Assembly: GCA_028284905.1 (NCBI GenBank)
Contig: JANQQU010000060.1
Span: 147,226-211,225, forward strand
DNA length: 64,000 nt
Source: Calditrichia bacterium
GTDB taxonomy: Bacteria > Calditrichota > Calditrichia > RBG-13-44-9 > J075
Direction: 5' to 3'
The notes beneath the pieces are model-generated. The model saw nothing but the letters and a program-made list of their open reading frames with translations. It was not told the origin of the DNA and made no database searches. The position numbers were made by a program, and so were the translations under genes. Below are positions 1 through 64,000 of this stretch, in pieces; position 1 is the stretch's first letter; every line of letters begins with the position of its first letter.

Positions 1-698
1 TTTTCATCCACATTGACTTCTGCTTCCATTCCGGAAAGATTCGAGATGATCATAATAACGTCTTCCTGGAACTGGGAGCCCAGTGCGATTTCGCCAACTT
101 CTTTGTTCAATTGGCTGATGGTTCCGGTCATTGGTGCGTAAATACGCGTTTTGGAAAGATTGTCACGGGTTTGCTTCAGGCTGGCATTTGCACGATCGAC
201 TTGTTCGAGGGAAGATTCATAGCGTGCTTTTTCTACCTGGAAAGAAGCGGCAAAGGCATCCAGCGTTGCCTGGGACTCCAGGCTTTTTTCAAAAAGCTCT
301 TTGGTGCGGATGTAATCTTTTTCCGCTTTCAGCATATTTTCGCGAGCCAGTTTTGCATCCGCCTGAGAGGCTCTCAATCCTGCTTCAGCACTTTCGACTG
401 CTGCTAGGTGATTCTCCCGGTCCAACTCCAGCAGGAACTGCCCTTTTTCTACCCAGTCCCCTTCTTTAACGCTAAGCTTCATTATCTTTGCGCTAACGTC
501 CGCAGAGATTTTCACCTGCGTTTTCGGCTGAATCCGGCCGGTAGCGTTAACCGTTTGCACCAGTTTTTGACGCTTTACAACATCAGTTTGCACCGGCACA
601 GAAGCCTGATCGCTGCCATTCATGCTGTTAATCGTAACAACTGCGAGGGAAGCAACAACTAAAATAATAGCGATTAAAAGTATCCGTTTCTTAGACAT
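1..698 (-). CDS. Efflux pump membrane-fusion (periplasmic adaptor) protein, HlyD/AcrA family. Partial: N-terminus in the window, C-terminus beyond the left edge.
   Basis: Minus-strand reading frame open from the ATG (rc 'cat' at 696-698) to the window edge. Translation 'MSKKRILLIAIILVV...' gives an N-terminal TM anchor followed by a biotinyl/lipoyl-like segment and coiled-coil typical of HlyD-family adaptors. The plus-strand ORFs at 111-662 are taken as antisense artefacts. Confidence 0.6.
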   Translation of the reverse strand, partial: MSKKRILLIAIILVVASLAVVTINSMNGSDQASVPVQTDVVKRQKLVQTVNATGRIQPKTQVKISADVSAKIMKLSVKEGDWVEKGQFLLELDRENHLAAVESAEAGLRASQADAKLARENMLKAEKDYIRTKELFEKSLESQATLDAFAASFQVEKARYESSLEQVDRANASLKQTRDNLSKTRIYAPMTGTISQLNKEVGEIALGSQFQEDVIMIISNLSGMEAEVNVDE

Positions 699-932
699 AA
701 CGACATCTCCAGTATCTTGACGCTAATTGATTGATAAATAATTTTTTCAAAGTGTGTTCTTAAAAAATACCATACCCCAAAGAATAGCATCTCAATCAGT
801 GACGGGGTTAGACAGGAAATGTTTCAGGAAAGTTTACAGGAAGTTAAATTCTTGGAGAACAAATACTTGGAAGGAAAAACAAATCAGGGAAAGCACTAAT
901 TTAAATAGAGCGTATAAATGAGAGGAATGTTG

Positions 933-982
933 CAAAAAAAATATTTTTTACGCCAGCCAGCTCACCTGCCGGCGTAAAAAGC
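933..982 (-). terminator. Putative intrinsic terminator downstream of the DUF35 / thiolase / HMGCS operon.
   Basis: Imperfect GC-rich hairpin ('ttacgccagccag...ctgccggcgtaa') followed, on the minus strand, by an A/T-rich run. Confidence 0.35.
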
Positions 983-1008
983 TCCTCAAATCAGACACTC
1001 AGATTTTC

Positions 1009-1404
1009 TTAATCGACTGGTGGACGGAATTTGTAGCCATAAAGAATCAAACCGCGTTCGCCCTCTTCGCTAATCTTACGAATCACTTTTTCTACCGGCA
1101 TACCAATCCGAACTTCATCCGGAGAGATATCGGTTAATTGTGTGGTAATTCGGGGACCTTCTTCCAGATCGACCAATGCGACGATATATGGCACAAACGC
1201 CTCGAACTGCCCTGGCGCCTGATAAACAGTGGAATAGCTATATAACTTACCTTTTCCGGAGAATGTAAAAGGTCGCAAGTCTCGGGATTTACACTCACTG
1301 CAAACCAGCACCGGCGGAAAATGCTTCTTGTCGCAACTTGTACAGGCATTGCCTTCCAATAGGTAGCGCTGGTTTCTTAAACGCCAGCTTCTTGGTATAT
1401 CCAT
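1009..1404 (-). CDS. DUF35-family Zn-ribbon / OB-fold protein, the scaffold subunit of the thiolase / HMG-CoA synthase complex.
   Basis: 131 aa with a C-x2-C...C-x2-C zinc ribbon ('CTSCDKKHFPPVLVCSECKS') and an OB-fold tail. It lies immediately downstream of the thiolase and HMGCS genes, as in archaeal operons. Confidence 0.8.
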   Translation of the reverse strand: MDIPRSWRLRNQRYLLEGNACTSCDKKHFPPVLVCSECKSRDLRPFTFSGKGKLYSYSTVYQAPGQFEAFVPYIVALVDLEEGPRITTQLTDISPDEVRIGMPVEKVIRKISEEGERGLILYGYKFRPPVD

Positions 1405-1459
1405 AATATCTCCATTAAACTCTTGTCAGCAGAAATTCTGCGAATTCTTTCTCGAATTT

Positions 1460-2620
1460 TTAATCGCGGCGTTTTAATATAGAAGTAATAACATTCGCGC
1501 CGCTGCCGCCAATATTTTGGGCCATCACACAGTTTGGCGCATCAATCTGCAAGGCATCCGGCGCATCGCCCCGTAATTGGGTGGCGGCTTCCACGATTTG
1601 GTACAGGCCGGTAGCACCGACGGGATGCCCGCGTCCTTTCAAGCCCCCCATTGTCGTCAATGGTAACTTGCCTTTTAAACCAATACTCTCATCGTTTGCC
1701 ATTCGCAGCGCCTGGCCCTTTTCTGCGAAGCCACAAGCCTCCAGGGACAAGGCCGTAATAATGCTAAACGCGTCATGCACTTCAAAAAGATCGATATCCT
1801 GATGGCGGACGCCGGCAGTACGGAATGCTTTTGCGGTACTCCGCTCTACCCCTTTTAACCACAGTGGATCTTCCCGATTGTCCAGGGCGATTGTATCAGT
1901 GCCAATTTCACAAGCGGCAACGGTAATTACCTGTCCGTCGTATTTGTCGGCGTCTTCCGCAGGCACCACCAATACAGCCGCAGCTCCGTCACCGATGGGG
2001 CTGGAATCCAACAAGTTAATCGGATCCGCAACGACTTTCGCAAGATTGTATTGCTCCTGATTTATTTGATTCTGGAACATCGCATTCGGGTTATGGGCTG
2101 CATTCCGATGGGCATTGATAACAAAGGGAGCAAAATCGTTTTTCTCCCAGCCATATTCGTGCATATAACGGCGCATTAATAAAGCATTGATGGCAACAAA
2201 GCTCAATCCGATTGCCATTTCATAATCACCATCAGAAGCAGTTGCCAGACCATGGGTTGTTGCCCGTCCGCTCATTTCGGTTAATTTTTCTACCCCGACT
2301 GCAACAGCGCTATCAATCATTCCCGAAGCAACACCAAGCACAGCCTGACGAAATGCAGCCGCGGCAGACCCACAAGCTGCTTCGATTTTTACCGCTTCTA
2401 TCCCACTGAGCCCAACGCATTCGGCGATCAAGGCTCCCAAATTTTCCTGGTTTGTTAATATACCACTGAGCATGTTTCCCACATACAACGCGTCGACATC
2501 TTCTGCGCCGGCATCATCCATTGCATTCAACACCGCTTTCGCCGCTAACTCACGAAGGCTGATGTCCCAATGTTCTTCTACCGGTGTTTGGCCTATGCCG
2601 ACAATGGCAACTTCTCTCAT
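1460..2620 (-). CDS. Thiolase-fold acetoacetyl-CoA thiolase (SCP-x / archaeal-type acetyl-CoA C-acetyltransferase).
   Basis: 386 aa, thiolase family ('MREVAIVGIGQTPV...', the active-site Cys region 'AACGSAAAAF', C-terminal 'NIGGSGANVIT'). Confidence 0.85.
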   Translation of the reverse strand: MREVAIVGIGQTPVEEHWDISLRELAAKAVLNAMDDAGAEDVDALYVGNMLSGILTNQENLGALIAECVGLSGIEAVKIEAACGSAAAAFRQAVLGVASGMIDSAVAVGVEKLTEMSGRATTHGLATASDGDYEMAIGLSFVAINALLMRRYMHEYGWEKNDFAPFVINAHRNAAHNPNAMFQNQINQEQYNLAKVVADPINLLDSSPIGDGAAAVLVVPAEDADKYDGQVITVAACEIGTDTIALDNREDPLWLKGVERSTAKAFRTAGVRHQDIDLFEVHDAFSIITALSLEACGFAEKGQALRMANDESIGLKGKLPLTTMGGLKGRGHPVGATGLYQIVEAATQLRGDAPDALQIDAPNCVMAQNIGGSGANVITSILKRRD

Positions 2621-2681
2621 TTAATTCTCCAATAAGTTCTAAACAAAAATATTCTGGGCATTCATCTGCCCGTTTCGTTCT

Positions 2682-3740
2682 CTAGTGATGACGAATTTTC
2701 TTCCGCCAACGCGCATAGGTTGCGTAATCCACTTCAACCGATCGCTCCACATAATCACTCGTTGAGGGTGCCCGGTCGCGAATCCCCTCGATTTTATCTG
2801 TGACGACAAAACTGAAGGCATCACTACCAGCCCCGGAGCCAAAGCTTGCTAACAACAGCCGATCCCCCGGCTTGGCAGCGTCTAGGACAGCCGTAAATCC
2901 CAGGGGTGATGCGCCGGCATAGGTATTTCCGATAACCGGCGCCAGCAAGCCAGTATGAATCTGGGCGGAAGTAAAGCCGAGTTGACTGGCAACTTTTTTC
3001 GGGAATTTTGTATTCGGTTGATGGAAAACCGCGGAGGCGAAATCTTTTGGCGTCAGCCCCAAATCCTCCATAAGGATAGATACGGAATTACTGATATGAT
3101 GAAAATACGCCGGTTCGCCGGTAAAACGATTGCCATGCTCAGGATATTTCTGATAAGACCGTCTAAAAAAGTCCGGTGTATCGGTGGTATAGCTAAAGGA
3201 GCCTTCCAGTATTGCAACAGCATCTTTCGCCGGACCAACAATAAACGCTGCACCACCGGCAGCAGCGGTATATTCCAGCGCATCTCCCGGGCGCCCCTGG
3301 GCAGTATCCATAGCGATCGCCAGCGCATACTGTGCCATGCCGCTTCCCGCGAAACCCAACGCTGCCTGCATCGCCTCCGTGCCTGCTTTACAGGCAAACT
3401 CAAAGTCTGCCGCGGTTGTGTGGGGAGCGATGCCCAATGCCTGGGCAACAATAGTACTGGAAGGTTTTACTGCATACGGGTGGGACTCCGACCCTGCCCA
3501 AACAGAGCGAATCAATGCAGGATCTACTTCGGCGCGCTTCAAGGCATTATGTGCCGCTTCTATAGACATTGTAATTGTGTCTTCATCCGGTCCGGGTAAG
3601 CTCTTTTGCTTCACCGGCAGTTTTGCATTATCCTGTCCTCCCCGCCAAAGACGGGCAATTTCGGTAGCTGGCAACCGATAACGGGGCACGTAGGCGCCAT
3701 AGCCGACAATTCCGACAGGCAAACTGGGTTTCATACTCAT
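2682..3740 (-). CDS. Archaeal-type hydroxymethylglutaryl-CoA synthase.
   Basis: N-terminal '[16 protein letters not shown]' and '[12 protein letters not shown]' motifs are characteristic of archaeal-type HMGCS. The ORF track extends to 3776 using a TTG; the more likely start is the internal 'MSMKPS' Met, preceded by a 'gaggtg' SD-like sequence. Confidence 0.8.
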
Positions 3741-3938
3741 TTTCAAGGTAGCACCTCTTTTCAATACATCTAACAACCAATCTCAAATCTTAACTACAAA
3801 CAGAAAGAATGTAAAGTCTTTTATTTACTCCGTAAGAAATTAGGCATTCCACAAAAAATCGTTTCGGGAAAGAGCAATCGTCTATTATATTGCGACCTTA
3901 TACTTTTTTTACAACACCTAAAATTCAGTAGGGTTGAT

Positions 3939-6278
3939 ATGAACAAACATTTATTATGGATTTTAATATTGGGGATTTTTATGAGCATGTCTTCTCATGC
4001 CGATCTAACTCATGCACAAGAACGTACCTTTCAGGTGATGACCAGCAAACTGCAGGCAAGCAACAAAGCAGAAGTGTTGGTTAATGGCACTTTTTCGGAA
4101 GATGCTTTCGGGAAGTTTACGCTCTCGCCTTCAATCAGCATCCACAAAATCGATTTTTTAAAGACAGACGTTGTTGGGCAAACCAGAATAATTGTTGAAA
4201 GCGAGCACCCTTTTCGCCTCGACACCCATTACTATTTAACCTTTCCAAATGGCGAAAAATATTTCCTGCAGCCGGATGGCATACTCGACGAGCTTTATTC
4301 CGACAAGCCCCTTGGCTACAACCGCGAGAACGGTCAATTAGTTTTTCGACTTTTTGCCCCAAGAGCGCTCTCAGTACGCCTGGTCGTTTTCGAAAAACAC
4401 GACGACTCCCATGGTAAAAGCTTTGGGATGAAGCGTGATGTAGATGGGGTTTGGGAATATTTCGCGGATGAAGATTGGACCGGCAAGTTCTATGGATATC
4501 GCGTCGCTGGTCCTACCGGCGAAGGAGAAATATTTGATTCCACCCTGGTACTGGCCGACCCGTACAGTCCTGCCGTCGTCAGCCAAAACCATTATACCCA
4601 TCCATCAAAATCCCTGATTTTACCTGATGATAATTTTGACTGGGAAAATACTGTCCCATTGAAGATTCCTCACCAGGATCTGACGATCTACGAAATGCAT
4701 GTGCGGGATTTGACCATGCATCCTTCTTCCGGCGTCGATGAAGATATTCGCGGTAGCTATCTTGGCCTGGTGCAAAAAGGGAAAAAAGGTGGTATCGATT
4801 ACATCAAAAAACTTGGTGTCAACACCGTGGAGTTGTTGCCAATTCATGACTTTGGCAATATTGAAATCCCCTTTCGCGATTCAGATGCGCCGGTATACAA
4901 TACCTGGAATCCTTACGCCCGGAATCACTGGGGATATATGACCAGCTATTTTTTCGCGCCGGAATCCTATTATGCTACCGGCGGGAATATGGTTCCCGGC
5001 GACTATAACGGGCATGATGGTCGACAGGTAAATGAATTTAAAACACTTGTCCGGGAATTCCACAAAGCTGGTATTGCGGTTGTCATCGATGTCGTTTACA
5101 ACCATGTATCTCAGTATGACTACAATCCTTTCAAATACATCGACAAATTTTATTATTTTCGTCTTAATGATGATTGCAGCTTCCGTAGCGCCAGTGGTTG
5201 TGGTAACGATTTCAAAACCGAACGGCCGATGGCCCGGCGCATGATACTCGAAAGCGTTAAACACTGGATGACAGAATACCAGGTGGATGGCTTTCGATTC
5301 GATTTAGCGGCGATGATTGACCGGGAAACCTGTGAGCAAATTTACCGTGAGGCACGGAAGATCAATCCAGAAGTTATTTTAATCGCAGAGCCCTGGGGCG
5401 GCGGTGGATATAATCCCGGGGAATTTTCGGACATCGGCTGGGCAGCCTGGAATGACCAGATTCGCAATGGTATCAAAGGCTGGAACCCACTTGAAGACCG
5501 GGGATTTGCTTTCGGGCAAATTAAGCGCGGTACAAACCGGCAGAATCTCGAGAATTATATGATGGGAACCCTCCGGGAGTACGGGGGCATTTTTAATGAT
5601 GTGCGCCACTCTGTTAACTATCTGGAGTCCCATGACGATCATACCCTGGGCGATTTTATTCGCCTGGCACTTGGCGAGGTAAACGAGCATACACGCATTA
5701 GCGATGTTGATGCGCATGCGAAGCTAACGAAAGCACAGCTCAAGCTTAATAAGCTTGCTGCCATGGCGCTTTTAACCAGCCAGGGGCCGGTAATGCTACA
5801 TTCCGGGCAAGAATTTGCGCGCAGTAAGATCATCCATAACACAGAGCTAGATTCCGCATGGGGTCACATCGACCACAATAGTTACGAGAAAGATGATGAA
5901 ACGAACTGGCTAAATTTTGAACATGCAGCTCTAAACGAAGATTTGTTCTCTTATCATCAGGGACTGCTCGATTTGCGTAAGAGATATCGGGCCTTTCGTT
6001 ATGCGACTCCCGGGGATTTCAAATTTTCGAAAACAACCGACACACTGCTCCTTGTTTATACCATCACACTGGAAAACGAGCGGATTATCGTAGCGTTAAA
6101 CGGCAATCCGCATACATCTCGTTCTGTAAAGTTGCCCAAAAGCGAAACTGCCTGGCAGCTACTTGCAGATGCTGACAAAGTCTACAACACAACGAGTGGC
6201 GATAACAAGACTTATAAAAGTCTTAGCAGTGTAAAACTTCCTTCTTCAAGCGGAATGATTTTAGTCGAAAAACGCTAG
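3939..6278 (+). CDS. Secreted GH13 pullulanase-type alpha-1,6-glucosidase (type I pullulanase-like).
   Basis: Signal peptide 'MNKHLLWILILGIFMSMSSHA'. GH13 regions 'GFRFDLAA', 'ILIAEPWGGG', 'YLESHDDHTL'. Pullulanase-type 'NHWGYM' motif. Confidence 0.8.
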   Translation: MNKHLLWILILGIFMSMSSHADLTHAQERTFQVMTSKLQASNKAEVLVNGTFSEDAFGKFTLSPSISIHKIDFLKTDVVGQTRIIVESEHPFRLDTHYYLTFPNGEKYFLQPDGILDELYSDKPLGYNRENGQLVFRLFAPRALSVRLVVFEKHDDSHGKSFGMKRDVDGVWEYFADEDWTGKFYGYRVAGPTGEGEIFDSTLVLADPYSPAVVSQNHYTHPSKSLILPDDNFDWENTVPLKIPHQDLTIYEMHVRDLTMHPSSGVDEDIRGSYLGLVQKGKKGGIDYIKKLGVNTVELLPIHDFGNIEIPFRDSDAPVYNTWNPYARNHWGYMTSYFFAPESYYATGGNMVPGDYNGHDGRQVNEFKTLVREFHKAGIAVVIDVVYNHVSQYDYNPFKYIDKFYYFRLNDDCSFRSASGCGNDFKTERPMARRMILESVKHWMTEYQVDGFRFDLAAMIDRETCEQIYREARKINPEVILIAEPWGGGGYNPGEFSDIGWAAWNDQIRNGIKGWNPLEDRGFAFGQIKRGTNRQNLENYMMGTLREYGGIFNDVRHSVNYLESHDDHTLGDFIRLALGEVNEHTRISDVDAHAKLTKAQLKLNKLAAMALLTSQGPVMLHSGQEFARSKIIHNTELDSAWGHIDHNSYEKDDETNWLNFEHAALNEDLFSYHQGLLDLRKRYRAFRYATPGDFKFSKTTDTLLLVYTITLENERIIVALNGNPHTSRSVKLPKSETAWQLLADADKVYNTTSGDNKTYKSLSSVKLPSSSGMILVEKR

Positions 6279-6296
6279 GGAACGGAACGAATTCGC

Positions 6297-6668
6297 ATGA
6301 TGCAATTTTGGGCGATTGGCCTGGGAGGTTTTGCCGGTGCAGTGCTGCGATTCTGGGTGTCCGGATGGGCGAATGCCCTGGTACATGGTAACTTCCCTTT
6401 TGGAACTTTCGTTGTCAATATATTAGGCTCTTTCTTGCTGGGTCTGTTAGCGGGTGTTTTTGATAACCATGTTTTTAATCCGCATTTGAAATTGTTTTTA
6501 ACTGTGGGATTACTTGGGGCATTTACAACTTTTTCCACATTTTCCAATGAAACATTGGCTTTGCTTCAATCCGGAGCAATCATGAAAACGCTGATGTATG
6601 TTGTTGCCAGTGTCATTCTGGGCGTCATTGCTGCCGCAACTGGTATCTTTACAGGCAAATCAATTTAA
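6297..6668 (+). CDS. crcB: Fluoride ion channel CrcB/FluC.
   Basis: 123 aa with 4 TM segments and the signature 'GAFTTFSTFS'. Confidence 0.85.
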   Translation: MMQFWAIGLGGFAGAVLRFWVSGWANALVHGNFPFGTFVVNILGSFLLGLLAGVFDNHVFNPHLKLFLTVGLLGAFTTFSTFSNETLALLQSGAIMKTLMYVVASVILGVIAAATGIFTGKSI

Positions 6669-6681
6669 GGAGTTTTTTCAG

Positions 6682-9072
6682 GTGCTTCATCGTCATATAA
6701 AAAGTATTGCACTTTTATCTCTGTTGATTGGAGGAATGCTATTTTCTCCAATAACAACAGCTGCACCTGTTACTGACTTGATTCCCTTGATAAAAATTGA
6801 TGCCGGGGGAACCGATACACTCGAGGTTGGTGACCTCTTTTATGCGGAAGACTATTCATCTTTCTTGGCCGGCAATCTCACTGATGTTCAAGTCAAATAT
6901 CTAAAAAGTTCACAGCAATTGATTCTGGAAGCTTCTCCTAATGCCAGTGGCCTCTATCTTATTCCTTTTGAGTTTCAGGGCATAAAATACGAAATCCCTC
7001 TAAAGGTAAAATTTCGGCAATGGCAAACCCTGCAGTATCGTCCGGCCAGTCAACCGGAAGTTTTGACCTTGATTGGCACTTTCAACGAATGGGATCGCAG
7101 CACCATGCCCTTAATTGATTCTGATAAAGATGGCACTTATTCCATTCGTTTTTTAATTGCACCGGGCAGATATGAATACAAATTTTTTCAGGACAGCCTG
7201 GAGTTTCACGACCCGCTAAATCCAAACAAAATCACCAATCCATACGGCGATTACAATTCTATACTGATTGTGGATCCACTTTCCAGTGAGCAAAAACATT
7301 TGCGCCTTCTTGCAGTCGGGGAAGATAAAGGCAGCTTCACTTTTCACTATGACAACGAAAACGGCAATTATTCCCTGATACCCGATGACATTATTGCCCT
7401 TGGCAATAACTTGTCGCTAACCGATGCCCACATAAACATTCTCGATGAATGCACTTTTCGCATCTCAACGCATGGGAAGGTTTTCGACGGAGAAACGGTG
7501 CTGCGGGTAGCGATTAATGAGAATGGCACCGCTACCAACTTTCATACCTTACACCTGCTTGATGGCAAACAAAGGGAAGATTTTGTCTGGTCTGATGCAA
7601 TTATATACTCTTTGATGATTGATCGCTTTGCCGATGGGGACAGCACAAACAATCGTAAAGTAATTGATGCCCCGATGCCGGATCTGGTAAATTATTATGG
7701 TGGCGATTTGCAGGGCGTTTTGGATAAAATGGATGAAGGGTACTTTGATTCCCTAGGGACCAACACGCTTTGGATATCGCCGGTCAATCAGAATCCGCAC
7801 CATTCAGAGGTTTCCAACGGCCGCACTTTTTCCGCCTATCATGGCTACTGGCCAAACCATCCCCGCCAGGTCGATGATCGTTTCGGTGATTTGGCAATGC
7901 TTCAGGGTCTGGTCCGGAAAGCGCATTCTGCAAACCATAAAGTTTTGATGGATTTTGTTGCCAATCATACGCATGAGTCCCATCCCTTTTATCAGGATCA
8001 TCCGGAATGGTTTAGCAATTTATATCTTCCCGATGGCAAGATGAATGTTGGCTTTTGGGATCAACATCGCCTGACGACCTGGTTTGACCCGTTTTTGCCA
8101 TCTTTCGACTACCAAAATTCCGATGCCGCAATTAATGCAATGACGGACAATGCGCTCTGGTGGCTTAAAACGTTGAACATTGATGGTTTTCGCCATGATG
8201 CCGTCAAGCACATTCCGAACAATTTCTGGCGAACATTAACCCGGAAAATACGCAAAAATCATGATGCGCCCAGAGATCGCAGGAGTTTTCAAATTGGCGA
8301 GACTTTCGGGGGCTATGAACTTATCGGTGATTACGTTAGCAATGGTCAACTAGACGGACAGTTTAATTTCAACCTGTTTTTTACGGCGCGTTATGTCTTT
8401 CTTGATTCGGCAGCCAGCTTTATCAGTTTGGATGATGAACTAAAGCGAACGCATGAAATTTATGGGGTCAATCACCTGATGGGCAATTTAATGGATAGCC
8501 ACGACCAAATCCGCTTCATGGCTTTTGCGGACCGGGACATACTGCTATCTACAGAGAATCCGAATGCATTAGCATGGACGAACCCGCCTCAGGTGGATCA
8601 TCCGGAGAGTTATCAGCGCGCCCGCTTGTATCTCTCATACTTGTTGACAATACCGGGTATTCCGGTTATTTATTATGGTGACGAAATTGGACTGACCGGC
8701 ACTGGTGACCCGGACAATCGCCGGCCAATGAAGTTTGGCAAAGCGCTAGACAAACATCAACGTGAGATGTTGGAAGCAGTCCGGGAGTTGATTCATTTAC
8801 GGAAGAGTCATTCCGCTTTACGCCGGGGAGATTTTGAGCCGTTATATGTGGACAACGACATCTATGCCTATCTACGGTCGGATGCTGAGGAGCGTATATT
8901 GACGGTTTTGAACAAAGCAAAAACTGCAAAAAAAATCGATCTGCAATTACCAGCCATATACTGCGTCAGCACTGCGAAATCATTAACTTCTGATTTTGTA
9001 ATCGATGTCAGTAAAAACAGTTTTGCCTTCACGATTCCAGCCCAAAGCGCTGCATTCTTTTCAATTAAATAG
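6682..9072 (+). CDS. Secreted GH13 alpha-amylase-family enzyme with N-terminal CBM48/E-set-like modules.
   Basis: The start is taken at the GTG 6682 after an 'aaggag' SD; this removes the overlap with crcB and yields the signal peptide 'LHRHIKSIALLSLLIGGMLFSPITTAAP'. GH13 motifs: 'DRFADGDSTNN', 'GFRHDAVKHI', 'FQIGETFGG', 'LMDSHDQIRF'. Confidence 0.8.
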   Translation: MLHRHIKSIALLSLLIGGMLFSPITTAAPVTDLIPLIKIDAGGTDTLEVGDLFYAEDYSSFLAGNLTDVQVKYLKSSQQLILEASPNASGLYLIPFEFQGIKYEIPLKVKFRQWQTLQYRPASQPEVLTLIGTFNEWDRSTMPLIDSDKDGTYSIRFLIAPGRYEYKFFQDSLEFHDPLNPNKITNPYGDYNSILIVDPLSSEQKHLRLLAVGEDKGSFTFHYDNENGNYSLIPDDIIALGNNLSLTDAHINILDECTFRISTHGKVFDGETVLRVAINENGTATNFHTLHLLDGKQREDFVWSDAIIYSLMIDRFADGDSTNNRKVIDAPMPDLVNYYGGDLQGVLDKMDEGYFDSLGTNTLWISPVNQNPHHSEVSNGRTFSAYHGYWPNHPRQVDDRFGDLAMLQGLVRKAHSANHKVLMDFVANHTHESHPFYQDHPEWFSNLYLPDGKMNVGFWDQHRLTTWFDPFLPSFDYQNSDAAINAMTDNALWWLKTLNIDGFRHDAVKHIPNNFWRTLTRKIRKNHDAPRDRRSFQIGETFGGYELIGDYVSNGQLDGQFNFNLFFTARYVFLDSAASFISLDDELKRTHEIYGVNHLMGNLMDSHDQIRFMAFADRDILLSTENPNALAWTNPPQVDHPESYQRARLYLSYLLTIPGIPVIYYGDEIGLTGTGDPDNRRPMKFGKALDKHQREMLEAVRELIHLRKSHSALRRGDFEPLYVDNDIYAYLRSDAEERILTVLNKAKTAKKIDLQLPAIYCVSTAKSLTSDFVIDVSKNSFAFTIPAQSAAFFSIK

Positions 9073-9074
9073 CA

Positions 9075-10832
9075 CTACCCGGGATAACTCAAGGTCACTT
9101 TCTGCCACTCCCTCACCGAATTAATGCGATATATTTCCTTAGCCTGCTTCAGCACAAATAATGGCAAAACGGATTCTTCAATTATGCCCTTGTCTAAAAG
9201 GTATTGGCGAAAACATCCGTTTAGCAATCCGCAATCAACCGGTGGCGTGAAGAATTTGTCATTTACTTTCACAACAAGATTTCCATTGCAGAATTCGGTC
9301 AATTCACCGCTTTCATTCCACAGTAGCACATCCGCTTTGCCAGCATTTGCCTCCAGGAACTCGGTATAAACTTCTCTTCGGGTAGTTTTATGGTAGAGGA
9401 ATGGATCATTGGAAGTGATTGAGGATTCCGCAATTGCAGCGGAAAGGGCTTCTTCCATATCCGGTTCTTCCAGAGGATAGGTTTCTGTATGAAGACTGCC
9501 GTCAGAAGCGGCAAGCAGCCTGATACGATATTGCGTTTCAGCAAACTCTTCCGTCAATCGCTCCAGTTCCGCCAAGACTGCATTTTCATCGAATACAAAA
9601 TCGAAGAACAACGCGCTTTCCGCCATACGCTGTAAGTGATACTGCAGGAGATAAAATCCATCTTTGACGGACCAACGCAAGGTTTCCAGGAGTGAAAAGT
9701 TACGTTGGAAAGGCTTGCGAATTGCCGCGGATTTCAAGCGACATTCCTCGTATTCCTTCTCCGCCAGGGAATCCCAAACGATGCCGCTGCCAGCGCCGTA
9801 AGTTAATGTTTTATCTAATTTTCGCACCAAAGCAGTTCGGATTGCAACATTAAATTGCGCATCTCCCTGCGGCGTGATAAAACCGATGTTTCCGGTGTAA
9901 ATATTCCGCTCAGATGTCTCCAGGTCATTGATAATCTCCATCGTTCGGATCTTCGGTGCGCCGGTGATTGATGCACATGGAAAAAGCGCCCGGAAAATAT
10001 CGGTAATGCCGGCGTCGCTCTCCGCCTGTACCGTTGAGGTCATCTGCCAGAGCGTCGGGTATTTTTCGGCAACAAAAGCTTCGATTACCTGAACACTGCC
10101 GACGTCAGCGATTCGGCCAAGATCATTGCGTAACATATCAACAATCATCGCATTTTCAGCGCGTTCCTTTTCCGACGCCAAAAGCTGCTCCCTGGCACGC
10201 AAATCAGCCTCCCGGTTAATACCGCGATGTGCAGTGCCTTTCATAGGTCGGGTAATTAACTGTCGCCCATTCTTTGTAAAAAAAAGTTCCGGAGAGGCCG
10301 AGCAGATATAATAATCCGGTAAATTCAGGAAAGCACCATAAACTGCATTGGCAGACATTCCTCGAAAAAGTTGCCAGGGATCATCATCCAAAATTCCCTG
10401 AAAGCGCAAAGTGTAATTCACCTGGTAGGTATCTCCCTCGGCGATAAAAGCCTTGATCCGCTCAATTGACCAGAGATAATCTTCAGCCGAAGTGTCCAGT
10501 TGCAGCTCCCGCGGCACCACGACTTTATCACTCTCGATGACTGCGGCAGGAACGATTTCAGGGGATTCATAAATACCAAACCATAATAGCGGCAGGTTAT
10601 CATCGGGAGGATATGTTACAAAGGATTTATCAAACGCAGCGGCAGCTTCGTAGGTAAGGAAGCCTGCTGCATAACGATTGTTGGCGGAATGATTTTCAAC
10701 CCGTTGAAGGCAGTTTACAACCTCATCGAGCCGGGTGGTCTGCACAATTTCAACCGGTGAAGAAAAGTGCCACCAGCAGGATTGCCGGGCGTTGTAAATG
10801 AGAAGACTATTTGTTTCTGGCTGCTTGTTCAT
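9075..10832 (-). CDS. pabB: Fused aminodeoxychorismate synthase component I (PabB) and aminodeoxychorismate lyase (PabC, aminotransferase class IV), for p-aminobenzoate/folate synthesis.
   Basis: N-terminal chorismate-binding region ('PMKGTAHRG', 'SITGAPKIRTMEII', 'YTGNIGF'). The C-terminal ~200 aa has class-IV aminotransferase character. Confidence 0.75.
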   Translation of the reverse strand: MNKQPETNSLLIYNARQSCWWHFSSPVEIVQTTRLDEVVNCLQRVENHSANNRYAAGFLTYEAAAAFDKSFVTYPPDDNLPLLWFGIYESPEIVPAAVIESDKVVVPRELQLDTSAEDYLWSIERIKAFIAEGDTYQVNYTLRFQGILDDDPWQLFRGMSANAVYGAFLNLPDYYICSASPELFFTKNGRQLITRPMKGTAHRGINREADLRAREQLLASEKERAENAMIVDMLRNDLGRIADVGSVQVIEAFVAEKYPTLWQMTSTVQAESDAGITDIFRALFPCASITGAPKIRTMEIINDLETSERNIYTGNIGFITPQGDAQFNVAIRTALVRKLDKTLTYGAGSGIVWDSLAEKEYEECRLKSAAIRKPFQRNFSLLETLRWSVKDGFYLLQYHLQRMAESALFFDFVFDENAVLAELERLTEEFAETQYRIRLLAASDGSLHTETYPLEEPDMEEALSAAIAESSITSNDPFLYHKTTRREVYTEFLEANAGKADVLLWNESGELTEFCNGNLVVKVNDKFFTPPVDCGLLNGCFRQYLLDKGIIEESVLPLFVLKQAKEIYRINSVREWQKVTLSYPG

Positions 10833-10947
10833 CCACCTGCTTTCCTTAAAATCCGGGCGTAATATAAGCGATCTATTCCGGACAGAAAGCTAAAAAATGG
10901 TTCTCTGACATATTTTGTGATCAAGTATTATTCGTAATACCTTATAT

Positions 10948-11135
10948 GTAACCCTTTCAGGGTAAAACGCTTTCGGGGATTTTAACCGTGGGCTGGTAAG
11001 ACTTTCAGCCCACGGTTAAAACCTGTAACCGCTTTGCGGTAAAAATACGCCGAAGGCGTTGCATATCTCAACCGGGGGGCATGCGTGAGCCCCCCGGTTG
11101 AGATAAAACTTTTTTACCAACCCTGAAGGGGTTAC
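10948..11135. repeat. Compound palindromic intergenic element (MITE/REP-like or structured RNA). 17-bp terminal inverted repeats enclose three internal hairpins.
   Basis: Terminal inverted repeat: 'gtaaccctttcagggt' (10948-10963) against 'aaccctgaaggggttac' (11119-11135), 16/17 match. Internal stems: 14-bp 'ttaaccgtgggctg/cagcccacggttaa' (10982-11019), 'acgccgaaggcgt' (11046-11058), and 15-bp 'tctcaaccggggggc/gccccccggttgaga' (11066-11103). Confidence 0.5.
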
Positions 11136-11202
11136 AGAGTTTTTTTGTTAAATATTGTCAGTAAATACATTTTCACAAAATTTGTCAAAACACGAAAAAC
11201 TT

Positions 11203-12465
11203 TTAACGGCTATAGCGATCGACAGCAAGCATGGAAATGTCCATTCCGGTTTTTCCATCGTTGATAATTTCCGAAACTAATTTCCCGGAAATCGGTGCGG
11301 TAGACATCCCAATCATCGCATGACCGGCTGCAATTGTCAGATTGAAAAACTTCTTGCTGCGCCCGATATAAGGCAATCCATCCGGTGAGCATGGTCGAAG
11401 GCCTGCCCAAATTTGGGCATCTTCCAGCATCACCGGCTCATTTTTGATATATTGGGGCACTGCCCGAAGTATGGCACGAATCCGCCGGCGGTTAATACTC
11501 AAATCATTTCCTGCTAGCTCCATTGTGCCGGCCAGGCGAAGGTTTTCTCCCATCGGGGTTACAGCCACTTTCGCTTCTGCGAGCAACAGCGGATAACGCG
11601 GCTTAACATCCGTTCGATAAGTTACGCTATATCCTTTTCCGGCTTGCATCGGAATGCTAATGTCGAGAGATTTTACCAATTCCTCAGACCAGACGCCACC
11701 CGCGACGACAACTTCATCAGCGCTAAAATTTCCCCGGCTTGTTTCAACCTCGGCGATTCGCTTATTACTGGTAAGCAATCCCGTTACTTCAGTATCAGGG
11801 AGAATTACCACGCCTTCCTGCCGCAGCCACTCCAACAATCCCTGATTGAACTTCGCAGGTGTAAAATGCGCATCTTCCTCTAAAAAGGCACCACCTTTGG
11901 CCAGACAATTCATCGCCGGGTCAATGGTGCGAATTTCTTCCTGCGTCTTCATGATTGCGTTTAAACCGACTTCACGCGCACCTTCCACCATTTCGATGCA
12001 TTCCCGATAGCCTTTGTCGCCAAGATAGAGGAGAAATAACCCCAGTTTTTCCAGGTCGAAATTTACCGGTAAAACCTCCTCCAGTTCATCGAATAATGAC
12101 CGGCTGGCCATATTTAAATTGCGCAGCAAAGGCATGGAGCGTTGCACGTGTGCTTCGTTGCAGGAGCGGCTAAATTTCCAAAGCCAGGAAAGCAGGTCGC
12201 TGTTAAAACGTGGTTTGATATAAAAAGGGCTTTCAGGATTGAACATCCATTTCAGACCCTGGGTAATCACCCCGGGCGCGGCAAGGGGCACAAAGTGGCT
12301 GGGGACGATTAACCCGGCGTTGCCAGATGAACATCCATCGGCAATTCCCCCTTTTTCCAGAATTGTAACTTTACAACCGGATTTTTTTAGATAGTAAGCT
12401 GCGCAGAGCCCCACTGCGCCACTGCCGACTATTACGACATCGGTTTGCTCCATATATTTCTCCAC
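11203..12465 (-). CDS. FAD-dependent D-amino-acid / D-hydroxyproline dehydrogenase (DadA/HypO-like).
   Basis: N-terminal FAD motif 'VVIVGSGAVGLCAAYYL'; DAO-family length of 420 aa; sits in the operon with the hydroxyproline epimerase. Confidence 0.75.
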   Translation of the reverse strand: MEKYMEQTDVVIVGSGAVGLCAAYYLKKSGCKVTILEKGGIADGCSSGNAGLIVPSHFVPLAAPGVITQGLKWMFNPESPFYIKPRFNSDLLSWLWKFSRSCNEAHVQRSMPLLRNLNMASRSLFDELEEVLPVNFDLEKLGLFLLYLGDKGYRECIEMVEGAREVGLNAIMKTQEEIRTIDPAMNCLAKGGAFLEEDAHFTPAKFNQGLLEWLRQEGVVILPDTEVTGLLTSNKRIAEVETSRGNFSADEVVVAGGVWSEELVKSLDISIPMQAGKGYSVTYRTDVKPRYPLLLAEAKVAVTPMGENLRLAGTMELAGNDLSINRRRIRAILRAVPQYIKNEPVMLEDAQIWAGLRPCSPDGLPYIGRSKKFFNLTIAAGHAMIGMSTAPISGKLVSEIINDGKTGMDISMLAVDRYSR

Positions 12466-12501
12466 TCAAATCAATCCCGCAAAACGGGAAGCCAGACGTC
12501 A

Positions 12502-13503
12502 TTAAACGACTTGAAAACCATGTGCATAAGGGTCGTCATCGTCGATAAATATCGTATTAATACCGGTAACTTTCGCCCATCCTTCGATGCTGGGAATAAT
12601 TGCCGGTTTTTCACCGACCATGGTTTCATCTTCAACTTTGCCCCGAAAAAGACTGCCAATAATGCTTTCATGAACAAAAGACTCGCCCTTTTTTAATTTC
12701 CCCTTTGCTGCCCACTGCGCCATTCTCGCTGAAGTCCCGGTACCACAAGGAGAACGGTCAATCGCTTGATCTCCATAAAACACCGCATTGCGGGCATCGG
12801 CTTCGTCAGTTTTCGGTTTCCCCGTCCATTGAATATGGCTAAGGCCGCAGATGGTTTCATTCTCCGGATGCACAAAGGAATACTTCTCATTCAGCGATTT
12901 CCTGAGGATAGGACTTAGCCGCAACAGATCTCCGACGGTCAGTTCGGCCATATCCGGTAATTTTTCCTGGGCATCTACAATCGCATAAAAGTTGCCACCA
13001 TAAGAGACATCGACCTTTAAAGTGCCAATACCGGGACATTCCACTGTCAAGTCGGTAGCCTCCAGGAAAGAGGGAATATTGACAATCCGTACAGACTGCA
13101 CTTTATTGCCCTTTTTCTGATAGTAAGCATCCACACGCCCTGCCGGCGTATCCAGTCGCAACAGACCTTCATTCTTTGGCGTTACCAGCCCTCTTTCAAT
13201 CAGAACCGTCACAGTGCCAATTGTGCCATGGCCACACATGGGTAAACAACCGCTGGTTTCAATAAAAAGAATCGCCACATCGCAATCGGGACGCGTAGAC
13301 GGGTAGATAATGCTGCCGGACATCATATCATGCCCGCGGGGCTCGAACATTAAGCCGGTACGTACCCAGTCATAATCTGACAGAAAGTGCTGCCGCCGCT
13401 CGCTCATGCTACTGCCTTCCAGAAAAGGACCACCTCCGGCGACGACCCGAACTGGATTACCACAGGTATGGGCATCAACACAAAAATAGGTATGACTTGC
13501 CAT
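12502..13503 (-). CDS. 4-hydroxyproline 2-epimerase (proline racemase family, Cys/Cys type).
   Basis: Proline racemase fold. Both catalytic positions are Cys ('MCGHGTIG' and 'SPCGTGTSA'), so it is a racemase/epimerase rather than the Thr-type dehydratase. The operon context supports hydroxyproline epimerase. Confidence 0.75.
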   Translation of the reverse strand: MASHTYFCVDAHTCGNPVRVVAGGGPFLEGSSMSERRQHFLSDYDWVRTGLMFEPRGHDMMSGSIIYPSTRPDCDVAILFIETSGCLPMCGHGTIGTVTVLIERGLVTPKNEGLLRLDTPAGRVDAYYQKKGNKVQSVRIVNIPSFLEATDLTVECPGIGTLKVDVSYGGNFYAIVDAQEKLPDMAELTVGDLLRLSPILRKSLNEKYSFVHPENETICGLSHIQWTGKPKTDEADARNAVFYGDQAIDRSPCGTGTSARMAQWAAKGKLKKGESFVHESIIGSLFRGKVEDETMVGEKPAIIPSIEGWAKVTGINTIFIDDDDPYAHGFQVV

Positions 13504-13532
13504 ATTTCCTCACATAAAATCTGCTGGTGCCA

Positions 13533-14201
13533 TCAGGCATTCAGCAATGTTGTTCGCGTGAACTCACTTAAATAGTCGATTAAGGCATCCGATACCGCTT
13601 CAGCAACATTCTCTTCGCCAGAGGCGACAGCAGTCATTAATTCGGCATGTAGATTCGCCACTTTATTCAAATCACCGTCATTTTGATAATAATACCAAAA
13701 GCGGCGGCAATGTGCATGTAGCGGCGCCAGTGCCTGAATTGCAAAAGGGTTTCGACAGGCGGCGGCAAGGATCTCATCACAAAGGCGATCCTTGCGCAGG
13801 AATTCGGAAAGATCATTCTCTTTAGCGGCGCGAACCATTGTTGGTGCGCATTCACGGAGGGTATTTCGTTGTTCCGGCGTTGCCAGCCGGGCTGCCCGGG
13901 CTGCCACCAGCTTATCCAGTACCCGGCGGGTTTCCAGCAACGTCAGTTGCTCTCCGATATTGATATCTGTAACCATCATACCACGGCGTGGGATGGCGAC
14001 AACGAGGCGATCATACGACAAACGCTGCAATGCTTCCCGCACAGGTGTTCTGCCAATATTCAGTGCTTGATGCAGTTCGGCTTCTGAAAAAACCTTGCCC
14101 GGGGGCAGGGCAAGTGTTACGATCATCTCTTCAATGAGATTATACGCTCTATCCGCCAAGCTTTCAGCAGATAAACCTTGTTGTGATTTAACAATATTCA
14201 C
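13533..14201 (-). CDS. GntR/FadR-family transcriptional regulator.
   Basis: N-terminal winged HTH ('VFSEAELHQALNIGRTPVREALQRL') with a FadR-type C-terminal domain. Confidence 0.8.
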   Translation of the reverse strand: MNIVKSQQGLSAESLADRAYNLIEEMIVTLALPPGKVFSEAELHQALNIGRTPVREALQRLSYDRLVVAIPRRGMMVTDINIGEQLTLLETRRVLDKLVAARAARLATPEQRNTLRECAPTMVRAAKENDLSEFLRKDRLCDEILAAACRNPFAIQALAPLHAHCRRFWYYYQNDGDLNKVANLHAELMTAVASGEENVAEAVSDALIDYLSEFTRTTLLNA

Positions 14202-14318
14202 TCAGCAATCCTTTAAGCCCGTTGCAATATTCGTCAGTCATTAATGCACCGGAAAATAATCGCGCGGGGCCGTTATGTCAAACCGGAAATTATCTGAAAA
14301 CAATTTCCGGTTTTTTTA

Positions 14319-15227
14319 TTAATAGCGGGAAAGGTCTGGTCGCACAGCCAAAGCATCACGAATAACCTTTTCCACGTGCTTCCGTTCTTCTCCAACAAGA
14401 GCAAGCCGTGGCGGACGCACCCGGTCGTTTCCGCAACCGACGATTTCTTCTGCCAATTTGATGTTCTGCACCAATTTCGTGGAGACATCCAGATGAAGCA
14501 GCGGCATAAACCAGCGGTAAATTTCACGAGCTTCCTTAACACGGCCCGCCATCGCTAATTCGTAAATTTTAACTGTTTCTTTCGGAAAGGCGCAAACAAG
14601 ACCGGCGACCCATCCGACAGAACCCATCAGAATGCTTTCGAAAGCGATATTATCTACACCGCAAAAAATTTGATAGCGTTCCGTGCCAACGATATTAATA
14701 ATATCGGTTACCCGGCGAATATTATCGGAAGATTCCTTGATTGAAGTGAATTTAGGCTCTTCAGCCAATTCCGCAAACATTTCCGGTGTCACATCTACCG
14801 TATAAGCGACCGGATTATTGTAGATCATAATCGGCAGGTCGGAAGCGGCAGCGATTGTCCGCAGATACTGCATTGTTTCCCGGCGATCCGAAGGATAGCG
14901 CATTGGCGGTAAAACCATCAAGCCATCCGCCCCTTCTTTTTCGGCACGGCTGGCGAAAGTACAAGCATCGACAGTGGAAGCTTCTGCCAATGTTAAAATA
15001 ACCGGCACCTTGCCACTACTAACCGACTTGGCGACCTGAAAAACCTCGAATTTTTCATCCATGGTAAGCGTGCTATTCTCTCCCAAAGAACCACAACAAA
15101 TAAGGCCGTGCACCCCACCCTCGAGTTGATAATTAAAACCACGCTCCATTTCTGCATGATCGAGACTAAAATCTTCTTTAAACTTGGTTGTTACTGCCGG
15201 ATAAACACCTGCCCATTTTCCACTCAT
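14319..15227 (-). CDS. DapA/DHDPS-family lyase, likely 1-pyrroline-4-hydroxy-2-carboxylate deaminase (HypD-like).
   Basis: DHDPS-fold N-terminus 'GVYPAVTTKF', 302 aa. Context: a hydroxyproline epimerase and a D-Hyp dehydrogenase lie downstream in the same orientation. Confidence 0.7.
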   Translation of the reverse strand: MSGKWAGVYPAVTTKFKEDFSLDHAEMERGFNYQLEGGVHGLICCGSLGENSTLTMDEKFEVFQVAKSVSSGKVPVILTLAEASTVDACTFASRAEKEGADGLMVLPPMRYPSDRRETMQYLRTIAAASDLPIMIYNNPVAYTVDVTPEMFAELAEEPKFTSIKESSDNIRRVTDIINIVGTERYQIFCGVDNIAFESILMGSVGWVAGLVCAFPKETVKIYELAMAGRVKEAREIYRWFMPLLHLDVSTKLVQNIKLAEEIVGCGNDRVRPPRLALVGEERKHVEKVIRDALAVRPDLSRY

Positions 15228-15327
15228 GACGTTCTCCTATTATTAATATTTAATTGATATACTTGTAATATATCAGCAACAAGAAAACTTGTCAAGGAGA
15301 TTATTCCCTTTTTTGAAAAGAATGGAT

Positions 15328-18300
15328 TTACTTGGAATTATTTGAGTTAAGAGACAGTTTTTCGATTTGCCGCTTGAGAGCGCCAGCCAGTTCTTCTGCA
15401 TTAATCGGCTTGGAGATATAGTCATCCATGCCGGCTTCGATACACTTTTCCCGGTCCCCTTTCATGGCGTGGGCCGTCATAGCAATTATAGGAATCGTAT
15501 GGTTAAGGACATGCGATCCGGGATTTCGAATCACCTTTGTTGCCTGGTACCCATCCATCTCTGGCATTTGAACATCCATCAACACCAGATCGTAGGGAAT
15601 CGTTTCCAGTGCTGTCACCGCTTCCCTTCCGTTAAACGCGACGTCGGCAGTCAACCCCAGCTTCTCCAGCATTTTCAGGGCAACTTTTTGATTCACGGCA
15701 TTGTCTTCAACCAATAAAAGGCGAGTTTTTCGGCGGCGCTCTTCGGCGAGTGAATGGCGGGTAATAATCGGCTCGCTGACATCGACCAATTCTGTATTTT
15801 TATTACGAATAACAGCTTCGATACAATCAAACAGCTGCATATGTTTAATCGGCTTTAACAGATAGGCGGAGAAACCAATGGTCTTCAGCTTGCCGGCATC
15901 TCCCCGCTCCCCTACTGAGGTTAGCATGACCATAATTGTTTCTTTTAATTGCGCATCCTGCTTTACCAGTTCCCCAAGAGATTTTCCATCAATCTCCGGC
16001 ATAAGCATGTCGGTAATGACAATATGAAATGGATCATTGTCGTTTGCGGCAGCCTTCAGTTTTTCCAGCGCCTCGCTGGCACTGGCAGCTTCATCGTATC
16101 TGCATCCAAACAACTTCAGCTGTTCCCGCAATACAAAGCGGTTGATCTCATAATCGTCAACAAGCAAAATGTGCTGCTCCCTTACCTGGTCCATGTATTC
16201 ACGATCCAGCTTTCGAGGCTGCGTTTGCTTTTCAAACTTACTGGTGAAAGTAAATGTCGATCCTTTCCCGACTTCACTTTCAACCGCAACGCCTCCTTCC
16301 ATCATCTCCACCAATTGCCGGACGATGCTTAGTCCAAGGCCGGTGCCTCCATATTTCCGGGTTGTGGAAGTATCCACCTGAGAGAAGGATTTAAATAGAC
16401 GATCCATGCGTTCCGGCGGAATACCGATACCGGTATCGCTTACGGAAAACTCCAATATCGCATGTTCTTTAGTCTCCTCTTTCAGACGGACAGTCAGGAC
16501 GACCTCTCCCCCACTTTCAGTGAATTTCACTGCATTGTTGGTCAGGTTGATGAGAATCTGCTTCAGGCGCCCCGGGTCACCTTTCAGATAAGATGGCACA
16601 TCATGATAAACCAGCGAAGCAAAACGGATACCTTTCTCAAAGGTTTTTAGAGCAAACAGATCACTGATATTTTCCAGAGTTACCCGCAGGTCAAAATCCA
16701 GTGTTTCCAGCTCCAGCTTTCCGGCTTCAATTTTCGAAAAATCCAGAATGTCGTTAATTATCGTCAGCAGATTGTCTGCGCTGGTTCTTACCACTTCCAG
16801 ATACTCCTGCTGTTCGGATGTCAGCGGGCTATCACCGAGCAGGTTTGTCATTCCGACAATACCATTCAATGGGGTGCGAATCTCATGACTCATATTGGCC
16901 AGGAATTCACTTTTTGCCTGCGTTGCAGCTTCGGCAACTTCTTTCGCCACTTTTAATTCCTGATTTGCCGCCCGAAGCTCGGCAGTACGTCCCTCGACCC
17001 GTACTTCCAGCCGCCTGTTTTGTGCTCGAATCAGCTGTGTGCGGTAAAGGTATGCGCCATACACGATTAATCCCAGCAAGAGTAAGAAGCTTATGCGAAA
17101 CCACCACGTCAGCCAAAACGGCGGTGTGACCTGAATTTTTATAGCGGTCCCGGCATCATTCCAGTGCATATCGCTGTTAGACCCTTTCACCCGGAAGGTA
17201 TATTCGCCATGGGGCAGATTGGTATATGTCGCATACTGGCGATTTTCAACATGATTCCACTCTTCCTCAAACCCTTCCATAATGAAAGCGTATTGGTTTT
17301 TTTCCGGTGCAGAATAATCCAAAGCGGCAAACTCGAAAGTTACGACATTATCCTTGTATGAGAGGGTGACTTCATCGGTTAGAGAAATGACCTGATCCAG
17401 CAACTTGCGGCCGTCCCGCAATGCGATTCCCGGTTGCACCGGGCGGTTAAATATCCGTAGTTCGGTAATAACCACCGGCGGCATAAACCGATTATCAGAA
17501 ATGCTGTCGGGATAAAACCGGCTAAACCCATTCATGCCGCCAAAGAAAAACTCGCCCAGTTCATTTTGTTGATATGCCAGATTAAACTCATTACTCTGCA
17601 AACCATCTGCGGCATAGTAATTTTTAATTTGACGAGATTCCGGGTCGAGGCGCGCCATGCCAGCATTTGTTGTCATCCAGATATTGCCATCGGCATCATC
17701 AAGGATGCCAAAAACTGAATTATTCGGTAATCCATCGGCAGTTGTATAATATGTGAAAGTGCCTTCATCCCGGTTGAATAAATTTATGCCCCCATCTTCA
17801 GTGCCGATCCAGAGGCGTTGGGACCGATCTTCATAGATCGACATTATGGCATCGGAACTGATGGAAGTGGGGTCATCCGGATTATTCGTAAAACAATCAA
17901 CTCGTCCACTTTCCCGGTCCAGCCGGCACAACCCGCTTCCCCAGGTACCCACCCAAAGCTCTCCTTGCGAATCTTCGTAAATAGCAAGTATTGCATTACT
18001 GCCGAGCACTTTCGCTTCTCCGGAAAGATTGTTAAACCGATGAAATCGTCCGGAGCCATAGTCATAACGGTTCAGCCCTGCCAACGTCCCTACCCATAAA
18101 TTGCGCTGACGATCTTCATGCATCGAATAAATGGTATTATGTTGCAAGCTATACGGATTCGCAGGATTATGATAAAAAGTGCTAAACTTTTCCTGGCTCT
18201 CGTCAAGCATATTCAAACCATTGGCAGTACCAACCCAAACTCTCCCAAGATAGTCTTGAGTAATGTACCAAACCCGGTTATTGCTTATGCTTCCCGGTTG

Positions 18301-19581
18301 TCGGGGGTTATAGCGATAGTTCTTAAATGAATTATCTTTACTATTAAACTGGCTAATGCCTCCCAGGGTGCCCAACCAGAGCATTTCACTGCGGCGCGTA
18401 TCGCCATGCATTGTGTATACACGGTTATCCACCAGGCTGTTCTCATTTCGTGGATCATTCCGGTAGGTCCGAAAACTTTTCAGCGTTCGGTTGAACTTGT
18501 TCAAGCCACCGCCAAAAGTGCCAACCCACATCACCCCGGAACGATCTTCAAAAACCACAAAAGCCAAATCGCTGCTAAGGCTGTAAAATTTTTCCGATGA
18601 GTATTGGTAATTGTCATAGTTCCCATTAGATCTATTAAAAGCAACCAACCCCTTTTCTGTTGCCAGCCAAAGCGTTCCCAGGTGATCTTCGAAAATGTCT
18701 CGTATCGTATTATGTGCAAGGCTTTTCGGGTGATCCGGATGAAGGAATTGATAAAATTTTCCTGCCGCCCGATCGAACCAACAAAGGCCACCTCCACCGG
18801 TGCCAATCCAAAGTTTACCGTCCTGGTCTTCGAAGATTGAGTAAACAACATTATTGCTCAAACCAAACGGTGCATTCGGTTTGTAGTCATAATTCCGCAC
18901 TACATTCCGTGATGGCTCGACAACACTCAGGCCAGATTCCGTTCCTACCCAAATTGCCCCGTCCCTGTCTTCGTATACGACTCGCACCCGATTTCCAACA
19001 ATACTCAAACTGCTTTCAGGATTGTGCATAAACCGTTGTATTTTTCCACTCTCGCGGTCGAGGCGATTCAGACCATACAGGGTGCCGATCCAAATATCAC
19101 CGTTTTTATCCCGGAGAACAGAAGTGACCCGGTTGTTACTGAGGCTGGTTGAATCCCGTGGATCATTGGCGTAATTAATAAACTGTTGCCGGGAATAATC
19201 AAAATGACTGACCCCATTACTCCAGGTACCGATCCACAAACTACCGGAAGGATCGACGGCAATCGACTGAATATTATTGCCGGCAAGGCTGGCCGGATTT
19301 CCGGCTTCGCTGCGATAAACCTGGAAGCGAACGCCATCATAACGATTCAGTCCATCCTGTGTACCGAACCACATAAACCCAAGGCTATCCTGGGCAATAC
19401 AGCTAACCGAGCTCTGAGAAAGGCCATCCTCAATTAATATTTTCTGGAATTTTATATCCGGAGCGGCATGCAATACCACAGAGAATAACAGCAAGACTGC
19501 ATATATATAGCATGAAGAAACCACACGATTACAGAACGCAGTATTTTTGACATAAAGATTGTAATGGTGAAGCAAATGCAC
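15328..19581 (-). CDS. Hybrid sensor histidine kinase: periplasmic two-component-regulator propeller (Reg_prop) repeats + Y_Y_Y domain + TM + HisKA/HATPase + two C-terminal receiver domains.
   Basis: Repeated 'LWIGT..GL..Y/F' propeller blades across ~750 aa. Phosphoacceptor box '[12 protein letters not shown]'. ATPase 'DTGIGI', '[10 protein letters not shown]'. Two REC domains ('[10 protein letters not shown]...DMLMPEIDG' and '[10 protein letters not shown]...DVQMPEMDG'). Confidence 0.85.
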
Positions 19582-19932
19582 TTTTTCTACATCTCCTGTC
19601 CGAAAGCGCCATCATTTGTTGGAATTGTAACTCTACAAGTATATTATTCGCAGACTGTTAAATCAAATATATTTTCGCAGGTGCAAATTAATTTTTAACT
19701 CGGGGCGCTGTAGAATCTTTTTTATCTTGACTTTAGTGACAGACTTCTTTAAGTAAAATGCTTCTATTGAGATTCGTTTTAATAATATTGCAACAGGATT
19801 TCAACAAGACTTTCAGATTTTATTTCACTGGATTTTCCTCATTAAGATATGGCCGCATTGTTATTTTCATTTGATTTATCTCATGATAATTTTTTCCGGC
19901 AACAGAAAATGGAGTTGGTAGCGAACTAAACC

Positions 19933-20472
19933 ATGGCAGAATACGCGTCCTATAGTGATCCTGAGTTGGTAAATGCTATTCGGGAGAACAACACAATAGC
20001 ATTTAAAACATTATACTTCCGCTATTATGAGAAACTGTTCTATTTCGTCTGGTTTCGCATTCGTAATGAGGAATTAGCTAAAGATATTGTCCAGGAGCTT
20101 TTTTCCCGCGTTTGGAATAATCGGGGCTCTTTGGATGCGTCAAAATCTATCAAAGCTTACCTTTATCGCATTGCCAGCAATCTGGTAATAAACAATCTTC
20201 AGAAACAAACTGTAGAGCGAAAATACTTAAAAGAATTACCCCCGGAAAAGTTCGTTACGACTCCCAACGAAAATTTTGATCTGCAGGAAAAGATTCGTGA
20301 AGCGATCAATGCGCTACCGGAAAAAGCGCAGACAGTTTTTATACTGCACCGCTATGAAGGTTTTACCTATGCGGAAATTGCCCGTAGTCTGGAAATTTCC
20401 ATTAAAACGGTAGAGAAGCGGATGAGCCATGCATTAAGATTGCTTCGCGACTCGCTGGCACCGTTCCGATAA
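19933..20472 (+). CDS. ECF (sigma-70 family, group 4) RNA polymerase sigma factor.
   Basis: 179 aa with region 2 ('YFRYYEKLFYFVWFRIRNEELAKDIVQELF') and region 4 ('ILHRYEGFTYAEIARSLEISIKTVEKRMSHA'). Confidence 0.85.
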   Translation: MAEYASYSDPELVNAIRENNTIAFKTLYFRYYEKLFYFVWFRIRNEELAKDIVQELFSRVWNNRGSLDASKSIKAYLYRIASNLVINNLQKQTVERKYLKELPPEKFVTTPNENFDLQEKIREAINALPEKAQTVFILHRYEGFTYAEIARSLEISIKTVEKRMSHALRLLRDSLAPFR

Positions 20473-20601
20473 CGAAGCTTATACGCCTGATAAAACCGAA
20501 AGAAATAATATTTTTTAATTTTAGGGAGGGATTTAAATTGCTAATCGGTATTGATAATGAAGCATAGAAACAATTGATCTTTAGAATGTTGTTAGGAGAG
20601 A

Positions 20602-21621
20602 ATGATGGAAGGAATGGAGGACTTTCAAATCCTGACCCGGATTTTTTCCGGGGAAATTTCCCTATCGGAGCAAAAGAAAATTGATGAGTGGTTAGCTGCC
20701 TCACCGGCAAATCGCGAACTGTATGACACTGTAAAACAGATTCTGGACAATGCAGTGCCTGGCGAACGTCCGTCATTGCCAGACGTTGAACAGGAATGGC
20801 GATCGCTGGCCAATAATCTGAATCTCGCTTTAGCAGAAACGCCTACACGGCAACCTGTCCCGGACAGACGGCGGACGCACTTTTTTCGGGACCTCTTTAC
20901 TTTTCAATGGCAGCCGGCAATTAACTTTGCGGTTGTTTGCCTACTTGCTGTTGGTGCTTTCTTAGTTTGGCAAAGCACTGCTACACCGGCGTTGCTTACA
21001 CTGGAAACCCCTGCCGGTAGTCAAGAACAGATTACTTTGTCAGATGGGTCGACAGTCTATCTAAACCATGAAAGTCAATTAGCCTATCCCGAGAGTTTTT
21101 CCGGGGATGAACGCATCGTTCATCTGAAAGGTGAAGCATTCTTCGATATTGCGTCATCGGTTGATCGACCGTTTATTGTGCAGACAGACGAATCACAAAC
21201 GACAGTACTCGGCACCCGGTTTAACATCTGGAGCAGAGACCAGCGGACGCGCATCGCTGTCGAAGAAGGCAAAGTCAAATTTGAGAATGAAAACGATTCA
21301 ATTGTATTAGTCGATGGAGAAGGCAGTATTTCCGCAAACAATAGCCTTCATCCAAAGATCAGCATCGACAGCGGTACTATAGGCAGTTGGCGAAACAATC
21401 AACTTTCCTTTTATTTTGCAACTTTGCCGGAAATATCCGGCGAATTGAAGCGGGTATTCAACAAGCAAGTTCGATTAGAAGTTACGGCACCGGAAACTTT
21501 TATCCTTACCGGCGAGTTTGAGAAGAGTTCATTGGAAACAGTGCTTTCTTCGATATCTCTGGCACTAAACCTTGAATACCGGATGGATGGTGATTATATT
21601 GTTTTCTTTCAACAAGAATGA
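20602..21621 (+). CDS. FecR-family anti-sigma factor / transmembrane sensor.
   Basis: A single TM segment after the N-terminal cytoplasmic part. The FecR domain ('ITLSDGSTVYLNHESQLAYP...GEAFFDIA') lies directly after the ECF sigma gene. Confidence 0.8.
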   Translation: MMEGMEDFQILTRIFSGEISLSEQKKIDEWLAASPANRELYDTVKQILDNAVPGERPSLPDVEQEWRSLANNLNLALAETPTRQPVPDRRRTHFFRDLFTFQWQPAINFAVVCLLAVGAFLVWQSTATPALLTLETPAGSQEQITLSDGSTVYLNHESQLAYPESFSGDERIVHLKGEAFFDIASSVDRPFIVQTDESQTTVLGTRFNIWSRDQRTRIAVEEGKVKFENENDSIVLVDGEGSISANNSLHPKISIDSGTIGSWRNNQLSFYFATLPEISGELKRVFNKQVRLEVTAPETFILTGEFEKSSLETVLSSISLALNLEYRMDGDYIVFFQQE

Positions 21622-21629
21622 GATAACGA

Positions 21630-24275
21630 ATGCTAAGAGCCCCGGGCTACAAAACACTTTATATTCTGCTTCTGGGGCTCTTCTTCCAAACTTGTATTTT
21701 TGCCCAAACCACACTGTTTGACAGCACTTTTGTTACCGCCAAATTTAATAAAACCCCGCTACACGAAGCACTCCAGGAACTCCAGGGTCAAATCCCTTAT
21801 AATTTCGTCTACAGCAATCGATTAGTTGAGAATATCGTTGTAGACAGCGACTTTGATAATGCCCCTTTGCCACTGGTTCTGAACAGCTTATTCCGCGGCA
21901 CACCAATCCTCCACAAAGTTTTGAACAAACAGATCATCCTGGTTGAAAAGCCGCTGACAACTCAAAATTATGATGTGAAAGGATATGTATTTGATGCGGT
22001 AAGCAAAGAACCGCTACCCTATGCAAACATCTACCTTTCAGATTCCCGAATCGGTGCAACTTCGAATACGGAAGGGTATTTCATTCTCTTGAATATTCCA
22101 GCCGGCCTGCAAGAGCTCACAATAGAATATATTGGTTACAAAACACAACTATTCGACCTCAATGTGGCAGTTCCTCCCCCGTTACTAACGATAGAAATGC
22201 AGCCGAACCTCATCCGTGGTCAGGATGTTACCATAACCGAAAAGAATTCTGCAAACATCCAACTAAGCGGTCCGGACAGGGAATTACGACTTTCTCCGCG
22301 GGCATTGTTTAAAATACCGGCGGTTGGTGATGAGGACATATTTCGGGCCCTGCAACTATTACCGGGCATCAAAACATCCGGCGACGGTTCTTCCGGACTG
22401 CATATCCGCGGTGGTACACCAGATCAGAACCTGATACTTTTTGATGGCATGACCATTTATCATACTGACCATTTTCTGGGATTTCTAAGTGCATTTAATA
22501 CTGCTGCAATTAAGGATGTCCGGGTATTTCGGGGAGGATTCCCGGCAAAATACGGCGGGCGGACTTCCGGGGTAATAGAATTAACCGGCAAGGCAGGGAA
22601 TCCCGAAAAGTTTAACGGCAGCATTGGTTTCAATTTGCTGAGTGCGAATTCCCATGCGACGATTCCGATTGCAGGGAAGGGCGCCCTGTCGCTTTCTTTC
22701 CGCCGGGCCTATACAGATATCGTTAAATCCGGTGCTTATAATAATATCGTCGGATTATTTTTCAATGAAGACAATGATGCTGCAACAACTTACAGTAACA
22801 ATGGAGAATTAATTTCTCTTTCCCCAAAGATGTATTTCTATGATTTTAACAGCAAGTTATCCTTCTCGCCAACTCGCTCGGATAACATTGCTATCAGTTT
22901 CTATAGCGGCCGGGATAACTTAAACATCTCGGAGACTGTCAGCATCTTAAGTAATATCAGCGATACAACGTCAACGATTTTAGATATTAATGAACGCATC
23001 AAATGGGGGAATGTCGGTTACAGCTTGAAATGGTCCCGCATTTGGAATCCCCGGTTCTACACCAATTTTATCGCGGCTCGCTCAGAATTTATCAGCCGCT
23101 TCAATGAAGATCTTCTTGTAGATGGCGCTGACAGCACCTCAATTCCGATTTCATTTCGTGATGACAATAAGGTAGAAAGCAGAAACCTGACAATCGACAA
23201 CGATTGGCATATTTCCACGAACAACCGGCTCGGATTTGGCATATCTCTCAACTGGTCCGGCATTGATTATGACTATACTCAGAGCGATACGCTGAATGTG
23301 CTAGAGGAAAGGTTGTCTGCTTTTCAAGGCGATTTTTACGTACAAAGTAACCTTAATTTTTGGCAGCGCCTTGATTTAAACCTGGGCGTTCGTTCTACCT
23401 TTTATGAACTTCAGGAGAAATTTTATTGGGAACCCCGACTTTCTTTTGTATATTCTATTTTGCCCAGCTTCACATTTCAGGGTAGTTGGGGTTTGTATCA
23501 TCAGTTCGTCAAGAACATTGTTAACGATGATCTTTTACAAAGGAGACAGGGATTCTGGTTACCGGCGGACGCCTCATTAACGCCGGAGTTCGCCAGACAT
23601 TTTAGTGCAGGGTTAGGTTACGAGACGGAACAATACCATATTGCCGTAGATGGATATTATCGCAATATGACCGGGCTGCATCGTTTTTCATTGCAGTTTG
23701 TCGAAAATGACAGCGATTTTGATCGGCCGGAATTATTTCTACAAGGCAATGCGGAAGCAAAAGGTATTGAATTTTTTGCCCAAAGGAAGGGGCAGCATTT
23801 TTCCGGATGGGCCAGTTATACAATCTCGAAAACATCGAACCGTTTCCCCACTTTAAATGATGGCAACCCATTTCCCGCAAACAATGATCAGAAGTATGAG
23901 TTTAAAGTTGCCGGCCAATATCTATATCGCAACTGGCATTTTGGCGCAAACTGGGTTTTTGCCTCCGGGCGCCCACACAACGCCCCGGAAAGCCAATATC
24001 TGATCGCTTACCTTGATGGCACCGTACGCCGCAATTTTTACCTGGGAGAGCTAAACGGTGACCGTCTGGCTGATTACCATCGACTCGATCTCAGCGTTTT
24101 CTATCGGATTGAAAAGCAGTCGCCGAAAGCTGAAATCGGATTGTCAGTGTTTAATGTTTACAATCGCAGCAACACCTGGTTTCGCAAATACAACTTATTC
24201 ACGACACCAGTTAGCGTCAGGAACATTAACATGCTCGGTATAACGCCAAATGTCTCTTTCAAACTGTTTTTTTAA
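21630..24275 (+). CDS. TonB-dependent outer-membrane receptor/transducer: STN signalling domain + CarbopepD_reg-like domain + plug + beta-barrel (SusC-like).
   Basis: Signal peptide. STN-like 'TPLHEALQELQGQIPYNFVYS'. CarbopepD-like 'VKGYVFDAVSKEPLPYANIYL'. Plug 'DGMTIYHTDHFLGF...FRGGFPAKYGGRTSGVIEL'. C-terminal aromatic 'KLFF'. Confidence 0.85.
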   Translation: MLRAPGYKTLYILLLGLFFQTCIFAQTTLFDSTFVTAKFNKTPLHEALQELQGQIPYNFVYSNRLVENIVVDSDFDNAPLPLVLNSLFRGTPILHKVLNKQIILVEKPLTTQNYDVKGYVFDAVSKEPLPYANIYLSDSRIGATSNTEGYFILLNIPAGLQELTIEYIGYKTQLFDLNVAVPPPLLTIEMQPNLIRGQDVTITEKNSANIQLSGPDRELRLSPRALFKIPAVGDEDIFRALQLLPGIKTSGDGSSGLHIRGGTPDQNLILFDGMTIYHTDHFLGFLSAFNTAAIKDVRVFRGGFPAKYGGRTSGVIELTGKAGNPEKFNGSIGFNLLSANSHATIPIAGKGALSLSFRRAYTDIVKSGAYNNIVGLFFNEDNDAATTYSNNGELISLSPKMYFYDFNSKLSFSPTRSDNIAISFYSGRDNLNISETVSILSNISDTTSTILDINERIKWGNVGYSLKWSRIWNPRFYTNFIAARSEFISRFNEDLLVDGADSTSIPISFRDDNKVESRNLTIDNDWHISTNNRLGFGISLNWSGIDYDYTQSDTLNVLEERLSAFQGDFYVQSNLNFWQRLDLNLGVRSTFYELQEKFYWEPRLSFVYSILPSFTFQGSWGLYHQFVKNIVNDDLLQRRQGFWLPADASLTPEFARHFSAGLGYETEQYHIAVDGYYRNMTGLHRFSLQFVENDSDFDRPELFLQGNAEAKGIEFFAQRKGQHFSGWASYTISKTSNRFPTLNDGNPFPANNDQKYEFKVAGQYLYRNWHFGANWVFASGRPHNAPESQYLIAYLDGTVRRNFYLGELNGDRLADYHRLDLSVFYRIEKQSPKAEIGLSVFNVYNRSNTWFRKYNLFTTPVSVRNINMLGITPNVSFKLFF

Positions 24276-24344
24276 GTACGCGCAGTCATGCATTTTTGCA
24301 GTAACGTTTATCTATGTGAATTTTATCTTAAAATAGGCACAAAT

Positions 24345-25247
24345 ATGAAACCAGCGTTACTTTCGATTATTTTTCTGGCATTCGCCCTCTCATCCTGTAC
24401 AGAGAACACACCTCTAAGTATGGAATCTTCCCAACAAGTTGTCGTTCAGGGTTACCTCGTTGCAGGTGAACCGGTTAAGAACATTCAACTGAGTACAACT
24501 TTCTCCTTGTTTTCCCAGGATAGTATTGCGCCGCCGATAAATGATGCAAAAGTGTCCCTGGTCCGTGATGGCGTTAAATATGAGCTGGTCAACTCCAATG
24601 CTGAAGGCTATTATCATTATCCTGCGGAAGATCTTGATGTAAACATTGGCGATGTTTTTCATCTTGAAATTCTCTCTTTCGGTAAGGTTATCACTGCGAA
24701 AACCATTGTTCCGGAAATTCCGGAAGGCATTGAACAGGATGAAACGCTGCTTCTCATAACCCAGGACAACGCTGTCAATTCCGAGATTAATATCAACTGG
24801 CGATCCCAATCAAGCGGTGAATGGTTTCACCTCGTCATCATAGAAAATCTTGATCAAAATCCGGGAGAAATTACCCGCGATGCTTCCAATCCTCCTTCAT
24901 TAACACAACAAGGTGTTTTTATCGATGCAGCCGATGCACTGAACACCTTACCATTCAACAATGGTAAAAGTATCGCCCGGCAGCCAATAGTTGAGCGCCC
25001 GGAGGTGTTTATCTCCTACCCTATCTCTAAAACAACATTCAATGTTACTTCACAGGAATTAACCCATACCGGCAAACACTACTCGAGGATCTATCGAGTG
25101 AATCAGGAATATGCCGACCTCTATGTATCACAACAGCAGGATGTGCACAATTTAAACGAGACTTTGTCCAACATCAACAATGGCCTGGGCATATTTACTG
25201 CTTTCAGTGCCAGCGACAGCCTTTTCTTCCGGGTTCGCCAAAAGTAA
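24345..25247 (+). CDS. Lipoprotein of unknown function (DUF4249-like partner of SusC/FecR loci).
   Basis: The start is taken at the internal ATG, giving 'MKPALLSIIFLAFALSSC', a lipobox with Cys at +1. It sits directly downstream of the TonB receptor. Confidence 0.55.
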   Translation: MKPALLSIIFLAFALSSCTENTPLSMESSQQVVVQGYLVAGEPVKNIQLSTTFSLFSQDSIAPPINDAKVSLVRDGVKYELVNSNAEGYYHYPAEDLDVNIGDVFHLEILSFGKVITAKTIVPEIPEGIEQDETLLLITQDNAVNSEININWRSQSSGEWFHLVIIENLDQNPGEITRDASNPPSLTQQGVFIDAADALNTLPFNNGKSIARQPIVERPEVFISYPISKTTFNVTSQELTHTGKHYSRIYRVNQEYADLYVSQQQDVHNLNETLSNINNGLGIFTAFSASDSLFFRVRQK

Positions 25248-25426
25248 ATTCAAAAAACCTTCCTTTATAGATGAGGCCACGGTCTCATCTTCTCTGCTTA
25301 ATTTTACATTCTTTGTCAGTTCTTAGGGTATACTCTTCATCAACGGTAATACTTGTATACTTATTTGACACGAACCGTTCGAGCAGCGGCGATAGTTCAC
25401 TATATGGCTAATTGAAAGGATGTAAA

Positions 25427-28400
25427 ATGAAGCAGGCATTACGGAGTATTTTAATATTTCTTGTTTTACTCTTAACCAGTTTTGCTTATGGACAAAAACC
25501 TGAAAGCAACAAGTTATTGGAAATCATTCCTAATGAGAAGGAAGCACATTACCGGTTCGAAAATATGCGGATCAGCAAAGAAACCGGTGCTCCTCTGGCA
25601 TTGTATCATGTCAATTATACAATCAAGGAAAAGGTTTATTCCCCGGAAGAAATGGCCCGGATCTATCTTCGAAATAATGCCGCGCTTCTCCAAATAGACC
25701 CGCAACTCGACAACATCGTCCATCGCATTACCCGGGAGACTCCCGGCGGATATCATGTGCGATTTTATCAAACAGAACAGGGATTTCCGGTTTATGGTAG
25801 CAGCATCGTCGTGAACATCGACCGCAAACAAACGGTCAACCTGGTAATGAACAGCGTCAAGCCAAGAATAAATCTTAGAAATCCACATTCCGAAAAAACG
25901 ACTACAGAGGCATTACAAATTGCTCAGAATTACCTTTCCGTTGATGAAACACCCTACCTGGAGAAGACGGAAACTGTCGCCTATTACAATGCCGGAGAGA
26001 GCCGTTTGGCACATAAAATCCTGCTTGGCCTTACCAAAACCAATCGCGGTGAATGGGAAGTACTTGTAGATGCACATAGCGGTGAAATTTTCCGGGTATT
26101 TGATCAGACACTATATCAAGGCGGCCACGAAGAGAATGTTGATGGCAGCGGCTGGGTTTTTGATCCTGATCCACTGACAACTTCCGGCGCTTCTTATGGC
26201 GGTGCATTTGGCGACAACAATGACGGCGATACTGATGAATTAACCGCTCAGCTTGTTCAGGTTACACTCCCGGACATTACTTTTGATGGATCCACCTATG
26301 AATTAACCGGTCCGTATGCAGAAATTGTCGACTGGGATGGCCCTTTTAAAGGCACATTTAGCCAGGACAGCAGTAACTGGCATTTTACCAGAAGTAACGA
26401 TGCGTTCGAAGCAGCCAATGTTTATTATCATATTGATCATTCCATGCGTTACATAAATGAGACACTGGGTTTCAACTTGCAGCCTTATCAGTATTCCGGT
26501 GGTGTTCAGGTCGATCCACATGGCTGGAATGGCGCTGACAACTCTTCCTATTCTCCCGGCAGCGGACGCCTGACTTTTGGCGAAGGTGGTGTGGACGATG
26601 CTGAAGATGCGGACGTAGTATTACATGAATTAGGACACGGACTGCACGATTGGCTGACGGCGGGAGGACTTTCCCAGGTAGACGGACTCAGTGAAGGCTG
26701 TGGAGACTACTGGGCTTCTTCTTATAATCGCAGCAAAGGGTTTTGGACGCCTTCCGACCCGGAATATTATTGGATGTTTCACTGGGATGGGCACAATCCT
26801 TTCTGGGGCGGCAGAATTATTAATTATAATGCAAACTATCCGAGCGGACTCAGTGGTGGCATCCACACCGATGGGCAGATGTGGGCAAGCACCTTGATGT
26901 CCATTTATGATGAAATCGGTCGGGAAGCCACCGACTTGAACTTTCTTGAAGGCCTTGCGATGACGAATGGTTCTTCAAGCCAAGAAGATGCTGCCCAGGC
27001 ATTTATTCAGGCAGACCTGGATTTGAATGGTGGTGTGAATCTTACTGCTATTGAGTTCTGGTTCACCCAGCGCGGATATGACGTGACTGTTCCCACCCCG
27101 AACATCGGCCATACACCGCTTAGCGATACTGAGAACGTCGATGGACCTTACAGTGTTCGCGCGAATATTACCGCTGCCTTTCCTCTGGAAACTGTTCAGT
27201 TGATTTATGGTACGGACGAAAGCTTCACCGATACGCTGGACATGGTATTTGAAGGTGAAAACAGCTATGCGGCAGACATTCCCGGCACTGGTTCTCCTGC
27301 AAATTATGTTTATTACATCCTTGCTGCGGATTCCGCGGATCTTGCCAGCACCTTGCCCGCTGGTGCGCCCGTAAACTATTACGGTTTCTCCACCGGTGCC
27401 GATGCCACACCGCCGGTAATATCTCACACGGCACTCGCCGGTGTCAGCCTTTTTAGTCTGCCGGTTGATGTCTCCGCGATTGTCACCGACAATATCGGCG
27501 TTGACAGCGTATGGGTAGAATATCAGATTGAAGATAATCCACTGGAAGCATTTACCATGGATCAAGGCAGTGGCGATGTTTTTACCGGCACGATGGACTT
27601 AGACAGTAGCCTGGTGATGATCGGCGATGAAATTTCCTATCGTATTTGGGCAGTGGATCTATCCACGCTGCAGAACACCGCTGTGCTACCTGCGGATACC
27701 GGTTTTTATACGTTTACCATTCAAAACGTTTTGACGACGACGCGAGTATCTCAAATCCCGATTCCCGATGATAATCCAACCGGCATCACGGACACATTCA
27801 CAGTGAATGTTCCTGAGGGGCAAATTATTGGCGACATAGATTTCATATTCAAAGCTCAGCACAGCTGGGTTGGTGATCTGATTGTCGAATTAACGAATCC
27901 CACCGGCGTTACCTTGCGCTTAATAGACCGTCCCGGCTTACCGGCCAGCCAGTTTGGCAGCTCGGCTAACGATCCCGATGTCATCCTCGATGATGCAGCC
28001 GAAACCAGTATTGAAGACATCAGCTTCGGTGGTAATGATCCGGTTATCGGCACTTTTCGTCCTTCACCGGATGTCCTCTCGGATTTAAATGGCACTGAAG
28101 CCGGAGGCACCTGGTCGATCATGGTTTCGGACAACGAAGGTCAGGATACCGGCGCCTTGCAGGAATGGGGCTTCATTCTTTCACTGGAAGCCGTAACCGG
28201 TATCGGCGATGACAACAATTTGGATTTACCGCAGGCTTTCCAACTGCATGAGAATTATCCCAATCCTTTCAACCCATCCACCACTTTACGGTATGATCTG
28301 AAAGAATCGGTGAATGTCCAGCTAACAGTGTACAATATCCTCGGTCAGCAAGTACGTACCCTGGTAAACGGCGCACAAACAGCTGGCCGGCAAAGCATTA

Positions 28401-28510
28401 ACTGGGATGGCCGGGACGATTTGGGACAGCAGGTTTCCAGCGGTATTTACATCTATCGTTTACAAGCCGGGGACTTTGTTCAGTCCCGTAAAATGATGTT
28501 GATGAAGTAA
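25427..28510 (+). CDS. Secreted multidomain HExxH zinc metallopeptidase with a P-domain-like module and a T9SS type-A C-terminal sorting domain.
   Basis: Signal peptide 'MKQALRSILIFLVLLLTSFAYG'. Zinc motif 'VVLHELGHGLHDW'. C-terminal 'LHENYPNPFNPSTTLRYDL...GIYIYRLQAGDFVQSRKMMLMK' is the T9SS CTD. Confidence 0.7.
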   Translation: MKQALRSILIFLVLLLTSFAYGQKPESNKLLEIIPNEKEAHYRFENMRISKETGAPLALYHVNYTIKEKVYSPEEMARIYLRNNAALLQIDPQLDNIVHRITRETPGGYHVRFYQTEQGFPVYGSSIVVNIDRKQTVNLVMNSVKPRINLRNPHSEKTTTEALQIAQNYLSVDETPYLEKTETVAYYNAGESRLAHKILLGLTKTNRGEWEVLVDAHSGEIFRVFDQTLYQGGHEENVDGSGWVFDPDPLTTSGASYGGAFGDNNDGDTDELTAQLVQVTLPDITFDGSTYELTGPYAEIVDWDGPFKGTFSQDSSNWHFTRSNDAFEAANVYYHIDHSMRYINETLGFNLQPYQYSGGVQVDPHGWNGADNSSYSPGSGRLTFGEGGVDDAEDADVVLHELGHGLHDWLTAGGLSQVDGLSEGCGDYWASSYNRSKGFWTPSDPEYYWMFHWDGHNPFWGGRIINYNANYPSGLSGGIHTDGQMWASTLMSIYDEIGREATDLNFLEGLAMTNGSSSQEDAAQAFIQADLDLNGGVNLTAIEFWFTQRGYDVTVPTPNIGHTPLSDTENVDGPYSVRANITAAFPLETVQLIYGTDESFTDTLDMVFEGENSYAADIPGTGSPANYVYYILAADSADLASTLPAGAPVNYYGFSTGADATPPVISHTALAGVSLFSLPVDVSAIVTDNIGVDSVWVEYQIEDNPLEAFTMDQGSGDVFTGTMDLDSSLVMIGDEISYRIWAVDLSTLQNTAVLPADTGFYTFTIQNVLTTTRVSQIPIPDDNPTGITDTFTVNVPEGQIIGDIDFIFKAQHSWVGDLIVELTNPTGVTLRLIDRPGLPASQFGSSANDPDVILDDAAETSIEDISFGGNDPVIGTFRPSPDVLSDLNGTEAGGTWSIMVSDNEGQDTGALQEWGFILSLEAVTGIGDDNNLDLPQAFQLHENYPNPFNPSTTLRYDLKESVNVQLTVYNILGQQVRTLVNGAQTAGRQSINWDGRDDLGQQVSSGIYIYRLQAGDFVQSRKMMLMK

Positions 28511-28543
28511 TCAGATTTAATCATACTTTTTCTTAGCACAAAA

Positions 28544-28577
28544 ACAGCCTCGATGATCATTGAGGCTGTTTTTTTAT
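28544..28577 (+). terminator. Rho-independent terminator after the metallopeptidase gene.
   Basis: An ~11-13 bp stem ('acagcctcgatga/tcattgaggctgt') followed by a T-run of at least 7. Confidence 0.7.
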
Positions 28578-28712
28578 ATCTGCCCGGTAGAAAAGACAGA
28601 GGATTTAGCTGTGAATCGTTGCGCTATCTCACGAAGCGTTTTATCTTATTGCCCTATAATGCGAGCGCAAAAGCGAATACGAGATTTTAATGATATAGCC
28701 CCAGGAGAAGAG

Positions 28713-29699
28713 ATGAATTTGCAAACAGAATTGAACGTTGCCATAGAAGCGGTGAAAAAGGCAGCCCAGTTAACGAAGAATGTGCAGGATAATCTGATCG
28801 CTGCAGACTCGGTGGAGAAGAAAGACCGCTCTCCGGTAACAATTGCGGACTTAGGGACTCAGGCATTGGTCAACATAGCAGTTCGGGCAGCTTTCCCGGA
28901 CGATGCATTAATCGGTGAGGAAGATAGCAACATTTTAAAAGAGAATGCTGACTTGCGTGCGAAAGTAATGGCACTAGTTGCGGGAGAAATTCCCGGTACC
29001 ACAGAATCTACAATGCTTGAGGCAATAGATATGGGCGCCGGCGAGACAGACTATCAAAAACGCTATTGGACACTGGATCCCATTGATGGCACAAAGGGAT
29101 TTATGCGTGGCGATCAATATGCAATTGCCCTGGCATTAGTTGTAGATGGGAAAGTTCAGCTTGGCGTTCTCGGCTGCCCAAACTATCCGCTGGAAACTGC
29201 TGACCCGTCAAAGAAAGGTGCTATTTTTTATGCCGTGGCAGGTGAAGGCGCTTTTGAACTGCCGCTAAACACCGACACACCTAAAAGAATTCGCGTTGAT
29301 GGACATAAGGATGGCGAACATGCCCGCTTCTGTGAGTCTGTGGAAGCTGCCCACGCGGACCATGATACCCATGCGGCCATCTCCCAACATGTCGGCATTA
29401 CCGCCGAGCCCTACCGAATTGACAGTCAATGTAAATACGCTGCCGTTGCCCGTGGAGACGCTTCCATCTACCTTCGCCTACCGCGCAGCCTAACTTATCG
29501 TGAGAAGATTTGGGACCATGCAGCCGGGGTGATTGTCGTTAAAGAAGCTGGCGGAAAAGTCAGTGACTTTAGCGGAAATGAACTAAATTTTGCACTCGGT
29601 CGCAAACTTGAAGATAACATTGGTATCTTAGCAACGAATGGTAGCTTGCATGCAAATGTGCTTTCTGCTATTTCCGAAACTGTCGCTTTAACAGAATAA
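28713..29699 (+). CDS. 3'(2'),5'-bisphosphate nucleotidase / inositol monophosphatase family (CysQ/HAL2-like PAP phosphatase).
   Basis: The start is taken at the internal ATG after a 'ggagaag' SD. Motifs 'WTLDPIDGTKGFMRG' and 'GEEDSN' are typical of the IMPase/PAP-phosphatase fold. Confidence 0.7.
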   Translation: MNLQTELNVAIEAVKKAAQLTKNVQDNLIAADSVEKKDRSPVTIADLGTQALVNIAVRAAFPDDALIGEEDSNILKENADLRAKVMALVAGEIPGTTESTMLEAIDMGAGETDYQKRYWTLDPIDGTKGFMRGDQYAIALALVVDGKVQLGVLGCPNYPLETADPSKKGAIFYAVAGEGAFELPLNTDTPKRIRVDGHKDGEHARFCESVEAAHADHDTHAAISQHVGITAEPYRIDSQCKYAAVARGDASIYLRLPRSLTYREKIWDHAAGVIVVKEAGGKVSDFSGNELNFALGRKLEDNIGILATNGSLHANVLSAISETVALTE

Positions 29700-29710
29700 T
29701 TTTTCAAAAT

Positions 29711-29748
29711 AACCGGAAGCTCTCGGAAGAACTTCCGGTTATTTTTCC
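29711..29748 (+). terminator. Intrinsic terminator after the PAP phosphatase gene.
   Basis: Stem 'aaccggaag...cttccggtt' followed by 'atttttcc'. Confidence 0.6.
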
Positions 29749-30240
29749 GAGCATTTCCTTCCCTACTCCAAACCATTATTTAAATACAACTTACCAATCG
29801 ACCCTACCGGCTCAAACTAACAATAGAATAATTTTCATTTAGCCATTTTACCCTTCCTTTTACTGCTGCTGTTTTGAGCAGGTACTAAAAAATTCACCAA
29901 TTATCGGGAACTAATTTTCACCCTTGTGAATTTCATAGATAGTTATTATTCGAATTTCTAATTGATTTTATGGGAAATCTGTCAACAATTAACGGCATAT
30001 AAATTTTGTATTATACTAGCTCCTTAAAGGCACCTACTCTACCAAAATCTGACCGACTGATTTGTGGTTCGAAGTATCACAAAACCATCACAAAATGATA
30101 CATTTTAAAATAGCAGTCAACTTTTTGGTATGAATTTCGCTATAAACTAAAACATCATATTTTTAATACATTCTTACAATCATGTGTGAAAAAAGTATTC
30201 AATCTCAACAAAGTACCATCCAACTTACGAGGGAGTTACA

Positions 30241-31137
30241 GTGAAAGGCTTAACACGAGTTGACCACGAAGGCAAGCAGATGTTTGGCTGGCTTGCCAGA
30301 GTTTACGGCGGTGGCCAGACGTTTTCAAAATATTTTAGCGATAAACGCTATGGGGGGAAAGAAGCATCCCGGGAACAGGCCGTGACCTACCTGGAAATTC
30401 AAACGAAAGAAGTGCGAGAAAAATTTGCTGATTACAACCCCCGTCAAAATCAACCTTTATTTCGAAAACGTCCCGGCACAGCGAACAAAACCGGCGTTGT
30501 CGGTATCCATCGCTGCGAAACTGTTACCCGCGGCAAGAACACATTATACTGGGCCGCAACCTGGAATGAAAACGGTAAACCCAAGGATAAAAAGTTTTAT
30601 TTTCGCCGCGACGAATATGACACCAAATTGCGCAGCGAAGAGGAAGCAAAAAAGATGGCCATTGAATGGCGGGCGAGAAAGTTGCTGGAAATGTCCGGCG
30701 TAAAACTGCCCGACTTTAGCGGCAGAAGAGCGCAGCGTAAATTGAGGAAACAGCAAAAAGCGCTTGAGCAGGCAACCCTACGGACCTGGGTACCCGGATT
30801 AACGATCAGCGACTGGAGTTCATCACTAGGTTTTATCGACCAGGCCGATGAGCGTAACATCAAAAAACGTGAGAAGTTTACGGAGAAAAAAGTAGCGGAC
30901 TTAATTGACTTTCTTGGTGTATCCGCTGCATTGTTCGACTGGAAAGATATCGACTACGAGTTTGGTCGAGGCGTTTTCAAAGGCGATGTGCGTAGCCGTT
31001 GCTTCTGGAATAAAAGAGGAATCCGCATGGATGCCATGGTTACTGAAGACAGTAAAATCTGTCTGATCCAAAGCCTGGCGCCCGATCCTTACTATCTGGA
31101 AAATGCGCCGGCAGCCCAAAAAGCCCAGGCCTCTTGA
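30241..31137 (+). CDS. Tandem AP2 / integrase-DNA-binding-like domain protein (putative DNA-binding protein), C-terminal domain of unknown function.
   Basis: GTG start after a 'gaggga' SD. Second domain: 'TGVVGIHRCE...LYWAATWNENGKPKDKKFYF...SEEEAKKMAIEWRARKL' fits the bacterial AP2 pattern (G-V-x-G-V..W-x-A-x-W..NGK...F....EEEA..A..W). First domain: 'FGWLARVYGGGQTFSKYFSDKRYGGKEASREQAVTYL' is a weaker copy. The gene is preceded by a 490-bp AT-rich non-coding region. Confidence 0.5.
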   Translation: MKGLTRVDHEGKQMFGWLARVYGGGQTFSKYFSDKRYGGKEASREQAVTYLEIQTKEVREKFADYNPRQNQPLFRKRPGTANKTGVVGIHRCETVTRGKNTLYWAATWNENGKPKDKKFYFRRDEYDTKLRSEEEAKKMAIEWRARKLLEMSGVKLPDFSGRRAQRKLRKQQKALEQATLRTWVPGLTISDWSSSLGFIDQADERNIKKREKFTEKKVADLIDFLGVSAALFDWKDIDYEFGRGVFKGDVRSRCFWNKRGIRMDAMVTEDSKICLIQSLAPDPYYLENAPAAQKAQAS

Positions 31138-31152
31138 TTTGTTCAACATGAC

Positions 31153-31195
31153 AAACCCCTGACGTGGCACATTCGTCCGTCAGGGGTTTTCTATT
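31153..31195. terminator. Bidirectional terminator hairpin between the AP2-protein gene (+) and the convergent pyrC operon (-).
   Basis: A 12-bp stem 'aaacccctgacg...cgtcaggggttt' followed by a T-run. Confidence 0.6.
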
Positions 31196-31213
31196 TCTAC
31201 TCTATGGCTACCT

Positions 31214-32548
31214 TTAACGACTAAATTTCAAACGTTTCCCAATAACCTCTGGATATAATTTTCCTCCCTGATAGACAATATTCCCGGATACAATAGTGCT
31301 ATCAATACGCGATCTAAATTCATAGCCCTCAAATGGTGACCAACCACATTTTGAATAAATGTTTCTTTCAGAAGCCTGTGAGGGATTTTCCAAATCAACC
31401 AATACCAAATCCGCCCAGTATCCTTCCCGGATGAACCCACGATCTTTAATTTGAAATAATTCAGCTACGGCATGGCTGGTTTTCTCAACAATTTTTTCTA
31501 GTGAGAACACGCCCCGATGGTAATGTTCCAGCAAAGACAATAACGCATGCTGAATCAACGGGAGGCCGGAAGGCGCATCAAAGTAGCTGCTTTGCTTTTC
31601 CTCCATCGTATGCGGGGCATGGTCGGTAGCAATAACATCAATACGATCATCCAGAATTGCCTGCAAAATCGCCTGCCGATCGCTCTCTTGCTTTATAGCT
31701 GGGTTACACTTAATAAGGGTACCTTTTTCCTGGTAATCTTTCGCAGAGAAAAACATATGATGCACGCAGGCTTCAGCAGTAATACGCTTATTTGTGACTG
31801 GCCCTGGAGGGAACAATGCCAATTCTTTTTCCGTGCTGATATGCAACACGTGCAAGCGGGCATCGAATTGTTTTGCTAACGAGATCGCCATTTCGGAGGA
31901 TTTATAGCAGGCTTCGACACTGCGAATATCAGGATGATACATTACCGGAATATCAGCGCCATAGACCTCCCGATATCTTGCTTCATTGGCTTTGATCGTG
32001 GCAGTATCTTCACAGTGGGTCGCAATCAGGATCGGCGAGTTAGCAAATATTTTTTCCAGCGTCTTCGGATTATCTACCAGCATATTGCCGGTAGATGCCC
32101 CCATAAACACTTTTACCCCACAAACATTTTCCGCATCGACCTGTTTTACTTCCTCAACATTATCATTCGTCGCACCAAGATAGAAAGAATAGTTGGCCAT
32201 CGAGGTTTTTGCAGCAATTTGGTATTTCTCTTCCAGCAACGCATTAGTAATCGTTTGCGGCTTTGTATTCGGCATCTCCATAAAGCTGGTAGTGCCACCG
32301 GCAACAGCAGCACGCGATTCACTGGCGATGGTAGCTTTGTGTATGAATCCTGGCTCACGAAAGTGCACCTGATCATCTATTAATCCCGGCAACAAGGTTT
32401 TGCCGGATGCATCAATTACGACGTCCGCGGACTGTCCCGAGAGGTCATTATCGATTCGCGAGATTCTCCCTTCTGCCAGCAGCAAATCCTTCTCCCGGAT
32501 CTCTCCCTCGTTAACGACTCGCGCATTAAGTATCAGGATACGCTTCAC
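31214..32548 (-). CDS. pyrC: Dihydroorotase (class I cyclic amidohydrolase).
   Basis: 'LPGLIDDQVHFREPG' and 'IATHCED' motifs of metal-dependent DHOase; 444 aa. Confidence 0.7.
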   Translation of the reverse strand: MKRILILNARVVNEGEIREKDLLLAEGRISRIDNDLSGQSADVVIDASGKTLLPGLIDDQVHFREPGFIHKATIASESRAAVAGGTTSFMEMPNTKPQTITNALLEEKYQIAAKTSMANYSFYLGATNDNVEEVKQVDAENVCGVKVFMGASTGNMLVDNPKTLEKIFANSPILIATHCEDTATIKANEARYREVYGADIPVMYHPDIRSVEACYKSSEMAISLAKQFDARLHVLHISTEKELALFPPGPVTNKRITAEACVHHMFFSAKDYQEKGTLIKCNPAIKQESDRQAILQAILDDRIDVIATDHAPHTMEEKQSSYFDAPSGLPLIQHALLSLLEHYHRGVFSLEKIVEKTSHAVAELFQIKDRGFIREGYWADLVLVDLENPSQASERNIYSKCGWSPFEGYEFRSRIDSTIVSGNIVYQGGKLYPEVIGKRLKFSR

Positions 32549-33231
32549 GAGTCGCTTCCTTTCACACCAACGGTTAAAGTCGTCAGCCCATTTTCCAGAG
32601 ATGCCGTCACTTTGTCCCCGGCAGACATTTTTGCCACGCCCTCGGGAGTGCCGGTAAAAATGAGATCACCGGGCTGAAGGGTAAAGATGCCGGATAAATA
32701 AGCAATCAGTTGCGGAATTGGGAAAAGCATATTAGTGGAATTTCCATCCTGACGGGTTTCACCATTCACATTTAGCGATAATTGAATCCCGTTCGGATTG
32801 CCAATCGCATTCGGCGAGACAAACTCGCTGAGCGGGGCAAAGGTGTCATATCCTTTCGCGACTGCCCAGGGATGTGATTTTTCTTTTGCGCGGGACTGAA
32901 TATCTCTGGCAGTTACATCAATACCAACCGCATAACCGGCGATATGTTCACCGGCTGCTTCAACAGCGATGTTTTTTCCCGCTTTACCGATCAGCACAAC
33001 TATTTCCACTTCATGGTGAACATCGTTGCTGGCTGCGGGAATAACGATATCATCCCCATCAGAGATAATTGTCGTTGCCGGTTTAATGAAAACGATTGGT
33101 GCTGAAGGAATTGGGTTATTCAATTCGCTGGCATGGGCGGCATAATTTCGCCCGATGCAGTATAATGTTTTTATAGGTGTTTTTTCGGACTTGTTAACAA
33201 ATTTCACGTCAGCCATTTGCATCCTCAACAT
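32545..33231 (-). CDS. Fumarylacetoacetate hydrolase (FAH)-family protein (2-keto-4-pentenoate hydratase / YcgM-like).
   Basis: 'YCIGRNYAAHASEL', 'IVFIKPATTII' and 'HHEVEIVVLIGK' are typical FAH-fold motifs. A 4-nt overlap with pyrC suggests an operon. Confidence 0.8.
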   Translation of the reverse strand: MLRMQMADVKFVNKSEKTPIKTLYCIGRNYAAHASELNNPIPSAPIVFIKPATTIISDGDDIVIPAASNDVHHEVEIVVLIGKAGKNIAVEAAGEHIAGYAVGIDVTARDIQSRAKEKSHPWAVAKGYDTFAPLSEFVSPNAIGNPNGIQLSLNVNGETRQDGNSTNMLFPIPQLIAYLSGIFTLQPGDLIFTGTPEGVAKMSAGDKVTASLENGLTTLTVGVKGSDS

Positions 33232-34175
33232 TATAACAGGTTAAAAATTTTCCCGATAAAATAAACATAAAAAAGGATGAAGAACCAGCCTTCCCAGCTG
33301 CTCATCCGTCGATCGACAATCACAACAAGGAACAATAAAGAAGCGACAATCATTACCGGGATGCCGGTAAACAGTAACATGTCGGAAACATGTAGAGTGC
33401 TTATTAAGCCCGGCACGCCCATCACAGCGAAAGTATTGAAGATGTTTGATCCCAAAACATTACCAACAATAATCTCGGCATTATCTTTCTTTACAGCAGC
33501 GAATGTTACGGCCAATTCCGGCAAAGATGTGCCGAAAGCAACGGCTGTTACGGCGATCACCTCCGACCCGATATTGAGAATTTGGGATATTTTGATAATC
33601 GATTCGATTGTATACTTCGCCCCGAGAAATACCATAAAACCACTCAAAACCAGCACAATTATCGGTCGCCAACGAAAAGGTGCCCGTTCCGCAGGCGTGC
33701 CATTTTTTCCCGGTTGCTCCCGTCTGTTGTTTACAGTGTAAGCCATAAACAGCAACATGCAGCAAACGAAAATGCACGCCTCTCCAAAGGTAAAAACCTT
33801 GTCCATCACTGTTACCCCCAGGAAAAGAGCGGAGCCAATCAGAATTGGCAGGTCAACTGGAAGCAGGTTATGATGAATGCGCAACCGTTTACCGACAATA
33901 GCGCCAATTGCCATTATTAGAAAAATATTGGCGACATTGGAGCCGATCACATTTCCCGCGACAATTTCCGAGGCATTACTATACACTGCGATCACTGATG
34001 AAATCAGCTCCGGCAAGGAGGTGCCGATCGACACGATTGTAACGCCGACGACGAATGGTGATAGTCCTGCCATCAACCCAATTTTTTCAGCCGCACCGGT
34101 AAAATAATCAGATGATTTTACTAACGCAGAAAGGCTTACCACAAAAACCACTAACCACAACGTTAAATCCATCAA
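33231..34175 (-). CDS. Ca2+/cation antiporter, CaCA (YrbG) family.
   Basis: Two alpha-repeat signatures 'GTSLPELISSVIAV' and 'GTSLPELAVTFAAV'; multi-TM. Confidence 0.85.
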   Translation of the reverse strand: MMDLTLWLVVFVVSLSALVKSSDYFTGAAEKIGLMAGLSPFVVGVTIVSIGTSLPELISSVIAVYSNASEIVAGNVIGSNVANIFLIMAIGAIVGKRLRIHHNLLPVDLPILIGSALFLGVTVMDKVFTFGEACIFVCCMLLFMAYTVNNRREQPGKNGTPAERAPFRWRPIIVLVLSGFMVFLGAKYTIESIIKISQILNIGSEVIAVTAVAFGTSLPELAVTFAAVKKDNAEIIVGNVLGSNIFNTFAVMGVPGLISTLHVSDMLLFTGIPVMIVASLLFLVVIVDRRMSSWEGWFFILFYVYFIGKIFNLL

Positions 34176-34237
34176 AGTATCCTTATATTACATTGAAATA
34201 TTAGCCTTTAAGAGTCAGCTCGAAAACTTCACCCACA

Positions 34238-35695
34238 TCAGGCGGTAACCTTGGTTGCCAGATCAAATTTGGCAATTTGGGCTTTCATTAATGAAAAAAA
34301 TCGTAACGGATGAAAGAATGCCGTAAAGAATAAGCCAGCAATAATACCGTACCAAACACCTTCCGGCCCCATTTCTCTGAATACACCAAAATAATACCCC
34401 AGTGGCAGTCCCAGTCCCCAGTACGCAACCACATTGGCATACATAGGCACTTTTGTATCTTTCAACCCTCGCAGGGCACCAGCGCCACTCACCTGAATAC
34501 CATCCGGCAATTGAAAAATAGCCGCAAGGAACAACAGCTGGACAGACAACTGCAGTACCTGCCCGTCGTTAGTATAGATACCAACAATCGCTTCCGGAAA
34601 AACCAGTAATATTGCCATAGTGCCCATCACACAACCGACTGCGATCCACATCCCAACGATACCAGCAATTTTCGCTCGTTGCGGACTCCCCTGCCCTATT
34701 TCGAATCCCACCCGGGCAGATGTCGCGATTGAAAATCCCAGTGGCAGCATAAAGGCTATAGAAGCAACATTTATTGCAATCTGATGCGAGGCAATCTCAG
34801 CAATTCCCATTGCGCCGATCATTAGCGCGGCAACGGCAAACATACTAACTTCCAGCCCTAAACTGACCCCATTAGGGAGGCCAATACGGACAAATTCTCT
34901 TAAACGCTCCCAATCGGGAAGCGTGAAGTGTTGAAACGGTAGCAAGGATTTAACTTGCCGGGCGTTTAACAGCATCAGGATCATTCCGGCTAACATGAAC
35001 CACCAGACGAGCGCTGTGGCGTATCCGGCCCCAACAGCACCCATTCTGGGAAATCCCCAATGGCCGTACATAAAAAGATAATTCCCTAAAATATTCAATG
35101 GTATTGCCATTATAGTCAAATACATGTTGGGCCGTGTCAGGGTTAGGCCATCCATAAAAAAGCGCAACGAGAGGTAAGCGAAAGCTGCGGGAATCCCCCA
35201 GGAGATTGCTTCCAGGTAACCGCTGGTAATCGGGATTAGATCGGCAGCAATATCCATTTCGTACATCAAAATATTGACCTGCCGAACCAGAAAGAATGCC
35301 GGCAGTGCAAGAAAGATACTCAACCAAAGCGTCTGCCACAACGAGTAGGAAATATCCTTCTTCCTCTCTGCACCGAGAAACTGCGCAACAATTGGCGTTG
35401 TTGCCAGAATGATTCCTAATGCGAAAATATAAAGCGGCACATATAAGCTTCTGCCGATGGCTACAGCGCCAAGATCTTTCGCACTCAGGTTCCCAGCCAT
35501 CACAGTATCGATGAACCCCAAAGCCATGTGCGCAATCTGGGAAGCAACGACAGGCAAACCAACCGCAAGGGTTAGTTTAGCTTCTTTTTGATAATCGCTA
35601 CGGCGTTGTAGTGCCCTGCTTTCTGTTTCCAAAAATGTTAAGCCTTTCGCCCACAGGTCTAATTCAAAAAAAACAAAAAGATAACACTTAATCAC
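34238..35695 (-). CDS. MATE-family multidrug/oligosaccharidyl-lipid exporter.
   Basis: 12-TM MATE fold with N-terminal 'LAVGLPVVASQIAHMALGFIDTVMAGNL'. The exact start codon is uncertain; the first ~25 aa of the ORF look non-native. Confidence 0.75.
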   Translation of the reverse strand: MIKCYLFVFFELDLWAKGLTFLETESRALQRRSDYQKEAKLTLAVGLPVVASQIAHMALGFIDTVMAGNLSAKDLGAVAIGRSLYVPLYIFALGIILATTPIVAQFLGAERKKDISYSLWQTLWLSIFLALPAFFLVRQVNILMYEMDIAADLIPITSGYLEAISWGIPAAFAYLSLRFFMDGLTLTRPNMYLTIMAIPLNILGNYLFMYGHWGFPRMGAVGAGYATALVWWFMLAGMILMLLNARQVKSLLPFQHFTLPDWERLREFVRIGLPNGVSLGLEVSMFAVAALMIGAMGIAEIASHQIAINVASIAFMLPLGFSIATSARVGFEIGQGSPQRAKIAGIVGMWIAVGCVMGTMAILLVFPEAIVGIYTNDGQVLQLSVQLLFLAAIFQLPDGIQVSGAGALRGLKDTKVPMYANVVAYWGLGLPLGYYFGVFREMGPEGVWYGIIAGLFFTAFFHPLRFFSLMKAQIAKFDLATKVTA

Positions 35696-35732
35696 GGTTA
35701 AATCAACCGGTCATTCTCTCTAAGAGCAGTGT

Positions 35733-35999
35733 TTAGGAGAAAATCTGCGGACGATATTTTTTGCTGATCCAATACGCCAGAGCAATCACTGCAATTATCA
35801 CCAGCCAGGAATACCAGTAGAGACGATATGAGATACCTGCTGTAAGCATTCCTACACCAAAGAGTGTCTGCAAAGATGTCCATCCAAAGGCATAGTAGGG
35901 ATGTGGCACCACCGGCGCATTACTTACCGGCACCAGGGGCAAAAACGACAAGAAGATAAAAACAATTAGAAACCAGAGGAGTGATTTAAGTTTTTTCAT
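35733..35999 (-). CDS. Small two-TM membrane protein, function unknown.
   Basis: 88 aa with two hydrophobic helices; upstream of, and co-oriented with, the MATE gene. Confidence 0.4.
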   Translation of the reverse strand: MKKLKSLLWFLIVFIFLSFLPLVPVSNAPVVPHPYYAFGWTSLQTLFGVGMLTAGISYRLYWYSWLVIIAVIALAYWISKKYRPQIFS

Positions 36000-36126
36000 C
36001 TTTCAGTTATCCGTCTGTTTACTTTCGAAAAACTGTGAATATTATTACCTTAGTGTTATTGGTCTGCATATTACGGACTTTCAAAATCAGATACAATTTA
36101 CAATAGAAAACTGTCGGGGGTTTTAA

Positions 36127-36456
36127 ATGGCTGTCAGCAAGGATTACCTGTTATTTATCCAGGATCAATTTGCACATTTTGGTGAGATCCAAATCAAACG
36201 GATGTTTGGGGGTGCCGGTATTTATCATCAAGGGATTATGTTTGCACTGGTAAGTGATGATTTGTTATACCTAAAGGCAGATGATATAAACCGGGTTGAT
36301 TTTACAGCCGAGAATATGCCGAACTTTAATCCCGGCAAAGCAAGCAAAGGAATGCCCTATTGGCAAGTACCAGCGGAAGTCGTCGAGGACAGACATCTAA
36401 TGGCAGAATGGGCAGAGAAAGCCTACCAGGCAGCGGTCCGCACCAAAAAGAAGTAA
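36127..36456 (+). CDS. TfoX/Sxy N-terminal-domain family protein.
   Basis: 'MFGGAGIYHQGIMFALVSDDLLYLK' matches the TfoX_N consensus. The C-terminal TfoX domain is absent. Confidence 0.65.
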   Translation: MAVSKDYLLFIQDQFAHFGEIQIKRMFGGAGIYHQGIMFALVSDDLLYLKADDINRVDFTAENMPNFNPGKASKGMPYWQVPAEVVEDRHLMAEWAEKAYQAAVRTKKK

Positions 36457-36490
36457 CAGTTCCAAAAATCACATATTTCAGGAGAATCTT

Positions 36491-37642
36491 ATGAGTCCGG
36501 CAGCTAATTTACGCGAACTTTTCCTCATTGACCCGGCCGTTGTTTTCTTAAACCATGGTTCCTTTGGCGCCTGCCCCAAACCGGTTTTCGAGAATTACCA
36601 GGAATGGCAGTTATTGCTGGAACGCCAGCCACTGGAGTTTCTCGGCCGGCGTTATCCCACCTTGATGGCCGACGCCCGGCATGCCCTTGGAGATTTTTTG
36701 GGAACGAACGGCGACAATCTTTTCTTTACCCCAAACACTACCACGGGTATCAACACCGTTATTCGTTCTCTATCCTTATCGCCGGGAGATGAAGTGTTGA
36801 GCAACACCTTTGAATATGGCGCACTACATCGCGCCTGGGAGTTTGTTTGCGGGAAACGGGGTGCTAAATATATTCAAGCGAAAATTGAATTGCCCATTAA
36901 GAGCGAAGCACAATTCATCGATGCTATTTGGCGTCATGTAAATGAGAAGACCAAAGTGTTGTTTTTAAGCCATATTACTTCTTCGAATGCACTAACCTTC
37001 CCTATAACTACGCTTATTTCCCGTGCGCGTGAGCGAGGAATAATTACCATCATTGATGGCGCACATGCCCCCGGCCAAATTCCGTTGAATCTTGATACGC
37101 TAAATGCTGATTTTTATGCCGGCAACTGTCACAAGTGGTTGATGGCCCCCAAGGGCAGCGCCTTCCTATATGCTCGCCCGGAGATGCAGCAAATGGTCGA
37201 TCCATTAGTGGTGAGTTGGGATAGTGTTTCTGCCGGCACTTCCCGCTTTCTGAAGGAGAATGAGTTTCAGGGCACCCGGGATATTGCCGCTTACCTTGCT
37301 GTGCCTGCAGCGATAGACTTCTTTCGGGAAAATAACTGGCCGACTATTCAGAAGGATTGTCATTCTTTAGTAAAAGTGGCCAGGGAAGGTATTAACACCA
37401 TTTTGGGGCAAGAGCCAATTTGCCCTGATGAGGGAGGTTGGTATCAACAGATGTCGGCCCATTTTTTGCCAAAACATATTGATGGCCCAGGCTTGCAGGA
37501 GAGACTGCTGAAGGAATACAATATTGAGATACCGGTGATGACGATCAAGGAAGATTCTTTTTTAAGAGTCTCCATACAGGGCTATAACACCCGGGAAGAT
37601 GTAAATACTTTATTAGAAAGCTTGCGAGAGATTTTAAACTAA
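36491..37642 (+). CDS. PLP-dependent aminotransferase class-V enzyme (isopenicillin-N-epimerase / cysteine-desulfurase-like).
   Basis: 'LNHGSFGACP' N-terminus and the PLP-lysine region 'GNCHKWLMAPKGSAFLY'; 383 aa. Confidence 0.7.
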   Translation: MSPAANLRELFLIDPAVVFLNHGSFGACPKPVFENYQEWQLLLERQPLEFLGRRYPTLMADARHALGDFLGTNGDNLFFTPNTTTGINTVIRSLSLSPGDEVLSNTFEYGALHRAWEFVCGKRGAKYIQAKIELPIKSEAQFIDAIWRHVNEKTKVLFLSHITSSNALTFPITTLISRARERGIITIIDGAHAPGQIPLNLDTLNADFYAGNCHKWLMAPKGSAFLYARPEMQQMVDPLVVSWDSVSAGTSRFLKENEFQGTRDIAAYLAVPAAIDFFRENNWPTIQKDCHSLVKVAREGINTILGQEPICPDEGGWYQQMSAHFLPKHIDGPGLQERLLKEYNIEIPVMTIKEDSFLRVSIQGYNTREDVNTLLESLREILN

Positions 37643-37688
37643 AAAAGTCCGTGGCCTTATAAGCTACCACGGACTTTTAGATTTTTTC
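37641..37688. terminator. Bidirectional terminator between the aminotransferase gene (+) and the zinc-ribbon gene (-).
   Basis: A 12-bp stem 'aaaagtccgtgg...ccacggactttt', flanked by an A-run upstream and a T-run downstream. Confidence 0.65.
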
Positions 37689-37717
37689 TGTGTTTTTGAA
37701 GCAAGGAGAACGAAGTA

Positions 37718-37999
37718 TCAATCAAAATCAAAAATCTCTTCCAGGATTGATTTATATATCTTCTTTTTCTTTTTCTTCTTTTTCCCCTGATATCGCTCAT
37801 CTTGGCGCGGTTGCTCATGATATCCGGAAGGAGGCGCCTGCTGAGCTCGGTTACCTCCCAGGGATTCCAGCGAACGCTCGATTATTTTATCCAGCTCTCC
37901 ACGATCCAGCCAAACACCACGGCATTTCGGGCAGTAATCAATTTCAATTCCCTGCCGTTCGGTAATTTTCAGGTCTAACAGGCAATTTGGGCAATGCAT
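37718..37999 (-). CDS. zf-TFIIB-type zinc-ribbon protein with a C-terminal poly-lysine tract.
   Basis: 'CPNC...CPKCRGVWLDRGELD' matches the zf-TFIIB (PF13453) pattern. An 8xK run is encoded by a (ctt/ttt)n pyrimidine tract at 37755-37785. Confidence 0.55.
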   Translation of the reverse strand: MHCPNCLLDLKITERQGIEIDYCPKCRGVWLDRGELDKIIERSLESLGGNRAQQAPPSGYHEQPRQDERYQGKKKKKKKKIYKSILEEIFDFD

Positions 38000-38185
38000 G
38001 TCTATCTCCTTCTATGTATTTTGCTTTTCCGCATTCACATTTCAATTTCACCAGTAAAGCACCGATATAATATACTAAAAATCGTTCTGCCGAATAACAA
38101 TTTTAATCACGATTATTCTATCAATTCCTTTTAAACATGCAACGTCACAGCCAGGCAAATGTTTCAGCTTTAACCCCGGGATTAT

Positions 38186-39817
38186 TTATGGTTGCCGATA
38201 AGTATATCCATTGTCTTTTAGCAGCAACAGGAAGTTATCCAGCCGCTTTCGAAAGTTGTCAAAATCGCGTCCCTCCTCCGTTGTCCAAACGACTTCGGAG
38301 AGTGCTGTCATGCGGGGCAGCGCCATATACTCTACCGCTTCCGGGGTGGTAATATATTCCGTCCAGACATTCCCCTGTGCGCCCAGTATATGATGTTTTT
38401 TATCTTCGGCGATATTTTCCGGCACCGGGTCGAAACTATAGACTTTATCTAAGGGCAAAAAGCCTCCGATTGCCAAGGGTTCATTTTCCTGGTCTTCACT
38501 TTGATAATAGTCAAAGTAAACGTGAGTAGTCGGAGTCATCACAACATCGTGTCCGGCGTTTGCCGCTGTTATGCCACCTTCGGTGCCCCGCCAGGACATC
38601 ACCGTTGCCCCCGCGGCCAGTCCGCCTTCAAGGATCTCGTCCCACCCGATTAAACGACGGCCTCTTTCGTCAAGGAATTTATCAAAATGTTTGATGAAAT
38701 AGCTCTGCAACTCATGTTCATCCTTTAGTCCATTATCCTTAATTCTGCGCTGGCATTTCTCGCAAGCTTCCCAGCGTTTTTTCGGCGCTTCATCGCCACC
38801 GACATGGATAAATTCAGAAGGAAATAATGCCAGCACCTCGGTCATTACATCTTCCAAAACGGTAAATGTTTTATCGTTGCCGGCGCAAAAGATTTCTTCG
38901 TGGACGCCCCAAAGCTTTGCGACGGAATGAGGGCCGCCGGTGCAGGACAACTCCGGATAAGCGGCCAGCGCTGCGCGGGAGTGGCCAGGCATCTCAATCT
39001 CCGGAACGACATTTACAAACCGTTTACGGGCATATTCTACAACTTCCTTAACTTCTTCCTGGGTGTAAAAACCACCGTAGCGTTTTCCATCGTAGGTGCG
39101 GGGTTGATCCCGATAATGCCCGATCAGGGATTCGTCACGATACGCACCAACTTCGGTAAGCAGCGGATACTTTTTAATCTCTATCCGCCAGCCATGATCT
39201 TCGGTGAGATGCCAATGAAAAGTATTCATTTTATGCATCGCAATCAGGTCGATATACTTCTTAATAAAACTTACCGAAAAAAAACTTCTTCCGACATCCA
39301 GGTGCATGCCTCTCCAGGAAAAACGCGGCGCGTCGACGATCTCCGCACCGGGCGCTCCCCAGCTATTCTCATCTGTTTTGGTGAGCATCTGCCGTAATGT
39401 TTGCACCCCGTAGAAAATACCGGCAGCGCTATTTCCGATAATGACCAATTCGTCTTCAGCAACTTTTAAACGATAGCCTTCATTACCGATTTCCTCATCA
39501 CCATTAACCTGACGAAGCACAATACGGCTATCCGGCCTTCCGCCTGCCGGCAATATTTCCAGTTGTTGTCCGGTTTTCTCCTGGAGCATATTCTGCAAAT
39601 ATTCAGCGGCATCATAAACGGCATCATCTTCAGACTGCAGGCGAATGACTGTGTTTTCCTTTAATGCAAAGAAAGTATTTAACGTTTTTACCGATACTGG
39701 CCTGGGAACAATCTTCAATTCGCCTCCACTATTTTGAACACCACTTCCATTACATCCTGCAGTCCACAGCACAAGACCAACGAACATTACTCCGTATAAA
39801 AAGTATTTTTTCATCAA
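38186..39817 (-). CDS. GH20 beta-N-acetylhexosaminidase lipoprotein.
   Basis: Lipobox 'LVLWTAGC'. Catalytic region 'GMHLDVGRSFF...HKMNTFHWHLTEDHGWRIE' is the GH20 H-x-G-G-D/E signature context. Confidence 0.85.
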   Translation of the reverse strand: MMKKYFLYGVMFVGLVLWTAGCNGSGVQNSGGELKIVPRPVSVKTLNTFFALKENTVIRLQSEDDAVYDAAEYLQNMLQEKTGQQLEILPAGGRPDSRIVLRQVNGDEEIGNEGYRLKVAEDELVIIGNSAAGIFYGVQTLRQMLTKTDENSWGAPGAEIVDAPRFSWRGMHLDVGRSFFSVSFIKKYIDLIAMHKMNTFHWHLTEDHGWRIEIKKYPLLTEVGAYRDESLIGHYRDQPRTYDGKRYGGFYTQEEVKEVVEYARKRFVNVVPEIEMPGHSRAALAAYPELSCTGGPHSVAKLWGVHEEIFCAGNDKTFTVLEDVMTEVLALFPSEFIHVGGDEAPKKRWEACEKCQRRIKDNGLKDEHELQSYFIKHFDKFLDERGRRLIGWDEILEGGLAAGATVMSWRGTEGGITAANAGHDVVMTPTTHVYFDYYQSEDQENEPLAIGGFLPLDKVYSFDPVPENIAEDKKHHILGAQGNVWTEYITTPEAVEYMALPRMTALSEVVWTTEEGRDFDNFRKRLDNFLLLLKDNGYTYRQP

Positions 39818-39893
39818 CAGCCTCCCGGCCCGCTGAGGTTTCAGCGGGAGAAAGTAATTTTATTGTTGTGCATCTATCCAAAACTGAATGCTT

Positions 39894-41687
39894 TTATTCT
39901 TCTGTTTGCAGCTTACCCCAAAGCTTCATCAGGGCTAATGCTGCTGCGATGGTTGTTAAAGTCAGGATTGACGCCAGGCCAACATTTCCATAGAGCCAGT
40001 TCCCAGTCGCAAACAAACCACTGTAGACGGCGGTACATCCCAACAGCATACAGACGATGCCCAGTGGCACATCCCACGCTGCGTCGGTACTGTCCAGCAC
40101 ATCCTTATCTGTAGCAGCTTTGTCCAGCACCGGTTTCCAGCCAGGGCCACCCGGGCGCACCAGGCGATAAAAGCTCCTTAGTGTAGATTCATCCGTCGCT
40201 GGCGTCATCATGGTTACCACCACCCAGATAATAGTGGTTATCCCAACACCGATTACCAATTGAGCACCTGCGGAGAATGCTGGCAGTCCAATCGATGTAT
40301 GAACAAACTGAAAATAAAGCGCGACGGCAAAAGATGCGATCATGGCGGCAATCTCGCTATAGGCATTAATGCGCCACCAAAACCAGCGAAGAATAAAAAG
40401 CAGCCCGGTGCCGGCACCGATTTGCAAGAGAATGTTAAATGCCTGCAAAGCATTGCTTAATGCCAGGGCAAAGAAACCGGAGAGGATCATCAACAGGACG
40501 GTTGAAATTCGCCCAACGGCGACTTGCTTCTTCTCATCCGCATCCGGATTTACAAAACGCTTGTAAAAATCATGTACCACATAGGAGGAACCCCAGTTGA
40601 GGTGCGTTGAGATCGTTGACATTACCGCAGCAATCAAGGAAGCGATCACCAATCCCAATAGTCCATTCGGCAAGAAAGTTAACATTGCGGAATAGGCCAG
40701 ATCATCCTTTACAACACTGGGATCAATATGCGGGAAAGCAGCTTTTAAAGAGGCGATATCCGGAAAGACGACCAACGAGGCAAGTGCGACCAAAATCCAG
40801 GGCCAGGGGCGCAAAGCATAGTGAGCGGCGTTGAAGAGCAAAGTGGCGCCTACTGCGTGTTTCTCGGACTTTGCCGAGAGCATCCGCTGGGCAACATAGC
40901 CACCACCACCGGGCTCTGCACCGGGATACCAAACGCTCCACCATTGCACTGCTAACGGCAATACCAGCAGCGTTAAAAGTGCACTGGTGTCGGAGAAGTC
41001 CGGCAAAAGGTTGATCTTGCCAATGACTGCTTCATTACTCAGCAGACCACTGAGCCCACCAACTTCGGGCATATTAACAGCGACATAAGCCGCACCCAGT
41101 GCACCGATCATAGCGATGCCAAACTGGACGAAATCCGTCAGAATAACCCCGCGCAAACCGCCAATCGAGCTATAAACCACCGTCACCAAACTCGCGACTA
41201 AAACAGTTGTTAGCGGACTCCACTTTAACATTACGCCGCCAATTTTTATCATTGCCAGGAGCACTGTCGCCATAATCAATACGTTGAAAAAAACGCCCAG
41301 GTAAATAGCACGAAATCCCCGCAGGAAAGCGGCTTCTTTCCCGCTGTAGCGAATTTCGTAGAATTCCAGATCCGTGAGCACCCCGGAGCGACGCCATAGC
41401 TTGGCATACACAAATACCGTTAGCATTCCGGTTAACAAGAACGCCCACCATACCCAGTTACCGGCGACGCCATTTTGACGAACGATATCGGTTACCAGAT
41501 TGGGGGTGTCCGCTGAGAAAGTCGTTGCGACCATGGAAATTCCCAGCAGCCACCAGGGCATGTTTCGGCCGGAAAGAAAGAATTCCGACGCACTTTCGCC
41601 GGATTTCCGGGCAACAGCCAATCCGATTCCCAGGGAAATAACAAAAAAGCCAACAATAAATACCCAGTCAATTGTTTGCAGAACCAT
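39894..41687 (-). CDS. Sodium:solute symporter (SSS family).
   Basis: 597 aa, 13-14 TM, N-terminal 'SGESASEFFLSGRNMPWWLLGISMVATTFSADT', typical of SSF transporters. Confidence 0.85.
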   Translation of the reverse strand: MVLQTIDWVFIVGFFVISLGIGLAVARKSGESASEFFLSGRNMPWWLLGISMVATTFSADTPNLVTDIVRQNGVAGNWVWWAFLLTGMLTVFVYAKLWRRSGVLTDLEFYEIRYSGKEAAFLRGFRAIYLGVFFNVLIMATVLLAMIKIGGVMLKWSPLTTVLVASLVTVVYSSIGGLRGVILTDFVQFGIAMIGALGAAYVAVNMPEVGGLSGLLSNEAVIGKINLLPDFSDTSALLTLLVLPLAVQWWSVWYPGAEPGGGGYVAQRMLSAKSEKHAVGATLLFNAAHYALRPWPWILVALASLVVFPDIASLKAAFPHIDPSVVKDDLAYSAMLTFLPNGLLGLVIASLIAAVMSTISTHLNWGSSYVVHDFYKRFVNPDADEKKQVAVGRISTVLLMILSGFFALALSNALQAFNILLQIGAGTGLLFILRWFWWRINAYSEIAAMIASFAVALYFQFVHTSIGLPAFSAGAQLVIGVGITTIIWVVVTMMTPATDESTLRSFYRLVRPGGPGWKPVLDKAATDKDVLDSTDAAWDVPLGIVCMLLGCTAVYSGLFATGNWLYGNVGLASILTLTTIAAALALMKLWGKLQTEE

Positions 41688-41730
41688 AAGAGCCCCTTCG
41701 CTTAATTCTCTAATTTATATCCTGTGGTTA

Positions 41731-42600
41731 TTACCAATCTAATTGCCCATAAAGGTCGCCGAGATATTGACGCATTCGGGTAATATCTCTTTTTTCAGTC
41801 AAGTCGGGCACATGCTCCGCTAATGGAATACCGAGCATTGAGCCAGGTATCTCCCGGATCATATTTGTAATTGCCGTCGCCAGTTCTTTTTCATCCCGTT
41901 CCGGGCTTACGGGACAATTTTCTAAAAAAGGGAAAAACATCGCCCCATCGAATTTGAAGATATTCATGCTCACCCGTAATGCCCCGGAGCTATCGCGGCA
42001 TTTCTCCATATCTTCCGCTGATGGCTTTTCAATCATTTCCAGCAAATAACCGTTTTCGTCGGAACGCGCGACGCCAAATCGGGCAATACGTTCTGCCGGG
42101 AAATCCAATGCATCCCGATCATAGGCGATCCAGGCGTTTGCTGCCGAACTTTCCCGCAACAGCCGAAATGCGGCTTCCGAATACAGGTTGTCGCAATTAC
42201 AAACCGTAAACGCTTCACTTTGTAACCGCTCAGTTTGCGCCACCGCCTGACGGACAGCATCAGCAGTGCCGAATGGTTTGCTACGCCCTTCCGGGATATG
42301 TTGCACGGCGTAATCAACACGTAATCCCCGAAAATCATTTCCGCGGGGGAGATCGCCATACAGCTTTTTAAAAGCGGTATTCTCTTTACCGGTTAACAAA
42401 ACAACATGCCGATATCCTGCGGAGCGGGCATTGAAGAGAATATAGTCCAGCAAGGGACGTCCGCCTTTGCCTACGGTAATCAAGCCTTTGCTGACATTGT
42501 TTGCTTGCGCAACTGCAGTGGCATCCAGGCCATCTACCGATTGCGACTTTTTCATTCGGGAAGACATCCCGGCCGCTAAAACCACTAATGTTTCATGCAT
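41731..42600 (-). CDS. Sugar-1-phosphate nucleotidyltransferase (NTP_transferase fold).
   Basis: N-terminal 'LVVLAAGMSSRMK' (the G-x-G-T-R-M-like NTP-binding loop) and 'KPFGTADAV'. Specificity cannot be set from the sequence. Confidence 0.6.
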   Translation of the reverse strand: MHETLVVLAAGMSSRMKKSQSVDGLDATAVAQANNVSKGLITVGKGGRPLLDYILFNARSAGYRHVVLLTGKENTAFKKLYGDLPRGNDFRGLRVDYAVQHIPEGRSKPFGTADAVRQAVAQTERLQSEAFTVCNCDNLYSEAAFRLLRESSAANAWIAYDRDALDFPAERIARFGVARSDENGYLLEMIEKPSAEDMEKCRDSSGALRVSMNIFKFDGAMFFPFLENCPVSPERDEKELATAITNMIREIPGSMLGIPLAEHVPDLTEKRDITRMRQYLGDLYGQLDW

Positions 42601-42634
42601 TTACAAGTCTCAGAAATCAATAAATCTATTTTTA

Positions 42635-43993
42635 TCAATCATTATTCGCGGCAGTTGCCAGAACGGTCTTTTCGTCATAGCGGAGAAAATATATGCCTGC
42701 GACCAAACAGAGTAAACATCCTGCTACGCCACTAAGGCGAACCCCTAGGTCTGCGCCGGGATCTTTCCCCAGGGAAGTCAACGCGGCAAAGACCAGCACG
42801 CCAAACGTTTGTCCGAACTTTTGCATTAATGTTCGGGTGGCGAAGAACATACCCTCTTGTTTTACGCCGGTAACAGCGGCATCATGTGCGGCAATATCCG
42901 CCAAAATAGCATTGGGCAGAATCCCCAGAAAAGACACTGGAATGGAGAATGCGATAACCAGGGCAAAGGCCTGGGTCATATTCGGAACTGGCAATTTCCC
43001 TAGAAAGAGAATAAAAAAGAAAATCGCACTCATTAAAAAGAACGCCAGGGATACCAGCATTTTTTTGCCGGACTTTTTTGCAACAATATTTACCACAGGA
43101 TAAAACAAAAAGGAAACGAGGATCATCATCGGCAGAAGAATGCCCATCAAAGATTCGGCCAGTCCCAGCAATACTGTTATGTAATATAGCAGACCGGTCA
43201 TCACGATTGTTAGTCCCATGAAATAGGCAAAATCCGCAACAACATAATAGATGAAGTTCTGATTACTCATGGTATGGCGGATTGCTTCTTTTAAGGGGAT
43301 TTCCGTATAACCTCCCTGGCAGTAGCGATTTTCGTCGATAAAAATCACTGGCAGGAACATAAACAGTATCGCCAGCGCCGCAACAACAATGATCGCTAAT
43401 TGCAACCCTGCAACCTTATCAGCCAATTGAAATGTTTCCGCCAGCACTCCTGCAATTGCCGGCACCTGAGAAGCGAGAATAATTCCCAGGGCATAAGTAA
43501 TGGAGATCCAGGTGGAAAGATTCAACTTTTCATCAGGTGTGTGTCCAAGTTCTGGCAGCAGTGCAAAAAATGGCGTTACATAAACGGTTAGAGAGATATA
43601 AAAACAGATCTGAACAAAAATCAGCCAAACAATATTCCAGCCACTTTGACCATCTACAATCGGCACAAACAAGAGCACACAGAAGAATGCACTGGGTATT
43701 GCACCGGCTTTTAAGAATGGGATTCGGCGGCCATTTTTTCCCTGCCAACGATCACTCCAGTTCGCAATCAGCGGATCTGTAATCGCATCCAGCAAACGGC
43801 CGCTGGCAGCAATGAGGGTGAGCGTATTCAAAACGACTAAAAATACTACCTGGGAAATAAACACCGGAATGCCGGCATCCTGGGGAGGTATGTAGAAATA
43901 AACCAACTGGAGATTGACCACGTTCATCAACGTTGCCCACCCCAATTGCCCACCGGCATAGGCAAACTGTTTGCCCAGTGGTAACTTCTCCAT
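42635..43993 (-). CDS. GPH-family (MFS_2) glycoside/oligosaccharide:cation symporter.
   Basis: The start is taken at the internal '[19 protein letters not shown]', the typical GPH N-terminus. 12 TM. The ORF-track upstream extension to 44113 is unlikely. Confidence 0.75.
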
Positions 43994-44159
43994 TTTGTTA
44001 TGCGAATCAGTCAAAGCGAATCCTGCACGTCTTATTCTTACTGACAGTCCCATTAAAACAGCGGGAATAAAGCAGGATAACGATACCGCTTCTAAAGGAA
44101 TTAAACAAGGCAAAATATTGCCAAAACTGAAAAGTAGAAATCCGAGAAAACTCTATTTT

Positions 44160-46172
44160 TTAAAACGGGATTTTGACCAGTGAAATGGCATCCACTTTCG
44201 ATGTCGGATATTCTTTTTTATCAAACACTAATCCGCTGCAATTCTCCGGCACTTTAATGTAAGCGACGGCTGGCAACACTGAATTTGCGGCTTTCTTTAA
44301 ATCGACCTTCCCAGCAGATGTCGCAATCGTAAATGAATCAAGATTCATTAATGGAAACACATGCCCGGTTGTCCCTAATATTTCAAATTCAGCAACATCA
44401 CAGTTTAACAAACACTGCGTTTGGTATGCACCCAGCTTGAGCTTATTTTGTAACATTTTTCCTTCAGCAAAATAAATTCCTGCGGGCAACTCGATAATGG
44501 CAGCCTCCGCGGTTAAATTCGCAAGAATCAAATAATCCCGTTCCCGGCTTTTCATTTCTATCTGAAAAATCCCTCCTTTTTCTTCAACGCTGTGAATCGT
44601 ACGCTGCTGCAAGGGGAATTGAGAGAGATACTGTTGCATCTGTTTTTCATTATAAGATGCAATATTGTCAGACGTAAAAAGCAACCCTCCGAACAGCAAA
44701 TTCAGCACATATAGTGTATTGCGTTGATCCGCGGACATCTTGATGTTTTCGTCCCGCAAAAAGTATACATCAGGGTCGTTGATATATCCGCCACGATGTT
44801 GATGTCTCCGGCTAATCGTACTATTTAACGCACCAAGCGTAGAAACACGCTCCCGGTAGCGAATAACATCACTGAGGATCCTCTCTTCCCATTTTAAAGC
44901 GACATCGCCGCTGATTCGGCAGAAGTCGCATTTCCCCCGGGCACTGCCGAGGGGTACCCCGCATGCGAGCATCCATTTGTCCCCAACAGCTTTCCGCAGG
45001 AAGGTCATTGCCGCATCCATGGCCTGACCACGATTCTCCCCAGCAGGGGGCAACAGCGCGGCAGCGTAGAGGAAATCCAATTTGACCATATCATATCCCC
45101 ACTCGCTTAAAACGGTGTCAAACACCTGCAGGAGATAATCGTGAACATCTTTATTTTGCAAATCCAGCGCATAAAAACGTCCGCTCCAACCAGCGCTTCT
45201 GCCGGCAACCACTGATCGTCCCTTCGAATTCCGACGAATCCAGTCCGGGTGATTTCGCATTACGGCGGAATTCTCTTCACAAATAAATGGCGCCAACCAG
45301 AGACCTGCCTTGTAACCACTGAAATGGATGTTTTCAGCCAATGCTTTCATGCCAGCAGGGAACTTATGATTTGCGTTTAACCAATCCCCTACCGCCGGCT
45401 GCCACCCATCATCGATTTGAAAAATATCGATGGGAATTTTTCGGCTGGCAAATGCCCGGAGATTCTCATGAATAATCTCTTCGTTAATCGCGGTGTAGTA
45501 ATTATACCAGCTTGTCCAGCCGGTTAAATCCTTCTGTAATGTTGCAGGCGCATCCAGTTGTTGAAAATAGTTTGGGAAGACAACTGTTTCCTCACCTTCT
45601 GCAAGGAACAACGTAAACAGGCGAAAAGGTGTTTTTACCAGCGTTCCCCGGCAATCTTTTTCTATGCGAATATTTCCTTTTACAGCATCATGTTTAAATA
45701 CGGTAAAACCGTTTTTTTCGGAAAGGGAACCGAGCAGCTGAAATGTCCGGCCGTTTCTGATGTAACTGTAGGTATAACCATGAAATTGCCCGGGGCGGTT
45801 TACATAGTCAGCGAATTGATAGTCCCCGTAGTAATAGAGTTGATGAAACTTGTTAATCGGCCAGGTTAAAGGATTTAGGCCCGACTGTTTTTCATCAACA
45901 TACATTTCCCGGCTTTCGCTCCAGGATTGGTAACCATTACAGAAAACTCTGTCATTTTCCCGAAAATCATATTCGATTTCATAATATGCTTCTTCCAAGC
46001 GGAGGATGTCTTCCGGGATAATATCTACCCAATACAAATTGCCGGTGTTATCCTTGTTCCAACGGGCAGTTAGCGAAAAATGTGCGTTGTGCACAGTTTC
46101 CATTGGCGAGAATTGATAGCTTTGTTTTTCTCCATTTACCAGAATTGTGATGCAAAGCTTTTGAATTTTCAT
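44160..46172 (-). CDS. GH36-family (clan GH-D) alpha-galactosidase / alpha-N-acetylgalactosaminidase-like glycoside hydrolase.
   Basis: 'IDIFQIDDGWQPAVGDW' (the DDGW motif) and 'MVKLDF' are characteristic of the GH36/GH27 catalytic barrel. 670 aa, no signal peptide. Confidence 0.65.
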   Translation of the reverse strand: MKIQKLCITILVNGEKQSYQFSPMETVHNAHFSLTARWNKDNTGNLYWVDIIPEDILRLEEAYYEIEYDFRENDRVFCNGYQSWSESREMYVDEKQSGLNPLTWPINKFHQLYYYGDYQFADYVNRPGQFHGYTYSYIRNGRTFQLLGSLSEKNGFTVFKHDAVKGNIRIEKDCRGTLVKTPFRLFTLFLAEGEETVVFPNYFQQLDAPATLQKDLTGWTSWYNYYTAINEEIIHENLRAFASRKIPIDIFQIDDGWQPAVGDWLNANHKFPAGMKALAENIHFSGYKAGLWLAPFICEENSAVMRNHPDWIRRNSKGRSVVAGRSAGWSGRFYALDLQNKDVHDYLLQVFDTVLSEWGYDMVKLDFLYAAALLPPAGENRGQAMDAAMTFLRKAVGDKWMLACGVPLGSARGKCDFCRISGDVALKWEERILSDVIRYRERVSTLGALNSTISRRHQHRGGYINDPDVYFLRDENIKMSADQRNTLYVLNLLFGGLLFTSDNIASYNEKQMQQYLSQFPLQQRTIHSVEEKGGIFQIEMKSRERDYLILANLTAEAAIIELPAGIYFAEGKMLQNKLKLGAYQTQCLLNCDVAEFEILGTTGHVFPLMNLDSFTIATSAGKVDLKKAANSVLPAVAYIKVPENCSGLVFDKKEYPTSKVDAISLVKIPF

Positions 46173-46471
46173 ATCTTCTCTATAAAATCAGTTATGCGCC
46201 TTCTCAACAAAAACAGTTCTATTGTTAACATCACCCTGAAATGCAAACACATTACCGTAAACCTGAGAATTATGCAATGGGATTTTCCTCATTTAGATTG
46301 AATTTTCTGCTTTACCCGGAAATTAAAATCGTTTATGTTGAACCATTAAACCCAGGGAGACTTTTTCCACACTTTTTCGTAATTAATTCGTAAGAACAAT
46401 ACTGTTTTAGACTAGTATAATTTTTCTAATTTCATTGACTATCAAGATTGCAAATTGGACGGAGAAAATTT

Positions 46472-47794
46472 ATGCCTGCAAAGAACTTGTTCGTGCTGGA
46501 TACCAATGTAATTTTATATGACTATAACTGCCTGGAAAGCTTTGCAAATGATGATGTTGTTATACCGATTACGGTGTTGGAAGAGTTAGACCAATTTAAA
46601 AAAGGACATAGCCAAATTAATTACAATGCCCGCCAATTTGTTCGCATTCTGGATGGATTTGTGGGTGACAAACTAGTTACCAGGGGCGCTACTACCGGTA
46701 ATGGTAAGGGGAAATTGAAAATCATTACCAATCACCAAAATGAGCCGAAAGTGCGGGAATCCTTTAGCGACAGTAAGCCGGATCATCGCATCCTCAGCGT
46801 CGCATATCATCTCACTGAAAACGAAAAGAAACGCAATGTTGTCCTGATATCGAAGGACATCAACCTCCGTTTAAAAGCGAAGTCTCTGGGAATTGTTGCG
46901 ATGGATTATTCCACAGATCGCATCAAGGATATTGAGAATCTTTATCCCGGGAAACAAACCGTAGAGAATTTTCCGGATACGATTATCGATGCTCTCTACC
47001 AGTCCGAGAATGGTCTTGCGCTTGAAACAGTCGATTTGCCGTCGTTAATCCCCAATGAATATTTAATTCTCAAGAACTACCAAAAGTCAGCCTTAGCATT
47101 TTACAATTCGGCGGAAGATCAGGTGCAACGGGTGGAGAAACAATCGGCTTACGGCATCAATCCACGTAATGCGGAGCAGAGTTTTGCGTTGCACGCATTG
47201 ATGAATCCGGACGTTCAGCTAGTGACGATTTCCGGCAAAGCGGGCACGGGAAAAACCCTGCTGGCATTGGCGTCGGCATTGGAAATGCGACGACGCTATC
47301 AGCAGATTTACCTGGCGCGTCCGATTGTGCCATTATCCAATCGCGACCTTGGTTTTCTCCCCGGAGATATCGAAGCGAAAATTGATCCGTATATGCAACC
47401 GCTGTTTGACAACCTGGCTGTTATCAAAAATCGATATGGCGAAAGAGACCCAGAATATAAGCGGATATCGGACATGATCGCCCAAAATAAACTAGTCATA
47501 TCTCCACTAGCTTACATTCGCGGCCGCAGCCTGGAACGCATCTTCTTCATTGTCGACGAAGCACAGAATCTAACACCTCACGAGGTTAAAACGATTATCA
47601 CCCGGGCAGGTGAAGGCACCAAGGTTGTATTTACCGGAGACCCCTACCAGATTGACACTCCTTATCTGGATGCGCAGTCCAATGGTTTGACTTTCTTAAT
47701 CGACCGAATGAAGGGACAAAAACTTTATGCGCATGTCAATCTGGAAAAAGGCGAACGCTCCAAGCTGGCAGAGTTGGCGAGTGATCTGCTTTGA
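46472..47794 (+). CDS. PhoH-like ATPase with an N-terminal PIN domain (YlaK-type).
   Basis: The start is taken at the ATG after a 'ggag' SD. PIN region 'LFVLDTNVILYD...EELD'. Walker A 'ISGKAGTGKT'. C-terminal PhoH region 'FFIVDEAQNLTPHEVKTIITRAGEGTKVVFTGD'. Confidence 0.85.
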   Translation: MPAKNLFVLDTNVILYDYNCLESFANDDVVIPITVLEELDQFKKGHSQINYNARQFVRILDGFVGDKLVTRGATTGNGKGKLKIITNHQNEPKVRESFSDSKPDHRILSVAYHLTENEKKRNVVLISKDINLRLKAKSLGIVAMDYSTDRIKDIENLYPGKQTVENFPDTIIDALYQSENGLALETVDLPSLIPNEYLILKNYQKSALAFYNSAEDQVQRVEKQSAYGINPRNAEQSFALHALMNPDVQLVTISGKAGTGKTLLALASALEMRRRYQQIYLARPIVPLSNRDLGFLPGDIEAKIDPYMQPLFDNLAVIKNRYGERDPEYKRISDMIAQNKLVISPLAYIRGRSLERIFFIVDEAQNLTPHEVKTIITRAGEGTKVVFTGDPYQIDTPYLDAQSNGLTFLIDRMKGQKLYAHVNLEKGERSKLAELASDLL

Positions 47795-47854
47795 GGCTGG
47801 TGATTTTTATATAGGATATTGAATTTGTAAATTCTGAGGAATCGTCTGATAAAT

Positions 47855-47892
47855 CGTTGTTCGTTCTTCGTTCTTCGGGATAACGAACAACG
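47855..47892. terminator. Perfect 11-bp hairpin between convergent genes (PhoH-like and EndoQ-UvrD); the loop carries a tandem heptamer.
   Basis: 'cgttgttcgtt' / 'aacgaacaacg' with a 16-nt loop containing 'ttcgttc ttcgttc'. It lies immediately 3' of the helicase stop on the minus strand. Confidence 0.5.
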
Positions 47893-47898
47893 GAGCAG

Positions 47899-50800
47899 CT
47901 ACTCGAACAATTTTAACTGATTTTGCTTCTCTTTCCGCAACACAACCTTTTTCGGCTTCTCGGTTGTCAGCTGTGCCTGAAGTGCCAACTCGATATCCGC
48001 CAGAAATCTTGATGGATTGTTTTCCATCCTGCGGTTTTCCAATTGCCTCTTCCCGGCCCGGGAAAGGATCAAGTTGTCTTTTGCGCGCGTCATCCCGACA
48101 TAGAACAATCGACGTTCTTCCTCCAGGTCGCTTTTCATACCGCGCCGTGAGAAAGGCAGAATGCCCTCCTCACATCCGACCATAAAGACTACCGGGAATT
48201 CCAATCCCTTTGCAGCATGGAGGGTCATCAAAGAAACGCGATCGGCCCGTGGATCGTAAGCATCCCCCTCGCGTTGCAGCGCGGTGTTTTGCAGAAAGCC
48301 TTGTAAATCGCCATGAAAATCTCCGGCAATAGCAATCAACCGATCCAGCAATTGTCGATCTTCCTCCGGCCAGGTGACCGATAATTGCAGTTGCATAAAC
48401 ATCAGAATTTTTTGAATGAACCCGGCGACTGCTTCTCGCTGAATGCCAGTACGAATTTCAGAAATCAGTGGGATAAATTTGGACAACCAGGCTTTTTGCG
48501 AATCATTAAACGCGTTATTGTCACGAAACGCTTGCAGCACATCCCAATTACTTAAACCAGCATTTTTTGCGAATGCCGCCACTCGCAAAAATTCACCGGT
48601 CTCGCCTTTAGCATTACCATCCGGATAAATATTTTCCAAATGAAACAATGATTGCGGATTCCAGGCAAACCAAAGATAGGCCAACACTTGCTGAATAACA
48701 GGATCTTCGAAAAAAGAAATTCTTTCCGTAGATTGATAGGGAATGCCGGATCTTTCCAGGGCTTCGGCCAGATCATCCACCTGCCGATTCAGTCGATACA
48801 AGACCGCAAAATCTGAAAATCCCCGGCTTTTCTCTTCCCCGGCGGCTCTACCGGAATCCATCGAAAAATGACTTGTGCCTCCGATCCGCGCTTCGATTTG
48901 CTGAACAACGAATTCCGCCTCCGCTTTCCCGGTGCTGGCAACATGGAATTCGATTAGCTTTTTGCTAACAATATCGGAAATTAGCGACAGACCGGATGAA
49001 TCATCTCCCCGGGAAATCACCTGCCCGGCCGCTTGAACGATATTCCGATTCGATCGATAGTTCTTGGTTAGCTGAACCTTTACCGTTTGGGGGAAATCTT
49101 CCTGGTATCTCAGAAAATACGAGCGATCGGCGCCGCGAAAGCCATAGATCGCCTGATCGGCATCACCAATTGCACAGAAGTTAGTCTGGTCGGTATTTAG
49201 CATTCGTATCAGTGCATACTGGGAAGCATTGATGTCCTGATATTCGTCAATAGAGATCCAACGATAGCGCTCCTGATAGGCAGCAAGCACTTCCGGAAAA
49301 CGGCTGAACAATTTCACCGGCTGCAACAGTAAGTCATCATAATCAACCAATTGATAGCTGCGCAGCGATTTTTCGTAGGTTTGATAATCCTCCAGGAAGG
49401 ATTCGTCGCTCATAATGTTTTTACGCGTCTCCCCTTCCCCACCGGTCAGCAAAACGTTTTTAGCTTCGGAAATATTTTTTGCCAATCGCTGCAATTTCCG
49501 GGTTTTATAATCGGGAAACAACTTTGCCAGAAATAGTTTTTGATTCAGGCCATCCAAAATGGTAAACCCGGAATCAATCCCGATACTTTCACCGCTTTCC
49601 CGCAGGACCATCGCGCCAAATCCGTGGAAAGTATTTATGGTAATGCGCCCGGCGACTTCAGCTTCGCAAAGTGCAGCAACACGCTCGGCCATTTCCCCGG
49701 CGGCTTTGTTGGTAAACGTAATAGCCAGGATGTTCTCCGCAGCGACAGATTTTTCTCTTATCAGATAGGCAATTCGGTGAGTTAGTGTGCGGGTTTTCCC
49801 AGTGCCGGGACCAGCCATTACCAACAAGGGCCGATCGACACATAATACGGCCTCTCGCTGCTCTGGATTTAATCCTGCCAGCAAATCGTCACCATCGGTC
49901 TCATCAGAAGCCGTGAGTGGAGAACCGCACTTTTTATCCACTGCGGCGTCTTTTTCTAAGTCAGCAGACGTTTTCTCCGTAGAATGCACTTCTACATTAT
50001 TTTCAATTTCGGGAGCAGCAGGTTTACCCTTGGAAGGGAATAAGTCCAACTGGGACGCATAAATAGCTGGCTCCCCTTTTTCAAACAATTTGATGACGCC
50101 AAATTCTCCATCATATCCGGCGATTGGCCGCACTTCACAATTTCGCATTCTGCGAATGCCTTCTGCCAGCCGGGCACCGCCATCGCGGGCGAGGTCTTCC
50201 AATGGTGCATCCTGGAGAATGTGCAATTCCGAGCCCAGCTTTCCCAGCAAACCAAGATACGCCTTTTGTACCCGTTTACTGTTCGGACCAACTTCGTAAA
50301 TCTCACTCAACACTTCCGGCAACGGAATCAAACTATGAAATGGTGCCGTTTTTTCAGGTCTTTCTCCCTCTGCCCGATCTGCCAGTGTTTCGATGCGATG
50401 CATTACCCCGACCGTCACCGGCTTCCCACAACGCAGGCAGCGCATGTCGTGGGCGATCGTAGTTTTCGGCGTCCAGTTTGTGCCGCATTTACGATGCCCG
50501 TCATGATGATACTTTCCCTCCTGGGGGAAAAATTCCAAAGTGCCCCGAAAGGTATTCGGATCTGCGCTTTTCATCGCATCGAACATCGCGAAATAAGACA
50601 ACTCGGTTTCGAAGAGCGTTGCTTCGCGAGCCAATTTTTGGGGAGAATGTGCATCGGAGTTGGAAACAAGGGTGTAGTTGTCCAGGGCGGACCAACGCCA
50701 ATTCATCGGCGGGTCCGAAGACAAACCGGTCTCCAATGCAAAGATATGCGGGGTTAAATCGTTGAAACAATCCTCGATGCGATCAAAGCCGGACTTGGAG

Positions 50801-51330
50801 CCAAAGAGGGAAAACCAGGGCGTCCAGATGTGTGCCGGTATCAAGTGGGCGGCAGGATCTGTTTCCAGTACGATTTCAAAAAGGTCCCGGGCATCCAGTC
50901 CCAGAATTGGACGGCCATCCGAGCGTATATTTCCAATTTTTTCCAGGCGGCGTTGCAGCTTCTCGACAGCTTCCAATGAGGGCAGGAACACCACATTATG
51001 AATTTTTCGCACCCGGTCGTATTTTTTGTAAATATTGCTAATTTCACCGGCCAGCATAAATCGCACTTCGCCGCGGCAGGCAACCGGAATTTCCCGATCC
51101 ATCTCCCGGGCGATTTCCGCTTTCAAGCGAAACAGTCCTTCCTCCGCCGGCTCAAGCTTTTCCCGCATTTCTGTCAGCCAGCCCGGGTGGGCAATATCAC
51201 CGGTGCCGACAACATGAACGCCTTTGAGCTGCGCCCATTTGTATAGATGTTCAAAATTGAGATTTTTGCTGGTTGCCCGGGAGTAGTAGGAATGGATATG
51301 CAAATCGGCAACAATTTTCATAGCAGGCAC
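47899..51330 (-). CDS. Fusion protein: N-terminal Endonuclease-Q-like PHP-domain nuclease with a zinc finger (TIGR00375-like), joined by an acidic linker to a complete UvrD/PcrA-family SF1 DNA helicase.
   Basis: N-terminus 'KIVADLHIHSYYSRATSK...VVGTGDIAHPGW', 'IPAHIWTPWFSLFG', 'SNSDAHSP' and zinc finger 'C...CLRCG', then 'GYDGEFGVIKLF' (EndoQ-like PHP/Zn/C-terminal domains, ~430 aa). Helicase motifs follow: I 'AGPGTGKT', II 'IDEYQDIN', III 'GDADQAIYGFRGA', IV 'YRSN', V/VI 'TLHAAKGLEFPVVF' and 'YVGMTRAKDNL'. One uninterrupted 1143-codon frame. Confidence 0.8.
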   Translation of the reverse strand: MPAMKIVADLHIHSYYSRATSKNLNFEHLYKWAQLKGVHVVGTGDIAHPGWLTEMREKLEPAEEGLFRLKAEIAREMDREIPVACRGEVRFMLAGEISNIYKKYDRVRKIHNVVFLPSLEAVEKLQRRLEKIGNIRSDGRPILGLDARDLFEIVLETDPAAHLIPAHIWTPWFSLFGSKSGFDRIEDCFNDLTPHIFALETGLSSDPPMNWRWSALDNYTLVSNSDAHSPQKLAREATLFETELSYFAMFDAMKSADPNTFRGTLEFFPQEGKYHHDGHRKCGTNWTPKTTIAHDMRCLRCGKPVTVGVMHRIETLADRAEGERPEKTAPFHSLIPLPEVLSEIYEVGPNSKRVQKAYLGLLGKLGSELHILQDAPLEDLARDGGARLAEGIRRMRNCEVRPIAGYDGEFGVIKLFEKGEPAIYASQLDLFPSKGKPAAPEIENNVEVHSTEKTSADLEKDAAVDKKCGSPLTASDETDGDDLLAGLNPEQREAVLCVDRPLLVMAGPGTGKTRTLTHRIAYLIREKSVAAENILAITFTNKAAGEMAERVAALCEAEVAGRITINTFHGFGAMVLRESGESIGIDSGFTILDGLNQKLFLAKLFPDYKTRKLQRLAKNISEAKNVLLTGGEGETRKNIMSDESFLEDYQTYEKSLRSYQLVDYDDLLLQPVKLFSRFPEVLAAYQERYRWISIDEYQDINASQYALIRMLNTDQTNFCAIGDADQAIYGFRGADRSYFLRYQEDFPQTVKVQLTKNYRSNRNIVQAAGQVISRGDDSSGLSLISDIVSKKLIEFHVASTGKAEAEFVVQQIEARIGGTSHFSMDSGRAAGEEKSRGFSDFAVLYRLNRQVDDLAEALERSGIPYQSTERISFFEDPVIQQVLAYLWFAWNPQSLFHLENIYPDGNAKGETGEFLRVAAFAKNAGLSNWDVLQAFRDNNAFNDSQKAWLSKFIPLISEIRTGIQREAVAGFIQKILMFMQLQLSVTWPEEDRQLLDRLIAIAGDFHGDLQGFLQNTALQREGDAYDPRADRVSLMTLHAAKGLEFPVVFMVGCEEGILPFSRRGMKSDLEEERRLFYVGMTRAKDNLILSRAGKRQLENRRMENNPSRFLADIELALQAQLTTEKPKKVVLRKEKQNQLKLFE

Positions 51331-51333
51331 CCG

Positions 51334-51909
51334 TTATGGATTGCGCTTCCTTCCGGTCGTCACCAAATCCGACCACCATTTCACCCGATAGAAAATAGAA
51401 TCCAGCTGAGTAACGGAAATGCGAAAATCCTCTGCAACCCGTTTTTTAACGCCATGATTACTATTTTCGAACTCCATCGATTGCATGCCATTGGTGATAA
51501 TGCTGTCGATATAGGATTCATAAATGAGGCGATCCAGGGTACTGGGCTCGTAGCTGAAGATGGTAGTGTCCGGCGCCCATCCGTTCATTGCCCAACGATA
51601 GCCTTTCCCGGGGGTGTAAAGTGCGCCGGTGGTAGAAACCGCATCCATTGCCGCATCATCCCGGAAGACATACACCTTGGTTTTTTTACGTGGTGGAGGA
51701 TCGCCGGGCCAGTGAACAGCAAGTTTCACCTGTCGCATTGCCTCTGCAGTGGATAGATAAGGAGGAAGTTTAATTTTGATTATGTCTTCGTATTCGCTGT
51801 AGTTGTTTTGCAAAAGGCGGTATTGAATGTCAAGTGTGTCCCAGGCAGCCGTCTGGCCCCAGGCCAGCGAGCCGAAAAACAAAAGAGGAAGGAGATATTT
51901 CCATCGCAT
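51334..51909 (-). CDS. Secreted/periplasmic protein of unknown function, co-transcribed upstream of the EndoQ-UvrD gene.
   Basis: Signal peptide 'MRWKYLLPLLFFGSLAWGQ'. Its stop codon lies 3 nt before the GTG (or 12 nt before the ATG) start of the helicase gene. I recognise no domain. Confidence 0.5.
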   Translation of the reverse strand: MRWKYLLPLLFFGSLAWGQTAAWDTLDIQYRLLQNNYSEYEDIIKIKLPPYLSTAEAMRQVKLAVHWPGDPPPRKKTKVYVFRDDAAMDAVSTTGALYTPGKGYRWAMNGWAPDTTIFSYEPSTLDRLIYESYIDSIITNGMQSMEFENSNHGVKKRVAEDFRISVTQLDSIFYRVKWWSDLVTTGRKRNP

Positions 51910-52096
51910 ACTTTATCCTCTAAAGTTGGCAGGTTAGCAAAAAATGGATCGGTTTATAATAAGTAATTTTCCCACTCAAAAAAAGTTTTTTATTGGCAAA
52001 GCGGTTTAATTTTTCCATTTGTGATTGTATATTAGCAGGATTTGGGAAATGACTGCCCAGGAAAAATAAAACTGGTCATATCTAGCGAAGGAAGCC

Positions 52097-52864
52097 ATGA
52101 ATACGAGAAAGAATCCGCTACCATTGAAAACAGCAATGATACTCGCCGCCGGTTATGGTACCCGCATGAAAAACCTTACCAGACATACACCGAAACCCTT
52201 GTTATCGCTGGGCAAAATGCGCATCATTGAAGTTGCGATTTATAAACTGGCGGCACAGGGTATTGAACGGGTTGTTATCAACCTCCACTACAAAGCCGAG
52301 CAATTTCGACAAATTCTTGGCGATGGCAGACGATATGGGGTTGAGATTATCTATAGCGAAGAAACGGAGATTCTCGGTTCCGGCGGGGGCATTGCAAATG
52401 CGGAAATTTATTTTCAGGATGAAACAATCCTTGCGGTAAACGCCGATGTGCTTTGCAATCTGGATATTCGAAAATTGTATAATTATCATTGTGAGCAAAA
52501 GGCTCTGGTAACCATGAATGTCTTACCCTCAATCAACAATGATGATTACGGCCTGGTACGTTACAATGACCAGAATCGACTGCTTGGTTTCAATCTGACC
52601 GGGCAGGATTTACCCGATGCCAACAACACCGGCATCTTCACCGGTCATCAAATCCTTTCACCGAAAGCCCGCGCTTATTTGAAAGCTGAGAATCAATCGA
52701 TTATCACGCACCTCTATAAGGCCGCGATAGGAAGGGAAGAGAATGTGCAGGTTCATCCTTTTGAAGGACAATGGATCGATGTTGGCACAGAAGAATTCTA
52801 TCATCGGTTTGTGGCAGCGATAAAATCAGGGGAAATAAATCTGGACAGCTTTATCTACAGTTAA
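52097..52864 (+). CDS. Nucleotidyltransferase (MurU/GlmU-N-terminal-like sugar-1-phosphate nucleotidyltransferase).
   Basis: 'AMILAAGYGTRMKNLTRHTPKPLL' NTP_transferase signature; 255 aa. Confidence 0.7.
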   Translation: MNTRKNPLPLKTAMILAAGYGTRMKNLTRHTPKPLLSLGKMRIIEVAIYKLAAQGIERVVINLHYKAEQFRQILGDGRRYGVEIIYSEETEILGSGGGIANAEIYFQDETILAVNADVLCNLDIRKLYNYHCEQKALVTMNVLPSINNDDYGLVRYNDQNRLLGFNLTGQDLPDANNTGIFTGHQILSPKARAYLKAENQSIITHLYKAAIGREENVQVHPFEGQWIDVGTEEFYHRFVAAIKSGEINLDSFIYS

Positions 52865-52901
52865 TAATCCGGTATTCAGCAAACCGGCCAATGGGTGAAT
52901 A

Positions 52902-53852
52902 TTACTTCAGCAAAACCATACGTTTCGTTTCCACAAAGTTTCCGGCTTGCAAGCGGTAGAAGTAAATTCCACTGTTTAATTCCTCACCTCTAAAAAGCAC
53001 CTCATATTTTCCCGCGGCCTGAAAATGATCGACCAAAGTTCTCACTTCTCTCCCCGAAACGTCAAAGACTTTCAAATTCACCAGGACGCCTTTAGCTAAC
53101 CGATAGGCAATTTTGCTTGTTGGGTTAAAAGGATTTGGATAGTTTTGTTCCAGGGCAAAATCCGGTAACAAATCCGCATCTGGTTCGACAGTTGTTGTGC
53201 CGGGACCAAAATCAACATCACTGGTCGAATAAAAGGCTTCCGGGCTGTCAGAACGTTGCCAGACGCTGTAAATGACATGCTTACCGGTTCGAGCCGGTAA
53301 ATCAACGGGAATATCGACCCTGCCCGCTGCTGCGCTCTGCGTTGTTCGGACAAGGAGGGTAAGATCATCCCAGGTCAATGGAGAATCCGGTGTCCAGTTT
53401 TCGTTGGTTATATAAACATCATAGTATTCCGTGGCATGCGGCGCGGTGTTTGTCCAGGTAACCATCAAAGGGCCGGGGGTCACCGGCGTCGCTACCCAAT
53501 CCGACCGCACCTGATCCATTCCACCATATTTATCTGGCCGACCACCGCTCGCCAGATTACCATCCGGCACAACCTGCAAGTGGTTACCATTTGCATTCGC
53601 TTGATTAATTTCCATCCAGTCATATAACGGTTGAGTACCATGGGAGGCTACTGCATCTATACATGGGGAAGAAACCGGATTTTCCGGGTTTTCCTGATAA
53701 CAGATCCAAACACGGCTTGGCGGATCCGTTACTGTACCATGGGCATAGGAAAAGTGAGGCGTTATAAAAACAAAACAAATCGAAGCAAGCAAGCTCAAAA
53801 ATCGAATGTTCAAAATAGGCCTGTTCGCATCGACCAGTTTTGTTAGCAACAT
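52902..53852 (-). CDS. AA10 lytic polysaccharide monooxygenase (chitin-binding type) with a T9SS C-terminal sorting domain.
   Basis: The mature N-terminus 'HGTVTDPPSRVWIC' follows the signal peptide 'MLLTKLV...FSYA'. AA10 motif 'HVIYSVWQRSDSPEAFYSTSDV'. C-terminus 'LEQNYPNPFNPTSKIAYRL...GIYFYRLQAGNFVETKRMVLLK'. The start is taken at the ATG after 'ggagga' (the ORF track allows 53876). Confidence 0.75.
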   Translation of the reverse strand: MLLTKLVDANRPILNIRFLSLLASICFVFITPHFSYAHGTVTDPPSRVWICYQENPENPVSSPCIDAVASHGTQPLYDWMEINQANANGNHLQVVPDGNLASGGRPDKYGGMDQVRSDWVATPVTPGPLMVTWTNTAPHATEYYDVYITNENWTPDSPLTWDDLTLLVRTTQSAAAGRVDIPVDLPARTGKHVIYSVWQRSDSPEAFYSTSDVDFGPGTTTVEPDADLLPDFALEQNYPNPFNPTSKIAYRLAKGVLVNLKVFDVSGREVRTLVDHFQAAGKYEVLFRGEELNSGIYFYRLQAGNFVETKRMVLLK

Positions 53853-53919
53853 AATCCCTCCTCCGTAACCGAACATGTCATTGCCGAGGAATAACTACTT
53901 ATTCGGGATTTAATTCCCG

Positions 53920-56208
53920 TTATTTCAGTAATACCATCTTGCTTGCCTGCTGAAAATCTCCGGCAGTCATCACAGCATAATACACTCCGCCGGCAACTGG
54001 CTGGCCATCATCATTTACCCCCTGCCACTGTAAACGGTGTTCTCCCGGCGTATAAGTTCTCTCAACAAGCGTTTTAACGACTTGCCCCAATGGATTAAAT
54101 ATCTCTATACGCACCTGAGGTAAAGCACCTTCTTTCGCCGGCACATTAAAGCGTAATGTTGTGGAAGGATTAAATGGATTCGGGAAATTCGTATAAAGCT
54201 CAAATTGCCCCGGAATGCCTCCGGAACTTTCCCCGATCGTCACATACACCGGTCCATGTTCCACTTGCACATTGTTGGCATCGACATCAACCAGTTTATA
54301 CCAATATGTTTCCCCATTTTGCACTTGTTCATCACGATAAGAATAAAAGTGCGGCACATTGGAATTGAATTGCCCCTCAAGATCGTCATTGTATTCGTAT
54401 GCACTAATTTCCTGAAATGGTCCAAATTCTGAAGCGGCTCTCAGTATGCGAAAGCCGACATTGTTTACTTCACTTTCCGTTGTCCATTCCAGCAATGCAA
54501 ATCCATCTCCGGATGCAGCCGTGAAGGAGCTCAGAGAGACCGGTAATGCGCCATCGGCCTGGATATCCGTGTAGCGGCGTGGTAAAATCTGATACCCTTC
54601 CGTATAGGGGAATGATGTATCGAATTGACCGAAAAGACCCTGCACATCTTTCGGCCAGGAAGGTTCTATGTTTTCATCCAAGTCAGTATCTTTATCTACG
54701 CGCAAAGCGATAACACCGCTGCTGACATCATCAGCAATTTCCAAATTGGCATTATTGCCACTGCTTGGCCAGGCATCACCATTGCCGGTATTTTCGATAT
54801 GTTGAATCGCGATAAACAATCCCTCATAGGTTTCCGGGTCGGCAAGCAACTGATCTATTGTCACCACTGTAAAACCGGGCATCGTGCCGGCGCCGTTATC
54901 GGTGATTGCAGCAGCATCAAACGGCAACACTTCCGGCTTCCCAAGAAAAAAGTCGACTTCACCGAGAACAGTATAACTATTTCCCTCGGTGACCGTCACA
55001 CTACTTAAACCGCCTCCGAAAATATTAATGCCGCCGGTATTATCCTGCAGATAGACATCGAGGTTCGCGGTTTGAAAAACACCACTACTAACCGTCGCCA
55101 CGCCGGTAACCCGGGCAAGGTATTCGTGGTAGGTTAACAATCCATTGCCATCGGCATCATTCAATGTTAAAATGTCGACCGTCCCGGCAAAGAGATTGAC
55201 ATGATCACTTTCCGTTGATTGTGGCGTCGGTGCATCATCCTCTGCATACACCCAATATTCCACGACATCGCCATCGGTATAATTACTTTCTGCAATTGTC
55301 GCGGCGTAATTATCTCCTCCGGTGTTGGACATACTAATCATCTGTGTAGCACCGCTGTTGATTGTGTATCGAAGCTCCACCAGGGTTAACAGGGTATCGT
55401 CGGTTACCGTTGCTGTTACCACGAGATCCTGATTCTCCAGGGGGATTTGTGGTGCACCGACAACATTGGTTACGGAAGGTGGTGCATCGCCGCCAAGGGA
55501 AATATTGTCGATATAAACCCGGCGTGCAGAAGAGGCATTGGCAAAATGGGTGTAAACACCGAAGAAGGATGATGTTGTATGCGTGTTGTCAGTCAAGGTG
55601 CCGGCACTATTGGTCGGCGCCGCGCTAAATGTAAAGCCGGTATCATAGAACAATTCAAATTGCCCACTACCATTTCGTTGTACGATTACATTCAAACCAT
55701 CATCGAGCGCACCGGAAGCAAAGCTGGGGGATGAAGGAAATGCGCCGACCTTCGTCTGTGTTGTTCCGGAGTTTCTCCAAAGCTCCAGAGAGTCGAGGGG
55801 CGGTCCATTAATCCCCACTTTTAAATAATACCCATTCCAGGTTGCGCTGGTAATATCCCCGGTAATCGCCTGGTCGGACATTAATATCACCCCAAAATAA
55901 TTGACGCTGGAAGGATTAAAAGTGCCGGTCGCCAGTGAAAAGCGCCATTCGGTTACAATATTACTGGGAGTTGTTAAAACAGCATTTCCCACGGAAGCAT
56001 TAGAGCCCAAAAAAGCACCATCACTACTAGCATTCCCGCTGGGAATTGTCGCATCGCTGAGCACTGCGAAGCTAGCGGCGTCGCCAGACCATACGGGATC
56101 GTTAGTAAAATCGCCGTCGGAAAAATCATCGGTGATTTGAGCCTGTAAAGTAGAATTGATCAAAACAGATAAGCACATAAACGAAACGAGAAAGACCAGA
56201 AAACGCAC
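53920..56208 (-). CDS. Large secreted surface protein with beta-rich/Ig-like modules and a T9SS C-terminal sorting domain; function unknown.
   Basis: Signal peptide 'MRFLVFLVSFMCLSVLINSTLQA'. An internal conserved module 'LSSFTAASGDGFALLEWTTESEVNNVGFRILRA'. C-terminus 'ELYTNFPNPFNPSTTLRFNV...GVYYAVMTAGDFQQASKMVLLK'. Confidence 0.6.
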   Translation of the reverse strand: MRFLVFLVSFMCLSVLINSTLQAQITDDFSDGDFTNDPVWSGDAASFAVLSDATIPSGNASSDGAFLGSNASVGNAVLTTPSNIVTEWRFSLATGTFNPSSVNYFGVILMSDQAITGDITSATWNGYYLKVGINGPPLDSLELWRNSGTTQTKVGAFPSSPSFASGALDDGLNVIVQRNGSGQFELFYDTGFTFSAAPTNSAGTLTDNTHTTSSFFGVYTHFANASSARRVYIDNISLGGDAPPSVTNVVGAPQIPLENQDLVVTATVTDDTLLTLVELRYTINSGATQMISMSNTGGDNYAATIAESNYTDGDVVEYWVYAEDDAPTPQSTESDHVNLFAGTVDILTLNDADGNGLLTYHEYLARVTGVATVSSGVFQTANLDVYLQDNTGGINIFGGGLSSVTVTEGNSYTVLGEVDFFLGKPEVLPFDAAAITDNGAGTMPGFTVVTIDQLLADPETYEGLFIAIQHIENTGNGDAWPSSGNNANLEIADDVSSGVIALRVDKDTDLDENIEPSWPKDVQGLFGQFDTSFPYTEGYQILPRRYTDIQADGALPVSLSSFTAASGDGFALLEWTTESEVNNVGFRILRAASEFGPFQEISAYEYNDDLEGQFNSNVPHFYSYRDEQVQNGETYWYKLVDVDANNVQVEHGPVYVTIGESSGGIPGQFELYTNFPNPFNPSTTLRFNVPAKEGALPQVRIEIFNPLGQVVKTLVERTYTPGEHRLQWQGVNDDGQPVAGGVYYAVMTAGDFQQASKMVLLK

Positions 56209-56596
56209 GATGCATACCTCAGCAACTTTTTATGAAACCCGGTAAATAAGGCACAAACATCCGTGTATAATCAATCTTTTCATCCAGTGAGAAGTTTCGC
56301 GATATTTTAGTTAAGAGACAAGAATATTTTAAAACTAAATGCATTTTTAACTTGAATTTAACGCTTCCACGACACTCTGCAAATTATTCGCGGATTGGTG
56401 ATGTCTGGCATTCTATAAAGCAACCCGGGAAGTAACTTATGAAAATCCACAATTTGGAACTTTTCGACAAAACGGCAGGTATTGGGTATTACCACCTGGC
56501 ATGACCAAATGCACCGGAAATACTTAAATTGTTTTGACCGTCATTTTGGTTATTGCTTTCCGATTTACTTTGATATTAAATTCGTTTGTCACATAA

Positions 56597-58783
56597 TTGT
56601 TTTTTCGGTTGGTAGATCGGGTATTTTTCCCCGGCAAAAACAGGAGCAATCTACTGAGTTTTTTAAATCCTGCAATACTTTATGCATTAGCTGCAGCTGC
56701 AATTCCCCTGCTTATTCACTTATTGAACCGTCGAAAAATTAAACGCATACCTTTCAGCACTATTCAATTTTTGAAACGGATGGAAAAAAAGCAAATGCGT
56801 AACCTGCGCATTCGCCAACTGCTGTTGTTGTTGTTAAGAACTGCAATCATCCTTTGCCTGGTTATTGCTTTCGCCCGCCCGACCCTTCGCAATGGTGCCG
56901 GCAGCTTGCTGGCAGAGAGGAGTCCCATTGAAGCAGTCATTATTTTAGACAACTCTCTTTCACTGAATGAGGCGCGCTTAACCGGCAGCTTACTGGAGAA
57001 TCTCCGCCAGGCTTTTATTGCCCTGGAACCTGTATTCCAAAACAGCGACCGCATCACAATCATGCAGGCTTCGCAGCCACAGGATTTTTTTGTTCGCCAG
57101 GAAAGTTACCAAAGTGGAATGTGGGAAAGAGTGTTGCAAAAGCTACAGCCCAATTATCTGAAGAGTAATTTAAACAACGCGCTCTTATCTGCACTGAGCA
57201 TTACTGATCAATCCGTCTATGCTTCCCGGGAAATTTATTTGCTCTCGGATTTTCAACATTCGGCTTTTCAGGAAAGTTCACTGTCAGAATCCATCACTGC
57301 GACAGAAAATGAACGGGCGAAGATCTTTACAATACCAATTGTGCACGGTAGCCAGGAGAATATTTCCGTGGACAGCGTTGCCGTGGTCAATCAACTAATT
57401 GAGACCAACCAGCCTTTGCAAATAAAAGCGTTTATTCGCAACCATCATCCGGACAAATATTTGAACACGCTAACTTCGGTGATGTTAAACGGCAAAAGAG
57501 TTTCCCAACAAAAGGTGAGCCTGGCGCCTGGTCAGCTCAGTGAAGTTCGCTACCAGCTGACTTTAACGGAAAGCGGTTTCATTCAGGGACGCATCGAAAC
57601 GGAGAGCGACATCATCCAGGAGGATAACCGGCGCTATTTCAACTTTTACGTGCCGGAGCGGATCAAAGTGCTACACATTTACCCCGATGCAGCCTACCAA
57701 AGCTTTTTGCCATTGGTCATTCAACCGGCTATCCAGCGCAATGTTTTTGAATATGAAGGTGAAGCGTTGGTAAACTGGACAGCTCGTAATTTTAATGAAT
57801 TTGACATGATTGTCCTGGAAGGGTTGGAACAAATTCCGGAAGCGTTAGTAAATCGCCTCAACTTTTTTGTCGAGCAAGGTGGCGGAACGCTTGTTATTCC
57901 CGGGGAAAACATAACTATTCCGCAATATCGCACACTTTTCAACACTTTTCAATTTGGCAGCATATTGACGATGCAGGGCACGCCGGGCAGCACGAGCAGT
58001 TTCCTTACGCTGGAAAACTTCATGTGGGACCACCCGGTTTTTGAAGGTCTTTTCGAGGATAATCAGCGCAAACTAAATCCGATCGAAGTATACGCCAGCT
58101 ATCGGGTAAAAACACAGGCAGCATCCGATGTGTTGATCAGTTTAAGCGATCGATCACCACTATTACTCCATAATCAAACCGGCAAAGGCAGTGCTTTTTT
58201 TCTGACAACCGGTCTTTCCCCGGAGTGGTCGCAACTTCCCCTGAAAGGGTTTATCGTGCCGCTCATTTATCGCTCAACATACTATGCGGGAACGCAGAAG
58301 GTGCTTGATCGTCAGCAGATTCGTACCGGGGAAATCTACCAGCAGCAGTTCACCAATCTGGAAACGCCATATGATTTTCAAATGGAAGGCGACAATGCCG
58401 TTGCGGTAAAACTGAATCCCCGCTTCAAAGGCGCCGACGTTTTTCTCGAGTTCCGGGAATCATCCCTGCCGGGCAACTACCTGCTCCGCCACAACAACAG
58501 AACATTGAGCGTTGTTTCCGTAAACAGCTGGCCGGAAGAATCGGAGATGACATTCTACACGTCTGAAGAATTGCTGTCATTTTTACCGGATGCTTATTAC
58601 TTTAATGATCCGGCAACAATCGCAGAGCAAGTGCAGCAAAGTCGTTTTGGACAGGAATTATGGCGTCACTTTCTTATTGCAGCATTTATACTGTTACTCA
58701 TTGAAATGATCGTTGCCAGAACCGGGAACAGGGACGCAACGGCTGAAGATAGCGGCGATAGCAATGTCGCATTCAATAATTAG
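56597..58783 (+). CDS. BatA-like aerotolerance-family membrane protein with an N-terminal double-TM domain, a vWA domain and a C-terminal TM anchor.
   Basis: N-terminus 'LSFLNPAILYALAAAAIPLLIHLLNRRKIKRIPFSTIQFL' matches the N-terminal double-TM (BatA_N) pattern. 'VIILDNSLSLN' is a vWA MIDAS-like D-x-S-x-S. C-terminal TM 'WRHFLIAAFILLLIEMIV'. The start may be slightly downstream of 56597. Confidence 0.7.
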   Translation: MFFRLVDRVFFPGKNRSNLLSFLNPAILYALAAAAIPLLIHLLNRRKIKRIPFSTIQFLKRMEKKQMRNLRIRQLLLLLLRTAIILCLVIAFARPTLRNGAGSLLAERSPIEAVIILDNSLSLNEARLTGSLLENLRQAFIALEPVFQNSDRITIMQASQPQDFFVRQESYQSGMWERVLQKLQPNYLKSNLNNALLSALSITDQSVYASREIYLLSDFQHSAFQESSLSESITATENERAKIFTIPIVHGSQENISVDSVAVVNQLIETNQPLQIKAFIRNHHPDKYLNTLTSVMLNGKRVSQQKVSLAPGQLSEVRYQLTLTESGFIQGRIETESDIIQEDNRRYFNFYVPERIKVLHIYPDAAYQSFLPLVIQPAIQRNVFEYEGEALVNWTARNFNEFDMIVLEGLEQIPEALVNRLNFFVEQGGGTLVIPGENITIPQYRTLFNTFQFGSILTMQGTPGSTSSFLTLENFMWDHPVFEGLFEDNQRKLNPIEVYASYRVKTQAASDVLISLSDRSPLLLHNQTGKGSAFFLTTGLSPEWSQLPLKGFIVPLIYRSTYYAGTQKVLDRQQIRTGEIYQQQFTNLETPYDFQMEGDNAVAVKLNPRFKGADVFLEFRESSLPGNYLLRHNNRTLSVVSVNSWPEESEMTFYTSEELLSFLPDAYYFNDPATIAEQVQQSRFGQELWRHFLIAAFILLLIEMIVARTGNRDATAEDSGDSNVAFNN

Positions 58784-58823
58784 CACACTATTTTCTGTAT
58801 ACTATTAGGAGGAAAATACTTTA

Positions 58824-60113
58824 TTGCAACAGATAAGCATTGATACAAAAACGGAAAAGGCAATTCTCGTAGGCGTGGTATTACCGAATGATCGTCGCTG
58901 GGAAGTGGATGAAAGTTTATACGAATTAAAACAATTGGCCTCCACCTCCGGTGTTCGGGTTGTAGACCAACTCACCCAGGAGCGCCAGAAGTTAAACCCG
59001 GCTTATTTCATCGGCCGTGGCAAGGTGGACGAGCTATCAGATATGATAGAAATGCATCAGGTAAAGTCAGTTATTTTTGATGACGATCTGACTCCCGCCC
59101 AAACACGCAATCTGGAAAAGGCGATAGATGCGAAAATAATCGATCGCAGTACGTTGATTCTGGATATTTTTGCCAAGCATGCCCGCACCCGCGCGGCAAA
59201 AACCCAGGTGGAGCTGGCGCAACTACAGTATATGCTGCCGCGCCTTACGCGACAATGGACGCACCTTTCCCGACAAGTCGGGGGTATTGGCACGAAAGGT
59301 CCCGGTGAAACTCAGTTGGAAACTGACCGCCGTCTGGTTCGTACGCGTATCGAGCATCTTCGTAAAGAACTGGGGAAAATCGACCTGCAGCGGCAAACCC
59401 GTCGGAAAGGACGCAAGGCACGCTTCAAGGCATCGCTGATCGGCTACACCAATGTTGGCAAATCCACCTTGATGAATCTTTTATCCGGTGCAGATGTTCT
59501 GGTCGAAAACCAGCTGTTCGCAACGCTGGATCCGACAGTCCGCCAAGTACAGCTAGATAAGCAGCACACTATTTTGTTGAGTGACACCGTTGGTTTTATC
59601 CGCAAGCTGCCGCATCACCTGGTAGAATCGTTCAAAAGCACCCTGGACGAAGCTATCGATGCCGACTTGCTGGTGCACGTCGTGGATGTTAGTCATCCTG
59701 GATTCATGGACCAGATCCATGTCGTCAACGAAGTATTAGAGGATATTGGCGCCAAGAAGAAGCCGGTCTTGATGGTATTCAACAAGATCGACCGCTTAAA
59801 AGAAAAAGAGATGCTAACCGGTCTGCGGAAGCAATTCCCTGAAAGTGTTTTTGTCAGTGCGACCCGCCAGATTCGCACCGAGCACCTCAAGATGGAACTC
59901 GCTCGTTTCATGGAGAAAAATTTTATTGTATCGGACATAACCCTGCCGATGGCGCAATCGGGTCTCGTGAATACAATTTTCGAAATGGCTATTGTATTGA
60001 ATCAGAAATACAATGATGAAACGATCGACCTGAAAATCAAGTGTTCGCCGGAGCAGCTGGTAAAAATCCACCGTGTTGTGGACGCAAAATTGAACAGCAA
60101 TGGCCGTCATTAA
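58824..60113 (+). CDS. hflX: GTPase HflX.
   Basis: TTG start after 'aggagg'. HflX N-domain 'ERAILVGVV', G-domain 'LIGYTNVGKSTLMN', 'DTVGFI', 'NKID'; 429 aa. Confidence 0.9.
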   Translation: MQQISIDTKTEKAILVGVVLPNDRRWEVDESLYELKQLASTSGVRVVDQLTQERQKLNPAYFIGRGKVDELSDMIEMHQVKSVIFDDDLTPAQTRNLEKAIDAKIIDRSTLILDIFAKHARTRAAKTQVELAQLQYMLPRLTRQWTHLSRQVGGIGTKGPGETQLETDRRLVRTRIEHLRKELGKIDLQRQTRRKGRKARFKASLIGYTNVGKSTLMNLLSGADVLVENQLFATLDPTVRQVQLDKQHTILLSDTVGFIRKLPHHLVESFKSTLDEAIDADLLVHVVDVSHPGFMDQIHVVNEVLEDIGAKKKPVLMVFNKIDRLKEKEMLTGLRKQFPESVFVSATRQIRTEHLKMELARFMEKNFIVSDITLPMAQSGLVNTIFEMAIVLNQKYNDETIDLKIKCSPEQLVKIHRVVDAKLNSNGRH

Positions 60114-60203
60114 TGTTTGCCGGAATTAGATGAACTTTAACGAATTTTCGAAGTTTTTAATTAAGATGAAGTATTTGTGCAAACAAGAAACGGTATTGTG
60201 GTA

Positions 60204-61778
60204 ATGTTAAAAACGTTGTTTTTCCGGAGCCTGTTATTTCTCATATCTCTAACAATGTTATCGTCTGCGCAGTATGTCCGGACCAACAAGTTTGCGAACG
60301 AACAGCTACGTCGGGCAACTTACGCGCTGGACGATTTCATTAGCTATACCAGCTCCCGCCGCTTTACGGTGATGACCGCAGGCACGAATTACATCTATAT
60401 CGGCACCAAGGATGGCGGCATCCTTCGCTATCATATTTATGACAACTACTGGGACTATCCTTTTACCACAAGCAACGGCTTGCCTTCCAATAATATCCAG
60501 GGGTTGATTTATGACAGAACCAGTTCCTTCCTCTGGGCTTTTACACCGGATGATGTCGCAGTATTAAACCCTGCCTCGCAGGAATGGATTGTAAAATCCC
60601 AGTCTGCCTATTGGGGTTATGAACTTCCGGAGCAAGATAATGACCGAAATCGCCTGGATAGCAAGGGGAAGTTTTACGGCCGCGATGCACTGCCGTCACT
60701 CCCAACATTTTTTGCCAATGGCGATTATTCCATTTTGGGTGAGTGGATTCTAATGGATCGGGATTTTCGGGAATTCCCAATCATTGGCTATTTGCGCGAT
60801 CGATATGACCGCGTTTGGTTTCTCGTCGATGGGTTCGGCATCGGTGTGGGAGAAATGTTTAATCAGCGGGCGACCTTTTACAAGCTGGGATTACCGGACA
60901 TCTCTCCGCGGGCGATTGCTTACCAGGGCGATGACTTGTGGTTTGGCGGCATTTCCGGCAACTATAAAGATTATTCCGGCATCGCTCTTTGGCCTTATGA
61001 TCAACCCGGCTGGCAATATTATCAGGACCGTTTTATCAGCCACCTGCCTTCGGATAATGTTTTCGACATCCTGGTAAACAGCGATTCGGTTTGGTTTGCT
61101 ACTGATTATGGCGTAACGCTCTATGATCGCGGAAATAACCGCTGGAGAAATTTTGGCCTTGCTAAAGGCGTAGTGAGCAACCAGGTATACGATTTGGCAA
61201 TACTTGATGATTATTTGTATGCTGCCACCGAGGAGGGAATTTCCCGGATTGATTTAGCAACCAGCAATGTCCGCAAGGTAAAAGACCATCGTTTCAGGAA
61301 TCTGCCCGTCTACCGATTGGCAACACATCGTAAGGCGCTTTGGGCAGCAACCTTTCGCGGGATCTTCCGCTTTACCGCGGAAAAAGGATGGGAGCAAATC
61401 CAGACCCGTTCGGCAATTAATGAGCTGGAAGTCACTGCTGTTGATGGATATCGTAACGAAGTATGGTTTGCATCGGATGGTGGCGTTTCGGTATACAATA
61501 CCAAAACAAATGACTGGGAAAGCTATCCACAAGTTGCCTATGAAGTAGCTGGCCCGTACAAAGACATCAAGGTAAATAAGAAAGCAGTATTTGTTGCGAC
61601 TCAAGATGGCCTATTGAAGTTTGACAAAGAGCGTCGCTATTGGGTATTGTTCACCACTGAAGATGGTTTACTGGACAATTATTGTCATCAGCTATTACTC
61701 GACGGTGATTACATCTGGATCGTCAGTGATAGTGGCGTTACCCAGTTCTACTGGAATAGTCCGGATCGCAGCGATTAA
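60204..61778 (+). CDS. Secreted beta-propeller protein built from two-component-regulator-propeller (Reg_prop)-type repeats, with no kinase domain.
   Basis: Signal peptide 'MLKTLFFRSLLFLISLTMLSSAQ', then at least 7 blades of the pattern 'VWFATDYGVTLYD', 'LWAATFRGIFRF', 'VWFASDGGVSVYN' and so on. Confidence 0.55.
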   Translation: MLKTLFFRSLLFLISLTMLSSAQYVRTNKFANEQLRRATYALDDFISYTSSRRFTVMTAGTNYIYIGTKDGGILRYHIYDNYWDYPFTTSNGLPSNNIQGLIYDRTSSFLWAFTPDDVAVLNPASQEWIVKSQSAYWGYELPEQDNDRNRLDSKGKFYGRDALPSLPTFFANGDYSILGEWILMDRDFREFPIIGYLRDRYDRVWFLVDGFGIGVGEMFNQRATFYKLGLPDISPRAIAYQGDDLWFGGISGNYKDYSGIALWPYDQPGWQYYQDRFISHLPSDNVFDILVNSDSVWFATDYGVTLYDRGNNRWRNFGLAKGVVSNQVYDLAILDDYLYAATEEGISRIDLATSNVRKVKDHRFRNLPVYRLATHRKALWAATFRGIFRFTAEKGWEQIQTRSAINELEVTAVDGYRNEVWFASDGGVSVYNTKTNDWESYPQVAYEVAGPYKDIKVNKKAVFVATQDGLLKFDKERRYWVLFTTEDGLLDNYCHQLLLDGDYIWIVSDSGVTQFYWNSPDRSD

Positions 61779-61922
61779 TCCTCTCCCATAGTTTATAAAG
61801 CATTTTGAATCTACCACTTCACCCCGTAACTTTCGCGCCTTAAGCTCATCGAATACTTAGCTGGGTTGAGCTTTCAGCAATCAACGGAGTCGGTTTTCAA
61901 CTATTAATGTGAGTGATTCATC

Positions 61923-62369
61923 ATGAAGCGAACTTTATTAAAATCCCTGTTTTGTTTTATCATAAGCACATTATTTTTTATTAATTGCCAAAAGGCAAAA
62001 TCGGAACAAACAGCTGCCGAGCAGAGCAAACAGGACAATTATCAAGAACTTTCCGTACAGGAAGTCAACTCACTTTTGCAATCTTCAGAAGATGTTCTGC
62101 TCATTGACGTGCGAACGACAGAAGAATATAACGGCCATCTCGGCCATATTGCCGGGAGCACCTTAAAGCCGGTTCAGCAAATTGACAACTGGATTGGCGA
62201 GATCGACAAGGATACTGCGCAAACCATTGTTTTTATTTGCCGATCCGGAAACCGCAGTGGGCGTGCAGCACAATTCTTCCAGGAAAAAGGCTATAGCAAC
62301 CTGATCAACATGACTGGCGGTATGCTTGCCTGGAACAAAGCTAATTTGCCAACTGAAAAAGACGAATAA
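61923..62369 (+). CDS. Rhodanese-domain sulfurtransferase lipoprotein.
   Basis: Lipobox 'LFFINC'. Rhodanese active-site loop 'FICRSGNRSGRAA'. Confidence 0.8.
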   Translation: MKRTLLKSLFCFIISTLFFINCQKAKSEQTAAEQSKQDNYQELSVQEVNSLLQSSEDVLLIDVRTTEEYNGHLGHIAGSTLKPVQQIDNWIGEIDKDTAQTIVFICRSGNRSGRAAQFFQEKGYSNLINMTGGMLAWNKANLPTEKDE

Positions 62370-62389
62370 CGAAAGATATTGTTAATAAC

Positions 62390-62599
62390 ATGAAAATTGA
62401 TTTTAAAAGACTAATTCCATTTACACTTGCCGGTGCAGCACTGGGATTTTCCTACTACTACTTTATCGGGTGCAATACCGGTACTTGCCCAATTAGCAGC
62501 GATCCGACCATTAGTACGCTTTATGGTAGTGTTATGGGCGTTCTGCTAGGCACGCAAAACCGTTCTGAACAACCGCAGCAAGAGGAGCAACAACCTTAG
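62390..62599 (+). CDS. Small membrane protein, DUF2892 / YgaP-C-terminal-like.
   Basis: 69 aa with 2 TM and a 'GCNTGTCP' motif, immediately downstream of the rhodanese gene. In YgaP these two modules are fused. Confidence 0.5.
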   Translation: MKIDFKRLIPFTLAGAALGFSYYYFIGCNTGTCPISSDPTISTLYGSVMGVLLGTQNRSEQPQQEEQQP

Positions 62600-62630
62600 G
62601 CTGCCGGGTATATTTTTAGTCAACAAATTT

Positions 62631-62663
62631 ATAATATCCCGGGATGCATCGTGGGATATTATC
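62631..62663. promoter_or_regulatory. Perfect 10-bp inverted repeat with a 13-nt spacer upstream of glnS; candidate operator or hairpin.
   Basis: 'ataatatccc' - 'gggatgcatcgtg' - 'gggatattat'. The spacer itself contains 'atgcat'. Confidence 0.3.
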
Positions 62664-62809
62664 GACTTTCCCACCGTATGCTTTCCCGCTTGTTTCGACA
62701 TAGATAATTTCGTATCATTCTGCCGCATAAGCAGAATGCGCTTAACACTTGGATGATTAACCGTTTCATCCATTTACCGGTAACATTTAACTCAAGGAAA
62801 TGGTGGATT

Positions 62810-64000
62810 ATGAGCAGCGTGGACAAAGAGAAGACTTCTGCTTCCAACAACAACGACGATAAAGCAACACCCTCAAATTCTAATTTTATTCGCCAAATCA
62901 TTGATGGTGATTTGGAAAAGGACAAAAACGATAGTCGGGTGCATACCCGCTTCCCCCCGGAGCCGAATGGCTATCTTCATATCGGTCATGCAAAATCGAT
63001 TTGCCTGAATTTTGGTCTGGCCGATGAATACAGCGGCCTTTGCAACCTTCGTTTCGACGACACAAACCCGACGAAAGAAAGCACCGAGTTTGTTGAGTCG
63101 ATCATTGAAGATGTAAAATGGCTCGGCTTCGATTGGGAAGATCGCCTTTATTATGCTTCCGATTATTTTGACAAACTCTACGATTTTGCCGTTCAGCTAA
63201 TCAAGGCAGGGAAAGCGTTTGTCGACGATCTTACTTACGAAGAGATTCGGGAATATCGCGGCACATTGACGACACCTGGCAAGAACAGTCCTTATCGGGA
63301 TCGCTCCATTGAAGAGAATCTCGATCTTTTCGAGAGGATGCGCAACGGTGAATTCGAGAAAGGCTCGAAAGTGCTTCGAGCCAAGATAGACATGGCATCT
63401 CCCAATATGAATATGCGCGATCCGGTCATCTATCGTATTATGGACACGCATCATCATCGCAGTGGGGATGATTGGTGCATCTATCCAATGTACGATTTCA
63501 CCCATGGACTCTCGGATTCTCTGGAAGGTATAACACATTCAATCTGTACGCTGGAGTTTGAAGATCACCGCCCGCTCTACGACTGGTTTCTCGAAGAGCT
63601 GGATGTTTTTCATCCCCAGCAAATTGAATTTGCCCGTTTAAATTTAAACTACACGGTGATGAGCAAAAGAAAGCTGCGCCGCCTGGTAGAAGAAGGCTTT
63701 GTTTCCGGATGGGACGACCCCCGCATGCCAACCATTAGCGGTTTGCGTCGCCGTGGCTATACCCCGGAAGCAATTCGCAATTTCTGTGAAATGATCGGCG
63801 TCGCAAAAAGTAACAGCACCGTCGACATTGCTCAGCTGGAATTCTGTATTCGTGAAGATCTCAACAAACGTGCGGCACGGGTAATGGCGGTATTGGATCC
63901 ACTGAAGCTGGTAGTAACTAATTACCCGAAAGATCAGGTAGAAGAGCTGGATGCGGAGAATAACCCGGAAGATGAAGCCATGGGTAAACGGAAAATTCCC
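62810..64000 (+). CDS. glnS: Glutaminyl-tRNA synthetase; N-terminal ~397 aa in the window, continuing beyond the right edge.
   Basis: '[15 protein letters not shown]...[28 protein letters not shown]...[10 protein letters not shown]' is near-identical in pattern to the bacterial GlnRS N-terminus, including the HIGH motif. Open frame to the window end. Confidence 0.85.

Follow-up and report, generated by a model that had tools for sequence, protein, structure and literature searches.

An archaeal-type thiolase/HMG-CoA synthase/DUF35 operon as the probable entry into the mevalonate pathway of a Calditrichia bacterium

The complex of thiolase, HMG-CoA synthase (HMGCS) and a DUF35 protein is known from Methanothermococcus thermolithotrophicus, the source of the solved structures 6ESQ and 6ET9 (2018, PNAS, as cited in PMC12960953). 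Among bacteria, Chloroflexota have been described as the only phylum with the archaeal-type pathway, and archaeal AACT and IPK were also found in CPR (Hoshino and Gaucher 2018, PMC6107057). The occurrence of the trio in bacteria is already in print for Chloroflexota, and the system reported here is real but of a familiar kind. We found no published description of the trio in Calditrichota; the NCBI automatic annotation already names its genes correctly, HMGCS in Calditrichota included. The trio studied here lies in a stretch of 64,000 nucleotides from a Calditrichia bacterium (the window). We consider it highly probable that the three genes encode a channelling complex which starts the only, mevalonate-based, route to IPP and DMAPP in this genome.

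The operon and its three proteins

An ORF scan showed three co-oriented genes on the minus strand in the order HMGCS-thiolase-DUF35, separated by gaps of 61 nt (HMGCS-thiolase) and 55 nt (thiolase-DUF35) (Table 1). The ORF positions reported in the first-pass annotation (HMGCS 3776..2682, thiolase 2620..1460, DUF35 1404..1009) were exact, and the HMGCS motif quoted there corresponds to residues 22-35 of the ORF. HMGCS probably starts at TTG 3746 or ATG 3740 rather than at TTG 3776, which opens the longest ORF. An SD-like GAGG is located 7 nt upstream of TTG 3746, and a start at ATG 3740 yields a protein of 352 aa, the same as the database form P0154. The thiolase ATG is preceded by GGAG at a distance of 8 nt. 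The three genes would form one transcription unit. The promoter candidate upstream of HMGCS is weak evidence because such sites are no commoner in the region than in shuffled sequences. Folding of the segment past the DUF35 stop codon gave −27.1 kcal/mol (z = −3.17 against shuffles), and the hairpin in this segment was not called by a simple terminator scan. The neighbours of the trio in the window encode an efflux adaptor and a pullulanase. No isoprenoid-related gene was found among the other genes checked in the window, up to about 31 kb, and the trio is not adjacent to the other mevalonate genes of the genome.

Table 1. Coding sequences and candidate regulatory sites of the trio (positions within the window)
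Feature	Position	Strand	Evidence and remarks
Archaeal-type HMG-CoA synthase	2682..3746	−	354 aa from TTG 3746; TIGR00748, NF003274, 6ESQ chain I, E-C-H-N tetrad
SCP-x-type (archaeal AACT-type) acetoacetyl-CoA thiolase	1460..2620	−	386 aa; NF004720, PF22691, PDB matches, motifs
DUF35 protein, zinc ribbon and OB fold	1009..1404	−	131 aa; PF01796, PF12172, 6ESQ chain E
Candidate sigma-70-like promoter upstream of HMGCS	3787..3815	−	TTTACA, 17 nt, TAAGAT; consensus scan alone
Short GC-rich hairpin and U-run in HMGCS-thiolase spacer	2656..2671	−	Terminator-like in scan; visible in sequence
Terminator-like hairpin followed by U-run, past DUF35 stop codon	934..980	−	Folding of 925-1010(−)

The assignment of HMGCS to the archaeal type, proposed in the first-pass annotation, was upheld by scores well above the cut-offs of TIGR00748 (HMG_CoA_syn_Arc; 519.7 bits, cut-off 353.35) and NF003274 (531.7 bits, cut-off 244) and by the top PDB match, 6ESQ chain I (426 bits). 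With TIGR01835, the model of bacterial MvaS, the score was only 112 bits (cut-off 360), which places the protein outside MvaS. The catalytic tetrad E97/C129/H252/N284 (ORF numbering from TTG 3776) is intact; aligned with 6ESQ chain I, the protein has the same residue at each of these positions, and the ECHN pattern is present in 93 of the 94 aligned homologues. On the basis of the equivalog-level score and the intact active site, the protein is predicted to make HMG-CoA.

The SCP-x-type thiolase and the DUF35 zinc-ribbon/OB-fold protein, named in the same annotation, were likewise borne out by family scores, PDB chains and diagnostic residues. The thiolase scored 436 bits with NF004720 (cut-off 420) and also matched Pfam Thiolase_C_1 (PF22691), whereas NF053570, a narrower model for the M. 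thermolithotrophicus type, gave 372.7 bits, under the cut-off of 600. Its PDB matches include 7YVY (398 bits) and 6ESQ chain A (252 bits). The motifs C83-G-S, H282-D-A-F285 and G331-H332 are all present, judged by the CxS, HDxF and GHx patterns given in PMC12960953. The DUF35 protein was above the cut-offs of both PF01796 (84 bits) and PF12172 (26 bits), with 6ESQ chain E as the top PDB match (130 bits over residues 3-128). Its zinc-ribbon cysteines C21xxC24 and C35xxC38 are invariant in 64/64 homologues. The key residues of all three proteins are kept in all Calditrichota copies checked.

The same three-protein architecture is found in PhlA/PhlC/PhlB and the streptococcal MucABC, which were among the PDB matches (5M3K, 9SKH). 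A Friedel-Crafts C-acyltransferase of this kind, working in secondary metabolism and making no HMG-CoA, would require HMGS-like, thiolase-like and DUF35 components as here. However, PhlABC and MucABC are devoid of the E-C-H-N tetrad of HMGS and of the HDxF motif of the thiolase (PMC12960953), whereas the window proteins keep both. HMGCS scored 176-185 bits with PhlA against 426 bits with the archaeal HMGCS, and no biosynthetic cluster surrounds the operon. We rejected a PhlABC-like function owing to the retained motifs and consider its probability negligible.

Isoprenoid routes in the genome and the proposed role of the complex

The genome (8.55 Mb, 100% complete) carries a lower mevalonate cluster on another contig (C21, locus L094), with genes for IDI-1, a 749-aa fusion of class II HMGR and MVK, a PMK-like kinase and DPMD. 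Contig C85 encodes a class I HMGR. The PMK-like kinase is under its model cut-off (119.9 against 165.7). The decarboxylase scores above the cut-off with TIGR01240, the DPMD model (289.7 against 171), and below it with the MvaD-type PMD model (172 against 475). Isopentenyl-phosphate kinase was not found in the genome (best match to NF040647 29.9 bits, cut-off 120). Of the MEP pathway, Dxr, IspG and IspH had no match in the complete genome and Dxs had none above cut-off; the absence of the pathway was judged on these four proteins. The mevalonate pathway is therefore the only apparent route to IPP and DMAPP. The window HMGCS is the sole HMGCS of the genome, and neither MvaS nor any other candidate was found. 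Since the mevalonate genes are present, the four MEP genes were not found and HMGCS has no substitute, the role of the trio as the entry to mevalonate is well supported. The first-pass annotation went further and suggested an archaeal-style isoprenoid route. This holds for the first two steps only; the remaining ones are of the bacterial/eukaryotic type (PMK, DPMD and IDI-1, with no IPK), and an archaeal-type MPD/IPK lower pathway is not what the genome encodes.

By analogy with the kind of complex solved from M. thermolithotrophicus, the thiolase would condense two acetyl-CoA to acetoacetyl-CoA, an uphill step, and HMGCS would at once add the third acetyl-CoA to give HMG-CoA, a downhill step. 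DUF35 would tether both enzymes, so that the intermediate could pass via a shared CoA-binding site. The resulting HMG-CoA would feed the bacterial-type lower pathway encoded elsewhere, together with the class I HMGR. That the proteins form a complex, channel the intermediate and run in this direction is predicted here from the solved homologue; for the physical complex and its shared CoA-binding site, the grounds are homology to 6ESQ/6ET9 and the conserved operon. A structure prediction of thiolase, HMGCS and DUF35 scored no higher than a control in which another protein took the place of the thiolase, and its result is neutral on binding. The SCP-x-type thiolase and DUF35 of the trio are the only ones in the genome. 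Acetoacetyl-CoA could also come from outside the trio because seven ordinary thiolases are encoded elsewhere.

Pairs of thiolase and DUF35 are known from other pathways (BbsAB, ChsH2/Ltp2 and the archaeal fatty-acid synthase complex, found among PDB matches and in papers), and the trio might accordingly serve another acyl-CoA condensation, e.g. ACP-independent synthesis of fatty acids or polyketide starters of the archaeal thiolase/DUF35 kind. This is very unlikely, as the HMGCS of the operon scores at equivalog level and has an intact active site, the genome requires an HMGCS and has only this copy, and genes for ketoreductase, dehydratase and enoyl reductase do not adjoin the trio.

A somewhat stronger, although still improbable, alternative is that the complex works mainly in reverse. 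HMG-CoA from leucine or isovalerate would be split to three acetyl-CoA in place of the missing HMG-CoA lyase, and the HMG-CoA for mevalonate synthesis would come from leucine. Genes for an MCC-type carboxyltransferase, a biotin carboxylase and BCCP are present on contig C23; the carboxyltransferase scored 741 bits with P. aeruginosa MCC beta (3U9R chain B) against about 250-270 bits with PCC beta. No HMG-CoA lyase in the genome was above cut-off (best match 58.7 against 246), and in two relatives (loci L115 and L117) a paralogous trio, designated type 2, directly adjoins orthologous carboxylase genes. The window trio, in contrast, is of type 1, which was next to the carboxylase in none of the six type-1 loci inspected, and in this genome it is unlinked to the carboxylase, being flanked by the efflux adaptor and pullulanase genes. 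The genes identified include neither isovaleryl-CoA dehydrogenase nor methylglutaconyl-CoA hydratase. Moreover, as the genome lacks MEP genes and has a complete set of mevalonate genes, HMG-CoA fed by acetyl-CoA would be needed whenever leucine is scarce. We thus prefer the forward, isoprenoid-directed reading. HMG-CoA may nevertheless also arise from leucine because of the MCC-like enzyme and the lack of a lyase above cut-off, so the trio may not be the sole source of HMG-CoA, or may also run in reverse, with a possible side role in lyase-free leucine breakdown.

Two forms of the trio in Calditrichota

Archaeal-type HMGCS was found in all eight Calditrichota families sampled, as two paralogous types. 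Type 1, the window type (at least 64% identity), is present in 45 of the 86 Calditrichota genomes, none of which has Dxr. Dxr itself was detected in 17/86 genomes, all within two families. The type-2 trio consists of the same three families in the same gene order, with intact catalytic residues, and its HMGCS and thiolase show 52-59% and 38-42% identity, respectively, to those of the window. It was not found in the genome studied here. Type-2 HMGCS forms a separate clade (99 SH-aLRT), the type-2 trio adjoins MCC-type carboxylase genes in two of the eight loci inspected, and type 2 co-occurs with Dxr in seven genomes. A clean division into type 1 for mevalonate and type 2 for leucine was dropped, since HMGR-MVK is present in 79/86 genomes, type-2-only and Dxr-positive ones included.

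In the tree, the window-type HMGCS clusters with Chloroflexota sequences and encloses one from Ardenticatenaceae. The best 120 HMGCS homologues listed are all close bacterial relatives. The 150 cluster representatives have no taxonomy attached, and of ten looked up one was named (Babeliales bacterium). As the trees contain no named archaeal sequence, the term archaeal-type is based on the NCBIfam models, on the PDB match and on PMC6107057. The species genomes searched gave 580 related loci; among the 80 best, nearly all are from Chloroflexota, and most keep the gene order HMGCS-thiolase-DUF35. The rarity in bacteria implied by the statement that mevalonate users normally carry MvaE/MvaS consequently needs to be qualified, as the trio is not rare there.

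Significance and comparison with known systems

Although the trio reveals no new mechanism, it extends the archaeal-type mevalonate entry beyond Chloroflexota, to a second phylum of bacteria. Taken more broadly, and with slightly less than even confidence, we suggest that Calditrichota run a chimeric mevalonate pathway, for which we found no description in print. An archaeal-type channelling front end with a live thiolase would be joined to a bacterial-type back end centred on a conserved HMGR-MVK fusion. The front end would exist in two paralogous forms, one grouping with Chloroflexota and the other sometimes tied to MCC, and MEP would be confined to two families; in genomes with a single trio, MCC and no lyase, the complex may serve as a two-way link between leucine breakdown and isoprenoid synthesis. 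Such a combination bears on how frequently mevalonate modules are exchanged and recombined between lineages. It also predicts that most Calditrichota, the cultured Caldithrix abyssi included, rely on mevalonate rather than MEP. C. abyssi carries the trio at locus L122, with an HMGCS of 69% identity.

The MvaS/MvaE pair of Gram-positive cocci carries out the same reaction. MvaS had been called unrelated to the archaeal-type enzyme, which proved wrong: it is a homologue from a distinct clade of the same family, and the window HMGCS gave 82 bits with S. aureus MvaS, in line with a common superfamily. The pair differs from the trio in having no DUF35 partner and a thiolase of the thiolase-II type.

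The similarity to the Methanothermococcus complex is much closer. Each window protein matches a chain over nearly its full length (426, 252 and 130 bits), and none of the catalytic residues or of the four zinc-ribbon cysteines is missing. The window system differs in that its host is a bacterium, in that it is known here from genes, and in that its lower pathway is of the bacterial/eukaryotic type.

The nearest sequences are AACT and HMGS of Chloroflexota, which share the operon order and, for HMGCS, 65-76% identity (76% in Ardenticatena maritima). Chloroflexota were described as users of MPD and IPK (PMC6107057), whereas the genome studied here has a PMK-like kinase, DPMD and IDI-1 and no IPK. 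In addition, of 74 operon thiolases scored, almost all of them from Anaerolineae and related groups, 65 lack one or more of the four checked residues, most often the catalytic Cys and the histidine of the GH motif, whereas the window thiolase is intact.

The HMG-CoA synthase operon

The three minus-strand ORFs that the first-pass annotation placed at 1009–3776, and read as an archaeal-type entry into the mevalonate pathway, lie exactly there, and the N-terminal motif which it quoted is present in the HMG-CoA synthase (HMGCS). In profile searches, this protein scored 519.7 bits with TIGR00748 (cut-off 353) and 531.7 bits with NF003274 but only 112 bits with the bacterial MvaS model TIGR01835 (cut-off 360). 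The first gene is thus classified by its profile matches as an archaeal-type HMGCS and not as one of the MvaS type. The second gene is assigned to the SCP-x-type thiolases (436 bits with NF004720, cut-off 420; Pfam Thiolase_C_1 also matched). The DUF35 protein carries both Pfam domains, OB-fold and zinc-ribbon, and the cysteine pairs C21xxC24 and C35xxC38.

The genes are separated by 61 nt (HMGCS–thiolase) and 55 nt (thiolase–DUF35), and the latter two are each preceded by a GGAG-type ribosome-binding site. The probable start codon of HMGCS is either TTG 3746, with a GAGG 7 nt before it, or ATG 3740, from which the 352-aa form in databases results; the start of the longest ORF is less likely. 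A weak sigma-70-like promoter match was found upstream of the HMGCS gene and a terminator-like hairpin with a U-run 3′ of the DUF35 gene (z = −3.17). The flanking genes (efflux adaptor, pullulanase, amylase, PabB-PabC fusion) are unrelated to the trio.

On the minus strand at 9075–15227, the 585-aa PabB-PabC fusion precedes what is probably a hydroxyproline/D-amino-acid module, which comprises an FAD D-amino-acid dehydrogenase, a member of the proline-racemase family, a GntR regulator and a DHDPS-family protein. Encoded in 15328–28510 are a hybrid sensor kinase of 1417 aa, in which a Reg_prop/Y_Y_Y propeller is combined with two receiver domains; a FecR anti-sigma protein accompanied by a TonB-dependent receptor and DUF4249; and a secreted, protease-like protein of 1032 aa bearing a T9SS sorting domain. 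This gene set is typical of the FCB group, which the sorting domain and the FecR/TonB-receptor set fit.

Coordinates of the trio in the window and of related genes elsewhere in the host genome (L, locus; C, contig)
Feature	Location	Strand	Remarks
HMGCS ORF	3776..2682	minus	longest ORF, start TTG 3776
Thiolase ORF	2620..1460	minus	SCP-x-type
DUF35 ORF	1404..1009	minus	OB-fold + zinc ribbon
HMGR-MVK fusion	L094:6195-8444 = C21:18194-20443	minus	749 aa
Class I HMGR, second HMGR	L095:5604-7148, C85	plus	514 aa, ~140 extra N-terminal residues
PcrB/GGGPS-family prenyltransferase	L124, C85:193828-194514		151 bits
Methylcrotonyl-CoA-carboxylase-like operon	L109:7725-11746, C23	plus	carboxyltransferase, biotin carboxylase, BCCP

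A chimeric mevalonate gene set

The assembly to which the window belongs, on contig C2, is 100% complete and comprises 8.55 Mb in 93 contigs. The trio is single-copy in this genome, in which we found seven ordinary thiolases and no MvaS, second DUF35 or second SCP-x-type thiolase. A lower mevalonate cluster on contig C21 consists of IDI-1, a fusion of class II HMGR (residues 1–387) with mevalonate kinase (451–724), a PMK-like GHMP kinase, whose 119.9 bits fall short of the cut-off (165.7), and a diphosphomevalonate decarboxylase scoring 289.7 bits. Since these mevalonate genes are present and no Dxs (top match 87.6 bits, cut-off 466), Dxr, IspG or IspH was detected in the genome, the mevalonate pathway is the sole visible route to IPP and the trio supplies its only HMGCS. 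The opposite gene content, a complete MEP pathway without mevalonate enzymes, had been named in the first-pass annotation as evidence against its reading, as had an HMGCS of the bacterial MvaS clade, and neither was found; the feature is real and the interpretation correct. The proposed archaeal style of the route holds, however, for the first two steps and not for the rest, which relies on the cluster with the decarboxylase and IDI-1, no isopentenyl-phosphate kinase having been found in the genome. Judged by gene content, the pathway architecture is chimeric, with archaeal-style first two steps only. The PcrB/GGGPS-family prenyltransferase agrees with the report of GGGPS in FCB-group bacteria (PMC6431249).

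Among 86 genomes of the phylum, from eight families, TIGR00748 was matched above cut-off in 60, with all eight families represented, and Dxr was found in 17, confined to two families. HMGR was present in 79 of the 86, mostly within open frames of about 745–790 aa, and the HMGR-MVK fusion therefore looks phylum-wide; class I HMGR occurs mainly in families f1 and f2.

Paralogous trios and a possible side role

Protein searches split the Calditrichota trios into two paralogous types. Type 1, that of the window (HMGCS identity to it at least 64%), occurs in 45 genomes, none with Dxr, and type 2 (51–59%) in 25 genomes, seven with Dxr; as kin are not independent, these counts are descriptive and do not amount to a statistical test. 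The closest HMGCS sequences (84–85% identity) come from Calditrichia/Calditrichota MAGs. In a quick maximum-likelihood tree, the type 1 clade (98 SH-aLRT) includes one Ardenticatenaceae sequence and sits among Anaerolineae, type 2 forms a separate clade (99 SH-aLRT), and both join a clade containing a Babeliales sequence. The trees are unrooted and include no named archaeal sequence.

Type 2 is missing from the host genome; in Calditrichota relatives (L110, L112, L114–L118, L120), where its HMGCS is 52–58% identical to that of the window, its catalytic residues are intact, and in two of these loci (L115 and L117) it directly adjoins genes for an MCC-type carboxyltransferase, biotin carboxylase and BCCP. 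An orthologue of this carboxylase is encoded on C23 of the host genome, and its carboxyltransferase, which scored 741 bits to MCC beta of P. aeruginosa (3U9R chain B) vs. ~250–270 to PCC beta, is clearly MCC-like. Given this carboxylase, and with no HMG-CoA lyase match above the cut-off in this genome, leucine-derived HMG-CoA may be present in the cells, and the single trio could possibly also run in reverse on it. The host trio is, however, unlinked to the carboxylase genes, and such activity would be a side role beside the main one in the mevalonate pathway.

The species genome collection contains 580 related loci, the best 80 of which belong to Calditrichota and chiefly Chloroflexota (Anaerolineae, Ardenticatenia) and mostly keep the HMGCS-thiolase-DUF35 order. 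In this set, 74 operon thiolases were scored, and 65 of them have lost at least one of four checked residues, most commonly the catalytic Cys (replaced by Gly) and the GH histidine. Almost all of these degenerate thiolases belong to Anaerolineae and related groups, where the gene is still conserved, as if for a non-catalytic subunit; the thiolases of the window, other Calditrichota and one Ardenticatenaceae genome are intact.

Comparison with known systems

The trio is already known as a kind, and NCBI annotation calls the Calditrichota proteins HMG-CoA synthase. A 2026 review names Chloroflexota alone (PMC13001223), and our literature search found no relevant account of mevalonate in Calditrichota/Calditrichaeota; Calditrichota is a phylum-level addition. 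A literature search judged by title and abstract gave no obvious description of such an HMGR-MVK fusion, and the chimeric architecture may merit a short note.

All three proteins match chains of the Methanothermococcus thermolithotrophicus thiolase/HMGCS/DUF35 complex (6ESQ/6ET9): HMGCS with 426 bits, compared with 82 bits to staphylococcal MvaS, DUF35 with 130 bits and the thiolase with 252 bits, although its top PDB match is 7YVY (398 bits). HMG-CoA-forming complexes are distinguished from the repurposed PhlABC/MucABC acyltransferases by the E-C-H-N tetrad of the HMGS and by three thiolase motifs, CxS, HDxF and GHx (PMC12960953). The tetrad (E97/C129/H252/N284) and the thiolase motifs (C83-G-S, H282-D-A-F285, G331-H332) are complete in the window proteins, which thus keep every feature that separates HMG-CoA-forming complexes from these acyltransferases.

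Follow-up and report, generated by a model that had tools for sequence, protein, structure and literature searches.

A long-form bacterial EndoQ joined to an SF1A helicase and carrying two beta-clamp-binding-type motifs, a candidate for nick-and-unwind repair

In RepC/RepD-PcrA of rolling-circle plasmids, in MutH/MutL-UvrD and in UvrC-UvrD, a 3'-5' SF1A helicase enters at a site- or lesion-directed nick and displaces the strand that was cut. The nickases and helicases of these systems are separate proteins in contact, whereas the two modules described here are covalently joined or, in one clade, encoded by adjacent genes, and their coupling is putative. The nickase module is of the EndoQ type, a family defined by incision directly 5' of dU, dI, dX or an AP site. 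In archaea, PCNA binds to a PIP box at the C-terminus of EndoQ and stimulates the enzyme; the same study points out beta-clamp consensus motifs in EndoQ homologues of bacteria (PMC4858679). Shiraishi et al. (2016) tabulated about 34 long bacterial homologues, of about 945-1244 aa as implied by the tabulated motif positions, together with their C-terminal beta-clamp motif (PMC4858679, Suppl. Fig. S1); examples are Caldilinea aerophila WP_014432234, Sorangium cellulosum WP_012236160, Rhodothermus marinus WP_014066013, Zymomonas mobilis WP_011241259 and Geobacter metallireducens WP_004512662. The covered text of that paper names neither the helicase domains nor the internal motif reported below. 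A 2015 model already places a helicase downstream of EndoQ cleavage (PMC4357722 Fig. 10), and, 'based on the domain organization', a 2018 paper recognizes three EndoQ families (PMC5961232). In the accessible literature we found no biochemical or genetic study of any long-form EndoQ.

We analyzed a window of 64,000 nucleotides from a Calditrichia bacterium (contig JANQQU010000060.1). Positions 47899-51330 form one uninterrupted minus-strand ORF of 1143 aa starting with GTG at 51330, exactly as delimited in the first-pass annotation, which did not state the strand. Residues are numbered from this GTG throughout. Homologues all open with MK[FI]VADLH, hence the true start is probably the ATG at 51321, which gives 1140 aa (Table 1). 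The annotation had read the ORF as a single polypeptide made up of an EndoQ/TIGR00375-type PHP nuclease and a complete SF1A helicase of the UvrD family. Sequence, profiles and predicted fold all bear this out: each of the motifs it quoted (DLHIHS, GTGD, HIWTPW, SNSDAHSP and GYDGEFGVIKLF) and all SF1 motifs were found, and TIGR00375, 5zb8, PF00580, PF13361 and PcrA 1pjr matched far beyond chance. Given the profiles, the sequence matches to PDB entries and the predicted model (full-length pLDDT 81), the identity of both domains is essentially certain.

Table 1. Features of the fused EndoQ-helicase gene (window coordinates; residues counted from the GTG at 51330)
Feature	Residues	Coordinates	Strand	Remarks
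Fused EndoQ-helicase CDS		47899..51321	(-)	probable start ATG at 51321, 1140 aa
EndoQ module	4-417	50080..51321	(-)	PHP catalytic, Zn-binding and C-terminal helical domains
HIHS metal-ligand motif		51289..51300	(-)	H11 + H13 = Pfu H8 + H10
NSDAH motif		50647..50661	(-)	N224/D226/H228 = Pfu N191/D193/H195; part of active site and lesion pocket
Zinc finger, H279-x2-C282 ... C298-x2-C301		50428..50496	(-)	by alignment to Pfu
Linker	418-486	49873..50079	(-)	unconserved except QLDLF; predicted disordered
Internal QLDLF, beta-clamp-binding-type motif	427-431	50038..50052	(-)	fixed distance past EndoQ module
SF1A (UvrD/PcrA/Rep-type) helicase core	487-1118	47977..49872	(-)	domains 1A/1B/2A/2B
Walker A / motif I, GPGTGKT	507-513	49792..49812	(-)	G, K, T invariant in 121/121
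Motif II, DEYQD	695-699	49234..49248	(-)	invariant or 120/121
Basic C-terminal tail	1119-1143	47902..47976	(-)	ends QLKLF-E
QLKLF, second beta-clamp-binding-type motif	1138-1142	47905-47919	(-)

The EndoQ module covers positions 2-374 of the 374 in the TIGR00375 profile (E 4.6e-50) and aligns with PfuEndoQ (5zb8) at 34% identity over 378 positions (E 1e-51), reaching Pfu residue 384 of 400. Its model superimposes on 5zb8 with a TM of 0.81-0.82 over about 415 columns. The C-terminal helical domain, which completes the three-domain DNA-binding cleft in EndoQ, is present by profile, alignment and model, and PF27218 (MJ0043_C) is on record for a 95%-identical relative. The PHP-type metal ligands align to the complete Pfu set of H8, H10, E76, H84, H139, D193 and H195 (PMC5961232); besides H11 and H13 they comprise E96, H111, H167, D226 and H228, and all seven are invariant in 121/121 fused sequences. 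The Pfu pocket formed by H139, T142, E167, G169, L170, S171, N191 and D193 admits uracil and hypoxanthine and excludes thymine and adenine (PMC5961232, PMC8307549). Every one of these residues is identical in the sequence of the window protein (H167, T170, E200, G202, L203 and S204, in addition to those in NSDAH), and across the 121 fused sequences the pocket is invariant except for N224, which is kept in 116. The annotation's Cys-rich zinc finger is there in sequence, with a different set of putative ligands: of the four Cys in the C4 (CPxCG-type) site of Pfu, the first is His279 here, C282, C298 and C301 are kept, and the four positions are invariant in 121/121, making a His-Cys3 zinc site plausible.

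Like the standalone enzymes (P. furiosus PF1551, 5ZB8/7K30; T. kodakarensis TK0887; B. pumilus EndoQ), the window protein has the three EndoQ domains, identical metal ligands and U/Hx pocket, and a candidate clamp-interaction peptide directly past the C-terminal domain. It differs from them in its 34% identity, in a putative His-Cys3 rather than a Cys4 zinc site, in QLxLF motifs rather than a PIP box, and in about 720 extra residues that make up the linker, the SF1A helicase and the tail. Its TIGR00375 score of 171.1 bits lies below the curated NCBIfam equivalog cut-off of 326.6, and by this measure the EndoQ half is a divergent subfamily and not an equivalog of the TIGR00375 seed members. Scores below both this cut-off and the PcrA equivalog cut-off set the protein apart as a subfamily of its own, and its range of substrates could differ.

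The helicase half matches Pfam UvrD-helicase PF00580 (E 2.7e-79, 267 bits, cut-off 23), UvrD_C PF13361 (E 7e-48, 164 bits, cut-off 25.6) and PcrA 1pjr (E 2e-104), and its model fits UvrD-DNA 2is1 and PcrA-DNA 3pjr with a TM of 0.83. Motifs Q, I, Ia, II, III, IV, V and VI are all present and invariant or nearly so in the 121 sequences. Motifs and fold mark this half as a complete SF1A helicase whose nearest relatives are PcrA/UvrD, with predicted 3'-5' translocation and unwinding. It shares with PcrA, UvrD and Rep (1PJR, 3PJR, 2IS1, 1UAA) the four-subdomain fold (TM 0.83-0.85), all motifs and 30-36% identity, but stays far under the equivalog cut-offs: 503.7 bits against 911.2 for PcrA, 436 against 951 for Rep, and 381-398 against 965-1144 for UvrD. 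It further differs from these helicases in the N-terminal nuclease, in a 2B region that is poorly conserved, and at the C-terminus. There the Tudor-like RNA-polymerase-binding region is absent, as alignments end at PcrA residue 643-645 of 724-725, and only the roughly 25 residues of the basic QLKLF tail follow in its position.

The linker between the two modules shows low conservation (0.13-0.28) and is 58-132 aa long in homologues, thus of unfixed length; model residues 423-477 have pLDDT below 50. In the window protein it is net acidic, as the annotation had it (16 D/E vs 7 K/R), and is 70 aa long rather than about 50. By eye, without a charge count, the linkers of several homologues are visibly K/R-rich. 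The internal QLDLF sits at positions 16-20 after G[YF]DGE[YF]G, and across 190 sequences the motif has Q in 168, [LFM] in 186 and [FL] in 172. It fits, as a motif match only, the QL[D/S]LF consensus quoted in PMC4858679, and is degenerate (GGLLF/VSLLF) at Sorangium loci and at some other, partly proteobacterial, loci. The second motif lies in a tail that also has pLDDT below 50. A strict QLxLF was found there in 95/121 relatives and a loose form in 118/121; at the genome loci, 51 of 56 complete fused ORFs carry it, against a chance expectation of about 0.001 per tail. Six of ten standalone EndoQs end in the same QLxLF-type motif, and in the split systems such a motif forms the end of each of the two proteins. 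Both motifs are candidates of the beta-clamp-binding type, although motif matches are no proof of clamp binding.

We found more than 120 full-length fused relatives, and the gene is present in the genomes of about 600 or more species. At 50% identity, a majority of the best 150 clusters have the fused length of about 1000-1250 aa, and close relatives are predominantly fused. The 121 fused sequences are 51-57% identical overall, and the near-invariance of metal, pocket, zinc and SF1 residues at this distance indicates that both activities are under selection. In one Omnitrophota/Planctomycetota clade the two halves are adjacent separate genes, and the helicases of this clade have a missing or much reduced 2B region. 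At 5 of 10 standalone loci a UvrD-family helicase gene directly follows the EndoQ gene on the same strand. Taxa related to the 2016 list, namely Caldilinea sp., Caldilineaceae, Sorangium sp. and Rhodothermaceae, are among the loci analyzed here, and the window protein is another member of that group with no difference in kind. The first-pass annotation had implied novelty while allowing for an already well-annotated family. The architecture is not new: it is abundant in databases under generic names, long homologues have been listed since 2016 and three families are recognized, so that the second possibility holds in part. As far as the accessible literature goes, the internal clamp-type motif and the split operon are undescribed.

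The fused gene is real and intact. Shortened ORFs at a few loci (795 aa at L022 and 755 aa at L044) show that MAG assemblies can break it, but for a chimera or frameshift merging two separate genes we found no evidence. Such an origin is next to impossible and is refuted by the same unbroken architecture in at least 120 relatives, by complete fused ORFs at 56 of 80 loci in independent genome assemblies, including finished Sorangium chromosomes, and by a 151-kb contig from another data set that bears a 95%-identical copy.

We consider it somewhat probable that the long-form EndoQ combines a lesion nickase and a 3'-5' SF1A helicase, each followed by a clamp-type peptide, for nick-and-unwind repair. 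A single-protein nick-and-unwind machine was also the proposal of the first-pass annotation; the idea is reasonable, and the split two-gene form and the clamp-type motifs speak for it, with the coupling itself still a hypothesis. In our hypothesis of a coupled pathway, the EndoQ module would flip out uracil, hypoxanthine or an abasic site and cut immediately 5' of it, so that one side of the nick ends in a 3'-OH and the other in a 5'-phosphate with the lesion attached, as the complete conservation of catalytic and pocket residues suggests. The tethered helicase would then load at the nick on the intact strand and move 3'-5', displacing the 5' strand with the lesion while a clamp-bound polymerase follows and extends the 3'-OH, in the geometry of PcrA with the RepC/RepD nickase. 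A flap or 5' nuclease and ligase may complete the patch. From the QLxLF motifs we infer that the enzyme could be recruited to, or stimulated on, the beta clamp, comparable to the archaeal PIP box and PCNA. Sequence does not fix the direction of unwinding relative to the lesion. A 3'-5' motor loaded on the nicked strand would travel away from it.

A different use of the same parts was raised by the annotation, namely restriction of phage DNA. Invader DNA that contains uracil or is otherwise deaminated or modified would be attacked by the nickase and then unwound for destruction by the helicase, as in nuclease-helicase defence systems such as Gabija. The helicase half indeed matches GajB profiles (E 4.6e-94), as expected of any UvrD-family protein, but the PcrA match (504 bits) exceeds that of any GajB model (314 bits). 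Gabija GajA-GajB and AddA/RecB/AdnB resemble the window protein in pairing an SF1A motor with a nuclease, and their weak profile and fold matches run via the motor only. AddA, RecB and AdnB carry a C-terminal PD-(D/E)xK nuclease and GajA is a separate OLD/TOPRIM protein, whereas here a PHP nickase, predicted to be lesion-specific, is N-terminal; those systems process DNA ends or defend, and the window protein has no partner subunits nearby. Gabija requires GajB beside the GajA OLD-family ATPase/TOPRIM nuclease, and neither GajA nor any other PADLOC hit was found in the adjacent genes of the window, whose surroundings are ordinary chromosomal metabolism and housekeeping. Nor did a defence neighbour recur elsewhere: of 89 flanking proteins of other loci, any one PADLOC family accounted for at most 2 and any one Pfam family for at most 3. 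The EndoQ module was absent from 50,697 phage records, and among 72,556 plasmids it gave a single weak match, on a Brevibacillus megaplasmid. At 16 loci, of which the ones seen are MAGs of Desulfobacterota type, a gene from a cluster represented by dnaN lies just upstream, usually together with one from a cluster represented by gyrB; this synteny, from one lineage, and the clamp-type motifs point to replication and repair. An anti-phage role is therefore quite improbable.

The motor may also serve a purpose other than excision, given that Pol I-type strand displacement could clear the lesion without a helicase. It might carry the nickase along DNA as an ssDNA translocase that scans for lesions, or free clamp-marked sites of R-loops or of proteins such as RNA polymerase and RecA, or the modules might be independent and fused only for equal dosage and co-localisation on the clamp. 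The available portions of PMC13238157 and PMC13365976 describe SF1A monomers as translocases that need activation to unwind. The Tudor region of PcrA/UvrD binds RNA polymerase, according to the available parts of PMC3797733 and 10.1101/2020.07.06.189035, and its absence suggests a motor that has been retargeted, plausibly to the clamp. Moreover, there are solo EndoQ genes with 89% identity to fused ones, and for one of them (L017) no helicase lies in 8 kb of downstream sequence. Fusion or adjacency nevertheless persists across many phyla, which argues for a coupled reaction, and all helicase motifs are conserved, including the DNA-binding ones. In the accessible part of PMC13646824, removal of 2B unmasks helicase activity in a related enzyme, so the reduced or missing 2B of the split clade fits a true unwinding role. 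Taken jointly, the non-excision and independent-module variants are unlikely.

Within the nick-and-unwind reading, a more tentative possibility, which we hold to be rather doubtful, is bivalent: both QLxLF peptides would fill the two pockets of one clamp dimer, placing incision and displacement in one polypeptide. If this is true, the split clade would offer a naturally occurring helicase in which the 2B domain is small or absent, and hundreds of bacterial species would have a route for excising deaminated bases and AP sites that needs neither a glycosylase nor UvrABC.

The fusion gene, which joins an Endonuclease Q (EndoQ) module (aa 4-417) through a linker (418-486) to an SF1A helicase (487-1118), is one uninterrupted minus-strand reading frame of 1143 codons with a GTG start, and every motif quoted in the first-pass annotation was found in the protein. 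The start region reads TAA CGG GTG CCT GCT ATG AAA. Because all relatives of the fusion protein begin MK[FI]VADLH, the true start is most likely the ATG at 51321, which would give a product of 1140 aa; residues are numbered here from the GTG, as in that annotation. The fusion is real and common. In a search of 5.8 billion proteins the best 120 relatives listed were 1083-1255 aa long, nearly all with 98-100% query coverage and 51-57% identity. Two further relatives reach 90-95% identity; one comes from a different data set, where its gene lies on a 151-kb contig. Named source organisms among the listed relatives include Anaerolineae, Caldilineae, KSB1, Calditrichaeota and Ignavibacteria.

The profile search bore out the EndoQ assignment of the N-terminal half. 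NCBIfam TIGR00375 matched aa 8-413 over positions 2-374 of its 374 (E 4.6e-50), and the sole PDB sequences matched by aa 1-482 were the P. furiosus EndoQ (PfuEndoQ) entries 5zb8 and 7k30-7k33 (E 1e-51), the alignment pairing query residues 6-417 with chain residues 3-384 at 34% identity over 378 aligned positions. The TIGR00375 score of 171 bits lies under the NCBIfam equivalog cut-off of 326.6 bits, indicating that the window EndoQ belongs to a divergent subfamily. PfuEndoQ binds its metals through H8, H10, E76, H84, H139 and D193 and forms its lesion pocket from H139, T142, E167, L168-L170, S171, N191 and D193 (PMC5961232, PMC8307549). Comparison with the Pfu enzyme showed that the metal ligands and side-chain pocket residues are all identical, and across 121 aligned sequences (the window protein and 120 full-length fused relatives) the ligand and pocket residues are invariant, except for N224, found in 116. 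The zinc site differs from the archaeal C4 site in having His279 in place of the first Cys; H279, C282, C298 and C301 are invariant in the aligned fused sequences. At the level of sequence, the EndoQ active site and the predicted U/Hx/AP pocket are intact.

The C-terminal half, described at first as a complete UvrD-family SF1A helicase, matched Pfam UvrD-helicase at aa 487-747 (E 2.7e-79) and UvrD_C at aa 752-1091 (E 7e-48), and all SF1 motifs are conserved, including GPGTGKT (507-513) and DEYQD (695-699); at the level of sequence the SF1A motor too is intact. Among solved structures the best match is PcrA 1pjr (E 2e-104), aligned over residues 7-645 of a 724-residue chain, and the top NCBIfam model is PcrA, at 504 bits far under the 911-bit cut-off. 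Unlike PcrA and UvrD, the window protein lacks the C-terminal region of roughly 80 residues, which is described as holding a Tudor-like RNA-polymerase-binding domain; all that follows the helicase core is a basic tail of about 25 aa. Within the helicase, conservation is lowest in the 2B region (about aa 900-990), which is nonetheless present and modelled with confidence.

Structure prediction agreed with both assignments. A full-length model built from a 95-sequence alignment (mean pLDDT 81.4, pTM 0.60) was compared with the PDB using Foldseek, giving target-normalised TM scores of 0.83 for UvrD-DNA 2is1 and PcrA-DNA 3pjr, 0.66-0.68 for the apo forms 1pjr and 3lfu, 0.81-0.82 for PfuEndoQ 5zb8 and 0.79 for 7k30. 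Long stretches of low confidence are confined to the linker (model residues 423-477) and roughly the last 19 residues. An EndoQ-module model from a 9-sequence alignment reached pLDDT 48 and was discarded.

The linker is 58-132 aa long and unconserved (column conservation 0.13-0.28) save for one motif, located at positions 16-20 after G[YF]DGE[YF]G: in 190 sequences these read Q (168), then [LMIK], [SG..], [LFM] (186) and [FL] (172). In the window protein this internal motif is QLDLF, aa 427-431, and six of ten standalone EndoQs end exactly in a motif of this type. We noticed a second motif, QLKLF-E, at the C-terminus (aa 1138-1143). Among 121 relatives, 95 have a strict QLxLF in their final 25 residues and 118 have a loose form; of the 56 complete fused ORFs, 51 carry the motif in their final 8 residues, against an expected rate of about 0.001 per tail (background rate in the same proteins). 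The motifs of the fusion protein match the bacterial beta-clamp consensus QL[D/S]LF quoted in PMC4858679; besides its two modules the protein thus has a flexible tether and two clamp-type peptides. Archaeal EndoQ binds PCNA through a C-terminal PIP box with a KD of 55 nM, and its incision is stimulated by PCNA (PMC4858679).

A one-genome-per-species scan with the EndoQ-module alignment returned at least 597 confirmed stretches. The best 80 of these loci span Chloroflexota, Desulfobacterota, Myxococcota (including complete Sorangium chromosomes), Planctomycetota, Binatia, Omnitrophota, KSB1, Gemmatimonadota, Spirochaetia, Verrucomicrobiota, Acidobacteriota and Proteobacteria, and comprise 56 complete fusions (1027-1194 aa) and 10 standalone EndoQs (414-458 aa); most of the others run off contig ends, and two (L022, L044) are internally shortened. 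Searching 1.84 billion 50%-identity representatives with the EndoQ module gave 1077 clusters at E <= 1e-30, most of the best 150 being about 1000-1250 aa in length, with aa 1-417 forming the module.

Five of the ten standalone loci, from Omnitrophota and Planctomycetota MAGs, have a UvrD-family helicase gene directly 3' of EndoQ and in the same orientation, separated from it by about 10 to 90 bases; one mechanical ORF call has the two genes overlapping slightly. The EndoQs of this split clade cluster together by similarity, and the separate helicases (483-554 aa) end in Q[LM]xLF, the same C-terminal motif as in the fusions. They align to the window helicase save for the equivalent of aa 871-1017, indicating that 2B is missing or much reduced; as natural 2B-poor SF1A helicases they may bear on the debate over 2B autoinhibition. 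Two other solo EndoQ genes (L017, L051) share 89% identity with fused genes from related MAGs (L019, L021) and may be recent secondary domain losses, truncations or assembly breaks: no helicase was found in 8 kb downstream of the L017 gene. The downstream sequence of L051 extends only about 1.6 kb. Fusion in most lineages and adjacency in another is classical evidence of joint function.

Coordinates of the fusion gene, its neighbours and related loci (L-numbers, loci in other genomes)
Feature	Location	Strand	Remarks
EndoQ-helicase fusion gene	window 47899-51330	-	
PIN + PhoH protein	window 46448-47794	+	NCBIfam 'RNA 5'-3' helicase PhoH2', 270 bits, under cut-off
191-aa ORF	window 51334-51909	-	N-terminal signal peptide (MRWKYLLPLLFFGSLAWGQ...); same strand as fusion gene
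191-aa ORF in 95%-identical relative	L081 5413-5988		
AA10-type lytic polysaccharide monooxygenase (LPMO_10)	window 52902-53876	-	type IX secretion C-terminal sorting domain
M36 fungalysin-like peptidase	window 25412-28510	+	type IX secretion C-terminal sorting domain
PabB-PabC-type fusion, 585-aa ORF	window 9075-10832	-	chorismate-binding + class IV aminotransferase domains
Split-clade helicase gene	L014 9384-10907		
Split-clade helicase gene	L018 9295-10959		
Split-clade helicase gene	L027 3556-5007		
Split-clade helicase gene	L031 4412-5863		
Split-clade helicase gene	L032 6011-7462		
Solo EndoQ gene	L017 8001-9377		
Solo EndoQ gene	L051 5097-6461		
dnaN/gyrB synteny, representative genes	L030 2649-5087 and 5084-6202		synteny loci include L017, L024, L030, L033

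The window otherwise has the gene content of an ordinary chromosome, with sugar transport, glycosidases, nucleotidyl transferases, a hybrid two-component regulator and a TonB-dependent receptor (CarboxypepD_reg domain) with ECF sigma and FecR genes; LPMO_10 and the M36 peptidase with their sorting domains suggest an FCB-group degrader of polysaccharide and protein. The type IX sorting tails, the TonB-dependent receptor and the ECF/FecR genes together likewise suggest an FCB-type bacterium. The PhoH2 gene is convergent with the fusion gene, 104 nt apart, and at its position the 95%-identical relative encodes a 1733-aa cadherin-like type IX secretion protein. The 191-aa secreted-protein ORF stops 12 nt short of the fusion gene's ATG and had no match in Pfam, NCBIfam or PADLOC; it is kept upstream in the 95%-identical relative and not in more distant loci. 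Scanning the whole window (1-64000) for tRNAs and against Rfam at gathering thresholds yielded no tRNA gene and no Rfam family, and a promoter/terminator scan around the fusion gene gave fewer matches than shuffled controls.

No partner gene of the fused EndoQ is universal across loci. The only synteny found is at the lineage level: in 16 loci, the members seen being Desulfobacterota-type MAGs, a dnaN-type cluster (its representative with three beta-clamp domains) is found close upstream of the fused gene in divergent orientation; 14 of these loci also have a gyrB-type cluster there, assigned by its representative. Between the dnaN/gyrB genes and the fused gene lie two small ORFs of about 175 and 205 aa that have no annotation, each present in 12 loci. 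The suggested alternative role, restriction of modified phage DNA, gained no support from these neighbourhoods. PADLOC matched the helicase half of the fusion gene with generic GajB (UvrD) models only, and found nothing meaningful in the adjacent genes; among 89 flanking proteins from about 40 other loci no PADLOC family occurred more than twice and no Pfam family more than three times. The EndoQ module had no match in 50,697 phage records and one in 72,556 plasmids, a Brevibacillus megaplasmid protein (32% identity) annotated 'endonuclease Q family protein'.

The implied novelty of the architecture was not supported. Shiraishi et al. (2016) reported beta-clamp consensus motifs in bacterial EndoQ homologues, and their Supplementary Fig. 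S1 tabulates 10 short homologues, whose motif ends at aa 405-464, along with about 34 long ones, in which it ends at aa 945-1244; the latter include Caldilinea aerophila, Sorangium cellulosum, Rhodothermus marinus, Zymomonas mobilis, Geobacter metallireducens, Desulfovibrio spp. and Rhodococcus rhodnii (PMC4858679). Both the long form and its C-terminal clamp motif had thus been documented before, and copies in databases number in the thousands. A passage of Miyazono et al. (2018), citing a 2017 paper, distinguishes three EndoQ families by 'domain organization', families 2 and 3 being bacterial (PMC5961232). The literature searched, outside which the 2017 family-classification paper falls, did not identify the extra 700 residues as a UvrD-type helicase, and contained no biochemical or genetic work on any long form and no description of the internal second motif or the split operon. 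The window gene thus belongs to a known, uncharacterised group. Its relatives carry names such as 'UvrD-helicase domain-containing protein', 'DNA helicase-2/PcrA' and 'uncharacterized protein (TIGR00375 family)', the first two of which conceal the nuclease half.

For the nick-and-unwind proposal, profiles, fold and motifs uphold the domain interpretation, and the coupled mechanism is plausible. The EndoQ nickase would cut 5' of the lesion; the motor would load at the nick on the intact strand and move 3'-5', displacing the 5'-phosphate, lesion-bearing strand ahead of a polymerase that elongates from the 3'-OH; repair would be finished by ligase together with a 5' or flap nuclease, and the beta clamp may recruit or stimulate the enzyme. 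Such nick-loading geometry is that of PcrA with the RepC/RepD nickase. The motor could track either strand, and the two motifs are candidate clamp-binding sites; as a pair, they suggest where the fused enzyme acts. The 2015 EndoQ discovery paper offered two hypothetical post-nick routes, one requiring a helicase unidentified at the time, and drew that helicase removing the incised segment (PMC4357722, Fig. 10). Unwinding may perhaps be unnecessary, since Pol I-type strand displacement could suffice; for unwinding in the pathway, fusion or adjacency of EndoQ and helicase in most close bacterial relatives is direct genomic evidence.

Since cultured carriers of the long form exist (Zymomonas, Rhodothermus, Caldilinea, Sorangium and Geobacter metallireducens), the hypothesis is open to standard biochemistry and genetics.
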